From the NCBI GenBank assembly GCA_028707875.1, contig JAQWAC010000003.1, forward strand, positions 1-59,364: a DNA stretch of 59,364 nucleotides. Reading direction: 5' to 3'. The notes beneath the pieces are model-generated. The model was not told where the DNA came from. It did not search any database and saw only the letters and a program-made list of their open reading frames with translations. The stretch is from Candidatus Peribacteraceae bacterium (lineage in GTDB: Bacteria; Patescibacteriota; Gracilibacteria; Peribacterales; Peribacteraceae). This document shows, piece by piece, positions 1 through 59,364 of the stretch (positions within the stretch are counted from its first letter, which is position 1; each line of letters opens with the position of its first letter). Position numbers and translations under genes: made by a program.

Positions 1-156
1 CTCGTTCTTCGCAATCGGCATCTCCCCCGCCTTCTTGATCTTCTTAAACCCCCAATCCACCGCCAGATCCGCAAGGTGCTGGAGCGTCGCGAGCGTCTGT
101 CCGATCGCCCGCGGGACGGGCTCCCTGCCGATTGCCGGAGATGTGTGGTCCTTCAT
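1..156 (-). CDS. Hypothetical protein, N-terminal part only (gene runs off the left edge)
   Basis: ATG at 156-154 on the minus strand, open for 52 codons to position 1 (MKDHTSPAIGREPVPRAIGQTLATLQHLADLAVDWGFKKIKKAGEMPIAKNE). It starts 13 nt after the stop of 169..606. Too short for the ORF track. Confidence 0.35.
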   Translation of the reverse strand, partial: MKDHTSPAIGREPVPRAIGQTLATLQHLADLAVDWGFKKIKKAGEMPIAKNE

Positions 157-168
157 GGCGAAAGAAAA

Positions 169-606
169 CTACGCGCGGAGGAGGAGTGTCCCTTCATCGA
201 TCACCTTGTCGACCTTGAGTCCCACTTCCTGACCCTTTTCCGCCATACTGAGCGGCATGTGGTCCTTTTGGATGGAGAGGGCTTTCTGCGTGAACTCGAT
301 CCGTCCGCGCTTGAGGCGGATCGTGTCCCCGATCTTCAGGTTCTCCTCGAGCGCCACGACGGCGACACCGATGCGGTCGTAGTAGTGCGTGACCTTGCCG
401 ATCACCTTCTCCGCAGTCTTGCGGATGAGCGCTTTCTTCGCCTTGGAGACGTTCTTTGTCTTCTTTGCCTTCTTCGCCTTCTTCTTCGTGACCTTCTTCG
501 CCTTCCGAACCTTCTTTACCGCCTTCCTCGCCTTCTTCTTCGTTGTCTTCTTCACCTTCCTCTTCAGAACCTTCTTCGCTTTCTTCTTGGAGCGGGCTTT
601 GGCCAT
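169..606 (-). CDS. Lys-rich N-terminal tail fused to an EF-Tu domain-2-like beta-barrel (translation-factor-like small protein)
   Basis: ORF track, 145 aa. The first ~60 aa are a KKKAKK-type basic tail. The C-terminal part (GKVTHYYDRIGVAVVALEENLKIGDTIRLKRG...GQEVGLKV) resembles stand-alone EF-Tu D2-like barrels. TTTACA-18-TAGAAT lies upstream on the minus strand. Confidence 0.75.
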   Translation of the reverse strand: MAKARSKKKAKKVLKRKVKKTTKKKARKAVKKVRKAKKVTKKKAKKAKKTKNVSKAKKALIRKTAEKVIGKVTHYYDRIGVAVVALEENLKIGDTIRLKRGRIEFTQKALSIQKDHMPLSMAEKGQEVGLKVDKVIDEGTLLLRA

Positions 607-734
607 GGGAGATGGGGGGAATGAGACAATCCCATTCTATGCCCGACGCAAAGCAGTTGTAAAATCTGACTATTTCTTTTACAGAAGCCAAAAAAGCAAT
701 TATTGACGGATTTGTTTTTCTAAGGGCAAACCAC

Positions 735-968
735 TCATTCCCCTCTTGTTCTGCCCTGACGCTTCCGCCCTTCGGAACCTCTGTCTCCAAAGGTGAGCAG
801 AAGCCGGCTGGCCTCAGCGTAATAGTACCCGCTCATCCTGTTGATGCGGCTCCGGACTGCTGCATGCACCTCTTTCGGCAGTCTCCGCATCTGCGCGAGC
901 CGATCTACGAACATGTGGTCATCCTGAATCGCAACGAGATCCGTGATGTTGGAAATCTTCTTCTGCAT
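735..968 (-). CDS. Small hypothetical protein (77 aa)
   Basis: Internal ATG (968) of the otherwise implausible 735..1658 ORF (MQKKISNITDLVAIQDDHMFVDRLAQMRRLPKEV...). Divergent from the CPBP gene. No recognisable domain. Confidence 0.3.
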   Translation of the reverse strand: MQKKISNITDLVAIQDDHMFVDRLAQMRRLPKEVHAAVRSRINRMSGYYYAEASRLLLTFGDRGSEGRKRQGRTRGE

Positions 969-1034
969 GGAAGCAGTGTAGCCAGTCCGTCGCTCTCTGC
1001 TACACTCTCCGACGACTTTTTCCCCTGCAGTTTC

Positions 1035-1934
1035 ATGAATCTCCGCCCCCTGCGCCGCGCGCTCACCTTCACGATGTTCACCTATCTCGTAAGTTTTGTC
1101 GTTCTGACGCTCTACTTCCTCTTCGGCGGGAAGTGGGTGGCACCGGGATCGCTCTTCCTTGCGCTGACGTACATGTTCATCCCGATGACAGTCGCCATCG
1201 TGCTGCAGAAGTGGGTCTACCGTGAATCGCTTGCAAAAGGTCTCCTCCTCTCCCGAAAGGTGAACCGTTGGTACCTCATTGCATGGCTCCTGCCGCTCGC
1301 GATCGCCCTGCTCGCGTTCGTCTGCAGTTTCCTCATTCCCGGAGTCACCTTCACGCCCGGCATGGAGGGAATGATTGAACGCTTCGCTTCGCTCTTCACT
1401 CCCGAACAGATTACGCAGATGAAGGAGCAGATCGCACTGGCCCCCGTCCACCCGTTCTGGCTGGCGCTCGTGCAGGGGTTGCTGGCCGGCGCCACGGTGA
1501 ATGCCGTCGCGGCCTTCGGTGAGGAGGCGGGTTGGCGCGGCTTCCTTCTTACGAATCTGAAGCATGTGCACTTCTGGAAGGCTTCGCTCTTCATCGGTGT
1601 CGTCTGGGGATTCTGGCACGCGCCGTTGATTCTTCTCGGTCACAACTACCCGCAGCACCCCGTCGCGGGCGTCTTCATGATGACGATCTGGACGGTGTTG
1701 CTCACGCCGCTCATGTGCTACGTGACGCTCCGCGCGAAGTCCGTGCTGGCCGCCGCATTATTTCACGGCTCCCTCAACGGGACGTTCGGTCTTGCCCTCC
1801 TCCTCATTCGCGGCGGAAGCGATCTCACCGTGGGCGTGACCGGACTTGCCGGGTTCGTCGCGCTGGCACTTCTGAATCTCGGTCTCTTCCTGCTGCTGAA
1901 GAAGAAAATTCTCCCGCAGCCGGTCTTCGCGTAG
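1035..1934 (+). CDS. CPBP (CAAX) family intramembrane glutamic endopeptidase
   Basis: Motifs EEAGWRGF, FWHAP and HGSLN, with multiple TM helices. The first sensible ATG is 1035 (MNLRPLRRALTF...) rather than the track start 864. Confidence 0.85.
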   Translation: MNLRPLRRALTFTMFTYLVSFVVLTLYFLFGGKWVAPGSLFLALTYMFIPMTVAIVLQKWVYRESLAKGLLLSRKVNRWYLIAWLLPLAIALLAFVCSFLIPGVTFTPGMEGMIERFASLFTPEQITQMKEQIALAPVHPFWLALVQGLLAGATVNAVAAFGEEAGWRGFLLTNLKHVHFWKASLFIGVVWGFWHAPLILLGHNYPQHPVAGVFMMTIWTVLLTPLMCYVTLRAKSVLAAALFHGSLNGTFGLALLLIRGGSDLTVGVTGLAGFVALALLNLGLFLLLKKKILPQPVFA

Positions 1935-1937
1935 GTT

Positions 1938-1973
1938 GTTTCAACGTCTTCCTTATAGGAAGACGGTTGAAAC
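1938..1973 (+). terminator. Hairpin after the CPBP gene (GTTTCAACGTCTTCC-ttata-GGAAGACGGTTGAAAC, one bulge), no T-run
   Basis: Read directly, 4 nt after the TAG at 1932-1934. Confidence 0.4.
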
Positions 1974-2015
1974 CCGCAAAAGTTCGCTATACTGCAGCAC
2001 AGCTCCGTAACCTTC

Positions 2016-3158
2016 ATGGATTACAACGCAGAATCCCTTCGGCTCCACGCAGAGAAGCACGGCAAGCTTCAGGTGAGTTCCCTGTTCCCTCTGGAGAACC
2101 GCGACGATCTCTCTGTCGCTTACACGCCGGGCGTGGCCGCACCGTGTCTGGAAATCGCCGCTCATCCCGAAGATGTCTTCAAGTACACGATCAAGTCGCA
2201 TACGGTCGCCGTGATCACGGACGGTTCCGCCGTGCTGGGATTGGGCAACATCGGAGCGAAGGCGTCCCTCCCCGTCATGGAGGGCAAGTGTGCGCTCTTC
2301 AAGAAGTTCGCGGGGGTTGACGCGTTTCCCATCGCTCTCGATACGCAGGATCCCGATGAAATCGTCCGCACGGTCCGGATGATCGCTCCGGTCTTCGGCG
2401 GGATCAATCTGGAAGACATTTCCGCACCACGCTGCATTCAAATCGAGCAACAGTTGAGTTCCCTCCTCGATATCCCCGTCTTCCACGATGATCAGCACGG
2501 AACGGCGACCGTGGTGCTCGCGGGTCTCCTCAATGCCATGAAAGTGGTGGGAAAGGAGATTGGCAAAGCACGGATTGTCATCTCCGGAGCGGGGGCCGCG
2601 GGTTCGGCGATCGTGCGACTGCTCCATTCGTACGGCGTCGGCGATATCATCGTGACGGATTCGCGGGGAATCGTGAGTCCGCATCGCGCGGATATGGGAT
2701 GGCTGAAGAACTTCCTCGCCGCGTTCACCAATAAGAGCGGAGCCTGCTGCATGCTCTTTGATGCATTGAAGGATGCGGATGTCTTCATCGGCGTGAGCAA
2801 GCCGGGGGTCCTGAAGCCGGAGATGATCGCCCAGATGGCGAGAGATCCCGTCATTTTCGCACTCGCCAATCCGACTCCCGAGATGATGCCGGAAGAAGCG
2901 AAGGCGGCGGGGGCGGCCGTGATTGCGACGGGACGGAGTGACTATCCCAACCAACTCAATAACGTGCTCGCGTTCCCCGGCATCTTCAAGGGTGCTCTGG
3001 AGGCACGCATCCGGCGCATTTCACCGGGGATGATGGTGGCGGCGGCGGAGGCACTGGCCGCGATGGTGCCGCATCCGACAGCGGAGAACATCATTCCCTC
3101 GGTATTCGAGGAGGGCGTGGCGAAGAGGGTGGCGACGGCAGTACGAAGCCTTGCCTGA
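2016..3158 (+). CDS. NAD(P)-dependent malic enzyme (short form)
   Basis: 380 aa with AYTPGVA, ITDGSAVLGLGNIG, GINLEDI and GAGAAG Rossmann motifs typical of malic enzymes. Confidence 0.92.
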   Translation: MDYNAESLRLHAEKHGKLQVSSLFPLENRDDLSVAYTPGVAAPCLEIAAHPEDVFKYTIKSHTVAVITDGSAVLGLGNIGAKASLPVMEGKCALFKKFAGVDAFPIALDTQDPDEIVRTVRMIAPVFGGINLEDISAPRCIQIEQQLSSLLDIPVFHDDQHGTATVVLAGLLNAMKVVGKEIGKARIVISGAGAAGSAIVRLLHSYGVGDIIVTDSRGIVSPHRADMGWLKNFLAAFTNKSGACCMLFDALKDADVFIGVSKPGVLKPEMIAQMARDPVIFALANPTPEMMPEEAKAAGAAVIATGRSDYPNQLNNVLAFPGIFKGALEARIRRISPGMMVAAAEALAAMVPHPTAENIIPSVFEEGVAKRVATAVRSLA

Positions 3159-3171
3159 GAAAAATGGAACG

Positions 3172-3220
3172 AATGGATCATGGAAAATTGAGAATGGATA
3201 GTTGTTGCTCATGATCCATT
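3172..3220 (+). repeat. AT-rich inverted repeat (AATGGATCATG ... CATGATCCATT) carrying AATGGA motifs, 14 nt after the malic enzyme stop
   Basis: 11-bp perfect arms read directly. Member of the AATGGA(T/A)AAT motif family (see findings). Confidence 0.45.
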
Positions 3221-3329
3221 TCACAACATTGTCTTCGGTTTTCTGTTTAGAAATTTTCGGTTATGAAAGATTTTTTTGTGAACGGGATACGAAAATTCTC
3301 TCTTCGATCACAATTTGGAATCAAAAGCC

Positions 3330-3359
3330 TTGCATCCAAGTGGTGTACGAGTGTACACT
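3330..3359 (+). promoter_or_regulatory. Promoter TTGCAT-18-TACACT overlapping the dyad GGTGTAcgagtgTACACT (3342-3359)
   Basis: The -10 lies 6 nt before ATG 3366. The dyad matches the two recA-upstream palindromes in 11 of 12 positions. Confidence 0.45.
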
Positions 3360-3365
3360 TTGCAC

Positions 3366-3596
3366 ATGCTTACGACGGAGCTTCAGTCACGGCCTCTCTC
3401 GCCCCTTTCCAGGGTGGTCATCGACTGCTCCCGGTTTCAGGATTTCGCGGAAAACGGCCTTCTGGACTGGGTTCGTTCCTGTCCGCAGAGCGGTTCCGTA
3501 CATGTCATTCTGCCCTCGGGGCGACGCCAGCCGGCCTACCGGCAGCTCCTGAGTTCCCTCCGGATTCTGGGATGTCAGGTTACGGCACGTTTATAA
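3366..3596 (+). CDS. Small hypothetical protein (76 aa)
   Basis: Internal ATG of track ORF 3315..3596 (MLTTELQSRPLSPLSRVVIDCSRFQDFAENGLLDWVRSCPQSG...). Backbone-like codon usage and a promoter immediately upstream. No recognisable domain. Confidence 0.4.
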   Translation: MLTTELQSRPLSPLSRVVIDCSRFQDFAENGLLDWVRSCPQSGSVHVILPSGRRQPAYRQLLSSLRILGCQVTARL

Positions 3597-3647
3597 TTCC
3601 GTAACTTTTCTGTAACAAATCAAATCTTCCCCCGTTTCTATCACCCA

Positions 3648-3797
3648 ATGTCCAAAGATACCCGCAACATCGGCCTCGCGTTTCTCGCCTCGATCATCCT
3701 GACCGCAGGCGTGGCCCTTGCTGCGGATTTGCTCTTCGCGTCACAGGTGTCGGAGACGGCGTGCTTCAAGTCCTACACAATGGCGTGCGTTTTCTGA
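3648..3797 (+). CDS. Possible 49-aa membrane peptide
   Basis: ATG 3648 to TGA 3795-3797: MSKDTRNIGLAFLASIILTAGVALAADLLFASQVSETACFKSYTMACVF. One TM helix and a C-terminal Cys-X8-Cys. Below the ORF-track size cut-off. Confidence 0.3.
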   Translation: MSKDTRNIGLAFLASIILTAGVALAADLLFASQVSETACFKSYTMACVF

Positions 3798-3830
3798 TCG
3801 ATGCAGAGCCAAAATAATGGATTATGATGA

Positions 3831-3858
3831 TTGACACCGTGAATCTGTCATTTAGTGT
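3831..3858 (+). promoter_or_regulatory. Promoter-like TTGACA-16-TAGTGT, about 234 nt upstream of the HNH-motif gene
   Basis: Read directly. No convincing ORF lies between it and ATG 4093. Confidence 0.35.
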
Positions 3859-4092
3859 TGGATCACTTTGAGGACGGGAGATCCGTGTGTGAGTAACTTT
3901 CGGTGGGTTACAGGCGTGGCCCAAGACAATCCGATCATCTCACCATTGGAGCCCTCCGGTTCCAAACCCTACGGACCCCTCAGGTCCCGTCAATCTCTTC
4001 CCTCAAAGTACGGGGGTGTACAGCAGCATGCGCCGTCTGTCCCCCCATTTTATGTTTACAGTCCGGTGTCCCATTGGTAGCGTCCGCCCCCA

Positions 4093-4839
4093 ATGCCAGA
4101 ATCGGACATCACCGAGCATCACTGCGTTCCGCATTCTTTTGACGGAGCGGCCACAAGAGTAAACCTTTCCAAGGTCACTCAGGCGGAGCACAACAGCTTT
4201 CACCAGATGACGGGGCATTCCCCTCCAGATTTCTTCCTGCGACGGTTCCTCATCGGCAGCGTCGGATGGATGGACCAGAAGGGACGCTCTCTCTCCCCGA
4301 GTCTGTATCAGGATGTTCTCTCCATTCTCACGCCGAACGACTGGCGTGATCTCTATCAGACGGGAACCTTCATTGTCCCGCACGGTCGTGATCAGGGGGA
4401 GGCCCTTCGTAAAGCCAAAGCAGCGTTCCACGTTGCGTGGTATCTGGACCGCGAAATGAGCCTCATCATGGATCAGATCGGCCTCCTTGGCATTCACAAG
4501 CTTCCGCCGTATGGCACGGTGCAGGAAATGCAGGGCATTCATCACTTCTTCGGGAAGGATCGGCCGCACGTCCTCATGCGGACATTTCTTCTCGACGGAC
4601 AGGATGCAGGGGAGCTGAAGTGGGTGAAGTCTCTGCGTGAAGATGTCCGACAGGAACTCCTTACAGTTCTGCGCACCACAAAGCTGGAGCGCCTCACCTC
4701 CAACGGTTCCAGTCAGCGTATTTTCGATCTTCTGCTCGATCATCACTCACGTCTGGTGGAATGTACGAAAAACTGGCAGCCCAATCTTCGCAATCATGCA
4801 GTCACCCTGAAGCAGATGTTGAGCGAACGTTTGCAGTAA
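4093..4839 (+). CDS. Hypothetical protein with an N-terminal HNH-nuclease-like motif
   Basis: 248 aa. Residues 9-41 (HHCVPHSFDGAATRVNLSKVTQAEHNSFHQM) fit the HH-x-P-x-S..G...NL....H...H pattern of HNH nucleases. The remaining ~200 aa match no family I recognise. Preferred over the antisense ORF 4003..4746. Confidence 0.7.
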   Translation: MPESDITEHHCVPHSFDGAATRVNLSKVTQAEHNSFHQMTGHSPPDFFLRRFLIGSVGWMDQKGRSLSPSLYQDVLSILTPNDWRDLYQTGTFIVPHGRDQGEALRKAKAAFHVAWYLDREMSLIMDQIGLLGIHKLPPYGTVQEMQGIHHFFGKDRPHVLMRTFLLDGQDAGELKWVKSLREDVRQELLTVLRTTKLERLTSNGSSQRIFDLLLDHHSRLVECTKNWQPNLRNHAVTLKQMLSERLQ

Positions 4840-4840
4840 C

Positions 4841-4932
4841 GCGGAAGGGCCACCTACGGTGTCCCTCCCACGGGCCCACCCTTCCCTAAATGGTTGCGCT
4901 CCAGGCGGGCAAAGCCCGCCTTCGCGTAATTG
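4841..4932 (+). repeat. Structured repeat R2, copy 1
   Basis: GGAAGGGCCACCTACGGTGTCCCTCCCACGGGCCCACCCTTCCCT...GCGCTCC-AGGCGGGC-aaa-GCCCGCCT-TCGCG. It starts 2 nt after the TAA at 4837-4839. Confidence 0.75.
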
Positions 4933-4934
4933 AT

Positions 4935-5566
4935 TTATGTTGGAAAAAGTGTTTTTCTCAGAAGTTGCATAAACCCCATCCAAAATATTGCGATTGAAAG
5001 TGCAATAATAAAATAGGTTTGAGGGGCATGCTGTAATTTAATTTCTCCATTAATAATTAGCGGAATTGGCGTCTTTTTTCCCAACCTTTCAAGATCGGAC
5101 AAATAGTCCTTTGGACAATGACCAGGAACCATTATCTCATACTGATTAAACTGATTAACATCAATCTCTGGAGGTAAACATTCATTATCCATTGCATTCA
5201 ATAATCTCACCTCAGACTTCCCCGCAGAATTTTTTAATATCAAAAACGGAGGTTCTAAAATGGGATAATGGGGCTTGAAAATTCTAGTGGTACAAAAGGA
5301 ATAATTAAGTAGTGTCACCGGCAATCTCAAGGTTTTTGCAATTGGGCTTTCCATTAATAGATGAACATTATCAAGATCATTGCCGTTCACTAGCTTCCAA
5401 TTTTGGCCGGTATCATTGCTGGTGTAGCAAAAATATTTTCCATCAGCAGTTTCTGTGAGTTGCCCTGATAGCGGCTCAAATGGAATTGTGTATGGAGGCC
5501 AAATCCAATAAATGAAAAAAGTAATTGGAACAAAAATTAATTAGAAGCCAAAGCAAACGGAGACAT
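4935..5566 (-). pseudogene. AT-rich membrane protein gene with an Asp-box, apparently frameshifted near its 5' end
   Basis: Track ORF 4935..5390 starts at GTG, but the frame stays open 50 more codons (LIFVPITFFIYWIWPPYTIPFEPLSGQLTETADGKYFCYTSNDTGQNWKL) up to the TAA at 5543-5541 with no start codon. An ATG at 5566 abuts the tyrS stop and is in another frame (MSPFALASN*). The two frames meet in the A/T run 5531-5545. Confidence 0.45.
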
Positions 5567-6739
5567 CTAATTCTTTTCATAATGAATCATTAAAAACTTC
5601 CTCTTCCCCACCTTCACCAATCCCGCCTCCGACTTTGCTTCCACGGAGGACACAACTTTCCCATCAATGGAAACACCGCCCTGCTCAATGAGGCGTCGTG
5701 CCTCGGACTTGCTCGGTGCCAACTTGCCCTGCACGAGAACATCAATGAGCGGCGTTCCCTTCTTCACTTTCAACTCCGGAACATCATCGGGGATGCCTTT
5801 GTCCTTGAAGACTTTGGAAAACTCCGCCTCCGCCTTCTGTGCGGCGGCCGCCCCGTGATAGAGCGTCACGATCTCGCGTGCGAGACGTGCTTTGTGATCC
5901 TTGGGATTGGCACCCTTCTCCATCTCCTTCTTCGCTGCGGCAATCTCCTCCATGGGAATCCCCGTGCAACACTCCATGTAGGTGAGGATCAGCTCGTCCT
6001 TCACACTCATGATCTTGCCGTACATGTCGTTCGGCTCGTCCTCGATGTAGACGCAGTTGTTGTACGTCTTGCTCATCTTGCGACCGTCCGTGCCCTCGAT
6101 GAGGCGCGTGGTGAGGACGAACTTCTCCCGCTTGCCGAAGGCCTGCTGGAGCGTCCTGCCGCAGAGCATGTTGAAAAGCTGATCGTTGCCCCCCACTTCA
6201 AAGTCCACATCCAGTATGACGGAATCGTAGCCCTGCATGAGTGGATACAGGAACTCGTGGAGTGCGATGGGATTGTCCTCCTTGATGCGACGCTGGAACA
6301 TCTCACGCACCATCATCTGCTGCACGGTGAAGTTGCTCGCAATCTTCACGATCTCGTCGAACTTCAGTTTCCCCAGCCACTCATGGTTGTAGACGATCTT
6401 CACTTTGGAGAAGTCCAGAATCTTCTCCGCTTGTTTCTTGTACGTCTGAAAGTTCTTCTCCACCTGTTCCAGCGTGAGCGGCTCGCGCAGCTGGTTTCGA
6501 CCGGAGGGATCGCCGATCGTCGCCGTGAAGCTTCCAATAAGGAAGATCACCTCATGACCGGCATCCTGAAAGGCTTTGAGCTTGCGGAGCGGGACGGAGT
6601 GACCGATGTGCAGTTTGGCGCCCGTCGGATCGATCCCGAGGTACAGGCGCAGAGGCTTGCCTGATTGAATCTTATCCTCCGCAAGCTTCTCGGGGACCAC
6701 TTTTTCCACGGCGCGGGTGAGGAGTTCATGGGTTGCCAT
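5567..6739 (-). CDS. tyrS: Tyrosine--tRNA ligase
   Basis: MATHELLTRAVEK..., HIGH motif (LHIGH), KMSKS motif (KMSKT) and a C-terminal S4-like domain. Start at ATG 6739. The track start 7093 reads through a repeat. Confidence 0.95.
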   Translation of the reverse strand: MATHELLTRAVEKVVPEKLAEDKIQSGKPLRLYLGIDPTGAKLHIGHSVPLRKLKAFQDAGHEVIFLIGSFTATIGDPSGRNQLREPLTLEQVEKNFQTYKKQAEKILDFSKVKIVYNHEWLGKLKFDEIVKIASNFTVQQMMVREMFQRRIKEDNPIALHEFLYPLMQGYDSVILDVDFEVGGNDQLFNMLCGRTLQQAFGKREKFVLTTRLIEGTDGRKMSKTYNNCVYIEDEPNDMYGKIMSVKDELILTYMECCTGIPMEEIAAAKKEMEKGANPKDHKARLAREIVTLYHGAAAAQKAEAEFSKVFKDKGIPDDVPELKVKKGTPLIDVLVQGKLAPSKSEARRLIEQGGVSIDGKVVSSVEAKSEAGLVKVGKRKFLMIHYEKN

Positions 6740-6941
6740 AAGTAACTTCAGGATACAGCCTCTTTTCGTTGAGAAACAGATATTTATTGATGGGAGGCCC
6801 GACGCCACGGGGGGTGAAGGGGAAGGCCCTGCCCAGCAGCCGCGGGGTGCGCCGACGAGGCAGCTCCGAATCCTTGTAGGAGCTGACGAGGAGGCACAGG
6901 GCCGGGCGGAGCTGGGGCTGGCGGCGGTGCGCTTCTCTTTG

Positions 6942-6976
6942 CAACTTTCTCTTGTCGGGCAGACAAGAGAAAGTTG
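6942..6976. other. Perfect 15-bp hairpin (CAACTTTCTCTTGTC-gggca-GACAAGAGAAAGTTG) in the tyrS upstream region
   Basis: Read directly. About 200 nt upstream of the tyrS ATG and adjacent to repeat R1. Confidence 0.6.
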
Positions 6977-7160
6977 GATCAAACGTCCGTAGGATGACGT
7001 GATCAAATTGCCTTTCTTTTTCTGTCGGGGGCCTAGGGCACCTTGTCCGGTTCCCTCAGGCCCCCGACACCCCCTCACCCTCCTGACGGCCAAGCACGGA
7101 AATTTTGTTGGTTGTTTTTTTCATTAAAAATGGTATGCAGGGGCGGGTGGTGGCGGGCCT
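6977..7160 (-). repeat. Structured repeat R1, copy A (minus orientation)
   Basis: The reverse complement is about 90% identical by eye over ~140 nt to 19770-19913, with weaker similarity extending to ~7160. Confidence 0.7.
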
Positions 7161-7219
7161 CTCCAGTTGATTTATTTTCGTTGCAAGCAAATGTGGTCAA
7201 TTTCTGTCACACTGTCCTT

Positions 7220-8164
7220 ATGTCAACATGGACTGCCGAAGCAGAGATGCGGCTCGATGCGTTCCTCGCAAAGGGGGAAGTGGATTTGAGCAGGGTCAAA
7301 GCCGGTGAGCGTATTCGGGAAGGTTTTGTGCTCGTGAACGGACGCATCATCCGCAAGCCCGCGCACCGTTTGAAGCCGGGAGACGGTGTTGAACTCACGC
7401 ACAGTGAAAAACCGGCATCGGAATCGCATATTAAACTCGTCGATCAGAAGATCGCCGTTCTGTACGAGGATGCCGCGTGTCTGGTGATCTCCAAGCCCGC
7501 AGGTATTTCCGTCCATCCGGGGAGCGGCATGGCGCCCGATACGGAAACGCTGCTCAACGGTATCGCGTTCCTGTTCAAAAAGAAGCGCATCCCCTTCGAT
7601 GCTTCCTGCGTGCTCGTTCACCGGCTGGACCGGGAGACAACGGGCTGCCTGCTCCTTGCGAAGACACCGCAGACGCATGCGGAGCTGCAGAGGCAGTTCA
7701 AATCCCGCACGGTACGGAAGACGTACCTTGCGATTGTCGCCGGCATGCCGAAGCACATGACCGCCACCATTGATGCCCCGATCGGCCGGAACCTCACCGA
7801 CCGGACGAAAATGTCCGTCCTGCGAACCTCGACGAGCAGGGAGGCGCAGACGACCTACCATGTCATCGGTTCCGCAAACGATTCCTCTCTCGTTGCCTGT
7901 GATCTCCACACGGGCCGTACGCACCAGATCCGCGTGCACATGAGCGCCATCGGCCATCCGATCCTCGGTGACCCGACCTACCACTCCCCTTCCAGCGAGC
8001 ACCTGAACCGGAAGTTCGGGATTGAAGGGCTCTGCCTTCATTCGTGGAAGCTCTCCTTCGTTTCACCGGTGAAGAAGACCGAAACACATGTTTTCGCACC
8101 GCCGCCAAGGGCATTCACACGATCCCTCAAGAGTCTCTCACTCCCGCCCCCCAAGCACCCATAA
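7220..8164 (+). CDS. rluD: RluA-family 23S rRNA pseudouridine synthase (RluD-like, S4 domain + catalytic domain)
   Basis: N-terminal S4-like MRLDAFLAK...VLVNGR, then VISKPAGISVHPG, HRLDRETTGCLLLAK and THQIRVH. Start at ATG 7220, not the track start 7043. Confidence 0.9.
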   Translation: MSTWTAEAEMRLDAFLAKGEVDLSRVKAGERIREGFVLVNGRIIRKPAHRLKPGDGVELTHSEKPASESHIKLVDQKIAVLYEDAACLVISKPAGISVHPGSGMAPDTETLLNGIAFLFKKKRIPFDASCVLVHRLDRETTGCLLLAKTPQTHAELQRQFKSRTVRKTYLAIVAGMPKHMTATIDAPIGRNLTDRTKMSVLRTSTSREAQTTYHVIGSANDSSLVACDLHTGRTHQIRVHMSAIGHPILGDPTYHSPSSEHLNRKFGIEGLCLHSWKLSFVSPVKKTETHVFAPPPRAFTRSLKSLSLPPPKHP

Positions 8165-8278
8165 AATACCCGCGCAAAGCTGCTTCGACCGATTCCCGAT
8201 ACAGGTGGCGGTCAATGACCGCTGAAGTCCGTACGACTCTGATACCCGTCCGATCGGGCAGAAGAAAATCACTCGGGC

Positions 8279-9994
8279 TCAGTACGTGACCGTGTACGTC
8301 AGCGTGTCGAGGATCTTTCCCTCAGCATTGCGCGCGTTGATCACATACGTGTTCAGCCCCTTCTTCAGAGTGCTGTATTTGGCATCCGCAATGTAATTGA
8401 AGAAGGTCTTCCCTGCGACGTAGAGCCGGAGTTTATACCCGTTCACCCAGACACTGCTCGTCTCCTTCGGAACGACGCCCTCCAGCAGGAAGGAGCTCCC
8501 CGTGCCGGTGAAGGTGTATGCGGTTCCTTCGCCGGGAGCCGTAACTTTCAGTGTTCCGGGCATGATGGGATCGTTCTTCGGAAGCGTGTCCTCCGTCACC
8601 TCCGCGACACTGCTCGATTGGCCGGCGGAGGAGGCGGAGCTGACGACGCCCTCCCCTTCCCCGCCCAGAATCACCGTCAGGGTCACTGCGGGACTCTTCG
8701 TTCCGGACTCATTCACGGCGGTAACGGTAAAGAGATTCTCCCCTTCCTTGAAGTTATCGAGGCGCGTGCTCGCAAGGTAACTCCACGTACCCTTTGCCGG
8801 ATCGAAGAGTTGCAGACGATAGTCATTCACGATGATGCCCGCGGCGCCGGCGGGGGCCGTTCCGCGGATGACGATTTCCGTCTTCTGGGTCCGGTAGGTC
8901 TGGCCGTCCTTGGCGGGTTCCGTGATCGTCGGTGCCTCCGGAGGCCTCCGGTCGCGGATGAGCTGGCGCACAACGGTTTCCATGACATTCCCCGTGGCGT
9001 CGAGTGCTTCCACGGTGATGGAGACCTGATCCTCGTCGGGAGGGGACACTTCAATGGAGAAGGTGCGATCATTCTTGATACTTGCCTGATACCCGTTCAC
9101 GCGGAGCGCATCCACCTTTTCGCCGACGGATCCTTCCACTTTGACCGTTGCGGTCCGGATTGTTGTGTTGTTCTCCGGACTTGTCACAGTGAGAGAGGTC
9201 GATGAGGAGGTTCCGCCGGGAACGGAGGAGGCGGAAGAACGGCTCCCTCCGATTCCATACAAAGACCGGCTTTCCTCCATGAAGGGGGAAACAGCGGCGA
9301 GAGTGCTCAGAGGGCTGCGGTACTGGTACAAATCCTCCTCGGGACGGAAATTTTCCGGGAGCGCGAATTGCTGGCCCACACCGACGATGACGGGGATCAC
9401 CGCGCGGGGGATGGTGATCTTGACGCCGAGTCCCGCTGCGGAGAAGACGGCAACGGATCGTTTGCCGATCAGAGCCTCCGTTTGGGCCGGAATCTCGAAA
9501 CTCAGATCCCCCGTGCTGATCGTCCGGACAATCGATCCCGAGAAGACCGCTGTGCGCGGCGTCGTCACCCATAGATCACCCGCAGTGAGCGCGAGGGAGA
9601 GCAGGGAATTCGTCGATTTCAGATCGCTGCGCGTCACCTCTGCTTCCGACTGTGCATTCAAACGGATCACCGATCCGTCGAAGAAGAGCAGTGCGGCTTT
9701 TCCGTTGGCAGCCGTTTTGACCCTGTCACGCACATAGAGCTTGATGTCGTTCTGTGCCGAGGTGTAATCCTTGCCGTCCAGTGAGACCTGGACTCCACCC
9801 GCATTCTCCGTTTGCAGGACGACGGCGGCCTGACGCGTATGATTGCCGATGCCCAGTTTCCCCATCAGCCAGGACCCCGCAAAATAGAAAACAATGACAA
9901 GGAGGACGGCCCCGATGGCCGGGCGTATGAACCTTGTGAGAGGGGACGGTTGGGCGAGGGAATAGTAGCCGTGACGATGACGATAGTAGAGCAC
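8279..9994 (-). CDS. Membrane-anchored FecR-domain protein with beta-rich Ig-like repeats
   Basis: 571 aa. N-terminal TM helix, a FecR-like segment (GKAALLFFDGSVIRLNAQSEAEV), then repeated beta modules. Confidence 0.8.
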   Translation of the reverse strand: MLYYRHRHGYYSLAQPSPLTRFIRPAIGAVLLVIVFYFAGSWLMGKLGIGNHTRQAAVVLQTENAGGVQVSLDGKDYTSAQNDIKLYVRDRVKTAANGKAALLFFDGSVIRLNAQSEAEVTRSDLKSTNSLLSLALTAGDLWVTTPRTAVFSGSIVRTISTGDLSFEIPAQTEALIGKRSVAVFSAAGLGVKITIPRAVIPVIVGVGQQFALPENFRPEEDLYQYRSPLSTLAAVSPFMEESRSLYGIGGSRSSASSVPGGTSSSTSLTVTSPENNTTIRTATVKVEGSVGEKVDALRVNGYQASIKNDRTFSIEVSPPDEDQVSITVEALDATGNVMETVVRQLIRDRRPPEAPTITEPAKDGQTYRTQKTEIVIRGTAPAGAAGIIVNDYRLQLFDPAKGTWSYLASTRLDNFKEGENLFTVTAVNESGTKSPAVTLTVILGGEGEGVVSSASSAGQSSSVAEVTEDTLPKNDPIMPGTLKVTAPGEGTAYTFTGTGSSFLLEGVVPKETSSVWVNGYKLRLYVAGKTFFNYIADAKYSTLKKGLNTYVINARNAEGKILDTLTYTVTY

Positions 9995-10063
9995 GGAAAG
10001 AGTTGGATGAAGTAGTCCTGTATGGTACTCATGAACCTTCCTTCAATGCAAGGACACCTCCAG

Positions 10064-10102
10064 AATGGATAATTGAAAATGTACAATGGGCAATTATCCA
10101 TT
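10064..10102 (-). repeat. AT-rich hairpin GGATAATTG/CAATTATCC with the AATGGATAATTGCCC motif, just downstream of the pilB-like gene
   Basis: 9-bp arms at 10067-10075 and 10091-10099. The 15-mer GGGCAATTATCCATT (10088-10102) recurs at 35580-35594. Confidence 0.5.
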
Positions 10103-10126
10103 ATTCATTGTTTATTTTCCATTTCG

Positions 10127-11269
10127 CTACAGCGTAACGCGATCAACCTCCGATTGCGTGGTGACTTTCTCTTTGACAAGCCGCTCCCCCATTTCGCGCA
10201 TGCTCGTATAGCCCTGCTTGCGGGCCTGCGCTTCGATCGTCATCGCCGATTCATTCGTAAGGACAAGATTTTGGATTTCAGCGGTCGCGTGGAGGAATTC
10301 CGCGATCACCTTGCGGCCGCCGTACGTCGCGCTGTCCGCCGGATCAAATTTTGCCCCTTCCTTTCGCAGTTCGGGTTTGACTGTGCGCACGAGACGTTGA
10401 GCCAGAATGCCGCGCAACGCCGGACCGAAGGTGTAGGGGCTGACTCCCATGGAGAGCAGACGGGGAATCGCTTCGATGGCGGAGTTCGTGTGCAGCGTGG
10501 AAAGCACCAAGTGGCCCGTGAGCGAGGCATCAATGGCGGTCTGTGCCGTCTCCAGATCACGAATCTCGCCCACGAGGATGATGTTCGGATCGTGACGGAG
10601 GATGGAGCGAAGACCGCTTGCGAACGTGTAATCATGATCGGGATCGATCTGGCTCTGAACGATGCCGCCGATCTCGTACTCAATCGGGTTTTCCAGCGTG
10701 ATGATGTTGCGGTGCGTACCGATGACGGTTTTGAGCAGCGCGTAGAGCGTGGTCGTTTTACCCGATCCGGTGGGTCCGGTGATCAGGAAGAGTCCGTTGG
10801 CGAGGAGCATGAGTTTTCCCAGTTCCGCCTTCATATCCGGCGGAAAACCGAGTTCCTCCAGCGTGACGATGCCGCGCTTGGGGTCAAGAAGACGGAGGGT
10901 GAGCGTCTCCCCGAAGCGCGAGGGGATGGTCGCGACACGGACGTTGACGGAGCGGCGCTGCTCCGCCCCCTTCTCATCCTTCTCCACCACGTCAAACACG
11001 TATTGTCCGTCCTGTGGGATGTTGGTGATATTCATTTTCAGCTTCGAGCCGAACTTCACGAAGCGCACGAAATCGACATACGCCTCGTGCTTAATGCTCG
11101 CAATCTGCTCAAGAATGCCGTGCAGACGGACCTCAAAACGCACGAAGCCCTTCTCCGGCGAACAGTGGATATCCGAAACCCCCTGCGTCACGCTGTATTG
11201 CTGCAACACATCCAGCAGTTTCTTTCCGTCCATCTGGTCCCATCCGCTCGTGGTGACAGTCTGAGGCAT
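10127..11269 (-). CDS. GspE/PilB-family type II/IV secretion ATPase (short form)
   Basis: Walker A GPTGSGKTTTLYA, Walker B ILVGEIRD and His box LTGHLVLSTLHTN. ATG 11269 (MPQTVTT...) is preferred. The track GTG start is 11305. Confidence 0.9.
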   Translation of the reverse strand: MPQTVTTSGWDQMDGKKLLDVLQQYSVTQGVSDIHCSPEKGFVRFEVRLHGILEQIASIKHEAYVDFVRFVKFGSKLKMNITNIPQDGQYVFDVVEKDEKGAEQRRSVNVRVATIPSRFGETLTLRLLDPKRGIVTLEELGFPPDMKAELGKLMLLANGLFLITGPTGSGKTTTLYALLKTVIGTHRNIITLENPIEYEIGGIVQSQIDPDHDYTFASGLRSILRHDPNIILVGEIRDLETAQTAIDASLTGHLVLSTLHTNSAIEAIPRLLSMGVSPYTFGPALRGILAQRLVRTVKPELRKEGAKFDPADSATYGGRKVIAEFLHATAEIQNLVLTNESAMTIEAQARKQGYTSMREMGERLVKEKVTTQSEVDRVTL

Positions 11270-11352
11270 CGAGCTATTGTACCACGAATGAGCCCCCTTG
11301 ACCACACCGCTCTCTGCGCATTAACTGACCCGCATCTCTATAATGCGTGCCC

Positions 11353-13884
11353 ATGTCCTCGTACCGTCTGACGCAATCGGAAACTCAACGTACGCGATCG
11401 CTCAAGCAGCGAATGCTCATGGTGCACGTTTTTCTGTTGCTCTGCGGTCTCGTGATTGTGGCGCGTCTCATCGAACTGCAGATTCTCCGCGGAAATGAGT
11501 TCTATGCGTACGCTCAGGCGCAGCACTACGGGGGTGTTGTTCTCCCCGCCCGGCGCGGGGAAATTCTCGCCCAGAGCAGCAAGACGAATGAGACGAGCAT
11601 TCTTGCCACCAACACCACACTCGACCTCGTTTACGTGGATCCGCTGGTGCTGGAAGATCCCGTGATGGTGGCGGAGAAGCTGGCCGACATTCTTGTGACG
11701 CAGGAGTTCCATGCCGATTGTTCGGCGGGCAAAACGACCTGCCCCCGTGAACTTATGGGATTCTATGCCTCCGCTTTCGATCAGAATAAGCGCATTCAGG
11801 AACTCCTTTCCACCACGCTCCTCGAACCCCTCCCGACCGATCTCCCTCCGCCTCCCGTTTCGGAATTACCCGATCTCACGGAAGTGCGACGACTCTTCGC
11901 ACGTTCAATCGAGAGTCGCATTGGGGAAAAACGCGTCACGTTCGTCCCGCTCGTATATGGCGCCAACAAGGTGCAGATGCAAACGGTGGAAGAGCTGGGC
12001 ATTGCCGGCATCGACGTCAACAAACAATCGCGACTCATCTCCGCCGATCCGGAAAAAATCAATCAGGGGCGTCTCGCCGATCTGTCCCGAAAACTCTCCG
12101 AACCGCTCGCTCTGGATCAGATTGTTCTTCAGAACCTGCTTCGCAGCCGTCCGCTCCGGTACGTTTCCATCATGCATCGTCTCCCTCCCGCTCTCTCCGC
12201 ACGGATGCGCGATCTTCAGCTCACTTCCCTTCAGGAGACATTGAAACGAAAGAAGGAGGCGGCCACGACCGAAGCAGCCGAGTTGATCAAAGATCCTCTG
12301 CGCTCCATCGCACTTCTGCCGGAACATTGGCGCTTCTATCCCGATGGCACCGTCGCCTCACAGGTTGTGGGTTTCCTCAACCCCAATCAGGAAGCGCAAT
12401 ACGGCATTGAGCGGACCTTCGACCCGCAGTTGCGCGGCCAGGAGGGTCTGATCAGCACGGTGAGCGATCCTTCCGGAGGTCAGATTCTCACCGCCGATCA
12501 GCGCATCATCGACCCGAAAGACGGCGATACGGTCGTCCTCACAATCGATCGCTCCATTCAGGAGGCGGTGGAAGGGATCATGGAGAAGGCGGTGAAGAAT
12601 TCCGATTCGGACAGCGGACAGGCCATCGTGATGGATCCCTCAACGGGACGCATCATCGCCATGGTCAATGCGCCGATCTTTGACAGCAACAATTACGGGG
12701 AGGTCTATGGGAAGGAGCCGATGATTCTTTCCGAAGACAGGCGGAGGCAGATTGTTGTGGAGATCTATCACCCCGATACGCGCGCCTTCATTCTCAAGGC
12801 GTACATCGATGATGTTTTCACGACGGAAGGACGGTCGAAGATTTCGGATGAAAAACAGAAAATGCTCACGGAGATCGAGAAGCAGTACGATCTCAAGGAC
12901 ATCGTCCGCTACTACTACTATTTCGGGGAAACGACCCGCATCGAAATCTTCCCGACCGATCGGCCGGACGTGTGGCTGAAGTTCAAGAACGGCATCGGCG
13001 TGGGAGCCTATTTGAACCGCAACGTGCAGGCCGTGTATGAGCCGGGATCCGTCATGAAGCCTGTTACCATGGCAATCGCCATCGATCAGGGCGAGGTGAC
13101 CCCCGCGGATATTTACGACGACAACGGTCCCGTGAAAGTGGATGAGTACACGATCCAGAATGCGCTCTTCAAGTACTACGGCAAGGTGACCATGACGAAC
13201 TGTCTCGAATTCTCCATCAACACCTGCATGACGAGTGTTTCCACCAAGCTCGGCCGCAAACTCTTCTATCGCGCGCTTGATCGCTTCGGCTTCGGCCATA
13301 TCACGGGCATCGAACTCGAGGATGAATTGCCGGGGGAACTGCCTCCGTGGCGCAACTGGAGCAACTCCCTTCTTGCGACCGCCGCCTACGGGCAGGGTGT
13401 CTCCGCCACGCCGCTCCAGATGCTCACGGCCTTCGCCGCGCTTGCGAACGGCGGCAAACTGATGAAGCCGACGATCATTGATCGCATCATTCACACGGAC
13501 GGCTCCGTGGAGCGGACGCAGACGAAGATTTTGGATCAGGTGATCACACCGGAGTCATCGGCGACCATCACGGCGATGCTGGTGAGCTCCGCGACAAAAG
13601 GTTACGCCAAGTCGGCCAAAGTCCCCGGGTACCGCATCGCGGGAAAAACCGGAACATCGCAGGTCGCAGGACCGGGCGGCAAGTACGAAACGGGGACGGG
13701 ATCGGTGATCACCTCCTTCGCCGGCTACGCGCCCGTCAATGACCCCAAGTTCGTCGTCCTCGTTAAGTTCGACCGCCCCAAGGCGCACGGAAGCGAACTT
13801 GGCGTGCAATCGGCGGCTCCTGTCTTCAAAGACATTGCCGCGTTCATGTTCAAATACTACGGGATACCGCCGGATGACAAGTAA
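11353..13884 (+). CDS. Class B penicillin-binding protein (PBP2/FtsI-type transpeptidase)
   Basis: N-terminal TM, PBP dimerisation region, SVMKP (SxxK) and KTGT motifs. TATAAT at 11339-11344 sits 8 nt before ATG 11353, so the track GTG 11347 is unlikely. Confidence 0.9.
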   Translation: MSSYRLTQSETQRTRSLKQRMLMVHVFLLLCGLVIVARLIELQILRGNEFYAYAQAQHYGGVVLPARRGEILAQSSKTNETSILATNTTLDLVYVDPLVLEDPVMVAEKLADILVTQEFHADCSAGKTTCPRELMGFYASAFDQNKRIQELLSTTLLEPLPTDLPPPPVSELPDLTEVRRLFARSIESRIGEKRVTFVPLVYGANKVQMQTVEELGIAGIDVNKQSRLISADPEKINQGRLADLSRKLSEPLALDQIVLQNLLRSRPLRYVSIMHRLPPALSARMRDLQLTSLQETLKRKKEAATTEAAELIKDPLRSIALLPEHWRFYPDGTVASQVVGFLNPNQEAQYGIERTFDPQLRGQEGLISTVSDPSGGQILTADQRIIDPKDGDTVVLTIDRSIQEAVEGIMEKAVKNSDSDSGQAIVMDPSTGRIIAMVNAPIFDSNNYGEVYGKEPMILSEDRRRQIVVEIYHPDTRAFILKAYIDDVFTTEGRSKISDEKQKMLTEIEKQYDLKDIVRYYYYFGETTRIEIFPTDRPDVWLKFKNGIGVGAYLNRNVQAVYEPGSVMKPVTMAIAIDQGEVTPADIYDDNGPVKVDEYTIQNALFKYYGKVTMTNCLEFSINTCMTSVSTKLGRKLFYRALDRFGFGHITGIELEDELPGELPPWRNWSNSLLATAAYGQGVSATPLQMLTAFAALANGGKLMKPTIIDRIIHTDGSVERTQTKILDQVITPESSATITAMLVSSATKGYAKSAKVPGYRIAGKTGTSQVAGPGGKYETGTGSVITSFAGYAPVNDPKFVVLVKFDRPKAHGSELGVQSAAPVFKDIAAFMFKYYGIPPDDK

Positions 13885-13917
13885 CATGGAAGGCAAACCT
13901 GCGGTTTTCCTTCCATG
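13885..13917. terminator. Hairpin between convergent genes (CATGGAAGGcAAA-cctgcgg-TTTtCCTTCCATG)
   Basis: Starts 1 nt after the PBP stop. U-tract partly inside the stem. Confidence 0.5.
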
Positions 13918-14045
13918 AACCATCCACTCCCTGAAAGGAGTGTCTCCGGCATTGGGGCCCACGCCTGCGTGCCGGAACGCCGAGATTCCATTCCTCATAA
14001 CGGCACTTCGGCGTGCAGGCACGAGACCCAATGCTTCGGCACAGA

Positions 14046-15329
14046 TTATTTCGAATGTGTGAGGAGATGCGCGAGTTTGCGAACAGCAGTGTCGCGAATC
14101 CGTCCGGCATGCTGGGCTGAAAAAGGCAACGATTTCTTAATACTTCTCAGGGGAGGATGCCGGATCACATCGGTTCGGAGATAATATTCGCGAAGAATTT
14201 GGCGTTCGCGCTCGTCCAGTACATCGGCATTCGCAAGGGCGAAAAAGAGCGTTGTCTCAGAATCATCCTGCAATACCTGATTCAGCACCTCATTTCGCTC
14301 CTGTCCGTTCATTATGCGTCGAACCTCTCTCCGGATGCGGTCGGCAATTTCATGGCGCTTCTCGGGAATGAGAGGCGTGCTCCTTTCAGCCCCGAAAATT
14401 CGATTCCCCAGATCATGGAATACTGATTTGTGCATCAAAGGATTCCCCTCGCTGATCCCAAAAATCCGTGCAATAGCAACAAGTCCCACCCCCCGGATTT
14501 TGAGTGATATTCTCCGATTATTTGAGAGCCTGCACCATGTGCGGTGATCGGGGATAACAGACATCACGGCCCTTCTCCATTTCTCCGTATCCGATCCGAG
14601 TTCTCGTTCCCGTTCTTCGCCACACTCGATGCGCTGCAATTCGCAACTGATTTCGGGATGTTGCGCACGAAAAAGAGCCGCGGAGAGTTGCAGAAAAGCC
14701 TTTCGCTGGCTGATGGGATTTCCCTTGATTTCAAAGAGTGTGCCAAGTGCGCAGAGCCCCATGCCTCCGACTTTCACCGCAGCCCGCTGCTTCTGATTCA
14801 TGAGTATCCATTCCGAGAGTTGCAGCGCCTCGTCGCGCACGGCCTTCAGGGCGGTCGCACGTTTCCTCTTGCGTCGAAGATGATCATTGAGAGGCAGATA
14901 ACGTTGGCGGGGAGTCGTTGCATGAGCACCCAACCACTGTTCGATGATCTCCGAAAGCTCCGAAGAGACAGGGGGTTCCAATGGCGGCTGAAGTGCAATT
15001 GCTTTCATTTTTTCCTCCATTCTCCCGATCGCATATGCACCGAGTGTACTTCCATGATCCATGCGCAATGCCGGATCAAAGATGGTTTCCAGAAAGGCAG
15101 CAACACCCTCTCTTCGCAAATGTTCCGCATCCACCTGATAGTCTCTTGCATTGTGTGTCGCCCGCGCACGTATGAGGTCATCGTATTTTTTGAGCAGCCG
15201 GAGAATGAGAGCGGCAGACCGCGATGTTCGGGATTCCTTGATAAGCCTTCTTTCGGTTTTGGCATGGTTCCTTTCCATCGCTTCAGCGGTGTCGTCCTCC
15301 ATTGCGCATGGTGGTCTTTCTCGTTCCAT
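14046..15329 (-). CDS. Atypical sigma-70-family protein with a duplicated HTH-like insert
   Basis: Region-2-like DAEHLRREGVAAFLETIFDP...GSTLGAYAIGRM. Region-4-like ERERQILREYYL...AQHAGRIRDTAVRKLAHLL. Between them lie two related modules (AAVKVGGMGLCALGTLFEIKGNPISQRKAF and ISLKIRGVGLVAIARIFGISEGNPLMHKSVF). Confidence 0.7.
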   Translation of the reverse strand: MERERPPCAMEDDTAEAMERNHAKTERRLIKESRTSRSAALILRLLKKYDDLIRARATHNARDYQVDAEHLRREGVAAFLETIFDPALRMDHGSTLGAYAIGRMEEKMKAIALQPPLEPPVSSELSEIIEQWLGAHATTPRQRYLPLNDHLRRKRKRATALKAVRDEALQLSEWILMNQKQRAAVKVGGMGLCALGTLFEIKGNPISQRKAFLQLSAALFRAQHPEISCELQRIECGEERERELGSDTEKWRRAVMSVIPDHRTWCRLSNNRRISLKIRGVGLVAIARIFGISEGNPLMHKSVFHDLGNRIFGAERSTPLIPEKRHEIADRIRREVRRIMNGQERNEVLNQVLQDDSETTLFFALANADVLDERERQILREYYLRTDVIRHPPLRSIKKSLPFSAQHAGRIRDTAVRKLAHLLTHSK

Positions 15330-15403
15330 AGGGAACGGGCTGTATAGCTAAAACCCGCTTTTTGATCAAGGCTCTAAGAGCCCACTTCGGGGAGAGAATC
15401 CCG

Positions 15404-17179
15404 TTACTTCACCGTGACCGACTTCGCCAGATTTCGCGGCATATCGGGGTCCTTCCCGCGCTTCACCGCGAGGAAGTATGCGAGCACCTGTATCGGGATG
15501 ATGTTCACGATCGCCTGTGCGGTATCCGTATCCGGCACCTTGATCCACTCGTCGAAGACGTCGTGACGCACGGGGGAAACACCGATGATGAAGCCTCCGC
15601 GCGCTTTGAGCTCGATGGCATTCGAAAGGATGTCGGTACGCACTTCGTCGTTGCCCGCGAGCACGATGCAGGGCGTCCCCGTGTCGATGAGGGCGATGGG
15701 TCCGTGCTTGAGTTCTCCGCCGGCGAATCCCTCCGCGTGAATGTAGCTCACCTCCTGAATTTTGATCGCGCTCTCAAGAGCCATCGGGAAATTCCAGCTC
15801 TTCCCGATGATGTAGAGGTCCTTGTCCGCTTTGATTTTCTCCGCAATACCTTCGATGAAGTCGATGTAGCGGGGGTTGAGCATGTCATTGATCGCCGCCG
15901 CGGTCTCGAGCAGACGCGTGCGGCCCTTCTGGAGCTTGCCGAGCAGGGCATAGGCGATGAGCATCAGGACGGCCATCTGGCCGGTGAGCGCCTTGGTGGA
16001 CGCCACGGCGCGCTCGGGTCCCGCATTGATCTGCAAGGTGTAGTCCGCTTCCCGTGCGATGGTGGAGCCTTCGGAATTCACGATCGCCAGCACCTTCGAT
16101 CCCTTGGACTTCGCCACCTTCATCGCTTCCAGCACATCCGCGGTCTCGCCGCTCTGGCTCACCACGATGAGCAGACTCTCCGGCTTCAGGAAGCGGTGGA
16201 AGAGCTTGAACTCACTCGCCGGAGCGAAGTTCACGTGGTGCCCCGCAATGACGGAGAAGAAGTATTCCGCCGCCATGCAGGCCTTGGCCGCCGTGCCGCA
16301 ACCGCAGAGAAACGTACCCTGCGCATCGCGGATCGCCTCCGCGAGCGTCTGGATAGCGGCCTCATCCTGATTCACGGCACGCGCGATGGAATCCTTCTGC
16401 TCCATGATCTCCTTCATCATGAAGTGCTCGTACTTCCCTTTCTTCGATTGTGCCGCCCCCCACGTGATCTCGATCTCGCGCTTCCGGCGCTCCAGACTGG
16501 TCACAAGGTCCGAGAAGATGATGCTGTTGCCGTCCGTCACCACCATCTCCCCGTCATCCAGATACTGCACGGTGGCGGTCGATTCGTGGAAGGCGGGTGT
16601 ATCGGATGCGATGAAGTATCCGTCGTTTTTGGAGACGCCGATGATCAGGGGCGAGCCGGTGCGCGCGGCCACGAGCATCCGGGAGTCTTTATGCATCGCC
16701 ACGACGGCGAAGCGTCCTTCGAACTTCAGACAGGCCTTGCGCACAGCGGCGGCAAAGTCCTTCGTCCCTTTCATTTCTTCTTCAATGAGGTGCGGCACGA
16801 CTTCGGAATCCGTGGTGGAGCGGAAGGTGTGTCCTTTCTGTTTGAGTTCATCACGCAGGCATTCGTAGTTCTCGATGATGCCGTTGTGCACCACGACGAC
16901 AGAGCCGTCGCAGCACGTGTGCGGATGGGCGTTCTCCTGCGTCACGCCTCCGTGCGTGGCCCAGCGCGTATGAGCGACGGCCAGGGAACACGGAGCCAGA
17001 AAACGCTTGGCATCCACTCCGCTGATCCTTCCGATATCCTTGGTAACCTCAATTCCCTTCTCCGTTTTACAGGCGACGCCCCATGAATCGTAACCGCGAT
17101 ATTCGAGATGCTTGAGCCCCTCAATCACAAGGAACCCCGCATCCGTACGCCTGCCGATATATCCGATGATCCCACACAT
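15404..17179 (-). CDS. glmS: Glutamine--fructose-6-phosphate aminotransferase
   Basis: MCGIIGYIG (Cys2 nucleophile), a glutaminase domain and two SIS domains. Start at ATG 17179, not the track start 17224. Confidence 0.95.
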
Positions 17180-17204
17180 GAAGAAATGGCTTGGGAATGC
17201 GGAG

Positions 17205-17232
17205 ATTTTACTTATATCGGGCAAAGAGTCAA
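17205..17232 (-). promoter_or_regulatory. glmS promoter TTGACT-16-TAAAAT
   Basis: Read on the minus strand. The -10 ends 25 nt before the ATG. Confidence 0.5.
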
Positions 17233-17342
17233 TGCAAAGAACATGGCAATGGCGAGCCGAAGTACGGACTGGAAGTATCTTTCTTCATCGGACTTCCTAC
17301 GCCCTACGCCCTACGCCCTTCCCCCTATCTCCCCCCTTTTCC

Positions 17343-17371
17343 TTGACGCTTTCCCGCCGCTTCCCTACCCT
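17343..17371 (+). promoter_or_regulatory. rpsT promoter TTGACG-17-TACCCT, with the -10 ending 9 nt before the ATG
   Basis: Read directly. Implies a leaderless or near-leaderless mRNA. Confidence 0.5.
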
Positions 17372-17380
17372 TTGCGGGCT

Positions 17381-17644
17381 ATGCCGATTATCAAGTCCGC
17401 CATCAAGGCCGCCCGACAGAACATCAAGCGTCATGAAGTCCGTCGTCCCGTGAAGACACGGATGAAGACGCTCATGAAGCAGATCGTCGATCTCGCCAAG
17501 GGGGGAAAGAAGGAGGAAGGAATGAAACTCCTGCCGCAGGTTTTCAAGGCGATCGACATGGCCGCCAAGAAACATGTCATTCATCCCAAGAACGCCGCAC
17601 GGAAGAAATCCCTGATGAACCGGCTTGTCGCCTTGAAGAAGTAA
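17381..17644 (+). CDS. rpsT: 30S ribosomal protein S20
   Basis: MPIIKSAIKAARQNIKRHEVRRPVKTRMKT... (87 aa). Internal ATG of track ORF 17108..17644. Confidence 0.9.
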   Translation: MPIIKSAIKAARQNIKRHEVRRPVKTRMKTLMKQIVDLAKGGKKEEGMKLLPQVFKAIDMAAKKHVIHPKNAARKKSLMNRLVALKK

Positions 17645-17648
17645 TTTT

Positions 17649-18023
17649 ATGACCGTCATTCTCGCTCTTGATATCGGGAAACGCAGAACCGGTGTCGCTT
17701 TTTATGATTCCGCAACCGCCGTTCCCCTCCCGCTCGATACGATCGCACATCACTCGACGGAGGAACTGCTGATGCACGTCGCCGTGCTCTGCAAGGAACG
17801 TAAAATTGACCGAATCATTGTTGGCCTTCCTCTTCTTCTCTCCGGCATGGAAGGCGAACAATCCTCATTTGTCCGCTCCGTTTCGGAAGGTCTTGAGGCA
17901 CTGGCACCCGTCACTTTCCTGGACGAGCGGTACTCCACACCCCGAGACAGAGACTCCGATCCGGATGCGGCGGCGGCGTGCGGAATCCTGACAACTTTTG
18001 TTGACCGTAAGGAAATGGAGTAG
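17649..18023 (+). CDS. ruvX: YqgF/RuvX-family putative pre-16S rRNA nuclease / Holliday junction resolvase
   Basis: ILALDIGKRRTGVA ... RIIVGLPL signature, 124 aa. Confidence 0.85.
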   Translation: MTVILALDIGKRRTGVAFYDSATAVPLPLDTIAHHSTEELLMHVAVLCKERKIDRIIVGLPLLLSGMEGEQSSFVRSVSEGLEALAPVTFLDERYSTPRDRDSDPDAAAACGILTTFVDRKEME

Positions 18024-18143
18024 GGACTTTTTCTCCTCGGGAGAGAGATCGATATTTGGAATGGCTTCAAACTACTGATTAGACCGCTAATTCGGGACAT
18101 TCTTTTGATGTTTCATGAATCAGTGAAGGCGTAGGGATTATAT

Positions 18144-18171
18144 TTGACAATCTCATAAATATGACTAAAAT
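18144..18171 (+). promoter_or_regulatory. Strong promoter TTGACA-16-TAAAAT, about 240 nt upstream of the next start codon
   Basis: Read directly in an AT-rich spacer. Confidence 0.55.
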
Positions 18172-18413
18172 ATCATCCTTTACCTGTTCATTGGACATCG
18201 CCGTTTTACCCACGATTCCGGTGGATGCACATCCGTACCGGGATGACGACCTCATGGATCACCGCTCCAACTGCAAGTGATCCCCGTGCTGAGTAAAGTT
18301 AACGGAAGGAGAGTGAGCAATAACTCGTGTGAGTCGTCTACCCAAACCCTTGATGCATCTTTTGTCTCTGTCAATGTTATGGTAAAACGAGGGATGTTCT
18401 TTACCCCCGCCCT

Positions 18414-19523
18414 ATGGCCGCCCCCGCACCCACTTCTTCCTCCGCTCAGCAGCAGACGACTGCAGCACCTCAGATCTCTGTGAATTTGCAGGAGTTACTC
18501 GACAATCTCTTCCTCGTCCTCACGGACAAGGAGGCCATGGTCGTGAAGAAGCGTTTTGCGCTTCAGGGCAACCAGAAGCAGACACTTGAGAAGATCGGGA
18601 AGCACTTCAATGTGACGCGTGAGCGCATTCGCCAGATTGAGAGCATCGCTCTCAGTAAATTGAAGAGGACGGTCAGGACCACGAAGCTCGATGAGGTGAA
18701 CTCCATTGCGAAGAGCCTGCTTCGCGTGAACGGCGGACTCATGCGCGAGGATGACATCATTTCCCTCTCCCTCCGCCGCATTCAGGGCAGTTCCGCAGTG
18801 GATGGTTCGGTCCTTCGACTCTCCTTCTCCATCGACAACGAATTGGCTCTTGGTTCCCGCAGTAACACGTTTGTGCCGTTCTGGCGTCTCGATTCCCTCG
18901 CGATGGAGGACATTCTCCTCATCGTGAACAGCACGGTGAAGATCCTGAAGAAGCGGAAGTCCTGCATGCAGGTGGATGAACTCGTTTCCTCCGTCCAGTC
19001 CATGAACCTCTTTGACGGACGCATTCCAAGCAGAGAGCTCATTATGAGTTGCCTGAAAATCGACGAGCGCCTGAAGGAGATTGCGGAAGGCTGGGGACTC
19101 ACCGAGTGGAGATTCGTCCGACCTCGTTCCATCCGCGACAAAGTGGAAATCATTCTGAAGAAGTCCGGCGAGCCGCTCCACTTCATGGAGATCGCCAACC
19201 GCATCCGCGAATCACACTTCGACCATAAGAACGTCACGGTGCAGGCCGTCCACAACGAACTCATCCGCTATCCGCAGTTCGTCCTCGTGGGACGCGGTCT
19301 GTACGCCCTCCGCGAGTGGGGCTACGAGCCGGGAACGGTGGCCGACGTGATCGAGCGGATCCTCAAGGAGAAGGGCGCCCTCAGCAAGAAAGAAATCATT
19401 GCCGAAGTCGGGAAGCAGCGCACCGTAAAGGTGGGCACGATTTCCCTCAATCTCCAGAAGATGCCGTACTTCACCCGCGTGGGACGTGCGGTCTATGCCT
19501 TCGACGAGAGCAAGAAGATCTGA
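18414..19523 (+). CDS. Sigma-70 region-4 domain protein with two C-terminal HARE-HTH-like domains
   Basis: LTDKEAMVVKKRFAL...TLEKIGKHFNVTRERIRQIESIALSKLKR (region 4). GEPLHFMEIANRI...FVLVGRGLYALREWG and GALSKKEIIAEV...FTRVGRAVYAF (HARE-HTH like). Confidence 0.8.
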   Translation: MAAPAPTSSSAQQQTTAAPQISVNLQELLDNLFLVLTDKEAMVVKKRFALQGNQKQTLEKIGKHFNVTRERIRQIESIALSKLKRTVRTTKLDEVNSIAKSLLRVNGGLMREDDIISLSLRRIQGSSAVDGSVLRLSFSIDNELALGSRSNTFVPFWRLDSLAMEDILLIVNSTVKILKKRKSCMQVDELVSSVQSMNLFDGRIPSRELIMSCLKIDERLKEIAEGWGLTEWRFVRPRSIRDKVEIILKKSGEPLHFMEIANRIRESHFDHKNVTVQAVHNELIRYPQFVLVGRGLYALREWGYEPGTVADVIERILKEKGALSKKEIIAEVGKQRTVKVGTISLNLQKMPYFTRVGRAVYAFDESKKI

Positions 19524-19545
19524 TTTCTCCCACATACTGATATCG

Positions 19546-19570
19546 AAGAGACCCTCCCGGGTCTCTTTTT
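19546..19570 (+). terminator. Rho-independent terminator (GAGACCC-tccc-GGGTCTC + TTTTT)
   Basis: Read directly, 23 nt after the TGA at 19521-19523. Confidence 0.8.
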
Positions 19571-19572
19571 AA

Positions 19573-19666
19573 CGTGGAAGGGCCACCTACGGTGTCCCTC
19601 CCACGAGCCCACCCTTCCCTTTAGTGGTGGCGCTCCAGCACGGGAAACCCGCGCTTCGCGCATTGG
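19573..19666 (+). repeat. Structured repeat R2, copy 2
   Basis: Same 5' half as copy 1. The 3' hairpin arms are AGCACGGG/CCCGCGCT. Confidence 0.75.
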
Positions 19667-19686
19667 TTACGATTTGGTAAGGGTTT

Positions 19687-19913
19687 CCCATCCACCCACC
19701 GCCTGTCTTTCCGAAGCTCCATAGGAGCGAAGGAAGGTGGTAGCGGAGCCCATCACTTTGAGAAATTTAAACAAAAACAACCAACAAAATCTCCGTGCTT
19801 GGCCGTCAGGAGGGTACGGGGGCGTTGGGGGCATAGGGAACCGGACAAGGTTCCCTGGCCCCCAAAAGAAAAAGAAAGACAATTTGATCACGTCATCCTA
19901 CGGACGTTTGATC
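19687..19913 (+). repeat. Structured repeat R1, copy B (plus orientation)
   Basis: Matches the reverse complement of 6977-7160. Contains the long hairpin GTTGGGGGCATAGGGAACC-ggacaa-GGTTCCCTGGCCCCCAA and a terminal hairpin GATCACGTC...GACGTTTGATC. Confidence 0.7.
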
Positions 19914-19983
19914 TTCCTTCACGGCGATTTGCCGAGGCAGGCCGCACAGCACCAACGCCCACTCTACCTCCCGATCTAAACAC

Positions 19984-20012
19984 TTGGCATCTCCCCTCTC
20001 TGCGCACACAAT
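19984..20012 (+). promoter_or_regulatory. Promoter TTGGCA-17-CACAAT, with the -10 ending 6 nt before ATG 20019
   Basis: Read directly. Confidence 0.4.
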
Positions 20013-20018
20013 AGAGAC

Positions 20019-20852
20019 ATGAAAGCGACCCGATTCCTTGCCTTCTCCCTTGTTCCCCTCTGTGTTTTCCTCGCTTCCTGCGGAGAGGAGCCTCCCGCCC
20101 CTCCTCCACTCCCCCAAGGCGAGCAGACCGTGAAGGGCCTTCTCCTTCCCACGGAAATCTCACTTCTCAGACGCGGAACGCATGTGTTGAAGAAGGACGG
20201 GAAAGAGTTCTGTCTCGTGGAGAGTCAGACCGTGAACCTGCGCTCGTTCGAAAACAATGAGGTGGAAATGAAAGGGACATTCGAATACAACAGCGATCCC
20301 CAGCTCCTCCCCGTGCTCGTCGTCCGGGAGATGAAACTCACCGAGCAGGATACGAAAGACGTTTCACTCCCCTCACTCGGATTCTCCTGCCGGACACCGA
20401 CTGCATGGACCAAAGAGGAGGTGAGCGGAAGTACTCGATTCATCATGACCGGAAATCCTGAACCCATCGTCTCCGTGCAGAAAAAGAAGGGGGCATCTCT
20501 TCCGACGGGAGCTCCGTTCCTGATTGACGGAAATCATGCCGTACGAACGGTCGATGCAACGACCAAAGCTGAATCCGTTTCGCTGATCAATGGCGATGAT
20601 CTCATCACTTTCGCCTTCACTCCGGGCCCCGAGCCTTCGGATGAACTCAAGGCCCAGTGGTCCAGCTTCCTTGATTCCATACACTTTTCTTCCGTCGACG
20701 GATCGAGCAGCTCCGCCTCCGACACCGGCAGTTCCGAGAACGATGAAGGCGCTCCCTGCGGCGGAGCCGCGGGGATTCTGTGTCCCTCCGGACAGTACTG
20801 TGCCATCACGGATGTGAAGGAAAATATCGGGAAGTGCAGGAGTGTGAAGTGA
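20019..20852 (+). CDS. Lipoprotein of unknown function
   Basis: Signal peptide with lipobox (VFLASC). 277 aa. Its N-terminal domain is paralogous to the lipoprotein at 58716. Confidence 0.8.
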   Translation: MKATRFLAFSLVPLCVFLASCGEEPPAPPPLPQGEQTVKGLLLPTEISLLRRGTHVLKKDGKEFCLVESQTVNLRSFENNEVEMKGTFEYNSDPQLLPVLVVREMKLTEQDTKDVSLPSLGFSCRTPTAWTKEEVSGSTRFIMTGNPEPIVSVQKKKGASLPTGAPFLIDGNHAVRTVDATTKAESVSLINGDDLITFAFTPGPEPSDELKAQWSSFLDSIHFSSVDGSSSSASDTGSSENDEGAPCGGAAGILCPSGQYCAITDVKENIGKCRSVK

Positions 20853-20860
20853 TTCCTTAT

Positions 20861-20878
20861 GGTGTACGTTAATACACC
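20861..20878. promoter_or_regulatory. Perfect dyad GGTGTAcgttaaTACACC (distal recA operator candidate)
   Basis: Read directly. Confidence 0.5.
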
Positions 20879-20912
20879 GCCATCAAGGTGTACGTCCTGC
20901 AACCGCAAATTT

Positions 20913-20941
20913 TTGACCGTAGAGGCAAGTGGAAATACTGT
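20913..20941 (+). promoter_or_regulatory. recA promoter candidate TTGACC-17-TACTGT
   Basis: Read directly. Abutted by the proximal dyad. Confidence 0.4.
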
Positions 20942-20959
20942 GGTGTACACATTTACACC
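20942..20959. promoter_or_regulatory. Perfect dyad GGTGTAcacattTACACC (proximal recA operator candidate)
   Basis: Read directly. It starts immediately after the predicted -10. Confidence 0.5.
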
Positions 20960-20986
20960 TTTTCCATCTCCTTTCCATTCCATACC

Positions 20987-22054
20987 ATGACGAAAGTCGC
21001 TTCCCCCAAAGACACGATGCAACCCACGAAAGAGTCCGCGCCTCACAAAGCTTCCCCAGCCAACACCAAGGAAGAGGCACTCAAGTCCGCCCTCGCGCAG
21101 ATCGAGAAGCAATATGGTGCCGGTGCGGTGATGCGCATGGGTGAGGAGCACGCCGTGAAAATCGAATGCATTCCATCGGGATCCCTCTCGCTCGATATCG
21201 CCCTTGGCGGCGGCATCCCGAAGGGCCGCATCATTGAGATCTTCGGTCCGGAATCCTCCGGCAAAACGACGCTGGCCCTCCATGTCATTTCAGAGGCGCA
21301 GAAGCGCGGCGGCAAAGCCGCCTTCATCGATGCGGAACATGCCCTTGACGTCTTCTACGCGAAGAAAATCGGCGTGGATATCGACAATCTCCTTGTCTCC
21401 CAGCCGGATGATGGCGAGCAGGCGCTGGAAATCACGGAGACGCTCGTTCGCTCGGGCAGCATCGATATCATTGTCATCGATTCCGTGGCCGCTCTCACCC
21501 CACGCGCGGAAATCGAGGGCATGATGGGCGACAGCCACATGGGACTGCAGGCACGGCTGATGAGCCAAGCACTGCGCAAACTCACGTCCATCGTGTGCAA
21601 AACGAGCTGTTCGGTCATCTTCATCAACCAGATGCGCATGAAGATCGGCGTCATGTTTGGCAATCCGGAGACGACAACCGGCGGCAACGCCCTCAAGTTC
21701 TACGCATCCATACGCATCGATGTCCGCCGCATAGACAAGATCCTGGAGAAGGGCGAAGGCGAACAGGAAATTGTGGGGAACCGCACGCGTGCCAAGATCG
21801 TGAAGAACAAGATCGCACCGCCCTTCAGGCAGGCGGAATTCGACATTCTCTACGCTCGCGGCATCAACAAAGAGGGAGATATTCTCGACCTCGGAGTGAA
21901 AAACGGCCTTATCGAGAAATCCGGCACGCACTACCGCTACGGTGAAGAGGCGATGGGTCAGGGGCGTGATCAGGCACGACAATTCCTCATGAAGAATCCC
22001 AAACTTACGGACAAGCTGGAGAAGGAAATCAGGAAAATCACGGAGATCATTTAA
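20987..22054 (+). CDS. recA: Recombinase A
   Basis: [19 protein letters not shown], Walker [10 protein letters not shown] and a typical RecA core. Start at ATG 20987, not the track start 20888. Confidence 0.95.
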
Positions 22055-22066
22055 TTGAATATTCTT

Positions 22067-22098
22067 CTACAGCTGGGGTTCATGAACCCCAGCTGTAG
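22067..22098 (+). terminator. Perfect 14-bp hairpin (CTACAGCTGGGGTT-catg-AACCCCAGCTGTAG) after recA
   Basis: Read directly. Only TT follows. Confidence 0.6.
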
Positions 22099-22144
22099 TT
22101 ATGAATGAATTCGCGAATTCTGACTGTGGTGTAGACTGCATTTA

Positions 22145-22651
22145 ATGCAAGAACTCTATTCTGGTCACGGTTGGCGCATCGTCACTGAAGAGGCATCTCT
22201 TCCGGACGGACGCATCAAGAAAACTGCGCGTGTCTATCGCTGCGACAGCGCACACGTTCTTGCATTCACGAAAGCGGGAAATGTTCTTATGATCCGCGAG
22301 TATCGCCCGTTCTATAAGGCATTCATCTGGATGGTTCCGAGCGGAAAGGTTGATAAAGAAGCAGATCCGCTCACTGCTGCCTCCCGTGAACTGAGAGAGG
22401 AAACCGGTTTCTCAGCAGCAATAATTGAACCGTACTTCACAAGCAGACATTCCGAAGCACAGGAACAGCAGAACCATTTTTTCCAAGCGAATACATTGAA
22501 GCACGATCCTCTCCCTCAGGATGCCACCGAACTGATTGAGGTTCACGAAATGTCAGTCTCCGAGGCCATCGATCGTGTTCTTACGAGTCCGGTCATTCAC
22601 ACGGAAAGTGCCCTTGCCCTCCTCCGCTACGCGCGGGAGCATGGACTGTAA
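22145..22651 (+). CDS. NUDIX hydrolase (ADP-ribose pyrophosphatase-like)
   Basis: Nudix box GKVDKEADPLTAASRELREETGF. TAGACT at 22132-22137 lies 7 nt before the ATG. Confidence 0.85.
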   Translation: MQELYSGHGWRIVTEEASLPDGRIKKTARVYRCDSAHVLAFTKAGNVLMIREYRPFYKAFIWMVPSGKVDKEADPLTAASRELREETGFSAAIIEPYFTSRHSEAQEQQNHFFQANTLKHDPLPQDATELIEVHEMSVSEAIDRVLTSPVIHTESALALLRYAREHGL

Positions 22652-22760
22652 ATTCTGTCACCAATGTATCCGGTTGCACGCTCGTCAAGTTTTCCACACA
22701 CTCTCCACATTTTCCCCGCGCAGCAGCGCATGAGTCCGATGCCCCTTCAAGTCGTATTGG

Positions 22761-22788
22761 TTGCCGTACGGTTTCCGTCACCTACAAT
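22761..22788 (+). promoter_or_regulatory. dnaB promoter TTGCCG-16-TACAAT, with the -10 ending 9 nt before the ATG
   Basis: Read directly. Confidence 0.5.
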
Positions 22789-22797
22789 GCGACTCCC

Positions 22798-24156
22798 ATG
22801 ATTCCTCCGTCCCATCCCGTTATCGAGACGCAACCGCATTCCGTCGAGGCGGAACGCACAGTCTTGGGCGCCCTTCTCGTGGATCCGGAAGCGATCATCA
22901 AGGTGAGCGATTTTCTGAGCCCTCTGGACTTCTACGATCCGACGCTGCGGGAAATCTATCAGGCGATTCATGAGCTCTACATGAGTCATGAGCCGATTGA
23001 TTTTGTGACGGTTTCGACGAAGCTTTCAGGGAACGAAAATGTTCAGAAAGCGGGTGGGAGCTCATTTCTTGCGGAATTGGGTTCCGAAGTCCCCACTTCC
23101 TCCCACGTGTACCAATACGGACAGATCGTGAAGACGAAGGCCGTGCACCGCCGCATCATCGGAGCCGGACAGAAAATCACCGGATTGGGATTCGACGAGG
23201 AAAAAAGTGTGCCGGAACTGCTCGATACCGTGGAAAAGACCGTGTTCGAAATCTCAAACATGTTCATGAAGGACAAGTTCGTTCATATACGCGACATTCT
23301 CTCGACACGTTACGAGCGCTTCGCGGAGATGCACGAATCCGGCGAAGACGATTCCGTCAAAGGCGTTTCGACGGGATTCAAGTCCCTCGACATGAAGCTC
23401 TCCGGTCTGCAGCCCTCCGACCTGATCGTCATTGCAGCCCGCCCGAGCATGGGAAAGACCTCTCTTGCTCTCAATATCGCACAAAACGCAGCGATCCGTT
23501 CGGGCAAGAATGTGGGGGTCTTCTCGCTCGAAATGAGCAAAGAGCAATTGGTGGACCGTCTGTTCGCCTCCATGCTCGGGGTCGATTCCTGGAAGCTCCA
23601 GCGTGGCAAGCTGGATGATTCGGACTTCCAGAACATGGGGCCGATCATGGACGAACTCAACAAAGCGAACATCTTCATAGATGACTCTGTCGCCTCCACC
23701 ATTCCCGAGCTCAGAGCCAAGGCGCGTCGCCTTCAGATGGAACACGGTCTCGATCTTCTGATCATCGACTACCTCCAGCTCATGAGCACGGGTAACGTCG
23801 GCTACGCGGGTAATCGCGTGCAGGAAATATCGGAAATCTCCCGAACATTGAAGCAACTTGGTCGTGAGCTGCACGTTCCGGTCGTAGCGCTCTCGCAGCT
23901 CTCCCGCGCGGTGGAAACCCGTCCGGGCAACATCCCGCAGCTCTCCGATCTCCGCGATTCCGGCTCCATCGAACAGGATGCGGACGTGGTGCTCATGATG
24001 TACCGCGAGGACTACTACGAAGAGGACAGCGATCGCCCCGGCGTCACGGACATCTATATCCGCAAGCACCGCAATGGCCCCATCGGACGCGTGGAACTGC
24101 TCTTCAAGAAGGAGCAAATGCGTTTCTACGACATCGACAAGGTGCATTCGGCATAA
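22798..24156 (+). CDS. dnaB: Replicative DNA helicase
   Basis: PHSVEAERTVLGALL N-terminal domain, Walker A ARPSMGKTS and a RecA-like C-terminal domain, 452 aa. Confidence 0.95.
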   Translation: MIPPSHPVIETQPHSVEAERTVLGALLVDPEAIIKVSDFLSPLDFYDPTLREIYQAIHELYMSHEPIDFVTVSTKLSGNENVQKAGGSSFLAELGSEVPTSSHVYQYGQIVKTKAVHRRIIGAGQKITGLGFDEEKSVPELLDTVEKTVFEISNMFMKDKFVHIRDILSTRYERFAEMHESGEDDSVKGVSTGFKSLDMKLSGLQPSDLIVIAARPSMGKTSLALNIAQNAAIRSGKNVGVFSLEMSKEQLVDRLFASMLGVDSWKLQRGKLDDSDFQNMGPIMDELNKANIFIDDSVASTIPELRAKARRLQMEHGLDLLIIDYLQLMSTGNVGYAGNRVQEISEISRTLKQLGRELHVPVVALSQLSRAVETRPGNIPQLSDLRDSGSIEQDADVVLMMYREDYYEEDSDRPGVTDIYIRKHRNGPIGRVELLFKKEQMRFYDIDKVHSA

Positions 24157-24254
24157 GGGCGAAGGAAATAGAGGAAGCAGAAGAAACAGACGGATTCTTC
24201 GCGAAGTCCTTTATTCCCTCTTTCCCCTTTGTTTCTTCTGTTTCCTTCGCTCCC
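24157..24254. repeat. Long imperfect palindrome after dnaB
   Basis: GGGCGAAGGAAA...CAGAAGAAACA (24157-24188) pairs with TGTTTCTTCTG-TTTCCTTCGCTCCC (24230-24254). The central self-complementary CTTCGCGAAG is at 24197-24206. Confidence 0.5.
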
Positions 24255-24258
24255 AAGT

Positions 24259-24287
24259 TTGTAATCCACACCTCCTGACGCTACTCT
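24259..24287 (+). promoter_or_regulatory. mraY promoter TTGTAA-17-TACTCT, with the -10 ending 7 nt before the ATG
   Basis: Read directly. Confidence 0.45.
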
Positions 24288-24294
24288 GAACTTC

Positions 24295-25353
24295 ATGCAG
24301 GACTTCATCCCCGTCCGTCCGGACATTCCTCTTTTTTCAATACTCTTTTACGCGCTCATCGCGTTTGTCATCGGCATCAGTCTGACGCCGTGGTACGTGA
24401 GATTTCTGCACAAGCATCGGATTGGCAAACAGCTGAGACTGGAAACCGTCGACGGCAAGGAGGCGACCGTCTTCACCACGTATCACAAGCACAAGGGTGG
24501 CACACCCACGATGGGTGGCGTCCTCATTTGGGGATCCATCTTTCTCACCATCGGCCTCTCGCGCGTGCTCTCGTATTTCGGCCTCGTGGAGCGATCGCTT
24601 CTGCAACGCGGACAAGTCTACCTCCCGCTCTTCATGCTTCTCTCATTCGGTCTCCTCGGCGCGTTGGATGATTACCTTAACGCCTGTTGCCTCAATAAAA
24701 AGCGCGGACTCGACTGGCTGCCCAAACTTCTCACTCTTCTGCTGCTTTCGGCAGCCGGTGCGTTCTGGTTCTACTTCAAGCTCGGGTACGATTCCATTCA
24801 TGTGCCATTTGCCGGTCCAGTGATGCTCGGATGGTGGTACATCCCCGTCTTCATCTTCATCATTGTCGGCACCGCCAATGCCGTGAACGTGACGGACGGT
24901 CTCGACGGTCTTGCAGGAGGACTCCTTACCATCGCTTTCGCCGCGTTCGGTGTGCTTGCCTACATGAAGGGACTCACGGTTCTCGCCGCTTTTTGCGGGG
25001 TCACGGTGGGCGCCATCGCGGCATTCCTCTGGCACAATGTTCCTCCGGCGCTCTTCATCATGGGAGATACGGGTGCGCTCGCCCTCGGCGGTGTGCTCGG
25101 CGTCATCGCCCTGATGATCGATCAGGTGCTGGTCCTTCCGCTTATCGGCTTCGTCTTTGTCGTTGAAATGCTCTCAGTGATCATCCAGCTCACGAGTAAG
25201 AAGTTCCGCCATGGCAAAAAAGTCTTCCGCGCCGCCCCTCTGCACCATCACTTCGAAGCGCTGGAATGGGGCGAGAGCAAGGTGACGATGCGCCTCTGGA
25301 TCATCGGGTGCTTCTTCGCATTTCTTGGAATCATCGTCGGCATGTTCGGCTGA
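24295..25353 (+). CDS. mraY: Phospho-N-acetylmuramoyl-pentapeptide transferase
   Basis: NAVNVTDGLDGLAGG, HHHFE and 10 TM-type hydrophobic segments. Confidence 0.95.
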   Translation: MQDFIPVRPDIPLFSILFYALIAFVIGISLTPWYVRFLHKHRIGKQLRLETVDGKEATVFTTYHKHKGGTPTMGGVLIWGSIFLTIGLSRVLSYFGLVERSLLQRGQVYLPLFMLLSFGLLGALDDYLNACCLNKKRGLDWLPKLLTLLLLSAAGAFWFYFKLGYDSIHVPFAGPVMLGWWYIPVFIFIIVGTANAVNVTDGLDGLAGGLLTIAFAAFGVLAYMKGLTVLAAFCGVTVGAIAAFLWHNVPPALFIMGDTGALALGGVLGVIALMIDQVLVLPLIGFVFVVEMLSVIIQLTSKKFRHGKKVFRAAPLHHHFEALEWGESKVTMRLWIIGCFFAFLGIIVGMFG

Positions 25354-25374
25354 TACTCACCGCAAACGCCTCTC

Positions 25375-25402
25375 TTGCCAATGGTAAATTAATGGGTATC
25401 AT
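25375..25402 (+). promoter_or_regulatory. Promoter TTGCCA-16-TATCAT, with the -10 ending 6 nt before ATG 25409
   Basis: Read directly. Confidence 0.45.
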
Positions 25403-25408
25403 CATTCC

Positions 25409-26422
25409 ATGTTGCGAGTCGCCATCAACGGATACGGCCGTATCGGACGTATCGTTCATCGTCAGCTTCTCGCCCGTTTCCCGAAAGAGGTCGATGTGGT
25501 CGCCATTAATGCGTCCAGTGACGCCGCCATGCGGCGCTACCTCCTCAAGTATGACACCTTGCACGGCCGCTTTGACCATTCCGTGGAGATCTCCGGTGAG
25601 AATCTTACGATCGACGGAAAGCCCGTCTCCGTCGTGAAGGAAAAGGATCCCGCCAAATGTCCCTGGAAGAATCTGAAGGTCGATGTCGTGATCGAAGCGA
25701 CGGGGAAGTTCCGAACGAAAGAAAAAGCGCAGGCCCACCTGACCGCGGGAGCCAGAGCCGTCGTCATTACCGCTCCTCCCAAGGACGACACGCCGATGAT
25801 CGTGCGCGGCGTCAACGATGCCCTGCTGGAGAAGTCGCTCCCCATTGTCAGTGCCGCTTCCTGCACCACCAACTGCATCGCACCCGTGATACAGGTTTTG
25901 GACGTCTGGAAAGGGATCCGTCGCGGACTTCTCTGCACCACGCATTCCTATACCAGTTCACAGAACCTGCTGGACAACGCTACGGACAGTTCCAAATTGC
26001 GCATTGCGCGCGCGGCCGCTCTCAATATCATTCCTTCCACCACGGGGGCCGCCAAGGCGGTGGGCAAAATCTTCACACATCTCAAAGGAAAACTGGATGG
26101 CATGGCACTGCGGATTCCCGTCCCCGATGTCTCCGCTTCCTATTTGGTTCTGGAACTCAATGCCCCCGCAACCATCGAGGAGGTGAATGGCAAACTGCGC
26201 GAGGCATCCGAAGGGGCACTCAAGAATATTCTGGGAGTGGAAGAAGGATTACTCGTCTCATCCGACTATGTCTCCGACCCTCACTCGAGCACCGTGGATC
26301 TCGATTCCACGAATGTCATTGACGGCACCATGGTGCAAATCCTTGCCTGGTACGACAACGAATGGGGATACTCGATGCGCGTAACCGAAATGGTGCAGCA
26401 GGTGGGTGCCTTCCTCCGCTAA
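25409..26422 (+). CDS. gap: Glyceraldehyde-3-phosphate dehydrogenase, paralog 1
   Basis: VAINGYGRIGR, catalytic SCTTNC and WYDNEWGYS. 337 aa. Confidence 0.9.
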   Translation: MLRVAINGYGRIGRIVHRQLLARFPKEVDVVAINASSDAAMRRYLLKYDTLHGRFDHSVEISGENLTIDGKPVSVVKEKDPAKCPWKNLKVDVVIEATGKFRTKEKAQAHLTAGARAVVITAPPKDDTPMIVRGVNDALLEKSLPIVSAASCTTNCIAPVIQVLDVWKGIRRGLLCTTHSYTSSQNLLDNATDSSKLRIARAAALNIIPSTTGAAKAVGKIFTHLKGKLDGMALRIPVPDVSASYLVLELNAPATIEEVNGKLREASEGALKNILGVEEGLLVSSDYVSDPHSSTVDLDSTNVIDGTMVQILAWYDNEWGYSMRVTEMVQQVGAFLR

Positions 26423-26440
26423 TCCTCCCCCGATTTTTTC

Positions 26441-27382
26441 ATGGAATCCTCCCCCTCCACTCCCGCGGAAAGGCGGAGCCTGAATGCGCATCTCTACCAC
26501 GTTTCCAAAACGCCGGACGACCTGCGGCACCTGATTCTGGACATCTCCCGCGCCGCGAAATACATCAGCTACGCAATCCAGACCACCGAAGCGGGTCTTG
26601 CGGGAACAACGAACCAGTTCGGAGAGGATCAGGTGAAACTCGATGTCCTCTCCGATCGAATCATTGAGGATCACCTGCGCGAGAGTCGGCTGGTGGCAAG
26701 TTTTGCCTGCGAGGAACGTCCCGAAGTGGTGGATCTGGATCCCAAAGCGCCCTATTCCGTCGCCTTCGACCCCCTCGACGGCTCCTCCCTCGTGGATGTG
26801 AACTTCGCAATCGGATCGATCTTCGGCATCTACAAGGGGAAGAGCGTCCTGGGCCGCAAGCCGAAGGAACAGGTGGCCGCCCTCTATGTTCTCTACGGGC
26901 CGCGCACCATCCTTGTCTACTCCACCGGCAAAGGTGTACATGAATTCCTTCTGAACGATGTGGGTGAGTTCATTCTGCTCCGCGAGTATCTGGGCGTGGC
27001 CGATGACGCGAAAAATTTCAGTCCGGGCAATCTCCGCGGCGTCGACGAGACCAAAGGATACCGCGACGTGGTGGAGACATCACTGACGGCCAAGCTGACC
27101 CTTCGTTATTCCGGCTGCCTGGTGGCGGATGTGCATCATATCTTCAGCAAGGGGCAGGGCCTCTTCACCTTCCCGGGAAGCGCGAAGTACCCGACGGGAA
27201 AACTCCGCCTCGCCTTCGAGTGCGGGCCATTCGCGTATCTTGCCGAGCAGGCCGGTGCCGCGGCATCCGACGGGAATGGCCATATTCTCGACCTGACGAT
27301 CGAGTCCGTCGACCAGCGCTGCCCGCTCATCATCGGCTCCAGGAACGACGTGAAGAAAGTGTGCGGGATGCTCAATGCGTAG
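26441..27382 (+). CDS. fbp: Fructose-1,6-bisphosphatase class I
   Basis: FDPLDGSS, YVLYGPRT and GKLRLAFECGPFAYLAEQAGG-type motifs. Lies 18 nt after gap paralog 1. Confidence 0.9.
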   Translation: MESSPSTPAERRSLNAHLYHVSKTPDDLRHLILDISRAAKYISYAIQTTEAGLAGTTNQFGEDQVKLDVLSDRIIEDHLRESRLVASFACEERPEVVDLDPKAPYSVAFDPLDGSSLVDVNFAIGSIFGIYKGKSVLGRKPKEQVAALYVLYGPRTILVYSTGKGVHEFLLNDVGEFILLREYLGVADDAKNFSPGNLRGVDETKGYRDVVETSLTAKLTLRYSGCLVADVHHIFSKGQGLFTFPGSAKYPTGKLRLAFECGPFAYLAEQAGAAASDGNGHILDLTIESVDQRCPLIIGSRNDVKKVCGMLNA

Positions 27383-27500
27383 GAATAATTCGAAGGCATT
27401 GAAGGTACACGGAACGTTTTGATAGTACGGAAGGCAGAGAACAGTTCCCATCCCTGCTTAACTTACATTCCTTACATCTTTATTACTTTACCTCCTGAGC

Positions 27501-27842
27501 TTACTGTTCAGTAACAGGCTCCTGACTTTTGTTTTCCGCTGTCGGCACATCCCAGTAGGCCTCTTTCAGCGCACGTCCCATAGCCACGTCCAGCGTCTGC
27601 ACACGCTCGGGGTCCTTGGCTTTTCCCTCAAGGTTGTACAGCTTCTTCAGCGACCGGTACGATCCCCAGATGTAATACTCCTTGCGGCGCGGTGCCCTCC
27701 TCTTGTCATCGCCTTCCCTCTCCGGACGCGGCGGGCGTTCCAATGGAATCACATCTCCCGCTTTGTTCCACTTCACCGGACCGATCACCGTACGGGAGTC
27801 GGTGTCGATATAGACAAAGTCGGTATCGGCATAGGAAGACAT
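27501..27842 (-). CDS. Hypothetical protein (113 aa)
   Basis: Internal ATG of track ORF 27501..27977 (MSSYADTDFVYIDTDSRTVIGPVKWNKAGD...). No recognisable domain. Confidence 0.5.
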   Translation of the reverse strand: MSSYADTDFVYIDTDSRTVIGPVKWNKAGDVIPLERPPRPEREGDDKRRAPRRKEYYIWGSYRSLKKLYNLEGKAKDPERVQTLDVAMGRALKEAYWDVPTAENKSQEPVTEQ

Positions 27843-27909
27843 CGTAAGCAGTATAGCAGAGACCGGGAATCTGAAATCAGACTGCGTCCCGATATTCCGG
27901 TATTTCCGC

Positions 27910-28491
27910 TTATCGGTACATCCGATGTTCTTCGACGGGGGGAGGCGGAGGGGGAGGAGGTTTGGCGGGCGCTTCAAAATACTCCTGCTTATCGACTGAT
28001 TTCGACTGTTCCTCGGGATGATGGAAGAGTTCCTGCACTTCGTTTCTGCGCTGTTCCTGAAAACGAAGGAAAGAATAGAGCATCGCCACGAGTCCTCCGA
28101 TGAGCGATACGTAAATCCCGAACCGGATCTCCATGCGCGAGAATTCGAGCGTGACTTTGATGAGGACCGACAGCGAGGCCAGAATCAGAATGATCGCCTG
28201 AGACGTGGCCATAAACCGAACGGCCTCACGATGCCGACGCCTGACAAGAATCGGCCCGCCCGTAAGCGGAATCACCGTAATGAGAAGCACAAAAAGCTGC
28301 AGACCGAAAATGACGATGCCGATAAAAGACGTGTAAAACCCGAATCCCGAATGGGATGAGTCCTGACCGCCCAACGTCTGCCCGCCGATCCAGGGAAAGA
28401 ACACTCCGATAAGACTCAAAAACGCGCCGATATTCAGAATTTTCTCCTCGAGTTCGAGAGAAAGCAGTTTTCGGAAGAAATTGGAGGCCAT
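27910..28491 (-). CDS. Multi-pass membrane protein with a C-terminal poly-Pro tail
   Basis: Internal ATG 28491 (MASNFFRKLLSLELEEK...). About 5 TM helices. Ends ...APAKPPPPPPPPVEEHRMYR. Confidence 0.6.
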   Translation of the reverse strand: MASNFFRKLLSLELEEKILNIGAFLSLIGVFFPWIGGQTLGGQDSSHSGFGFYTSFIGIVIFGLQLFVLLITVIPLTGGPILVRRRHREAVRFMATSQAIILILASLSVLIKVTLEFSRMEIRFGIYVSLIGGLVAMLYSFLRFQEQRRNEVQELFHHPEEQSKSVDKQEYFEAPAKPPPPPPPPVEEHRMYR

Positions 28492-28539
28492 CGGTGGGCG
28501 AGCATAGCACCGTCCGCTCATTGGCACTAGACTGGAGCC

Positions 28540-29601
28540 ATGCTTCGGATTGCCATTGATGTGCGTGCCGCGCTCGTGTCCCGTCCCACGGGCAAGGGAC
28601 AGTGGGTGCGGGGATTCGTGGCCGAGCTCCTCTCCCGCTCCGTTCCGCTTCTTCTCCTCAGCGACACGCCGATCCCCTCCTCCTGGCAACGCCCGCATGC
28701 GGAATCACTCATCCGATCGCCCGGGCTTCTCTGGCACCTTTCTGTTGCACATGCTCTCTTTAAACGAAGAAAGGATGTCATTTTTTTCGCACCGACGAGC
28801 TTCATCATTCCCTTCCTTGCAGGCGGGAGCGTCCGGACCGTTCCGCTTGTCCATGATCTCATTGCCTTCCGCGGGGAGCCGCATGACCGCAAGGCGACGT
28901 ACATCGAACATCTGACACTCGCAGGAGCGCTGAGGAAAGCCGCGCATATCTGCACCATCAGCGAAGCGACAAAGAGGGATCTTCTCTCCCGTTATCCCTT
29001 CCTGAAAGCGGATGCCGTTTCCGTCCTGTACGCAGGACCGTTTGTCTCTTTGCCGCCGCCGAACAGTCCGGACGGAAGAACGATACTCACGATCGGAACG
29101 CTCTGCCCGAGGAAGAATCAGCTGAGACTCATCCGTGCCTTCGCACGACTGCCGGATGATCTGCGCACTGCGACGAAGCTCGTTCTTGCGGGCGGCCGCG
29201 GATGGCACGACGATGAAATCGTGCGTCTTGCGTCCGTGACGCGGGGCGTGGAGTGGCGGGGCTATGTTGCCGACGACGAATATGCGTCTCTCCTCGCTGC
29301 CTGCACGATCTTCGCGTTCCCGTCTCTCTACGAAGGCTTCGGGATGCCCGTGCTCGACGCGCTGCAGCGCGGGATTCCCGTGCTGGTCAGCAGTCGCGGA
29401 AGCCTGCCGGAAGTTGCCGGAGATGCCGCGCTCTTCGTGGATCCGGAAGACGAAACCTCCATTGCGAAGGGGCTCGAGACATTATTGCGGGATGAGGCTC
29501 TCCGCAGCTGTTTGGGCGCGGAAGGGCGGGTTCAGGCACGGAAATTCAGTTGGAAGAATACCGTTGATCTGTTCCTGAGTGCCGTGCAGATCGTTTCCTG
29601 A
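28540..29601 (+). CDS. GT4-family glycosyltransferase
   Basis: EGFGMPVLDALQRGIPVLVSSRGSLPEVAGDAALFVDPED. TAGACT lies 6 nt before the ATG. Confidence 0.85.
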   Translation: MLRIAIDVRAALVSRPTGKGQWVRGFVAELLSRSVPLLLLSDTPIPSSWQRPHAESLIRSPGLLWHLSVAHALFKRRKDVIFFAPTSFIIPFLAGGSVRTVPLVHDLIAFRGEPHDRKATYIEHLTLAGALRKAAHICTISEATKRDLLSRYPFLKADAVSVLYAGPFVSLPPPNSPDGRTILTIGTLCPRKNQLRLIRAFARLPDDLRTATKLVLAGGRGWHDDEIVRLASVTRGVEWRGYVADDEYASLLAACTIFAFPSLYEGFGMPVLDALQRGIPVLVSSRGSLPEVAGDAALFVDPEDETSIAKGLETLLRDEALRSCLGAEGRVQARKFSWKNTVDLFLSAVQIVS

Positions 29602-29618
29602 AGCGGTATACTGCACTC

Positions 29619-30500
29619 ATGCCACGCCTCAAGCGCATCGGCATCACCGTGAAGTCCGCATTCGATCATAAGGACGAAGCCGTTGAACGTGTCATCGAAG
29701 TTCTGAAGAAGGAGAAATGCACCATCTTCGTCGATACGCAGCGCCTCAAAGGACACCCCTGCATTCGCGGATGTGAGACCATCGATGAGAAGCAGCATCT
29801 TGACCTCCTCATCGTCATCGGCGGTGACGGCACCGTGCTCCGCTCCATCCGGGAGCTGAAGAACTTTTCCATGCCGATCCTCAGCATCAACCGTGGAACC
29901 GTGGGATTCCTTGCCGAGATCGAACTCAGGGAAGCGGATCGTGTTCTGCCGGCTCTGCTGAGGGGTCAGGGTGTGATCGATGAGCGCAGCATCCTGATGG
30001 TGGAAGCCGTGCGGGGACGCAAGACGATTTTTTCTGGCGTCGCACTCAATGAAGCCGTGATCGCACAGGGAACCATTGCGCGTCTCATCAACCTCAGAAC
30101 CTCCGTGAACGAGGAGGATCTCACCACCTATCATGCGGACGGGCTCATTGTGGCGACGCCGACCGGCTCCACGGCCTACTCGCTCGCGGCAGGCGGTCCG
30201 ATCGTTCATCCCGGCTTCGGTCCGGCGATGATTCTGACACCCATCAATCCCTACAGCTTTTCCCAGAAGCCCATCGTCATCCGCGGCGACAGCAGAGTCG
30301 AAGTGAATGTTCATATGAAGGTCCGGAAGTTCGCGGATATTGAAGTGAATCTGACGCTCGACGGTCAGATGTACATCCCCCTGCAGAACGGCGACCGTAT
30401 TCGTGCCACGGTGGCGAAGCAGACGGTCAAGTTCCTTCGCATGAAGCAGGAAACATTCCTCAGCACCCTGCGCTCCAAATTAAAGTGGGGGGAACGGTAA
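29619..30500 (+). CDS. nadK: NAD kinase
   Basis: IGGDGTVLR, NRGTVGFL and TPTGSTAYSLAAGGPIV. TATACT lies 6 nt before the ATG. Confidence 0.9.
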   Translation: MPRLKRIGITVKSAFDHKDEAVERVIEVLKKEKCTIFVDTQRLKGHPCIRGCETIDEKQHLDLLIVIGGDGTVLRSIRELKNFSMPILSINRGTVGFLAEIELREADRVLPALLRGQGVIDERSILMVEAVRGRKTIFSGVALNEAVIAQGTIARLINLRTSVNEEDLTTYHADGLIVATPTGSTAYSLAAGGPIVHPGFGPAMILTPINPYSFSQKPIVIRGDSRVEVNVHMKVRKFADIEVNLTLDGQMYIPLQNGDRIRATVAKQTVKFLRMKQETFLSTLRSKLKWGER

Positions 30501-30587
30501 TCATGAGAGAAAAACCGCAGGTTTGTCTCACGAGGAGTGGCCCCGGACTGGCGGAGCACGTCTTCGCCACACAAGTTTTTTGAGAGA

Positions 30588-31829
30588 CTACTCCCTGACA
30601 ATCATCGCCTCGCGCCCCTGCCCCGTCCCCGTGAGAGCAACCGGAACACCTGTTTGCTTCTCAATGAAGGTGAGGTATCCCTGCGCATTTTTGGGCAGCT
30701 TCCCGAATGACGTGACGCCCTGGGTCGAGGCCTTCCAGCCGGGAAGATTTTCGAACTTCACCGATCCGTCCGCATTCACTCCGACTCCCACGGGAATCGT
30801 TTCCTCCTCGTCCAGCACGTCGAGCTTGGTGATATTCCATTGCGTGTACCCGTTGATGTCGGCTGAGAATCGGAGGTCCGGAAGGTGCAGCCAGCCGCAG
30901 CGGCGCGGCCTGCCCGTCGTGGCGCCGTACTCCCCTCCCCGTTCGCGAAGCCGGTCCCCCGTCTCTCCCGTCACTTCCGTCAGGAACTCCCCCTCCCCCA
31001 CCCGCGTGCAGTACGCCTTCGCCACTCCGATGCAGGACGTGAGGCGACGCGGCGGAAGTCCGAGCCCCTGCAACGCCCCCGCGACGGTCGTGGAACTGCT
31101 TGTCACGTACGGATAGGTGCCGTGATCGATGTCGAGCAGCGTCGCCTGTGCGCCTTCGATCAGAATCGTCTTCCCTTCCTTCAGCAAGCGGTGGAGCAGC
31201 GCGACGGTATTCGTCACCCGCCCCGCAAGAACCTTTCGCGCCTCGGCAAGGTGCTTCTGTTCCAGAGCGACATCAACGGTCACGCCGTAAGCGTGCTTCA
31301 CCTGTTCCACTCTGGCTTCCAGTTCCTTCGTGAGATCGTCCTTCAGACTCCCCATACGGATGCCGCGACGCGCGGCTTTGTCCATATAGGCGGGCCCGAT
31401 GCCGCGTCGTGTCGTCCCGATCCCCTTCCCGCTCCTGGCGGCTCGCAGCTCCTCCATCGCCGCATCGATATCCTTGTGAAACTCAAAGAGAATGTGTGCC
31501 TCCTCGGAAATGAAGAGCCGTGGCAGCACATCAATGCCCGCTTCTTCCAGCGTGCGGATTTCCTCGAGGACGGTCGGCAGATGCAGCACCATGCCCGATC
31601 CGACGATCACGGTCGTGTTCGGATGAAGCGCCCCGGAGGGGAGCAGATGAAACACGTGCTTCTTCCCCTTCACGACAATCGTATGCCCCGCATTCGCACC
31701 TCCAGCGGCACGCGCAATGACATCATAGTGTTCCGCGAGCATGTCGATCGCCTTGCCCTTCCCCTCATCCCCCCACTGCGCGCCGATGATGGCGCAGACG
31801 GGGCCGAGGGTCTTCAGGAGTTTCTCCAC
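30588..31829 (-). CDS. purA: Adenylosuccinate synthase
   Basis: GAQWGDEGKGK P-loop, GIGPAY and TTGRPRRCGW. Confidence 0.95.
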   Translation of the reverse strand: MEKLLKTLGPVCAIIGAQWGDEGKGKAIDMLAEHYDVIARAAGGANAGHTIVVKGKKHVFHLLPSGALHPNTTVIVGSGMVLHLPTVLEEIRTLEEAGIDVLPRLFISEEAHILFEFHKDIDAAMEELRAARSGKGIGTTRRGIGPAYMDKAARRGIRMGSLKDDLTKELEARVEQVKHAYGVTVDVALEQKHLAEARKVLAGRVTNTVALLHRLLKEGKTILIEGAQATLLDIDHGTYPYVTSSSTTVAGALQGLGLPPRRLTSCIGVAKAYCTRVGEGEFLTEVTGETGDRLRERGGEYGATTGRPRRCGWLHLPDLRFSADINGYTQWNITKLDVLDEEETIPVGVGVNADGSVKFENLPGWKASTQGVTSFGKLPKNAQGYLTFIEKQTGVPVALTGTGQGREAMIVRE

Positions 31830-31841
31830 ACGGACACAGTA

Positions 31842-32027
31842 TCAAGTATCCCGGCCTTTGAGAAGTCGACTCCCGCACCCGCTTTCAATCATCAGCCGGA
31901 TCTCCCGGAACAACGGATCATTTTCTATATCCGGATCCTCCTCAACAAGGGTCGGATCGTTTTCTTTCTCCTTCTGCCATCGTGCCAGGCGTTCCGCGAC
32001 ATTCCCGTCGAATCCTTCCTGTGACAT
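31842..32027 (-). CDS. Small acidic hypothetical protein (61 aa)
   Basis: ATG 32027 (MSQEGFDGNVAERLARWQKEKENDPTLVEEDPDIEND...). Lies between prmC and purA on the same strand. Confidence 0.3.
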   Translation of the reverse strand: MSQEGFDGNVAERLARWQKEKENDPTLVEEDPDIENDPLFREIRLMIESGCGSRLLKGRDT

Positions 32028-32053
32028 GTATCCAGAATAGCTTATTGGCTTAT

Positions 32054-32848
32054 TCAAGCCAAAATTTTCTCTATTTGATCGCTCTGGCATTCGAGGAGAA
32101 TCCCCGCGCAGAAAGGATGATTCAACGCCTGAGCATAGATACTCCGGAGAATGTCCGTCCCGTCCGGTCCGCCGAAGAGCGCGGAGGCGGGCTCAAACTC
32201 CTTCACTTCCGCGTCCAGAGCCGCATTGTCCGGGACATACGGCGGATTGGAAACGATGAGGAACGGTTCCCAGAGATTCTGCACCGGCTGCAGTCCGCTT
32301 CCGGACAGAAATTCAATCTTCTCCGCAACTCCGTTACGCTCCGCATTCCCCCGCGCAATGGCGAGGGCTTCCCCGCTGATGTCCGTCGCAGTGACACGCA
32401 TGCCGGGACATTCCAGCGCAAGCGTCACCGCAATGCATCCGGATCCCGTCCCGCAGTCCACAATCGTCTTCGGACGGAGATTCTTTCGAAAAACCCGCGC
32501 AAGCACGGAAATATTCGCATCCACCTCGCGCAATTCATCACAGGGATCGCGGACGAAGCGCACCGTCGAGACAACAAGCTGTTCCGTCGAGGGGCGCGGA
32601 ATCAGGACCGCGGGCGTGACATGAAAAGTGCGTGCGAAAAATTCTTTCTTCCCCGTAATGTAACATACGGGTTCGCCGGACTTTCTTCGCCTGAAGAACG
32701 CATCGATGCGCCGGCGATCATCATCTGTGATCCGTTCATTGGGATGAGCCAGTATCCACGTCCGCTCCCTCCCAAGGGCCTCGGCAGCCAGAATCTCGCT
32801 CTCGACACGATCAAGTCCGCCGCCCGCGATGATCTCCCCGATGCTCAT
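32054..32848 (-). CDS. prmC: Release factor glutamine N5-methyltransferase
   Basis: VDCGTGSGCIA and NPPY (IVSNPPYVP). ATG 32848 forms an ATGA overlap with the upstream glycosyltransferase stop. The track start is 32887. Confidence 0.9.
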   Translation of the reverse strand: MSIGEIIAGGGLDRVESEILAAEALGRERTWILAHPNERITDDDRRRIDAFFRRRKSGEPVCYITGKKEFFARTFHVTPAVLIPRPSTEQLVVSTVRFVRDPCDELREVDANISVLARVFRKNLRPKTIVDCGTGSGCIAVTLALECPGMRVTATDISGEALAIARGNAERNGVAEKIEFLSGSGLQPVQNLWEPFLIVSNPPYVPDNAALDAEVKEFEPASALFGGPDGTDILRSIYAQALNHPFCAGILLECQSDQIEKILA

Positions 32849-33981
32849 GGGACGAGCAACTGATAGAAAAATGTAAAGACGCTCCACTGATTCTTCTCCG
32901 GATCATACGCACTTCGAGCGTGCACCATCGCTTCCGCTGCGCGGACGTTCCACCGTCCGGGCCCCGTGCAGAAATCACGCAGAGCGGCTGCCAGAGCCTG
33001 CGGCTCGGGTTGCACCACTTCCGCAAACCGTCCGTCACCCGCAAGAATCGGCAACATTCCGCGATTGGAGACAATCAGCGGTTTGCCGCGCGCCATGGCC
33101 TCAATCGCGGTAAGACCGAAAGGTTCTTCCCAGACGGAGGGGACAATCACCAGGCCCGCCCCGTCGTACAGATGCGGGAGCGGCGCCTCCCAGTGAATCA
33201 CGTGCACATGCGTCGGGTCGTTCTTTGCGGCATCCTTCAGTGTCGCTTCCACGTCCGCCCCCTTCCCCTCAAAGAGCGCCGCTCCGGCAAACACCATGTG
33301 ACAGGGGCCATCCCGCAGCTGTCGGAACGCTTCGAGCGCGACCAACTGCCCCTTGTTCGGCGAGAATCTTCCGGGTACCAGCACGATCGGCAGCGCGTCC
33401 GTGATCCCAAGCGTCTTCCGTAATTCATCCGCATGAATCTCCGGCGACAGAAAATCCTGTGAGACCCAATTCGGAACAATGCGCACGTTGGGGAGTGACT
33501 GAAAAGGTTCCGCCACCGGCGATGAAGGGGCGATGGCGACGGTCTGCGGCAACTTCAGGAATGAAGAAACGAGCCAGCGGGGGAATCCCCGAAACACCGA
33601 GTGGAGATAGAGGGCGGCGGGCTTCCCGTACGAACGCACCCACTGCTTCGCAATTCCCATTGTCCGCAGCCCGTTCACGACGATGAGATCACACTGCCTC
33701 CCCAGTTCCGCGTACTCCGCCGCCGCACGGCGTGAGAAGAGATAGCCGCGAATCACATCCGCACAGGACTTTCGTCCGCTCCGCATGGGCGGCACGGGGA
33801 GAGGATGCACTTCGACTCCCCGTTCCTTCAGCGCGCGTGCCAAAGGCCCTTCCGGACACAGCACAATGACTTTCCACTCTCTCTTGAGAGCCGTCAATGC
33901 AAGATCGATGAGGATCCGTTGTCCACCGCCGATCTGGCCGAACTGATCGAAGAAAAGGATGGTGCGCGTCCGCGGATTCAT
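32845..33981 (-). CDS. GT4-family glycosyltransferase
   Basis: EEPFGLTAIEAMARGKPLIVSNRG signature, 378 aa. Confidence 0.85.
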   Translation of the reverse strand: MNPRTRTILFFDQFGQIGGGQRILIDLALTALKREWKVIVLCPEGPLARALKERGVEVHPLPVPPMRSGRKSCADVIRGYLFSRRAAAEYAELGRQCDLIVVNGLRTMGIAKQWVRSYGKPAALYLHSVFRGFPRWLVSSFLKLPQTVAIAPSSPVAEPFQSLPNVRIVPNWVSQDFLSPEIHADELRKTLGITDALPIVLVPGRFSPNKGQLVALEAFRQLRDGPCHMVFAGAALFEGKGADVEATLKDAAKNDPTHVHVIHWEAPLPHLYDGAGLVIVPSVWEEPFGLTAIEAMARGKPLIVSNRGMLPILAGDGRFAEVVQPEPQALAAALRDFCTGPGRWNVRAAEAMVHARSAYDPEKNQWSVFTFFYQLLVP

Positions 33982-34037
33982 GGCTGCATCATAGTACGGA
34001 GGCGTACACTACGCTTGCACTTCCTCTTTACTCCTTC

Positions 34038-34355
34038 ATGGATCGCCTCTCTTCATTTCTGCCTCAGATCCTCAATAAGCGCGGTCTTCTGGTGCGCGCC
34101 GAAGCGAGCCTCGTCATCCACCATGCGGAACAATGGCTGAAGGAGACGCTCCCGAATCTGAAGGACGGCATCACCGCAAAGTCCCTTGGCGAAGACGGCA
34201 CCCTGCTCATCGAATGTGCGCACTCCGTAGCCGCTCAGGAATGCCAGATTGAGCTTCCGCACCTGATTCTGTTCCTGCGCGATCATTGCGGTCATTCCTC
34301 CCTCCGAACCGCGCGGATCATCCGGTCACGTGCCGCCTCCCCGGCCCCGGCGTAA
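34038..34355 (+). CDS. DUF721 / DciA-like protein
   Basis: 105 aa. MDRLSSFLPQILNKRGL...W...LIIECAHSVAAQECQ pattern typical of DUF721. Confidence 0.55.
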   Translation: MDRLSSFLPQILNKRGLLVRAEASLVIHHAEQWLKETLPNLKDGITAKSLGEDGTLLIECAHSVAAQECQIELPHLILFLRDHCGHSSLRTARIIRSRAASPAPA

Positions 34356-34391
34356 GAGAGACGCACGGCGGAAATAGGACGATTCTTTTGC

Positions 34392-34420
34392 TTGCGTCTT
34401 CCGTGGCGCTCTCCTAGACT
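34392..34420 (+). promoter_or_regulatory. rpsP promoter TTGCGT-17-TAGACT (39-nt leader with AAAGAGG)
   Basis: Read directly. Confidence 0.45.
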
Positions 34421-34459
34421 CTCCGCGCCCTTTCCCTTAGAAAGAGGTTTCGTGTTCTT

Positions 34460-34828
34460 ATGCTCGTCATCCGTCTCCAGCGTACCGGCCGCAGCAAGCT
34501 CCCCGCCTATCGCCTCGTTCTGGCGGAGAAGGCACGTCCGGTGAAAGGCAAATTCCTCGAAATTCTCGGTCACTCCCTGCCCGCCCGTGATTCCGCGGTC
34601 TTTGAGTGTAATCAGGAGCGTATCCTCCACTGGATCAAGAGTGGAGCCATTCCGAGCAATACGGCCGCACGCCTCCTCCGGAAAGCCGGCATGAAGGATA
34701 TGGAGAAATTCATCGAGACCTATACGAAGAAGAAATCGAAGAAGGCTCCTCCGGAAGGCGAAGTCGCGGCTGCCGCACCGGCCCCCGCGGCCGCGGAAGC
34801 GCCGAAAACGGAGGCTCCCGCCGCGTAA
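34460..34828 (+). CDS. rpsP: 30S ribosomal protein S16 with an Ala/Pro/Lys-rich C-terminal extension
   Basis: MLVIRLQRTGRSKLPAYRLVLAE... Confidence 0.9.
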   Translation: MLVIRLQRTGRSKLPAYRLVLAEKARPVKGKFLEILGHSLPARDSAVFECNQERILHWIKSGAIPSNTAARLLRKAGMKDMEKFIETYTKKKSKKAPPEGEVAAAAPAPAAAEAPKTEAPAA

Positions 34829-34875
34829 ATCAACTTCGTGACAAGGAGCATGAGAGTCGTTAGACTCCCGTGTGT

Positions 34876-35160
34876 ATGTCCGAAACCGCTTCCGCTGAAC
34901 TCCCCGGCTTTGCATTCCTGAAGTACGTTCTCGAATCGATCTGCGAGGACAAGGACGAGCTTTCCGTCAACGCCCAGAAAGACGAATTGGGCATCCTCCT
35001 GACCATACAGGTCAGCGAGCGCGACATGGGAAAGCTCATCGGCAAGGGCGGCCAGACGGTGAAGGCGTTGCGCACCCTGCTGCGTATCATCGGCGGCAAC
35101 GCCTCCGAGCGCGTCAATCTGAAGGTTCTGGAACCTGCCACATCCTCCACTGCGGCGTAA
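34876..35160 (+). CDS. KH-domain RNA-binding protein (YlqC-like)
   Basis: GKLIGKGGQTVKALRTLL GxxG loop, in the conserved position after rpsP. Confidence 0.85.
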   Translation: MSETASAELPGFAFLKYVLESICEDKDELSVNAQKDELGILLTIQVSERDMGKLIGKGGQTVKALRTLLRIIGGNASERVNLKVLEPATSSTAA

Positions 35161-35200
35161 CATTCGGTCCATTCTCCCCCCCTTCCTTCCTCCCTCCCCC

Positions 35201-35524
35201 ATGATTGCTGACCTCCTCCAGAACGGCAGCGCGATTGACATCGTGTCCACCTTCATCGCGCTCGGTCTCATCGCCGCGACGATTCTCTGTCTCGTCTTCA
35301 TCATTATCGGCGGCATTTCCTTCATCCTTTCCGCCGGAAACGAGGACAAGATCAAGAAGGCGGTCCACACCATCCGCTACTCGATCATCGGACTCATCGT
35401 GGCCTTCATCGCCTACTTCCTCGTGCTCTTCATCGCCCGCATCATGGATATCCCGTTCCAGCTTTCCTTCTCCGACATCATCGATCTGATGACGGAGATC
35501 ATGAGTTCCATGAGCAATAAATAG
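35201..35524 (+). CDS. VirB2/TrbC-like mini-pilin (two-TM)
   Basis: 107 aa. IIIGGISFILSAGNEDKIKKAVHTIRYSIIGLIVAFIAYFLV matches the layout of T4SS-pilin-like proteins common in CPR genomes. Confidence 0.6.
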   Translation: MIADLLQNGSAIDIVSTFIALGLIAATILCLVFIIIGGISFILSAGNEDKIKKAVHTIRYSIIGLIVAFIAYFLVLFIARIMDIPFQLSFSDIIDLMTEIMSSMSNK

Positions 35525-35545
35525 AAGGTTCCTTCCCCTGCTGCC

Positions 35546-35573
35546 AAAAGGACGCCCATGCGGACGTCCTTTT
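35546..35573. terminator. Bidirectional hairpin AAAAGGACG-loop-CGTCCTTTT between convergent genes
   Basis: Read directly. A/T runs on both sides. Confidence 0.55.
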
Positions 35574-35599
35574 CCTATCGGGCAATTATCCATTCTTCC

Positions 35600-37261
35600 T
35601 CACGCTATCTTGCGCTTGAGGAGGAGGGTCTGGCCGAGGCCCAGAAGGCCCGAGGCAAGAAGGAAAAGTTGATCAAATGCGGCGCCTGTCGGAGGGAGCT
35701 TGCGAACGACACCGAGCTTGCCGGTGAAGACGCGCTCGCTCAGAGAGACCGTTTCCAACCCTTCGCCGGACGCATTCACGACGTTGTCGAGGAAGGAGCC
35801 GCTCGGGGCATTGCGGGAGATTTCCACGCTGTACTTCACCGACCAGCTCTGTCCGGGATTGAGCTCCGGAATGAGCCAGACGAGTCGCTCACCTTCCATT
35901 TGACCGCGCTCGGCGCCGATCACCGTCATATACCGGTTATCGAGGCGATCTTCGATGCGCACATTGCGGAAAGCGTGATCCGTCGAGTTCGTGAGCGAAA
36001 CGGTGTAGGTGACGGTATCGCCGGGGCGCACTTCACTCCTGTCTGCCGTCTTCCGAAGAAGCGCTGCAGCACGCACGGTCTTTGTCGCAGAACCGGCGAC
36101 AACCGTGGTGATATCCACTCCGACCTGTCCCTTGGACTCCACGGAATTGCGAAGATCGGCACCGATGGGGGCATCTGTGCGCACATGGGCGATGAGTGTG
36201 AGAACGCGCTCCCCGTGCGGGCTCACCGTGAGGTTGGACCAACGCACGTTGTTTCCGGTCCACACGCCGCCGTTGGAGGCCTCCACGAATTCGGCATAGA
36301 GAGGCAATGCGTCGGAGACATCGACGTTCGTCGCAAGAACATCCTCGTTGTTGCGAATATGAATTTCATAGGTGAGTTCGGAAGCCGGAGTCGCCGTTTT
36401 CTGTCCGTCGGTGACGGAGACTTCGAAGTCACGAAGGATCGCTTCGCGGTGCACGACAGTCAGATCGCTCGCTGCACGGCCGTCCACCGACGCCTTGAAG
36501 ACGATATTGGCAAAGTCCGGAGCTTCACGTTCCACGACCGCCATCACTTCGAACTGACGCTCGTCATCCGCGCGAATGGCCTGATCGTTCCAGATGATGA
36601 CATTGTTGGACTGCGTGTACTGACCCGTCGCACCAAGGAAGGAAAGAGCCTCCGGAAGATCGGCACGCAGGGAGAAGACGCGATCCTCGGGCGAAACGTT
36701 CGCCACCGAAATGACGTAACGCACTTCCTCTTCCGGCGTCACGAACTCCTTGCCGTCGGATACGCCGATTTTGAGCGATTGCCGCAATGGAACGGCGGCT
36801 CCCGTCACGATTTGAGTCACATCCGCGGCACGCTCCCCCCCGGCAGTCACCTCGGCCGTCATCGTCGCACCATCTTCCGCATACGGACTCACCGCAATAC
36901 TCACGTAGAGACGCCGTGTGACCGTCGGACTCACGGAAACGTTGTTCCAGACAATCGTATCCCCCACCCGTCCGCCTCCGTCACTCGCCTCGATGAGATT
37001 CGTGAAGATCGGAAGTCTGAATGTCACATCATAGAATTCGGCAGTCAGAGCATCCGAGCGCAACGTAACGGTGTAGGTAAGTGTGCCGCCCGCTTCCACG
37101 GTCTGTACTCCGTCACTCAGCGTGAGGAAGAGCGGTCCGTTGCCGTCACTCGCGCTGGCCGGTGTTCCCGGAACCGAGACGGATGCGCTGTGGAGGGCGG
37201 TGACAAGCACGGCTGCGACCCCGAGGGACGCGAGTGCACGAAGTCTGGAAGAGGCTCTCAT
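35600..37261 (-). CDS. Sortase-anchored surface protein with DUF11-type repeats
   Basis: Signal peptide (MRASSRLRALASLGVAAVLVTA). At least 4 repeats of the (T/R)Y(T/E/V)(V/I)...N pattern. C-terminal LPPTG + hydrophobic stretch + KRKIA. Confidence 0.85.
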   Translation of the reverse strand: MRASSRLRALASLGVAAVLVTALHSASVSVPGTPASASDGNGPLFLTLSDGVQTVEAGGTLTYTVTLRSDALTAEFYDVTFRLPIFTNLIEASDGGGRVGDTIVWNNVSVSPTVTRRLYVSIAVSPYAEDGATMTAEVTAGGERAADVTQIVTGAAVPLRQSLKIGVSDGKEFVTPEEEVRYVISVANVSPEDRVFSLRADLPEALSFLGATGQYTQSNNVIIWNDQAIRADDERQFEVMAVVEREAPDFANIVFKASVDGRAASDLTVVHREAILRDFEVSVTDGQKTATPASELTYEIHIRNNEDVLATNVDVSDALPLYAEFVEASNGGVWTGNNVRWSNLTVSPHGERVLTLIAHVRTDAPIGADLRNSVESKGQVGVDITTVVAGSATKTVRAAALLRKTADRSEVRPGDTVTYTVSLTNSTDHAFRNVRIEDRLDNRYMTVIGAERGQMEGERLVWLIPELNPGQSWSVKYSVEISRNAPSGSFLDNVVNASGEGLETVSLSERVFTGKLGVVRKLPPTGAAFDQLFLLASGLLGLGQTLLLKRKIA

Positions 37262-37291
37262 GGATAGAGGGGGAATCCAAAAATGGAGGTT

Positions 37292-37320
37292 ACTCTAAAC
37301 GGGTTTATATGTTTTGTCAA
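37292..37320 (-). promoter_or_regulatory. Promoter TTGACA-17-TAGAGT for the DUF11 gene
   Basis: Read on the minus strand in an AT-rich spacer. Confidence 0.5.
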
Positions 37321-37399
37321 TATTCGTATTCTCCCGATATATTTCGCCACTAGTACGGATATTAACCATTTATAGGTCGATTTAAATGTATTCATGATC

Positions 37400-37436
37400 A
37401 AAAAGTCCCCCTGGAACAACGATATTCCAGGGGGGG
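37400..37436 (-). terminator. Rho-independent terminator (CCCCCTGGAA-8 nt-TTCCAGGGGG + ACTTTTT)
   Basis: 10-bp perfect stem, read directly, 33 nt after the TGA at 37472-37470. Confidence 0.7.
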
Positions 37437-37469
37437 TCTCATATGCACCGGAGTGCAAATTCTACGGGC

Positions 37470-37634
37470 TCATAGGTGCCGACGGGGTGCCCGGTGGCAA
37501 CAGCATCCGCTGCATCCTCCGCTGGCGATACAGCCAACACAGGGCGAGGAACGACCACAGGGGGTCATACCCGCCTTCTTGCGACCGGACTTCGCTTTGA
37601 TAACCTTCTTCTTCGGCTTCTGGGCGTTCGACAT
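37470..37634 (-). CDS. 54-aa Lys-rich / Cys-rich small protein
   Basis: MSNAQKPKKKVIKAKSGRKKAGMTPCGRSSPCVGCIASGGCSGCCCHRAPRRHL. AGGAGG lies 8 nt before ATG 37634. It has its own promoter and terminator, and backbone-like codon usage. Confidence 0.55.
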   Translation of the reverse strand: MSNAQKPKKKVIKAKSGRKKAGMTPCGRSSPCVGCIASGGCSGCCCHRAPRRHL

Positions 37635-37687
37635 GGACAGAGCCTCCTGCAACTAAAGGATCGGTAGAAAAATCGAGACTTGGTACA

Positions 37688-37716
37688 AAATTAAGTATTA
37701 TTATTGAATTTGTCAA
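37688..37716 (-). promoter_or_regulatory. Promoter TTGACA-17-TAATTT for the Cys-rich small gene
   Basis: Read on the minus strand. Confidence 0.5.
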
Positions 37717-37740
37717 TGATTCACTCCGCCTAATGCAGAA

Positions 37741-37818
37741 TGGTGGGCGGTACAGGGTTCGAACCTGTGACCTACTGGGTGTAAACCAGTCGCTCTGAAC
37801 CAACTGAGCTAACCGCCC
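37741..37818 (-). tRNA. tRNA-Val (anticodon UAC), CCA encoded
   Basis: GGGCGGT-TA-GCTC-AGTTGGTTCA-GAGC-G-ACTGG-TTTACAC-CCAGT-AGGTC-ACAGG-TTCGAAC-CCTGT-ACCGCCC-A-CCA. Confidence 0.9.
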
Positions 37819-37902
37819 GATGATGCGTAGCATAGCAAATATCAGTAAATATCTATCGCGAAGACAGTCTATGCCTGTCCGGAGCGATACCATGAAGGGA
37901 AA

Positions 37903-38000
37903 GGTGGGCTTATGGGATGGCAACCGGCGGTTTCCCTCCCATGTAAAACCTCTGACCTACTGGGTAAACCAGTCACTTTAAAACCAACTGCCAGCCCACC
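37903..38000 (-). pseudogene. tRNA-like relic related to the 5' half of tRNA-Val
   Basis: A 7-bp acceptor-like pairing GGTGGGC/GCCCACC encloses ACTGG-TTTAC-CCAGT-AGGTC (the Val anticodon arm minus 2 nt). The D arm is broken and ~45 nt sit in place of the T arm. Confidence 0.4.
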
Positions 38001-38022
38001 GAAGCCCGCAGGGCGTAGGTGG

Positions 38023-38035
38023 GAGCTAACCGCCC
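38023..38035 (-). other. 13-nt fragment identical to the 5' end of tRNA-Val (GGGCGGTTAGCTC)
   Basis: Read directly. Confidence 0.4.
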
Positions 38036-38100
38036 CCTCAGGCGAAGTGTAACAGAAAACCATGCATCATTAAGGGTGAGGGAAAATCCACACCTGTACA

Positions 38101-38129
38101 TTGCCCCCCTCCCCACTTTCTTCTAGAAT
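38101..38129 (+). promoter_or_regulatory. secG promoter TTGCCC-17-TAGAAT
   Basis: The -10 overlaps ATG 38128 and ends 7 nt before ATG 38137, so the true start may be 38137. Confidence 0.4.
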
Positions 38130-38349
38130 GAACCGGATGATTATTATCACAATTATTCTGACTGTCGTCAGTATCCTCCTCTCGTTCGCGATCCTCCTCC
38201 AGCACCGTGCTGCGGGGCTCTCCGCCACCTTCGGGGGAATCGGCACGGCCTACGTCCAGAGACGCGGCGCCGAGAAGCTTCTCTATCATGCAAGTATCTG
38301 GCTCGCCATTATCTTCTTCTCGATCACGGTTCTGCTCTGGTACGTCTAA
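38128..38349 (+). CDS. secG: Preprotein translocase subunit SecG
   Basis: Two TM helices with LLQHRAAGLSATFGG between them. The start is 38128 or 38137. Confidence 0.8.
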   Translation: MNRMIIITIILTVVSILLSFAILLQHRAAGLSATFGGIGTAYVQRRGAEKLLYHASIWLAIIFFSITVLLWYV

Positions 38350-38399
38350 AAGGAGACGAGTGAGAGGTTTCTCCTTTCCGCTTCTCTGTGCCCTCTGAC

Positions 38400-40598
38400 A
38401 TGCGCCAACTCGTGAAGTCCGCCGTTCGATACCAAAAGTGGGCTCTCCGCTTCTTCCTTGTTACGTTCGTGGCGGCGCTCCTCCTCCTTGCGAGACGGTT
38501 TCATCAGGAAAACACCACCCTCGTCCCGGAACGCGGTGGCACCTATATCGAGGGATCCGTCGGACAATTCCAGCCCCTAAACCCCTGGTTCACGGTCACC
38601 AATAACGTCAACCGTGACATCGTCTCCCTCGTCTTCTCCGGACTTCTCAAATACAACCCCGAAACAAAATCCATTGAGAACGATCTCGCGACGCTCTCCG
38701 TGAGCAAAGACGGCCGACTCTACACGCTGACGCTGAAAGACAACATCTACTGGCACGATACCACCAAGGAACGCCCGCACCCGGTGACCCCGGAAGACGT
38801 GCTCTTCACCTTCCAGACGATCCAGAATCCGGCGTTCCCGAATGCGCTCCTCCGGCAAAACTTCCGCGGCATTCAGGTGGAGAAGATCGACGACCGAACC
38901 GTGCGCTTCAAACTTGAGGAACCATATTCCTTCTTTGCAAGCAATCTGACGCTCGGCCTCCTGCCCAAGTCATCCTTCGAGGGCGTGCCGGTCGCCAAGC
39001 TCGATCAAGCACTCGACTTCGGGTTCAAGCCGATCGGAGCGGGGCCCTACTCGTTCAAAAGCCTGATGCAGACCGAGCTCTCGACCGAAGTCACCCTCGA
39101 GCGATTTCCGCGCCCCATTGATCCTGACTATTACCTCAAGCGCGTCATCTTCCGCATATTCCCGGACTATTCCTCTCTCCTCTCCGACATCCGCAATCTC
39201 GACGGCGTACGCCTCGTGCCGCGCAACGACAAAGGGGAGCCGATCATCCCGCGCAGATTCATAGCGATCAATTACACGCTGCCCCAGTACGTCGCGCTCT
39301 TCTTCAATCTCGATCATCACTTCCTCGCCGATCGCAATCTGCGCCTCGGACTCCAGCTCGGGACGGACAAACAAACAATCGTGGATGGGCTCGGAGAGAG
39401 GACCATCGTCGATACGCCGCTTCTGGAAATCGACACAACGGACTGGCGCTATAACTATGATCCCGAATCCGCGCAGGGGGCGCTCTTCCGGTCCAATTGG
39501 AATCTCCCCGAGAAGGTTCGCCTTCAGCGCCTGCTGGAAATGCGTGAAACCAACAGTACGGGACCGCTCCATGCCGACCCCATCGTGCTCCTCGACACGG
39601 GTGCCGCCCTGACGCTCACGGGATCACTCGCCGATACGAAACCGGGGTTCACCGTCAACGGGGCGCGCATTCAGCAAAGTCCCACATCCTCCGGAACATG
39701 GGTCGTCGCTCTTTCCACCATCGGGGGAACGGGCTCCCTCCGCCTCGGATCCAATCTGGTGCGATTCGCCGACGAGCGCGGCAAGCCGGTGGACTCACTG
39801 TACGTCTGGCGCACGGCCAATACCGAGGAATTCAAACGCGCCACGGAGGAGCAACATCTGGTGGACCTCTTCATCCAGTCGAAGGCGGGCAAACTCCTGC
39901 CCGATGACCGCATCACCACTCAGGATCTTGCACTGGAGCGGGGCATGCTCCGTCGACGTCTTTCGACGGATCTCACGGATATCCGCGTGAATGACCGGGG
40001 TGAGAAACTTTCTCTGCGACTTCTCACCAGTAGCTCCCCCCCGTCCTATCGCAAAGTCGCGGAACAGATCCAGAAGCAATGGGCAGCTCTGGGGGTGCAT
40101 GTGGGCATCGATATTCCGGAAACCCGTGATGCCTTCGAAAAGAAGCTCATCGCAAGAGATTATGACATCCTCCTGTACGGACAGTCCCTGCTCGACAATC
40201 TCGACAGTTATCCCTACTGGCACAGCGACGGCGTACAGAAGAACGACGGGAATCCGGCCAATCTGCGTCTGGATGCCTATAACTTCTCGCAGTACGCCTC
40301 CCTCAAGGCGGATGCCCTCCTCACCCAGATCCGTCAGACCTTCAACGAAAAGGAACGCCAGACGGCCCTCTCCGAGCTCCGTCAGATCCTGAAGGAGGAC
40401 GTTCCCGCCATCTTCCTCTACTCCCCTCTCTACACCTTCGCCTACCATCAGGATGTTCACGGAGTGGAGATCGGACGCATTTCCCTGCATTCGGACAGAT
40501 TCCTGACGCTCCACAACTGGTACATCCTCCAGAATCGCGTCTTTAAACCGGGAAAGGGCTGGCTTTCCTTCATTCCCTGGCTCTTTACAGTTCACTGA
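38400..40598 (+). CDS. Family-5 (peptide/nickel type) ABC substrate-binding protein, enlarged
   Basis: N-terminal TM anchor and an SBP_bac_5-like core (DIVSLVFSGLLKYNPET...YTLTLKDNIYWHD). 732 aa from ATG 38400. Confidence 0.85.
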   Translation: MRQLVKSAVRYQKWALRFFLVTFVAALLLLARRFHQENTTLVPERGGTYIEGSVGQFQPLNPWFTVTNNVNRDIVSLVFSGLLKYNPETKSIENDLATLSVSKDGRLYTLTLKDNIYWHDTTKERPHPVTPEDVLFTFQTIQNPAFPNALLRQNFRGIQVEKIDDRTVRFKLEEPYSFFASNLTLGLLPKSSFEGVPVAKLDQALDFGFKPIGAGPYSFKSLMQTELSTEVTLERFPRPIDPDYYLKRVIFRIFPDYSSLLSDIRNLDGVRLVPRNDKGEPIIPRRFIAINYTLPQYVALFFNLDHHFLADRNLRLGLQLGTDKQTIVDGLGERTIVDTPLLEIDTTDWRYNYDPESAQGALFRSNWNLPEKVRLQRLLEMRETNSTGPLHADPIVLLDTGAALTLTGSLADTKPGFTVNGARIQQSPTSSGTWVVALSTIGGTGSLRLGSNLVRFADERGKPVDSLYVWRTANTEEFKRATEEQHLVDLFIQSKAGKLLPDDRITTQDLALERGMLRRRLSTDLTDIRVNDRGEKLSLRLLTSSSPPSYRKVAEQIQKQWAALGVHVGIDIPETRDAFEKKLIARDYDILLYGQSLLDNLDSYPYWHSDGVQKNDGNPANLRLDAYNFSQYASLKADALLTQIRQTFNEKERQTALSELRQILKEDVPAIFLYSPLYTFAYHQDVHGVEIGRISLHSDRFLTLHNWYILQNRVFKPGKGWLSFIPWLFTVH

Positions 40599-40634
40599 AG
40601 CCTGTAGGATTGGATTGTGAATCAAAGTTGACCC

Positions 40635-40663
40635 TTGACAGCCCTTGATGCGGTCCGTAGAAT
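40635..40663 (+). promoter_or_regulatory. rplI promoter TTGACA-17-TAGAAT
   Basis: Read directly. 34-nt leader. Confidence 0.55.
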
Positions 40664-40697
40664 CCCCCGGCTTTGTGAAATGTTTTTGACTTGTCCC

Positions 40698-41147
40698 ATG
40701 GAAATACTCCTCCTCCAAGATATCCCCGGCATCGGAAAGAAGAACGACCTCCTGATCGTGGGTGACGGTTATGCCCTGAATTGCCTCCTCCCCTATCGGC
40801 AGGCCCTCGTTGCAACGCCGACCGTACGCCGCCGCTACGCGGAGGAAATCAAGCGCAGGGCGGAAGAGAAGCAGCGCGAGACGTCTTTGAGGGCGAGTGT
40901 CGCCGGAAAGGTGGCCAACAAAGAAATCACCTTCTCCCGCAAGGTGACCAAGACCGGAAAGCTCTACGCCGCAATCACCGAGAAACATATCGCCGAGGCG
41001 CTCAAGGATCAGCTCATGGTCATGGTGGACGAGACGGCCGTCGAACTCCCGGAGCACATCAAATCGACCGGATCGTTCGAGGCGGCGGTGAAGGCCGGAG
41101 ACTTCGTCCAGAAGTTCACGGTGAAGGTGACGGAGGAGAAGGAGTGA
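40698..41147 (+). CDS. rplI: 50S ribosomal protein L9
   Basis: MEILLLQDIPGIGKKNDLLIVGDGYALNCLLP... Confidence 0.9.
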   Translation: MEILLLQDIPGIGKKNDLLIVGDGYALNCLLPYRQALVATPTVRRRYAEEIKRRAEEKQRETSLRASVAGKVANKEITFSRKVTKTGKLYAAITEKHIAEALKDQLMVMVDETAVELPEHIKSTGSFEAAVKAGDFVQKFTVKVTEEKE

Positions 41148-41234
41148 TCGTTTTTGAAGCAGAATGTTTTCTAAACGTCAGGTAATTTGCGTATATTCGG
41201 AGCCGTCCCGGCGTAGTCCGCAGACGAAGCCGGA

Positions 41235-41311
41235 TGGTGGGCGAGGGTGGAATTGAACCACCGACCGCGGGCTTATAAGTCCCGTGCTCTAACCAACTGA
41301 GCTACTCGCCC
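41235..41311 (-). tRNA. tRNA-Ile with a genomic UAU anticodon, CCA encoded
   Basis: GGGCGAG-TA-GCTC-AGTTGGTTA-GAGC-A-CGGGA-CTTATAA-GCCCG-CGGTC-GGTGG-TTCAATT-CCACC-CTCGCCC-A-CCA. Ile-like body, with an A31-G39 mismatch. Confidence 0.85.
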
Positions 41312-41429
41312 GTGCTTCCAAGTGACGAACTGCCGACCTGACATCAGTATACAGAGATCGGTGTGCAGCATTGCGCATGATTGCCTGTCTTTCAAGTGTG
41401 CCACTACTTCGACGCGATCGTCATAGTAA

Positions 41430-41523
41430 CAATCGCGCGAAGGCAAGCTCTGCTTGCCTGGAGCGCAACCACTTAAGGGAAGGGTGGGCTCGCGGGAGGG
41501 ACACCGTAGGTGGCCCTTCCACG
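41430..41523 (-). repeat. Structured repeat R2, copy 3 (minus orientation)
   Basis: 3' hairpin arms AGGCAAGC/GCTTGCCT. Overlaps the last 17 codons of the cca ORF and ends ~120 nt upstream of tRNA-Ile. Confidence 0.75.
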
Positions 41524-42879
41524 AATAAACTCCCGCGCCTCGCTTTTCTTCGTCACCTCTCCTCTCACCTGCGCATCATGGAGAGCGGCAATCACCTGCC
41601 CCACTTTCTCGCCCGGTGCGAGACCGAGAATTTTCATAATTTCCTCTCCGGAGAGCAGTTGCTTCGCGGGTCGGGGATGGTCATCCAAAAAGCGGTGATA
41701 GTCCTGCAGGATTTCCCCGTACAGCGCGTAGTCCTGCGGATCCGTTCCCGCGATGTCCAGCCAGAAGATCTGCAGCAATTCATGGAACCACGGATGGTGG
41801 TACCAGTGCGTCTTGCGTTCCACGGTCATGTCCGCAAAGAATCCCATCATCATGTGATGGGTGATGAGCCAGTGCACTTTGTCCTTCCGGCGGGAAGGAC
41901 ACTGCAGGCGCGTGAGCACCTCGCTCGCCGTTTTGGCCGAAACGGGGGCATGCTCGTCAAAGCGGATGCGCTCCTGCAGGGAGAAGGTGTCCGCCTTTCC
42001 CACGTCATGGAAGAGCCCCGCAATGCGCACATCAATCGCGTGCTCGGGGAGGAAACTCTTGAGCAGCAGCATGGTATGGTCCCACACATCTCCCTCGTGG
42101 TGATACTCCTTGGGCTGTGCCATGCCCTTGCAGGCATGGAGTTCCGGACTGATGAACGTCATCATGCCCGTTTCCCACAAATCCTCGAAGGCACGATCAG
42201 GGTGCGGCCCGAGGAGCATCTTCTCCATTTCCCACAGGATGCGCGCGCCCGATAAGCCTTCCACGAACCTCGCATTCTCCTGTACCGCGCGGTAGGTGTC
42301 CGGATGGTACTGACCATCGAGAAGCGCGCGGAAACGTACGACGCGCAGCAACCTCAATGCATCGTGTCTGATGCGAACACCCGGTTCGCCGATAAAGCGG
42401 ATAAGTCGCTCCGTCAGGTCATCCTCCCCGTGGAACGGATCGTAAATCTCGCGGGAGATGGGGTTGAAGTAGATCGCATTGATGGTGATATCACGACGCT
42501 TGGCATCCTGCGCACGTTTGCCGAAGACAACAACTTCCGGATGACGCCCGTCCGATGCTTCGTCATCCTCACGGAACGTCGTCACTTCGAAGTTCAGACC
42601 TTTGAGACGCACGATGACACTCCCCAAATCCTTGCCCGGTGACCCGACGGTGTTCGTGAGGAGCTTCAGCACCTCATCGGGCAGCGCCTCCGTGGCGATA
42701 TCGATATCCTTCGGAATCCTCCCGAGCAGCATATCGCGGATTCCTCCCCCCACCCACCACGTGTCGTAACCCGCATCCGTCAGGATCTCCACGATTTTGT
42801 AGGCATTCTCCCCTTCTTTGGTTGCGAGAGTGGCGGTGATGATTTCCTTCGGGAGTGGCACGGTCAAAGTATATCGCAT
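41473..42879 (-). CDS. cca: CCA-adding tRNA nucleotidyltransferase with an HD domain
   Basis: GGGIRDMLLGRIPKDIDIAT head domain and HDVGK HD motif. ATG 42879 avoids overlap with the upstream gene. The track GTG start is 42909. Confidence 0.85.
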   Translation of the reverse strand: MRYTLTVPLPKEIITATLATKEGENAYKIVEILTDAGYDTWWVGGGIRDMLLGRIPKDIDIATEALPDEVLKLLTNTVGSPGKDLGSVIVRLKGLNFEVTTFREDDEASDGRHPEVVVFGKRAQDAKRRDITINAIYFNPISREIYDPFHGEDDLTERLIRFIGEPGVRIRHDALRLLRVVRFRALLDGQYHPDTYRAVQENARFVEGLSGARILWEMEKMLLGPHPDRAFEDLWETGMMTFISPELHACKGMAQPKEYHHEGDVWDHTMLLLKSFLPEHAIDVRIAGLFHDVGKADTFSLQERIRFDEHAPVSAKTASEVLTRLQCPSRRKDKVHWLITHHMMMGFFADMTVERKTHWYHHPWFHELLQIFWLDIAGTDPQDYALYGEILQDYHRFLDDHPRPAKQLLSGEEIMKILGLAPGEKVGQVIAALHDAQVRGEVTKKSEAREFIRGRATYGVPPASPPFP

Positions 42880-42893
42880 CCCCGCGAGGAGAC

Positions 42894-43145
42894 CTACCGA
42901 TACATGCACTTGAGAACAAGCAGGGATGTCGCCAACAGAAATTCAACGATGGTCGTGAGAATGAACGGCATGCTGGCGATGCACACACCGTATGCGATGC
43001 TCAGCAACAATCCGATCTGGTACAGAATCATCCACGGAATGGAAATGTCTTTGGTTGATTTGGTGCGCCATGACTTGATGACCTGAGGCAGCAGCGCCAC
43101 GGTGATCAAACCTCCCGATACATAACCGAGCAGCTCAACGTACAT
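42894..43145 (-). CDS. SemiSWEET (PQ-loop) sugar transporter
   Basis: 83 aa, 3 TM, LLPQVIKSWRTKSTKDIS PQ motif. Confidence 0.8.
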   Translation of the reverse strand: MYVELLGYVSGGLITVALLPQVIKSWRTKSTKDISIPWMILYQIGLLLSIAYGVCIASMPFILTTIVEFLLATSLLVLKCMYR

Positions 43146-43210
43146 GGCTCCATAATAGCAAATTTCTTTGTCGCATATCTGATGCGTTCAACAATCGGTA
43201 TACTTGCCTC

Positions 43211-44047
43211 ATGCTTCGTTTTGCCGTTGCCGGCACTCCCCACTCCACTCCCGCGCGTGGCGGAACCGTGGAGGGTCTGATGCAGGCGCATCGGCTCGGC
43301 ATCAACGCCATGGAGATCGAGTGGGTCCAGAGTGTGCCGAAGAGCCCCGAACGCATGGCGGAGATCCGTGAAACGGCCGAGGCACTCGGCATCACCCTCA
43401 CGGTCCATGCTCCGTACTTCGTCAATCTGAATTCGCCTGAGAAAGCAAAGCTGGCCGCAAGCAAGCGACGCGTGCTGGATGCGCTTGCAATGGCGGAGTT
43501 GTGCGGAGCCCGTTCCGTCTGCGTCCACGCAGCCTTCAATCTTGGACTGCCTCCGGAACAGGTATTTGAGAATGTCCGGTGCGCTACCGAAGACATCATG
43601 AAGAGCAAAGCGAAGCTCTTCCCCCATGTGAATCTTGCGTACGAAACGATGGGCAAGCCCACTCAATTCGGAACATTGGAGGACGTTTTGAAGATCAGCA
43701 AGGAATTCGGCAATTACCCCTGCGTCGATCCCGCCCACATGCACGCCCGCACAAACGGCCTGATCAACTCGACGAAGGAATGGAATGAGATGCTTGATCT
43801 CTATGAGAACTCCCTCGGCAAGAAGGCGCTGAAGTCGGTCCACATGCACTTCTCCGGAATCGCCTACACGGTCAAGGGCGAGCGCATGCACCTGCCATTG
43901 CAGAAGAGTGATGCGAGGTGGAAAGACTTCATCGGCGTACTTAAGGAGAAGAAGATTGAGGGAACGGTCGTGTGCGAGTCACCGCTTCTGGAAGAGGACA
44001 CATTGCTCATGCAACATACGTATCAGAAATTGATAATGGATAATTGA
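43211..44047 (+). CDS. Xylose-isomerase-like TIM-barrel protein, endonuclease IV-like
   Basis: TVHAPYFVNLNSPE and VCVHAAF resemble Nfo/AP-endonuclease-2 motifs. TATACT lies 6 nt before the ATG. Confidence 0.7.
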   Translation: MLRFAVAGTPHSTPARGGTVEGLMQAHRLGINAMEIEWVQSVPKSPERMAEIRETAEALGITLTVHAPYFVNLNSPEKAKLAASKRRVLDALAMAELCGARSVCVHAAFNLGLPPEQVFENVRCATEDIMKSKAKLFPHVNLAYETMGKPTQFGTLEDVLKISKEFGNYPCVDPAHMHARTNGLINSTKEWNEMLDLYENSLGKKALKSVHMHFSGIAYTVKGERMHLPLQKSDARWKDFIGVLKEKKIEGTVVCESPLLEEDTLLMQHTYQKLIMDN

Positions 44048-44109
44048 TAATGGATAATTGCGAACTTCGAAATAACATGTCCATTTTCCATTATCCATTT
44101 TCCATTACC
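44027..44109. repeat. Tandem and inverted AATGGATAATTG / CCATT(A/T)T(C)C array
   Basis: TTGATAATGGATAA x2 (44030-44057), a 20-nt spacer, then an inverted arm TCCATTTTCCATTATCCATTTTCCATTACC (44080-44109). 24 of 29 arm positions are complementary. Confidence 0.6.
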
Positions 44110-44160
44110 AAAACGGGTCAATTATTTGGTACACTCACGACATATTTTCTCCATCATAGT

Positions 44161-45165
44161 ATGAACATTGCCATCAACGGATTCGGACGCATCGGCCGCC
44201 AGACGTTACGCATCGCTCTGGAGAGTCACCCGGATGTGCATGTGGTCGCCATCAACGACCTCACGGATGGGGCGACGCTTGCGCATCTCTTTGAGTTCGA
44301 TTCCACCTACGGACGATTCGAAGCGGAGGCGGAATTCAAGAACGGCAAGCTTTCGACAAAACATGGAGATGTCGTCCTCACTGCGGAAAAAGATCCTTCG
44401 GTACTGCCCTACAAAGATCTCAAAGTGGATATCGTGCTCGAATGTACCGGTAAGTTCACCAAACGCGAAGAGGCCGCTCTGCACCTGAAGGCCGGCGCAA
44501 AGAAGGTCATCATTTCCGCGCCGGGAAAAGATGAAGTGGACGGAACGTTCGTGATCGGCGTGAACCACGAGACCTACGACCCCAAGAAGATGCATGTGAT
44601 CTCGAACGCCTCCTGCACCACCAACTGCCTCGCGCCGATGGCCAAAGTCCTCAACGACTCGTTCGGCATCACGTACGGTCTCATGACGACGATCCACAGC
44701 TACACGAACGACCAGAAGCTGCTCGATCTGCCGCACAAAGATCTGCGCCGTGCGCGCGCGGCGGCGATCAATATGATCCCGACGAGCACCGGTGCCGCGA
44801 AGGCCATCGGGCTCGTGATTCCGGAACTGAAAGGCAAGATGAACGGGGTTTCCATCCGCGTGCCGACACCCACAGGCAGCATCACGGATCTGACGGTCGT
44901 AACGGCAAAGCCGACGACAGTGGAGGAAGTGAATGCCGCATTCGAGGAGGCGTCGAAGGGAAAAATGAAAGGCATTCTCGGCTGTGAGACGCGCCCGCTC
45001 GTGCTGCAGGATTACGTCATGGATCCCCGCAGCTCCATTATCGACGCTCCGCTCACTCAGGTGATCGGCGGCACGCTGGTGAAGACCTTCTCGTGGTATG
45101 ACAACGAGTGGGGATACTCGAACAGGCTCGTGGAGCTGGCGGAGTACATCGGGAAGAAGTTGTAG
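44161..45165 (+). CDS. gap: Glyceraldehyde-3-phosphate dehydrogenase, paralog 2
   Basis: MNIAINGFGRIGR, ASCTTNCLAP and WYDNEWGYSNRLVELAEYIGKKL. Start at ATG 44161. Confidence 0.95.
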   Translation: MNIAINGFGRIGRQTLRIALESHPDVHVVAINDLTDGATLAHLFEFDSTYGRFEAEAEFKNGKLSTKHGDVVLTAEKDPSVLPYKDLKVDIVLECTGKFTKREEAALHLKAGAKKVIISAPGKDEVDGTFVIGVNHETYDPKKMHVISNASCTTNCLAPMAKVLNDSFGITYGLMTTIHSYTNDQKLLDLPHKDLRRARAAAINMIPTSTGAAKAIGLVIPELKGKMNGVSIRVPTPTGSITDLTVVTAKPTTVEEVNAAFEEASKGKMKGILGCETRPLVLQDYVMDPRSSIIDAPLTQVIGGTLVKTFSWYDNEWGYSNRLVELAEYIGKKL

Positions 45166-45338
45166 AATCCACGGATTTCGATAATTTGGCTAATCTAAGC
45201 CAAGAATTGGTCATTGAGGCGATTATCCCATGAGCGCACGTAACCTCAAACACACGGCTTTTTCTAAATATGGCTTTTCAAAGCTAAAACTAGCTGGCAA
45301 GTCCTTTTACTTGTCTCATTCTTCTAACAACCAGTAAT

Positions 45339-45890
45339 ATGCAGGATATGAATACTCTTTTGGCACCAGAGCGGGTGGAAGAGCTAAAGTCTTTAGCAAA
45401 TCAGGTGAATGCAAATGCTTTAAAAGAAGAAGATCCACTCAAGCGTCTGCTTGGAATAGCAGAGCAGAATGGGATTAAAGTTATGCAATCAGACTTGTAC
45501 GAAATATCTGGTGCTCTTAGAAAAGAGGGTAATCATTGGGTTATTTATGTGAACGCTTTTGATTCACCCAAAAGACAATTGTTCACAATTGCACATGAAT
45601 TAGGACATTTCTTTGCGCACAAAGAAAAATGTGATGAATTTATAGATGGGCAGTTTATTTCTCGTGCAAAACAGGAAGAATTTGCGAGAGAAAAAACTGA
45701 ATTAGAAGCAAATGAATTTGCTGGCAATCTAATTATGCCAGAAGACAAAGTGCGAGCATTAGCTGTTGGGGTAATCAATGCGGACACAATTAGATCACTT
45801 GCTAAGTCATTTGGGGTGTCCACTATCGCAATGCAAACGCGGTTACACAATTTGGGTTATGACACCTCCGCCACCAGACAGGCAGCCTAA
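45339..45890 (+). CDS. ImmA/IrrE-family metallopeptidase (DUF955)
   Basis: HELGH zinc motif in the typical ImmA context (FTIAHELGHFFAH ... EANEFAGNLIMP). AT-rich. Confidence 0.8.
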   Translation: MQDMNTLLAPERVEELKSLANQVNANALKEEDPLKRLLGIAEQNGIKVMQSDLYEISGALRKEGNHWVIYVNAFDSPKRQLFTIAHELGHFFAHKEKCDEFIDGQFISRAKQEEFAREKTELEANEFAGNLIMPEDKVRALAVGVINADTIRSLAKSFGVSTIAMQTRLHNLGYDTSATRQAA

Positions 45891-46131
45891 TAGTTTTCAA
45901 GAATGGCATGGGATTCCATTTGTGCCAAACATGAACGATGAATTGCAACACGCACTTGCAGAAGAAATGGCTGCAAATACTGAACACAAAAGAGAAGAAA
46001 CAAAAGTATATAAAAGGAAAAATTGGCTATGGGGATGGGGCACAAGACTTCTTGGTTTTTTTATCATTGCAGGACTTCTTGCAATAGGATTCGTCGCTGG
46101 TTATGGGGTAAGATCGCTAATGATACAATAG
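45859..46131 (+). CDS. Small C-terminally TM-anchored protein (90 aa)
   Basis: ATG 45859 overlaps the ImmA gene end by 32 nt. MTPPPPDRQPNSF...WLWGWGTRLLGFFIIAGLLAIGFVAGYGV. Confidence 0.4.
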   Translation: MTPPPPDRQPNSFQEWHGIPFVPNMNDELQHALAEEMAANTEHKREETKVYKRKNWLWGWGTRLLGFFIIAGLLAIGFVAGYGVRSLMIQ

Positions 46132-47110
46132 ACCATATGCCTAAAGAAGACACTGGTAGGCACCGATTCGAGAAGCTGCTGCGACGTGCGGAAGGGCTAC
46201 CCGACCAATCAGAATGTCGAACAGGTGAGAATCAGTCCGACGACCATTGTTGTAACGGAAAACAAACTCTCCGAGGTAAGAAGAAAGATACTTAGGGGAG
46301 ACAACGTGGTATGTGCCATCAATGCTCCTTTTGAGTTGCGACCAAAATCCCTCAATTGTGTTTGTATGTGTGGTTCCGTCCACGTACTGCCGTGCAGAGT
46401 GATTCACGGAGGAGTGAGCATAACCCTCAATGTGCGCGATATTTTTGTACGCCCTCCAGTCATCCGTGAGGAGCTTCGCACCCTTTGCCACATTGCTGCG
46501 GATATGCACCAAGAGACTCTGTTCCGTGCAGTCTTTTACGATTGAGGCATTGACCTTGCCCTTACGCTGGACGGAGCCAAACACGATAGTCTTGTTCGTG
46601 TTGCGGTTCTTCCATCCCTTCGCCTTCCCACCAATCCATGTTTCGTCTGCCTCCACTTCTCCAGTCTGCAATACGGGCTCGTCATTCATCAGCTTTCGGA
46701 TTTCCTGCGCCATGCGCCAAGCCGTCTTGTACGTCACCTGTAGCTCACGCTGCAATTCCTTGGCTGCTACGCCGTTCCGTGACTGTGAGAACAGATATAT
46801 GGCAAAGAACCATTTCACAAGATCAGTGGAGGAGTGTTCAAAGATCGTTCCCTCTTTTGGGAAGATATGGTGCTTTCCGCAAGAGCAGGAGAAGCGAGCA
46901 CGGGATGCGATACGGTGATACTGATTCACACGCTTGCAGACAGGGCAGACAGGCTTTGGGAATCTGTCTCTAAAGAGCCTTTCTAGACAGGTGTCATTGT
47001 CTGGGTATTCTTCGTGGAAGCGAAGAATGGAGAGAATCGGCTTTTTCATGGAAGATTGGGGAACTGCCCCAAAGTTACTCCTCTACTTACGTGCCGTCAA
47101 GGGATAATCG
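46132..47110 (-). mobile_element. IS1595-family insertion sequence (boundaries not resolved)
   Basis: Contains the transposase gene. I could not identify terminal inverted repeats or a target duplication by eye. Confidence 0.4.
46141..47049 (-). CDS. IS1595-family DDE transposase
   Basis: N-terminal Zn-ribbon (CPVCKRVNQYHRIASRARFSCSCGKHH), HTH, and a DDE core (ADETWIGG, LLTDDWRAY, NTIEGFWSQLKR). 302 aa, apparently intact. Confidence 0.9.
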   Translation of the reverse strand: MKKPILSILRFHEEYPDNDTCLERLFRDRFPKPVCPVCKRVNQYHRIASRARFSCSCGKHHIFPKEGTIFEHSSTDLVKWFFAIYLFSQSRNGVAAKELQRELQVTYKTAWRMAQEIRKLMNDEPVLQTGEVEADETWIGGKAKGWKNRNTNKTIVFGSVQRKGKVNASIVKDCTEQSLLVHIRSNVAKGAKLLTDDWRAYKNIAHIEGYAHSSVNHSARQYVDGTTHTNTIEGFWSQLKRSIDGTYHVVSPKYLSSYLGEFVFRYNNGRRTDSHLFDILIGRVALPHVAAASRIGAYQCLL

Positions 47111-47160
47111 CCGTCATTGATATCATTGACTATATTCTTAAGTTATTCATAATCACCTAT

Positions 47161-47568
47161 GTGACCTCCTCCCCTGAACTCACGCAATCGACTCCATTGG
47201 GAGAAGCGGAAAATTCCTTCGTACAACTGAAACACCAACTGCGAACCGGATGGGATAAAGTGGAAATGCGAACGCTCTTCTCCCTCGAAGAAGCGATCGT
47301 CTGTTGTCTTCTTGTTCAGAAACCGACCAACGAAGAACTGCAACGTTTGGCCACTCTTTATCATGCATCACAAAAAGCATGGATGGCCATCTTCGGAACG
47401 GTTAGACCTTATGAGGATATCGAAAAACATCTTACGCGCAGTCTAGCGCCTGTCAAAGACGCGGAGTTTGAACGATTGTGTTGCAAGGCTGATTCACTCA
47501 TTGGTGATCTCAAAGCGTGTGCACGGATTCTTTTCCGCAATCTTCTGCAGTCGATCCTGCGAAGGTAA
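47161..47568 (+). CDS. Hypothetical protein (135 aa from GTG)
   Basis: In-frame GTG of track ORF 47014..47568. No recognisable domain. The start is uncertain. Confidence 0.35.
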   Translation: MTSSPELTQSTPLGEAENSFVQLKHQLRTGWDKVEMRTLFSLEEAIVCCLLVQKPTNEELQRLATLYHASQKAWMAIFGTVRPYEDIEKHLTRSLAPVKDAEFERLCCKADSLIGDLKACARILFRNLLQSILRR

Positions 47569-47570
47569 GC

Positions 47571-47615
47571 AGGCAAGCTCGCCCCTCCAGATGGGAAGGG
47601 GTAGGGTGAGGGCGG
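47571..47615 (-). repeat. Possible degenerate, internally deleted R2 copy
   Basis: Shares AGGCAAGCTC and GGGAAGGG-T-GGG...GGG with the plus-strand reading of copy 3. Confidence 0.25.
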
Positions 47616-47659
47616 ATGATCACACTCCCGGTCAATGAAACCAGCAGCAGCACTCCTGC

Positions 47660-47719
47660 AGCAATTTCTCCAAATACCTCTTGAAGCTTGCGGAGTACAT
47701 CGGGAGTACGTTGTCATGA
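47660..47719 (+). pseudogene. Relic of a gap 3' end
   Basis: ...LLKLAEYIGSTLS* versus gap ...LVELAEYIGKKL*. 16-nt identical core GCGGAGTACATCGGGA (47690-47705 = 45139-45154). An in-frame TGA lies upstream. Confidence 0.55.
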
Positions 47720-47750
47720 TCTGTTGAATGACATTTATGTCGCCACACTT

Positions 47751-48326
47751 TCAAATTTCCGCACGCTTCTCTTTTGTAGGGAATATGAACATCTGATCAG
47801 GGCGGAGAACGAGGAGCACTTCTCTGCCCGTTTTCTCATTGATTGCACGAATATGAATGAGCGTGGGGGCAATGGCGCCGTCCTCCACGGGCAAGCCGCT
47901 ATCATGCGCGGAGAATCGCAGCGACTCACAAATGTCAGCAACCGTTTGAAAATTATTGCCGGCAATCATGCTTTCCAACAGTCGATCCCCTTCGTCCTCG
48001 GACAGCGCGAGCAGTTCTTCCGCCCTCACGCGGATCTCACCCCATTCCACTTCATGTTCGGTATGGCACATCTCATTCTCTGCCTCCTCTCTGCAAGCAT
48101 CATCTGCAGATCGCCGCCTCTCCTCCTCGTCCACCGCCAAAATCGCCAAAACGCGAAAAAGTGTTTGACGCATTGATGGGCCATTTACATCATCGCAATC
48201 GACATCGTCCGCTGCCGAAGGGCCGGATACGATTTCGGGAACCAAAGGGCCCTCCCCCTGACCTGCAGTATTTGAAATGGAATCTCCCGACATTGGAGCG
48301 GAATTCTCCTCTTTCGCGATCAGCAT
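47751..48326 (-). CDS. Acidic hypothetical protein (191 aa)
   Basis: Lies 85 nt downstream of dnaK on the same strand. Competes with the antisense ORF 47688..48176. No recognisable domain. Confidence 0.45.
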   Translation of the reverse strand: MLIAKEENSAPMSGDSISNTAGQGEGPLVPEIVSGPSAADDVDCDDVNGPSMRQTLFRVLAILAVDEEERRRSADDACREEAENEMCHTEHEVEWGEIRVRAEELLALSEDEGDRLLESMIAGNNFQTVADICESLRFSAHDSGLPVEDGAIAPTLIHIRAINEKTGREVLLVLRPDQMFIFPTKEKRAEI

Positions 48327-48410
48327 GCAAGTGGTGTTCCACTCAATTTTTAATCCTTATCATCCGCCCGCTTTCGTCCTGCTGCCGCAGACTGCGCCGC
48401 GACAAGTCGC

Positions 48411-50318
48411 CTATTTCGCGTCTTTTTCGTCCACGACCTCCGCATCGACCACCTTCTCTTTCTTCCCGTCCTTACCCTCTTTACCTTCCTTCCCTTCTTT
48501 CCCCTTCTTCTGTGCCTCTTCATACACGATCTTCCCGATTTCCATCGCCTCGTCACTGAGCTTGTCGGTCGCCTTCTTGATGTCCTCGGAAGAAGCATCC
48601 TTGTTCTTCAGAAGATCCCTGAGCTCGTTCATACGGGTGTTCACCTTCTTCTTCAGCTCGTCGGGGATTTTGGCATCGTGATCACGCATCTGCTTCTCCA
48701 GATTGAAGATAAGTGCATCGGCACCGTTGCGGATATCGATTGCCTCGCGCTTCTTCTTGTCTTCCTCGGCATGCACCTCGGCATCTTTCTTCATTTGTTC
48801 CACTTCGTCCTTGGAGAGGCCCGTGGAACCTTTGATCGCAATGTGCTGCTCCTTGCCGGTGCCAAGGTCCTTGGCCGTCACATGCAGGATACCGTTCGTA
48901 TCGATGTCGAACGCGACCTCGATCTGGGGAACACCGCGCGGAGCGGGCGGAATCCCGTCAAGAATGAAGCGCCCGAGGGACTTGCTGTCCGCCGCCATCT
49001 CGCGCTCGCCCTGCACCACGTGGATTTCAACGGACGGCTGGTGATCCGCGGCCGTGGAGAAGATCTGGCTCTTCTTCGTCGGGATCTTGGTGTTCCGCTC
49101 GATGAGTTTGGTCGCGACTCCTCCGAGCGTCTCGATGCCCAGTGAGAGCGGCGTCACGTCCACGAGCACGATATCCTTGTGAATGTCACCGCCGAGCACG
49201 CCCCCCTGCACCGCGGCGCCGATCGCCACGACCTCGTCGGGATTCACGCCCATGTGCGGCTCCTTGCCGAAGAGCTCCTTCACCTTCTTCTGCACCGCGG
49301 GCATGCGGGTCATTCCTCCCACGAGCACCACTTCATCGATGTCGCTCATCTTCAACTTGGCATCCTTGAGCGCGTTCTCACAGGGCTTCACCGTGCGGTC
49401 AATCAGGCTCTCCACGAGCGTCTCCAGTTTGGCGCGGCTGAGCTTGATCGCAAGATGCTTGGGTCCGGAAGCGTCCGCCGTGATGAACGGCAGATTGACT
49501 TCCGTTTGCGTGGCGGACGAGAGTTCAATTTTCGCCTTCTCCGCAGCCTCACGGACGCGCTGCATCGCAATGCCATCTTTCTTCAGATCGATTCCCTGAT
49601 CCTTCCTGAACTCCTCCAGCAGCCACTCCACAATGACCTGATCGAAGTCATCGCCGCCGAGGTGCGTGTCGCCGTTGGTGGAGACCACTTCAAAGACGCC
49701 GTCACCGAGCTCCAGCACGGAAACGTCGAACGTGCCTCCGCCGAGGTCATACACGACGATCGTATGCTCATGTCCTTTGTCGAGTCCGTACGCCAGCGCG
49801 GCGGCCGTCGGTTCATTGATGATGCGCACAACTTCCAGCCCCGCGATCTCCCCCGCTTCCTTGGTGGCCTGACGCTGCGAGTCATCGAAGTACGCCGGCA
49901 CCGTGATGACGGCCTTCTCCACCTTGGTCCCCAGGTACGCCTCTGCATCACGCTTCAGTTTCTGGAGCACCTGCGCGCTGACTTCCTGCGGGAGCATTTT
50001 CTTGCCATTCACCTCCATCATCGCGCGTCCTTCTTTCCCTTCGAACACCGTAAAGGACATACGCTTGGCTTCCTCCTTCACCTCCTCATAACGACGACCG
50101 ACAAAGCGCTTGGCCGAGTAGACCGTGCTCTTGGGGTTCGTCACCGCCTGACGCTTGGCCGTCACCCCTACGAGAATCTCGCCATCATCTTTGTACGTGA
50201 CGACGGAGGGTGTGGTGCGATTCCCTTCCGCGTTCGCGATCACGACGGGCTCGCCGCCTTCAACGACGGAAACGCAGGAATTTGTGGTGCCAAGGTCGAT
50301 TCCAATGATTTTGGACAT
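48411..50318 (-). CDS. dnaK: Molecular chaperone DnaK (Hsp70)
   Basis: [21 protein letters not shown] and [11 protein letters not shown]. 635 aa with a KEG-repeat tail. Confidence 0.97.
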
Positions 50319-50388
50319 AATAATAAGGGGGTTAGCACTCTGGAGTTTAGAGTGCTAAATTCCCCGGGTCAAGTTCTTCGCGCGCTTC

Positions 50389-50685
50389 CTATTCCGTGAC
50401 TTTCGCATCGGATTTCTGCCCCAGAACGATGGCAACTCTGTTCGCAAAGATACCGCCGGCTCCCGCGACAACCTCATGAAAAGCCACCGGCAAATGCCTG
50501 TCCAGAAAACGAATCGCGGAACAATATCTCTTCACTCTCTCCGAGACAACTGCATCCGGATTTGCTTCGAGCTCCAGAAGCTCTTTCACATCTCTGTCAT
50601 CAAGCATTGAATCAAGTTTCTGCAGACCGCCGATAAGGTCCTGATCGACTGCAGATAAGGCTTCTGACTGACCGGCTGAAGACAT
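50389..50685 (-). CDS. Hypothetical protein (98 aa)
   Basis: ATG 50685, 70 nt upstream of dnaK on the same strand. Divergent from obg. Not GrpE-like. Confidence 0.45.
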   Translation of the reverse strand: MSSAGQSEALSAVDQDLIGGLQKLDSMLDDRDVKELLELEANPDAVVSERVKRYCSAIRFLDRHLPVAFHEVVAGAGGIFANRVAIVLGQKSDAKVTE

Positions 50686-50755
50686 ATTTTATTGGGAAAA
50701 TAATAAGGGATCGACTATTCTACGGTGGAGATTATTTGTCAATCATTCACCATCC

Positions 50756-52060
50756 ATGTTCCTCGATCACGCCACCATCGATGTCACCGGCGGTCGCGGC
50801 GGTCACGGCTGCATCGGCTGGCGCCATGAAAAGTTCATTCCCTTGGGCGGTCCGAACGGCGGGGACGGCGGCAGAGGCGGGAATGTCATCCTTGTCACGG
50901 ATGCGAACACCGATACCCTCAGCGACTTCGCTGCCCGCAAACGCTTCCATGCAGAGGAGGGCGGCAACGGCATGATCAAGGACTGCCACGGCAAAGACGG
51001 AAAGGATCTGATCCTCCTTGTTCCGCACGGCACGATGATCATGGATGCCGGGAGCGGCTCACTCATCGCGGATCTGAAGAATCCCGGTGATCGCGTGACG
51101 GTGGCGCGGGGCGGCCGCGGCGGATTCGGGAACGCGCACTTCAAGAGCGCGATCCGGCGGAAACCCGACTTCGCGGAGAAGGGAGAGCCCGGCGAGCATC
51201 GGAATATCAAGCTGGAACTGAAGCTTGTGGCGGACGCGGGCATCATCGGGTATCCGAGCGTCGGCAAGTCGACGCTGATTTCCGTGGTGAGTTCCGCACG
51301 CCCGAAGATCGCTCCCTATCCCTTTACGACGCTCATCCCGAATCTGGGCGTGGTCAACGTGGCCGGACGCCGGTTCATCCTGTGCGACGTACCCGGACTG
51401 ATCGAAGGTGCCAGCGAGGGCAAGGGCCTCGGCGATCAGTTCCTGCGGCATATCGAACGGTGCGGCATCCTCATTCATCTTCTGGACCTCAGTCGCGCTC
51501 TCATGGAAGACGGTTCGCTCGATCCTGCGACGCTGGTCAACGACTACCGTGCCATCCGTCACGAACTCGCAGCATTCTCCCCCGTTCTCGCGAAGAAGAA
51601 GGAGATCATCGTTCTGAACAAGATCGACCTCACCACCGAGAAACTCACTCCCCTCCTCCAGGCGCTGAAAAAGAAAAAGATCATCGTCGATGCCCAAATC
51701 TCCGCCGCCACGAAGAACGGAACGGATGCGCTCATGAAAAAACTCCTCCCGCTGATCCTGAAGGAACGCACGAAGCGCGATGTTGCTTCCGGAGAGAGCG
51801 ACGTTCCTGTTTTGCGCCCGCAGGAAGACACCAAGCGAATGAAAGACTTCACGGTGGAAGAGACCGGTGCCGATGCAGTCATCGTTCACGGAACACGCCT
51901 GGAACAATTCGTGACCATGACCGACTTCACGAATGAGGAATCCGTCAGACGCTTCCGCGACGTTCTGAAAAAAATCGGGCTTTTGGCTTCGCTTCGCCAC
52001 TCTCGGGAAAGCGGAAAACACATCTTCATCGGAAAGACGCAGGTGGATCGTCACGTGTAG
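50756..52060 (+). CDS. obg: GTPase Obg/CgtA
   Basis: Gly-rich Obg fold (GGRGGHGCIGWRHEKFIPLGGPNGGDGGRGG), G1 GYPSVGKST and a C-terminal OCT-like domain. Confidence 0.95.
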   Translation: MFLDHATIDVTGGRGGHGCIGWRHEKFIPLGGPNGGDGGRGGNVILVTDANTDTLSDFAARKRFHAEEGGNGMIKDCHGKDGKDLILLVPHGTMIMDAGSGSLIADLKNPGDRVTVARGGRGGFGNAHFKSAIRRKPDFAEKGEPGEHRNIKLELKLVADAGIIGYPSVGKSTLISVVSSARPKIAPYPFTTLIPNLGVVNVAGRRFILCDVPGLIEGASEGKGLGDQFLRHIERCGILIHLLDLSRALMEDGSLDPATLVNDYRAIRHELAAFSPVLAKKKEIIVLNKIDLTTEKLTPLLQALKKKKIIVDAQISAATKNGTDALMKKLLPLILKERTKRDVASGESDVPVLRPQEDTKRMKDFTVEETGADAVIVHGTRLEQFVTMTDFTNEESVRRFRDVLKKIGLLASLRHSRESGKHIFIGKTQVDRHV

Positions 52061-52143
52061 AAATACTGCGATACTACCCTCACGGGAATTTTCAACTCAT
52101 TCTGGGCCGCAACTCCATATTTTTCGATAGGATTCCCTACCGT

Positions 52144-53049
52144 ATGGCTCATAAATTCTCACTTTCCGACATTGCTATTTCCGTGTTCGCCGTGATTCTG
52201 GTGAGCACGTTCTCGTTGCAACTCCATTTGAATCGCTCACTTTCACCCAAGGTGCTGGCACAGTCCGTGTATCAAGTCATGTGCGGGAACACGGTGATGC
52301 CTCCGGAAACGGTTGTTGTTTGTGTCGAGGGACAAACGACGACACGGGGAGCCGACAAATACAAGTGCAACAGCACCTGTACCGACTGGGTCTACGTACC
52401 GCCTGACAATCCGGTCGTTGATCGCGGGGCCTGTTGCACGGACAACGGAGTCACCAGCGAGTGTAATGACACGTACACCGAGGCAAGCTGTCAGGGAAAG
52501 GGGGTGTGGTTTCCTTCCCGTAACACCTGCTGGACCTTCCGCTCCCAGAACGGCGGAAAATGCGTCGCCAGTTCTTCTTCGTCAACATCTGCCACCTCCT
52601 CTTCCGATAACGTCGCTTCGACGAGCTCATCGATTTACGGAGGGGAACAATCGGTATGCGGCGACTACAAGACGGATAAGCCGAACAGTTATGGTTTCTA
52701 TGAGGAGTGCGACTGGGGTCCCAGAAATTCCGACACCTTGCCGGATACCTGCCGGAAAAATTGCATGAATTCCCGGTGCGGTGACGGTGTCATCGATCCC
52801 TTCCTCAAGGAGGAGTGTGATGACGGAGATTATGGCAACGGGGCCGAAGGCTGGAATAATTGCAGCAAAGAGTGTAAAAAGCTCGCCCCCGCTGAGCCGG
52901 AGAGCCTCTACTTCATGATCACGCAGGCGCTCATGGGCTTGAATCTCTCGGATATAGGAACAACCGCGAGCACTCCTGCGGGCGGAACCTCGACCGCTCT
53001 GTTCGACTGGAACGCCCTCTTCTTCCCGATCTCGCCGCTTGCGTGGTGA
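52144..53049 (+). CDS. Secreted or membrane-anchored cysteine-rich repeat protein
   Basis: N-terminal TM/signal, many Cys, and CGDGVIDPFLKEECDDGDYGNG resembling the Myxococcus-type Cys-rich repeat. Confidence 0.75.
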   Translation: MAHKFSLSDIAISVFAVILVSTFSLQLHLNRSLSPKVLAQSVYQVMCGNTVMPPETVVVCVEGQTTTRGADKYKCNSTCTDWVYVPPDNPVVDRGACCTDNGVTSECNDTYTEASCQGKGVWFPSRNTCWTFRSQNGGKCVASSSSSTSATSSSDNVASTSSSIYGGEQSVCGDYKTDKPNSYGFYEECDWGPRNSDTLPDTCRKNCMNSRCGDGVIDPFLKEECDDGDYGNGAEGWNNCSKECKKLAPAEPESLYFMITQALMGLNLSDIGTTASTPAGGTSTALFDWNALFFPISPLAW

Positions 53050-53136
53050 GACACTCTGCCTGACGCAAAAGAGAAAGGCCGGAGCACCGAAGGTGCGACG
53101 AACGTGAGCGATATCCGCCACAGACGATGAGTCGAA

Positions 53137-53212
53137 TGGTGGAGCTGAGGGGATTCGAACCCCTGATCTCCGCAATGCGAATGCGGCGCTCTACCAACTG
53201 AGCTACAGCCCC
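53137..53212 (-). tRNA. tRNA-Ala (anticodon CGC), CCA encoded
   Basis: GGGGCTG-TA-GCTC-AGTTGGTA-GAGC-G-CCGCA-TTCGCAT-TGCGG-AGATC-AGGGG-TTCGAAT-CCCCT-CAGCTCC-A-CCA. The G3-U70 pair is present. Confidence 0.9.
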
Positions 53213-53361
53213 GAATCAGTGGGGGAAGTATAGAGGGGTGACGGTGCGGGGCAAGACCCAAAGTCGGTTTGTATTTTCCGGTTTTTCTTTTCGCTGCAAG
53301 CGGAGGCTGATATGATTGAGACGGTTCATTGAGATATGCATTTGAATGTTCACGACACCGT

Positions 53362-53437
53362 GGCCCGGTAGCTCAGTTGGTAGAGCACTCGCCTGAAGAG
53401 CGAGGTGTCACCAGTTCGATCCTGGTCTGGGCCACCA
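53362..53437 (+). tRNA. tRNA-Phe (anticodon GAA), CCA encoded
   Basis: GGCCCGG-TA-GCTC-AGTTGGTA-GAGC-A-CTCGC-CTGAAGA-GCGAG-GTGTC-ACCAG-TTCGATC-CTGGT-CTGGGCC-A-CCA. Confidence 0.95.
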
Positions 53438-53627
53438 TTCGATTCGCGCCTTCGTGCGCTCACTCATGGTCGTCGCGCTTTGCGCTCCGGCCATTTTTTG
53501 GCGCGAATCGAATGACAGTGAGCGATGAACGGAGTGAGGAGTCGAACTGCCCAGAACCTTCATGTTCCAATCATTGGCAAATCTTCACACTTGAGATAGG
53601 GTAAAGCGACTTCTGGTATCTCACCCC

Positions 53628-56201
53628 ATGCACCCCCCAGCAGAGAGTCACCTGATGAAAGGCTTGCGATCGCAGGAAGTGAATGATCGCCTCGCAGAAG
53701 ACGGCTTCAACGAGTTGCCGTCCTCCGGTAATCGTTCCTTTTTCGGCATCGCCTTCAGCGTGATCAAGGAACCGATGTTCCTGCTGCTCGTTGCCTGCGG
53801 CGCCATCTATCTGCTCCTCGGGGATCGACAGGAATCGTACATGCTCCTCGGTTCCGTCTTTATCGTGATGGGCATCACGATTTATCAGGAACGCAAGACC
53901 GAAAGGGCGCTGGAGGCCTTGCGGGATCTTTCCAGCCCGCGCGCTCTCGTCATCCGCGAAGGGCAGCGCCTGCGCATCCCCGGAAGGGAAGTCGTGCGTG
54001 ATGACATCTTCCTTCTCTCGGAAGGTGATCGTATTCCTGCAGATGGATTCGTCCTCTCCAGCATTAATCTCTCCGTCGATGAATCCCTTCTGACCGGAGA
54101 ATCCGTTCCTGTCCGCAAAGCGGTCTGGAAAGGCACTGAGCACGAGAGACGACCGGGGGGTGACGATCAGCCGATCGTCTACTCCGGTTCCCTCGTCGTT
54201 TCCGGAAAAGCACACTGCAAAGTCTTCGCCACGGGCATCCGAACGGAGATCGGCAAGATCGGCAAAGCGCTGCAAACGCTCGAACCGGAAAGCACTCTTC
54301 TTCAGAAGGAGGTGACAAAAATCGTTCAAATCGTCTCGATCGTCGGTTTCATTCTCTGCGGACTCGTGGTCGTGCTCTACGGACTCACACGCGGAAATTG
54401 GCTGCAGGGATTCCTTGCGGGATTGAGCCTCGCCATGGCGATCCTTCCGGAGGAATTCCCCGTCGTACTGACCATCTTCTTCGCATTGGGAGCCTGGCGC
54501 ATCTCAAAGAGGGGGGTGCTGACCCGTCGGATTCCTGCCATGGAGATGCTCGGCGCCGCAACGGTTCTCTGCGTCGACAAGACCGGGACGCTCACGCTGA
54601 ATACCATGACCGTCGAGCGGATCATGGCGAACGGAAAATCCGTTGAACACCCCCTTTCGCTCACGGAACTCCCGGAAGCATTCCACGACATCGTGGAATA
54701 CAGCATCCTCGCAAGCCAAAAAGATCCTTTCGATCCCATGGAAAAGGCATTCCGGCATATCGGGGAGGAGTTCCTGAAGACGACGCCGCATCTCCATGAT
54801 GACTGGACGCTTGTCCGCGAATATTCCCTCTCCACGCACTTACTCGCGATGTCCGAGGTCTGGAAATCCCCAGGCGGTTCGGAATTCGTCATCGCGGCAA
54901 AGGGCGCTCCGGAAGCGATCATTGATCTCTGCCATCTGCCGGAATCGAAGAGCGGTGTGATTCGCAGACATGTGGAGGAAATGGCGTCGAACGGACTGCG
55001 GGTTCTTGCCGTTGCCAAAGCACACCACGCGGGCAGCGAGCTTCCCGGAAAACAGCATGACTTTCTTTTCGAATTTCTCGGTCTCATGGGCCTTGCCGAC
55101 CCCGTCCGCCCGACGGTCCCCGCGGCCATCCTGGAATGCCGTGATGCGGGCATCCGGGTGATCATGATCACGGGAGACCATCCCGCCACGGCCTCCTCCA
55201 TCGCCAGGCAGATCGACCTCCACCATGAGGGATCCATGATCACGGGACAGGAACTCGATGCCATGAACGACGATGAATTGAAGAGGCGCATCAAGACCGT
55301 CACGGTGTTCGCCCGCGTCGTCCCCGAGCAGAAGCTGCGCATTGTAAAAGCGCTCAAGGGACAGGGGGAGATCGTGGCAATGACGGGAGACGGCGTGAAT
55401 GACGCCCCTGCACTCAAAGCCGCCCATATCGGAATTGCCATGGGCAACAGGGGAACGGATGTCGCGCGCGAAGCCTCCGCACTCGTCCTCGTGGACGATG
55501 ATTTTTCCTCCATCGTGCAGGCCATCCGCATGGGGCGCAGGATTTTCAATAATTTGCGCAATGCGATGTCCTATCTGCTGGCGATTCATGTTCCGATTGC
55601 GGGAATTTCCCTCATTCCCGTGGCACTCAAATGGCCGCTTGTCCTCTCTCCTGTGCACATTCTCTTCCTGGAACTCATCATTGATCCTGCCTGCTCCATC
55701 GCCTTTGAAATGGAGCCGGAGGAGCAGGATGTCATGCGTCACCCGCCCCGGAACCCGCGGATCCCCATGTTCCGTCGTCGCATGGTGCTGGTCAGCCTTT
55801 TCCAGGGAGTTGTCATTCTGGCGATTCTTCTCGGACTCCTGGCGACATCGCTCTCACGGGGCCTGAGTGAGGGGGAGGCCCGTGCTCTCACGTTTGCCAC
55901 CCTTGTGATTGCGAATGTCTGCCTGATCCTCTCCGACCGTTCCCGCACGAAAACCATTTTGGAAAACATCCGCACGGCCAATGCCGCCGTGTGGTGGGTG
56001 GCGGGAGGAGCCCTCTCAGTCCTCTCGCTGGTCATGCTGGTGCCGACTCTTCGAGAATTGTTCAGCTTTTCCGCCCTGAGCCTTACGGATGTCGCCCTCT
56101 GCGCCGTTGCGGGTTTTGTCAGTATCGCATGGTTTGAAATCGCGAAGATTCTGATGAGGAATAAGCATATTGCTTCGTTTGTGCATTCTTTCGCCCGCTA
56201 G
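53628..56201 (+). CDS. Cation-transporting P-type ATPase (P2, Ca2+/Mg2+ type)
   Basis: LTGESVPV, DKTGTLT and TGDGVNDAPALK. 10 TM-type segments, 857 aa. Confidence 0.95.
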   Translation: MHPPAESHLMKGLRSQEVNDRLAEDGFNELPSSGNRSFFGIAFSVIKEPMFLLLVACGAIYLLLGDRQESYMLLGSVFIVMGITIYQERKTERALEALRDLSSPRALVIREGQRLRIPGREVVRDDIFLLSEGDRIPADGFVLSSINLSVDESLLTGESVPVRKAVWKGTEHERRPGGDDQPIVYSGSLVVSGKAHCKVFATGIRTEIGKIGKALQTLEPESTLLQKEVTKIVQIVSIVGFILCGLVVVLYGLTRGNWLQGFLAGLSLAMAILPEEFPVVLTIFFALGAWRISKRGVLTRRIPAMEMLGAATVLCVDKTGTLTLNTMTVERIMANGKSVEHPLSLTELPEAFHDIVEYSILASQKDPFDPMEKAFRHIGEEFLKTTPHLHDDWTLVREYSLSTHLLAMSEVWKSPGGSEFVIAAKGAPEAIIDLCHLPESKSGVIRRHVEEMASNGLRVLAVAKAHHAGSELPGKQHDFLFEFLGLMGLADPVRPTVPAAILECRDAGIRVIMITGDHPATASSIARQIDLHHEGSMITGQELDAMNDDELKRRIKTVTVFARVVPEQKLRIVKALKGQGEIVAMTGDGVNDAPALKAAHIGIAMGNRGTDVAREASALVLVDDDFSSIVQAIRMGRRIFNNLRNAMSYLLAIHVPIAGISLIPVALKWPLVLSPVHILFLELIIDPACSIAFEMEPEEQDVMRHPPRNPRIPMFRRRMVLVSLFQGVVILAILLGLLATSLSRGLSEGEARALTFATLVIANVCLILSDRSRTKTILENIRTANAAVWWVAGGALSVLSLVMLVPTLRELFSFSALSLTDVALCAVAGFVSIAWFEIAKILMRNKHIASFVHSFAR

Positions 56202-56244
56202 CAGGTTTGCATGCGGAATGAATTATAGAATATTAAAATATATA

Positions 56245-56273
56245 TTGTTAAATTTGTCTAAATATTGTATAAT
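56245..56273 (+). promoter_or_regulatory. Promoter TTGTTA-17-TATAAT in an AT-rich spacer
   Basis: Read directly. 31-nt leader to ATG 56305. Confidence 0.55.
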
Positions 56274-56304
56274 GTAAGTCCAGTCTCACATACATATTCA
56301 CATC

Positions 56305-57723
56305 ATGAATAAATCAGACCGTCATCTCCTTGCGAACCTCCTTGCTCTCGGCAGCATGACGCTCCTGTTTTTGATCGGACCCGCAACGAGACCGATGGAG
56401 GATCGTGCCCTTTCGCTCTCACTCCTCAGGATGCAATCGCCGTTCTCCTTTCAGGCGGTTGCCGCACTTGCCTACTCAGAAGCGACGCTGCCGGACAGTC
56501 CCGCCCTTCGTGTTGCAAAGAGACTCGCCAACCGCCTTGCCAAACACCAGCGGACCCGGCCGCCTCTCACGGCACTCGTATCCGCAGTGGAGGAACAACA
56601 TGTCCTTCTCCGGAAACACCTTTCGGCAACACTCAACTCCCCTTCTTCCCCCAAGCCGGTTGAGTGGGAGATCTCCTTGCAACGGTATCCCGAATGGATT
56701 CAGCCCATCTTCACCGCTACGGACGCTCACTTTCATCTGAATCCTGACTCAATCGGCGAAACATTGAAGAGCGGGAACGTCAACGGCGTGATTCTCCCCG
56801 TCGGAGCAGTCCTCACCGGTACCGGTACGGACAAAGGAATTCTCAGGGCGAAAACGGACGGCGTTGCGAAGTCGGGAACAGTCTTCGATGTTCCGCAGGC
56901 CATTACCGCAATCACCACGGCGCTGGAGCAGGACAAGAAACAGATCACGCTCACGCTCAAGACCGAGGCCGGACACATTGATAATCAATCCGGTGAGCAT
57001 CTCGGTGATCTGGTCCTTCTTGGTTCGGGACGTTCGGATTTCAAGGGATCGCCATGGGGAAGAGTTGAGAACATCAAAAAGGCACTCCGCGAGCATGTGA
57101 ATAATGTGATTGTCCCGGCGGGATCCACCTATTCGTTCAATGCCACTCTCGGGGGTCCGGTCACGGAGAGCCGCGGATGGAAAATGGCAAAAGTCATTTT
57201 TGAAGCCAACCAGCTTGTGATGGCGCCCGGCGGCGGAATCTGTCAGACATCCACAACGGCATTCCGGGCAATTCTCAATGCGGGATTCCGGGTTGTCGAC
57301 CGGCAGAATCACAGCATGTACGTTTCCTATTATGAAAAGTATGGCGTGGGTATCGATGCCACCGTATTTCCCGGACTCCAGGACCTCACCTTTGTGAATG
57401 ATTCAGGTAATGATCTGCTCATTCAAGCCTACGACGAAGGAACGGAAGCCGTGGTGAATGTGTACGGGACACCGGACGGCAGGTCCGCCACGGTCAAAGG
57501 GCCGTACTTCGCAAGTTCAGACCTTACCGGCTATCCGGCGAATGAGCGTTCCCCCCGATCCAATGAAATCATTTGGGTGCAGGAGGTGACGTTCGCGGAC
57601 GGGAGCACGCAGGACAACCTCATCATCTCGCGTTACACGAGTCTCCCCCGATCCATTGTCGCCAAGTATGCCCTGCAGGCGAATATTTTCGCGAGTGGCT
57701 CAACCGTGGTCAGCGAACGCTGA
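56305..57723 (+). CDS. VanW-family protein
   Basis: GSTYSFNATLGGPVTESRGW...GGGICQTSTTAFRAILNAGF...NHSMYVSYY VanW core. N-terminal TM. Confidence 0.85.
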   Translation: MNKSDRHLLANLLALGSMTLLFLIGPATRPMEDRALSLSLLRMQSPFSFQAVAALAYSEATLPDSPALRVAKRLANRLAKHQRTRPPLTALVSAVEEQHVLLRKHLSATLNSPSSPKPVEWEISLQRYPEWIQPIFTATDAHFHLNPDSIGETLKSGNVNGVILPVGAVLTGTGTDKGILRAKTDGVAKSGTVFDVPQAITAITTALEQDKKQITLTLKTEAGHIDNQSGEHLGDLVLLGSGRSDFKGSPWGRVENIKKALREHVNNVIVPAGSTYSFNATLGGPVTESRGWKMAKVIFEANQLVMAPGGGICQTSTTAFRAILNAGFRVVDRQNHSMYVSYYEKYGVGIDATVFPGLQDLTFVNDSGNDLLIQAYDEGTEAVVNVYGTPDGRSATVKGPYFASSDLTGYPANERSPRSNEIIWVQEVTFADGSTQDNLIISRYTSLPRSIVAKYALQANIFASGSTVVSER

Positions 57724-57869
57724 TACGGCAAATCCACGTACAATAAATCTCACACCGCACCATACATTGTGCATTAAGGCACGTCTCTTTTTTCATACGG
57801 AGGTCCTGTGAGACTGGAAATGTCAAAAGATTCATTTAAACTGACCAGGCATTTTTTCCCTCATTTTCT

Positions 57870-58601
57870 ATGTCCAATGATCCACAGAAAGATCTCAAAC
57901 TCTGGTTTGGTATCTCCATGATCCTCATCGGAGTGATAGTGGGATTCACAGCTGCCAAGATTTCCGGCACAAGCATTGGCTCCGTCCCCGGGATCCCCAC
58001 GGCGCAGCGATCATCGCAACCCACGGCCCCGACCGCCCCCCCCGCGGCCCCGACCGTCAGCTACGAGAATATTGATCCGATTACAGCCAACGATCACGTT
58101 CGCGGTACCGCCAATGCAAACATTACCATCCTCGAGTACTCGGATATGGAATGCCCGTTCTGCGCCCGCGTGCATCCGACCATGGAACAGCTCCTCAAGG
58201 ATTACGGCGGTAAGGTGAACTGGGTCTTCCGCCACTTCCCGCTCTCCTTCCACCCGAACGCCCAGAAAGCCGCGGAAGCCACCGAATGTGCGGCTGAGCT
58301 TGGCGGCAACGACAAGTTCTGGGAGATGACGGATATGATCTACGAGAAAGGATCCGACAACACCCAGCTGGCCGTCTATGCCAAGGCCATCGGTCTGAAC
58401 GAGGCCGCATTCACCAAGTGTGTGGATAGCGGGAAGTACGCTACAAAGGTCAGCGATATGATGCAGACGGGATCGAAGGCCGGCGTACAGGGAACGCCGG
58501 GCAGTCTCATCATCAACAATAAGACCAAGAAGGTTTCCATGGTCTCCGGCGCCCAGCCCATCGCCAACTTCAAGACGGCGATTGATGCGCTCCTGAAGTA
58601 A
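57870..58601 (+). CDS. DsbA-family thiol:disulfide oxidoreductase
   Basis: TM anchor, Pro/Ala linker, and CPFC active site in ILEYSDMECPFCARVHP. Confidence 0.85.
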   Translation: MSNDPQKDLKLWFGISMILIGVIVGFTAAKISGTSIGSVPGIPTAQRSSQPTAPTAPPAAPTVSYENIDPITANDHVRGTANANITILEYSDMECPFCARVHPTMEQLLKDYGGKVNWVFRHFPLSFHPNAQKAAEATECAAELGGNDKFWEMTDMIYEKGSDNTQLAVYAKAIGLNEAAFTKCVDSGKYATKVSDMMQTGSKAGVQGTPGSLIINNKTKKVSMVSGAQPIANFKTAIDALLK

Positions 58602-58623
58602 CCGTTTCGCTTGTTTTCAAGTC

Positions 58624-58651
58624 AGAAGGCGGCATGTGCCGCCTTCTTTTT
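58624..58651 (+). terminator. Rho-independent terminator (AGAAGGCGG-catgtg-CCGCCTTCT + TTTT)
   Basis: Read directly, 22 nt after the TAA at 58599-58601. Confidence 0.75.
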
Positions 58652-58715
58652 GACATTCGTTTTGCTCGTCGTGAAGAAGCCGCTACAATGCACTCCCCTT
58701 TCACTCCTCTTTGCC

Positions 58716-59364
58716 ATGCGCCCCTCCCGTCCGTTTCTCGTCCTTTCCCTTCTTCCGCTTTTCCTGATTTCCTGCGGAAGCCCCACCTCAACCACCGATC
58801 CTGCCGGAGGATCCAGCAGCAGCTCATCCTCCGAAACCTCCGTCGCCGAAACCCACAATGTGGTCTACTCGGGCAGGGTGCGCACGGCGGGAATCAGCAT
58901 CTATATGGAGGGAACGCATCGACTGGAACTTCCCGATGGCCGCTTCATCCTCCTGGAAAGCACCATGGTGGACTTGAACGGTTATGTGGGGGAACTGGCG
59001 GAAGTGTCAGGAACCGTTCGCCCCACGGTGGAAGCGGGGGGCATGATCATGCGCGTGGAACAGATTCGTCTGCTGGAAGGCAGCTCTTCATCGGAAAGCA
59101 CCTCCGAGAGCAGTTCATCGCCCTCTTCGGAAGCCTCCTCATCTTCTTATTCATTTTCATTCTCGCTCTCCTCTGTTTCTTCTGTTACCCCTGTCTCCTC
59201 GACCTCCTCAATCACTGTCGTCCCGGCGAGCTCCGCGACGAGCTCCGTGCCATCCAAGACATCTGCCCCCTCCTCGAAAAGCTCCGCCGGCATCGTTACC
59301 TCATCCGTCTCCGCTTCCCCTGATTTGAGCGCGCGCATCGCCCCCATGGCAAAGCAGAATATGG
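58716..59364 (+). CDS. Lipoprotein with a Ser-rich linker, 3' end outside the window
   Basis: ATG 58716: MRPSRPFLVLSLLPLFLISCGSPTST... (lipobox LISC). Open to the end of the window, so absent from the closed-ORF track. The domain GTHRLELPDGRFILLESTMVDLNGYVGELAEVSGTV is paralogous to 20019..20852. Confidence 0.7.
   Translation, partial: MRPSRPFLVLSLLPLFLISCGSPTSTTDPAGGSSSSSSSETSVAETHNVVYSGRVRTAGISIYMEGTHRLELPDGRFILLESTMVDLNGYVGELAEVSGTVRPTVEAGGMIMRVEQIRLLEGSSSSESTSESSSSPSSEASSSSYSFSFSLSSVSSVTPVSSTSSITVVPASSATSSVPSKTSAPSSKSSAGIVTSSVSASPDLSARIAPMAKQNM

Follow-up and report, generated by a model that had tools for sequence, protein, structure and literature searches.

In the 59,364-nt stretch of Candidatus Peribacteraceae DNA analysed here (the window), a segment called R2 recurs at the ends of genes, which raises the question of whether it is a structured RNA, a terminator, a piece of mobile DNA or a combination of these. 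The initial annotation placed three copies at 4841-4932 (+), 19573-19666 (+) and 41430-41523 (-), and all three are present at these positions. The 27-mer GGAAGGGCCACCTACGGTGTCCCTCCC is found exactly at 4843, 19576 and 41494 (minus strand), three occurrences where none are expected, and had no match in 100 shuffles of the window. R2 is a real and previously undescribed repeat family that is specific to Peribacteraceae, a family of the Candidate Phyla Radiation (CPR). It is classified here as a small non-autonomous structured interspersed repeat of ~100-125 nt (typically ~105 nt), and no earlier description of such a repeat in CPR bacteria was found.

R2 is built up by a hairpin (P1), a C/U-rich linker with a short helix (P2), a two-part hairpin (P3) and a T-rich tail, in that order. 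P1 reads CGUGG-A-AGGG-C-CACC [UAC] GGUG-U-CCCU-C-CCACG, with 13 bp and two 1x1 mismatches, and its apex in the family is ACC-NNC-GGT. The linker, RRCCCACCCUUCCCU with the C/U-rich core CCCACCCUUCCCU, is followed by 3-5 variable nucleotides and an invariant GG, and P2 is short and varies in register (for example CACC/GGUG or CCCUUCC/GGAGGGG). P3 has an outer stem of 4-6 bp, a conserved internal loop (5'-UCC / 3'-UC) and, in the short type, an inner stem of 8 bp with a triloop; longer types have the loops GCCCRCGAGA or YCCCGNCRGAGYCA. Three copies (L004-, L024 and L006) are enlarged much more by insertions; the P3 loop is affected in two of them, and the 3' strand of P1 in another. The tail is typically ATTGTTTA, an interrupted T-tract, and in 47 copies T makes up 49-68% at the six positions +6 to +11 behind the stem, compared with an assumed background of ~22%. 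The initial length of ~92 nt needs correction: the element runs ~10 nt further in the 3' direction, into the T-rich tail.

The 5' ~48 nt are near-invariant across copies, and P3 differs between almost every pair of copies. The alternative pairing GGAAGGG/CCCTTCC consists of two segments that are both invariant in the main family, and it is the preferred fold only in the diverged copy 4 (37845-37943). Copies 1-3 each fold better than their own shuffles (z = -3.5 to -4.3). The antisense strand folds at least as stably as the sense strand, since the A.C mismatch that is conserved in P1 turns into G.U there.

Table 1. R2 copies and a related hairpin in the window
Feature	Position	Strand	Model match	Structure or surroundings
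Copy 1	4840-4938	+	121 bits	P1 4840-4872, linker and P2 4873-4893, P3 4894-4929, T-rich tail 4930-4938
Copy 2	19573-19674	+		2 nt after the T-tract of the intrinsic terminator 19547-19570; ortholog in L034
Copy 3	41422-41523	-		In the 3' end of the CCA-adding enzyme ORF 41473-42909; ~120 nt upstream of tRNA-Ile(tat)
Copy 4	37839-37945	-	71 bits, E=1e-16 to 4e-16	20-35 nt upstream of tRNA-Val(tac)
Copy 5, diverged	13883-13996	+	39.6 bits	0 nt after the TAA of the PBP2 gene 11347-13884
Hairpin-only relative	30501-30532	-	Weak	P1-like, apex ACC-TGC-GGT; weak folding (z=-1.1); between convergent NAD kinase and purA genes

The last three rows of Table 1 were missed by the initial annotation. Copies 4 and 5 are hits in the window of a covariance model (R1) that was built from nine gap-free copies; the hairpin-only relative matches it weakly. 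Copy 4 belongs to a diverged subfamily in which P1 is retained through compensated changes. Copy 5, with the element proper at 13885-13990, is a relative from the P1-B subfamily (CATGGAAGGCAAACC-TGC-GGTTTTCCTTCCATG) with the same three-hairpin architecture (folding z=-5.1), and a relative of it is found in L061 at 3332-3445. A further degenerate copy had been suspected at 47571-47615, where the model gives no hit even at E<=10 and the likeness is limited to scrambled pieces of the linker and of one P3 arm.

Copies 1-3 all lie at the gene ends to which they had been assigned, with small corrections of the gaps. Copy 1 begins 0 nt, not 2 nt, after the TAA (4837-4839) of the gene 4093-4839, and the stop codon of the convergent ORF 4935-5390 (at 4935-4937) lies within its tail. 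The gap ahead of copy 2 is 2 nt instead of 3, and the terminator there, AGAGACCC-TCC-GGGTCTCT-TTTT, belongs to the sigma70-r4/HARE-HTH gene 18414-19523.

Searches outside the window show a narrow distribution. An exact 22-mer from P1 is found at 25 loci in the species-representative genome collection, in 15 assemblies with up to 8 copies per MAG, and all of these loci are in MAGs of Candidatus Peribacteria, Peribacteraceae or Peregrinibacteria. The complete short element is carried by all 29 matches to the 22-mer (the 25 loci and the window). A degenerate 35-nt pattern gave 28 stretches in JGI metagenomes, confirmed by model R1. Once duplicates are removed, the total is 47 distinct copies, which come from 15 species-level Peribacteraceae MAG assemblies and from metagenome contigs. 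The window itself is 99.99% identical to a contig of GCA_028711845.1. The copy number is low, roughly 5-20 per genome when extrapolated from the loci found, and 21 kb of a Peribacter riflensis-like contig (L027) contain no copy. No match to R2 was obtained in plasmid and phage collections (blastn in distant mode) or in IMG/VR viral contigs (two patterns).

R2 had not been recognised as a named RNA family, and the Rfam search proposed at that stage bears this out. With Rfam 15 only four tRNAs in the whole window reach the gathering score, and permissive searches around copies 1, 2 and 4 gave hits at chance level. No description of R2 was found in the full-text literature on repeats or structured RNA in Peribacteria, CPR, Peregrinibacteria or Patescibacteria. 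The Peribacteria genome paper mentions origin-proximal repeats as the only ones.

The second hairpin was reported to show compensatory changes between the three copies. The arms had been quoted correctly (AGGCGGGC/GCCCGCCT, AGGCAAGC/GCTTGCCT and AGCACGGG/CCCGCGCT, the last with one A.C mismatch), and the compensation is real far beyond three copies, in both P3 stems and also in P1 between subfamilies. When 30 copies are aligned to the model, 95.9% of the cells are standard pairs compared with 80% in shuffles. Changes on both sides are seen in 16 of the 27 pairs, and the double-change cells number 117, as opposed to 37 in shuffles; none of 500 shuffles reaches the observed values. Sliding the partners lowers the pairing to 37-51% in the same copies. 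The picture is unchanged when nine copies are aligned by MAFFT, blind to structure, and RNAalifold recovers these helices as well. The base of P1 covaries, with CGUGG/CCACG replaced by CAUGG/CCAUG in five copies, and between subfamilies P1 covaries as GGGCCACC...GGUGUCCC, GGGAAACC...GGUUGCC and GGCAAACC...GGUUUUCC.

This covariation shows selection on intrastrand pairing, which in itself is not proof of an RNA structure over a structure in single-stranded DNA. Nor do the mismatches decide the matter: G.U pairs relate to A.C pairs as 25:9 in the model-fitted alignment and as 15:20 with a rigid ungapped registration, so that the two registrations contradict each other.

R2 is an insertion-polymorphic repeat of mobile type, with copies gained and lost over evolutionary time. 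Four relatives, L029 (88% amino acid identity), L026 (84%), L027 (76%) and L028 (76%), have the gene for the CCA-adding enzyme followed by tRNA-Ile(tat) in synteny with the window, and at this locus R2 is absent from all of them. In the window, copy 3 takes the place of the last ~5 codons of the enzyme gene. The enzyme of the relatives ends with ...REFI and 5-8 more residues; in the window ...REFI is followed by RGRATYGVPPASPPFP and the stop, a 16-aa tail encoded by the element. The identity with L029 stops right after TTTATTCGT, at the 5' end of R2, and the spacers of the empty sites are too diverged to align and did not give the 3' boundary of the insertion. As R2 can lengthen or truncate ORF calls in this way, it is useful as an annotation marker.

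Other loci differ in the same respect. A copy in L056 lies between orthologs of two window genes, 27501-27977 and 26441-27382, which in the window itself are separated by an unrelated spacer of 118 nt, and the hairpin at 30501-30532 in the window is missing from the 14-nt nadK/purA spacer of L056. At the copy 1 locus, L059 (80% amino acid identity) has no R2: the 248-aa gene is separated by just 6 nt from a convergent neighbour that is not an ortholog of window ORF 4935-5390 and is taken to be tyrS from its KSEARRLIE motif. The same locus has a copy without P1 in L060 and a full copy 64 nt after the stop in L048. Decayed copies exist, such as the one in L060 and a degenerate one in L059. The 5' end of copy 4 is also the point where a duplicated 5' fragment of a pseudo-tRNA-Val (37950-38045) breaks off. 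The view of R2 as a 3' UTR element therefore holds only in part: it fits the T-rich tail and the orientation bias described below, but an ancestral 3' UTR does not agree with copy 3, which is missing in four relatives and truncates a gene.

The 5' junction of the insertions prefers T-T-W-W-K immediately ahead of CRTGG, with C nearly excluded at -4 to -1, and R2 lands at A/T-rich gene ends, i.e. at stop codons and terminator T-tracts. It starts at most 6 nt after the stop codon in 18 of 31 cases with a co-oriented upstream gene, and about 10 copies follow the T-tract of a canonical terminator by 2-8 nt, all on the same strand (flanks read by eye). The upstream genes are unrelated housekeeping genes (ribosomal protein S9/rpsI-, DnaA-, DnaX- and RpiB-like, PBP2 and the CCA enzyme, according to translations and Pfam).

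Gene contexts were assigned with a codon-usage-scored gene caller that missed some genes. Fourteen copies lie between convergent genes and four between divergent genes; in tandem contexts 13 are co-oriented and four anti-oriented (binomial p about 0.05, with some error in gene calling). Each copy had been said to lie in sense orientation downstream of a gene, which is correct but trivial between convergent genes and informative only in the tandem contexts. About 10 of the 47 copies (count by eye) adjoin tRNA genes. In four of these the 5' end of R2 is 2-8 nt from the 5' end of a tRNA in the opposite orientation, so antisense R2 must be part of the tRNA leader, evidently without blocking the tRNA.

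Strong constraint after insertion is evident for at least one copy. Copy 2 and its ortholog in L034 have the same upstream terminator, the same junctions and alignable flanks. They differ at only two of 98 positions, as opposed to 33% at four-fold sites of the adjacent gene (binomial P ~ 1e-14), and one of the two changes turns an A.C mismatch in P3 into G-C. Independent insertion is ruled out because this P3 variant is unique to the locus. More distant counterparts (L002/L011, L001/L003 and copy 1/L048) are 96-98% identical in the 5' module and 63-77% in P3, with flanks at chance level (40-57% in a forced global alignment). L002 and L011 differ by five compensated pair changes and no uncompensated change in a stem (own count). 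These distant counterparts may be independent insertions at the same spot.

In the reading preferred here, which is about as likely as not, R2 is a mobile repeat with a terminator-like 3' hairpin, a portable transcript-end module that at one locus has been kept after insertion. Once inserted at an A/T-rich gene end, R2 would form the last part of the transcript of the gene ahead of it. P3 with its U-rich tail would act as an intrinsic terminator in one direction and as a protector of the 3' end, and might provide transcripts with an end in places where neighbouring genes abut or converge. The genomes of CPR/Patescibacteria are small, with little space between genes. Termination in one direction would account for the co-orientation, for copies that take up the entire spacer between convergent genes and for the tolerance of antisense copies in tRNA leaders. 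The invariant module of P1 and linker could be the sequence-specific recognition site of a putative partner, most simply the mobilising enzyme. If the module has a dedicated partner, its identification would uncover either a new system of mobilisation or a new interaction between RNA and protein in these uncultured organisms.

R2 resembles intrinsic (Rho-independent) terminators, including terminators of conserved sequence such as the mycobacterial TRIT motif, in its GC-rich hairpin on the strand of the upstream gene, its T-rich tract, its co-orientation and its filling of convergent spacers. It differs from them in that the U-tract is interrupted, the 48-nt module is outside any terminator model and the copies are insertions. 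A simple terminator/promoter scan did not call the R2 tail, and the sites that it found are no more frequent than in shuffles. Further points count against the terminator role: a second terminator is redundant for the ~10 copies directly behind a canonical one, and termination gives no reason for an invariant module of 48 nt. The contradictory strand counts, the stable antisense folds and the decay of some copies speak against the preferred reading as well.

R2 had not been recognised as an IS end, and it has no significant terminal inverted repeats or target-site duplications of the kind that mark a MITE or IS terminus. Over 47 copies, the longest matches between the two flanks do not exceed those of flank-shuffled controls (a comparison of low power because both flanks are A/T-rich), and the only complementarity between the ends is CGYG(G)AAG / CTTCGCG (7-8 nt), which does not covary; the CATGG variants keep CTTCGCG, and the 3' segment pairs within P3 instead. 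No transposase linked to R2 was found in the window or in the loci around the copies, and no protein recurs between the genome loci L001-L025 (1-15 kb around copies) and the window. The sole IS in the window, of the IS1595 family (45218-47112), has a 26-nt terminal inverted repeat, GGCGATTATCCC..., unrelated to the ends of R2, and R2 as a MITE of this IS is rejected.

Comparison with known repeats gives partial likenesses. The REP and BIME sequences of Enterobacteria and Pseudomonas are also extragenic imperfect palindromes at gene 3' ends, multicopy and mosaic. They have roles in mRNA 3'-end stabilisation and termination, and their hairpin shape is kept by compensated changes as in R2. However, REP, which is mobilised by RAYT transposases, is a palindrome of 20-40 nt in hundreds of copies, whereas R2 has three hairpins and a 48-nt invariant module, tens of copies per genome and a CPR host, and no RAYT was identified in the 1-15-kb loci around its copies. 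The REP/REPIN foot GTAG/CTAC is not found in R2, where CTAC occurs in the P1 apex with no inverted partner and the second hairpin is unrelated in sequence. The Correia elements (Neisseria MITEs), ERIC/IRU and RUP are, like R2, non-autonomous intergenic insertions of ~100-150 nt with stable hairpins and presence or absence between strains. They are co-transcribed with their neighbours and can be terminators or processing sites. Unlike R2 they are bounded by clear terminal inverted repeats and by duplications of a TA or similar target. R2 is moreover polar, constant at its 5' end and variable at its 3' end.

The BOX element of Streptococcus pneumoniae shares with R2 the combination of constant and variable modules and the predicted stable intergenic RNA structure, but it varies by the number of boxB units while R2 varies by compensated substitutions and loop expansions in one hairpin, and the sequences are unrelated. 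The tail that copy 3 adds to a protein recalls the Rickettsia palindromic elements (RPE), small palindromic repeats that also add residues. These are in frame inside genes and translated throughout, whereas R2 is at gene ends and only occasionally overlaps them. PATE derived from IS200/IS605 have similar hairpins at both ends and a fixed target; in R2, P1 and P3 are dissimilar, P3 is variable and the target is only the loose T-T-W-W-K. R2 thus fails the defining tests for a MITE (terminal inverted repeats, target-site duplications), for the REP form, for an IS200/IS605-derived PATE and for attC.

To our knowledge, almost nothing has been described of non-coding RNA, terminators or mobile DNA in CPR/Patescibacteria. 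R2 offers a well-defined covariance model, strong covariation, a clade-specific range and documented insertions. Together with the measurable signature of selection at one locus, these features make R2 well suited to the study of how a repeat of selfish type has, as it seems, acquired a use at the ends of genes.

It is possible, though unlikely, that R2 has no such use and is purely a selfish DNA element of REP, MITE or PATE type. The hairpins would then serve only as structures in single-stranded DNA that are recognised when R2 transposes, P1 by its sequence and P3 by its shape, and the position at gene ends would reflect an A/T-rich target preference and the purging of harmful insertions. 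Such an element accounts for the presence/absence polymorphism, the truncated CCA gene, the disrupted tRNA copy and the decayed copies, as well as the patchiness within one bacterial family, with none in the 21 kb of L027. It also agrees with insertion straight after pre-existing terminators and with the rigid registration, which shows no clear G.U excess on the sense strand. The conservation of copy 2 in L034 (2% compared with 33% at four-fold sites) speaks against it, since a neutral relic would have diverged, and so do the 13:4 bias in tandem contexts, the low copy number (roughly 5-20 per genome, extrapolated) and the lack of terminal inverted repeats, target-site duplications or a linked transposase among the features found.

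A regulatory RNA module derived from a 3' UTR would have its function in the linker instead. The core CCCACCCUUCCCU, exposed in the P2 loop, would be a seed for purine-rich Shine-Dalgarno-like sequences or a site for an RNA-binding protein, P1 and P3 would give stability, and copies spread by duplication or mobilisation would be retained for their role. C-rich seeds of UCCC type are used by the Rsa and RoxS sRNAs of Staphylococcus, which gives this idea a precedent. A near-invariant 48-nt module in 47 copies and 15 assemblies, the conservation of copy 2 in place, the co-orientation with upstream genes and the starts directly after stop codons are all in line with it. Nevertheless it appears improbable: no conserved promoter was found and the upstream flanks of the copies are unrelated, the complementarity GGAAGGG/CCCUUCC is internal to R2, and the upstream genes yielded no functional theme.

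A more radical and very improbable version regards R2 as a new class of structured RNA domain, spread around CPR genomes and copied via its own transcript, i.e. a bacterial SINE-like element with a host function. The 48-nt module would here be an aptamer or a seed for a putative protein or RNA partner, and the spread could occur by retroposition of a small RNA, for example by a CPR reverse transcriptase. Reverse transcriptases are common in CPR genomes. The fixed 5' start, the end in a U-tail, the lack of terminal inverted repeats and target-site duplications and the A/T-rich insertion sites would fit retroposition of a small RNA.

Scarcely any probability is given to R2 as a DNA site for recombination or protein binding in double-stranded or cruciform DNA, comparable to attC, dif or an IHF-binding BIME, with P1 as the binding palindrome. 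P1 is indeed a 33-bp imperfect palindrome with both arms conserved in sequence, breakpoints coincide with the 5' end of R2, and the mismatch types show no strand asymmetry in the rigid registration. But P3 varies in sequence while its intrastrand pairing is kept, and a DNA-binding protein that reads sequence would not need pairing. The attC core sites (RYYYAAC / GTTRRRY) are absent by inspection, and the neighbours are housekeeping genes and not cassettes. The cumulative GC skew of the window is monotonic, yet each strand carries copies of R2, so its orientation there is not tied to the direction of replication.

Two further readings were rejected. Coding for a peptide is contradicted by the fact that only one frame reaches a stop and that the variation, by inspection, is not biased towards synonymous changes. 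An HDV-like or other self-cleaving ribozyme with GGAAGGG/CCCUUCC as its P1 is incompatible with the covarying CGUGG.../...CCACG (CAUGG/CCAUG), which leaves no room for the nested pseudoknot.

Small GC-rich hairpins with the motifs CCCATTCGAC ... GCTCAGGG ... GTCGAAGG form a second family, which is nested within copies of R2, the interspersed structured repeat of Peribacteraceae. There they sit, in either orientation, in the loop of P3 or in the 3' strand of the P1 hairpin. In related genomes these hairpins also lie directly after the genes for tRNA-Ile and tRNA-Val.

The ~100 nt of the window from copy 2 of R2 to the adjoining ~140-nt repeat (19667-19770) have ~93% identity to the relative with the orthologous copy (L034), compared with 67% at four-fold sites, and contain a hairpin, CUUUCCGAAGCUCC-AUA-GGAGCGAAGGAAGG. 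It is a further non-coding segment that is conserved. The ~140-nt repeat itself precedes both tyrS and the gene at 20019-20852, oriented the same way relative to each, and it recurs in L046 (650-802) and in the 5' flank of the R2 copy in L053. The repeat gave no Rfam match or T-box hit and is a candidate for a shared leader or regulatory element.

The AT-rich segment that follows copy 1 of R2 contains a 151-aa ORF on the minus strand (4935-5390), which has no hit in Pfam and whose stop codon falls within the T-rich tail of copy 1. In the related locus L059, the 248-aa gene that precedes copy 1 in the window and the next convergent gene are just 6 nt apart.

The D-loop of the pseudo-tRNA-Val fragment holds a 33-nt hairpin insertion, CCACCTACGCCCTGCGGGCTTCGGTGGGCTGGC, and the duplication that gave the fragment also takes in ~19 nt of upstream sequence. 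This partial duplicate is old because the Peribacter riflensis-like contig (L027, 18668-18740) has a counterpart in the equivalent position, which is shorter and carries another insertion.

Features in the window and in loci from relatives
Feature	Locus	Position	Strand	Remark
AT-rich segment, ~630 nt	window	4935-5566		from copy 1 to tyrS
~140-nt repeat, inverted pair	window	6977-7119; 19773-19913		92-95% between both copies
Pseudo-tRNA-Val 5' fragment	window	37950-38045	-	upstream of real tRNA-Val(tac)
IS1595-family insertion sequence	window	45218-47112		
Second hairpin family	L004	~7700-7925	-	inside the R2 copy at this position
Second hairpin family	L006	5040-5085		in R2 copy
Second hairpin family	L024	4690-4720		in R2 copy
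Second hairpin family	L029	3660-3800		other locus
Second hairpin family	L027	11520-11700; 18835-18965		other locus

The IS1595-family insertion sequence has 26-nt terminal inverted repeats with 88% complementarity, and its DDE transposase is encoded on the minus strand at 46141-47049; together with a Peptidase_M78 ORF the element lies in a low-GC stretch at 44-48 kb (GC 0.48-0.49).

Repeats were also found inside coding genes. Two paralogous glyceraldehyde-3-phosphate dehydrogenase genes (25409-26422 and 44044-45165) have common stretches that are 75-90% identical, and these constitute the direct repeats D8, D9 and D19. A run of degenerate tandem codon repeats of 9 and 12 nt, CTTCTTCGCCTTC..., at 445-607 within the minus-strand gene 169-606, presumably encodes a low-complexity acidic/lysine-rich tail.
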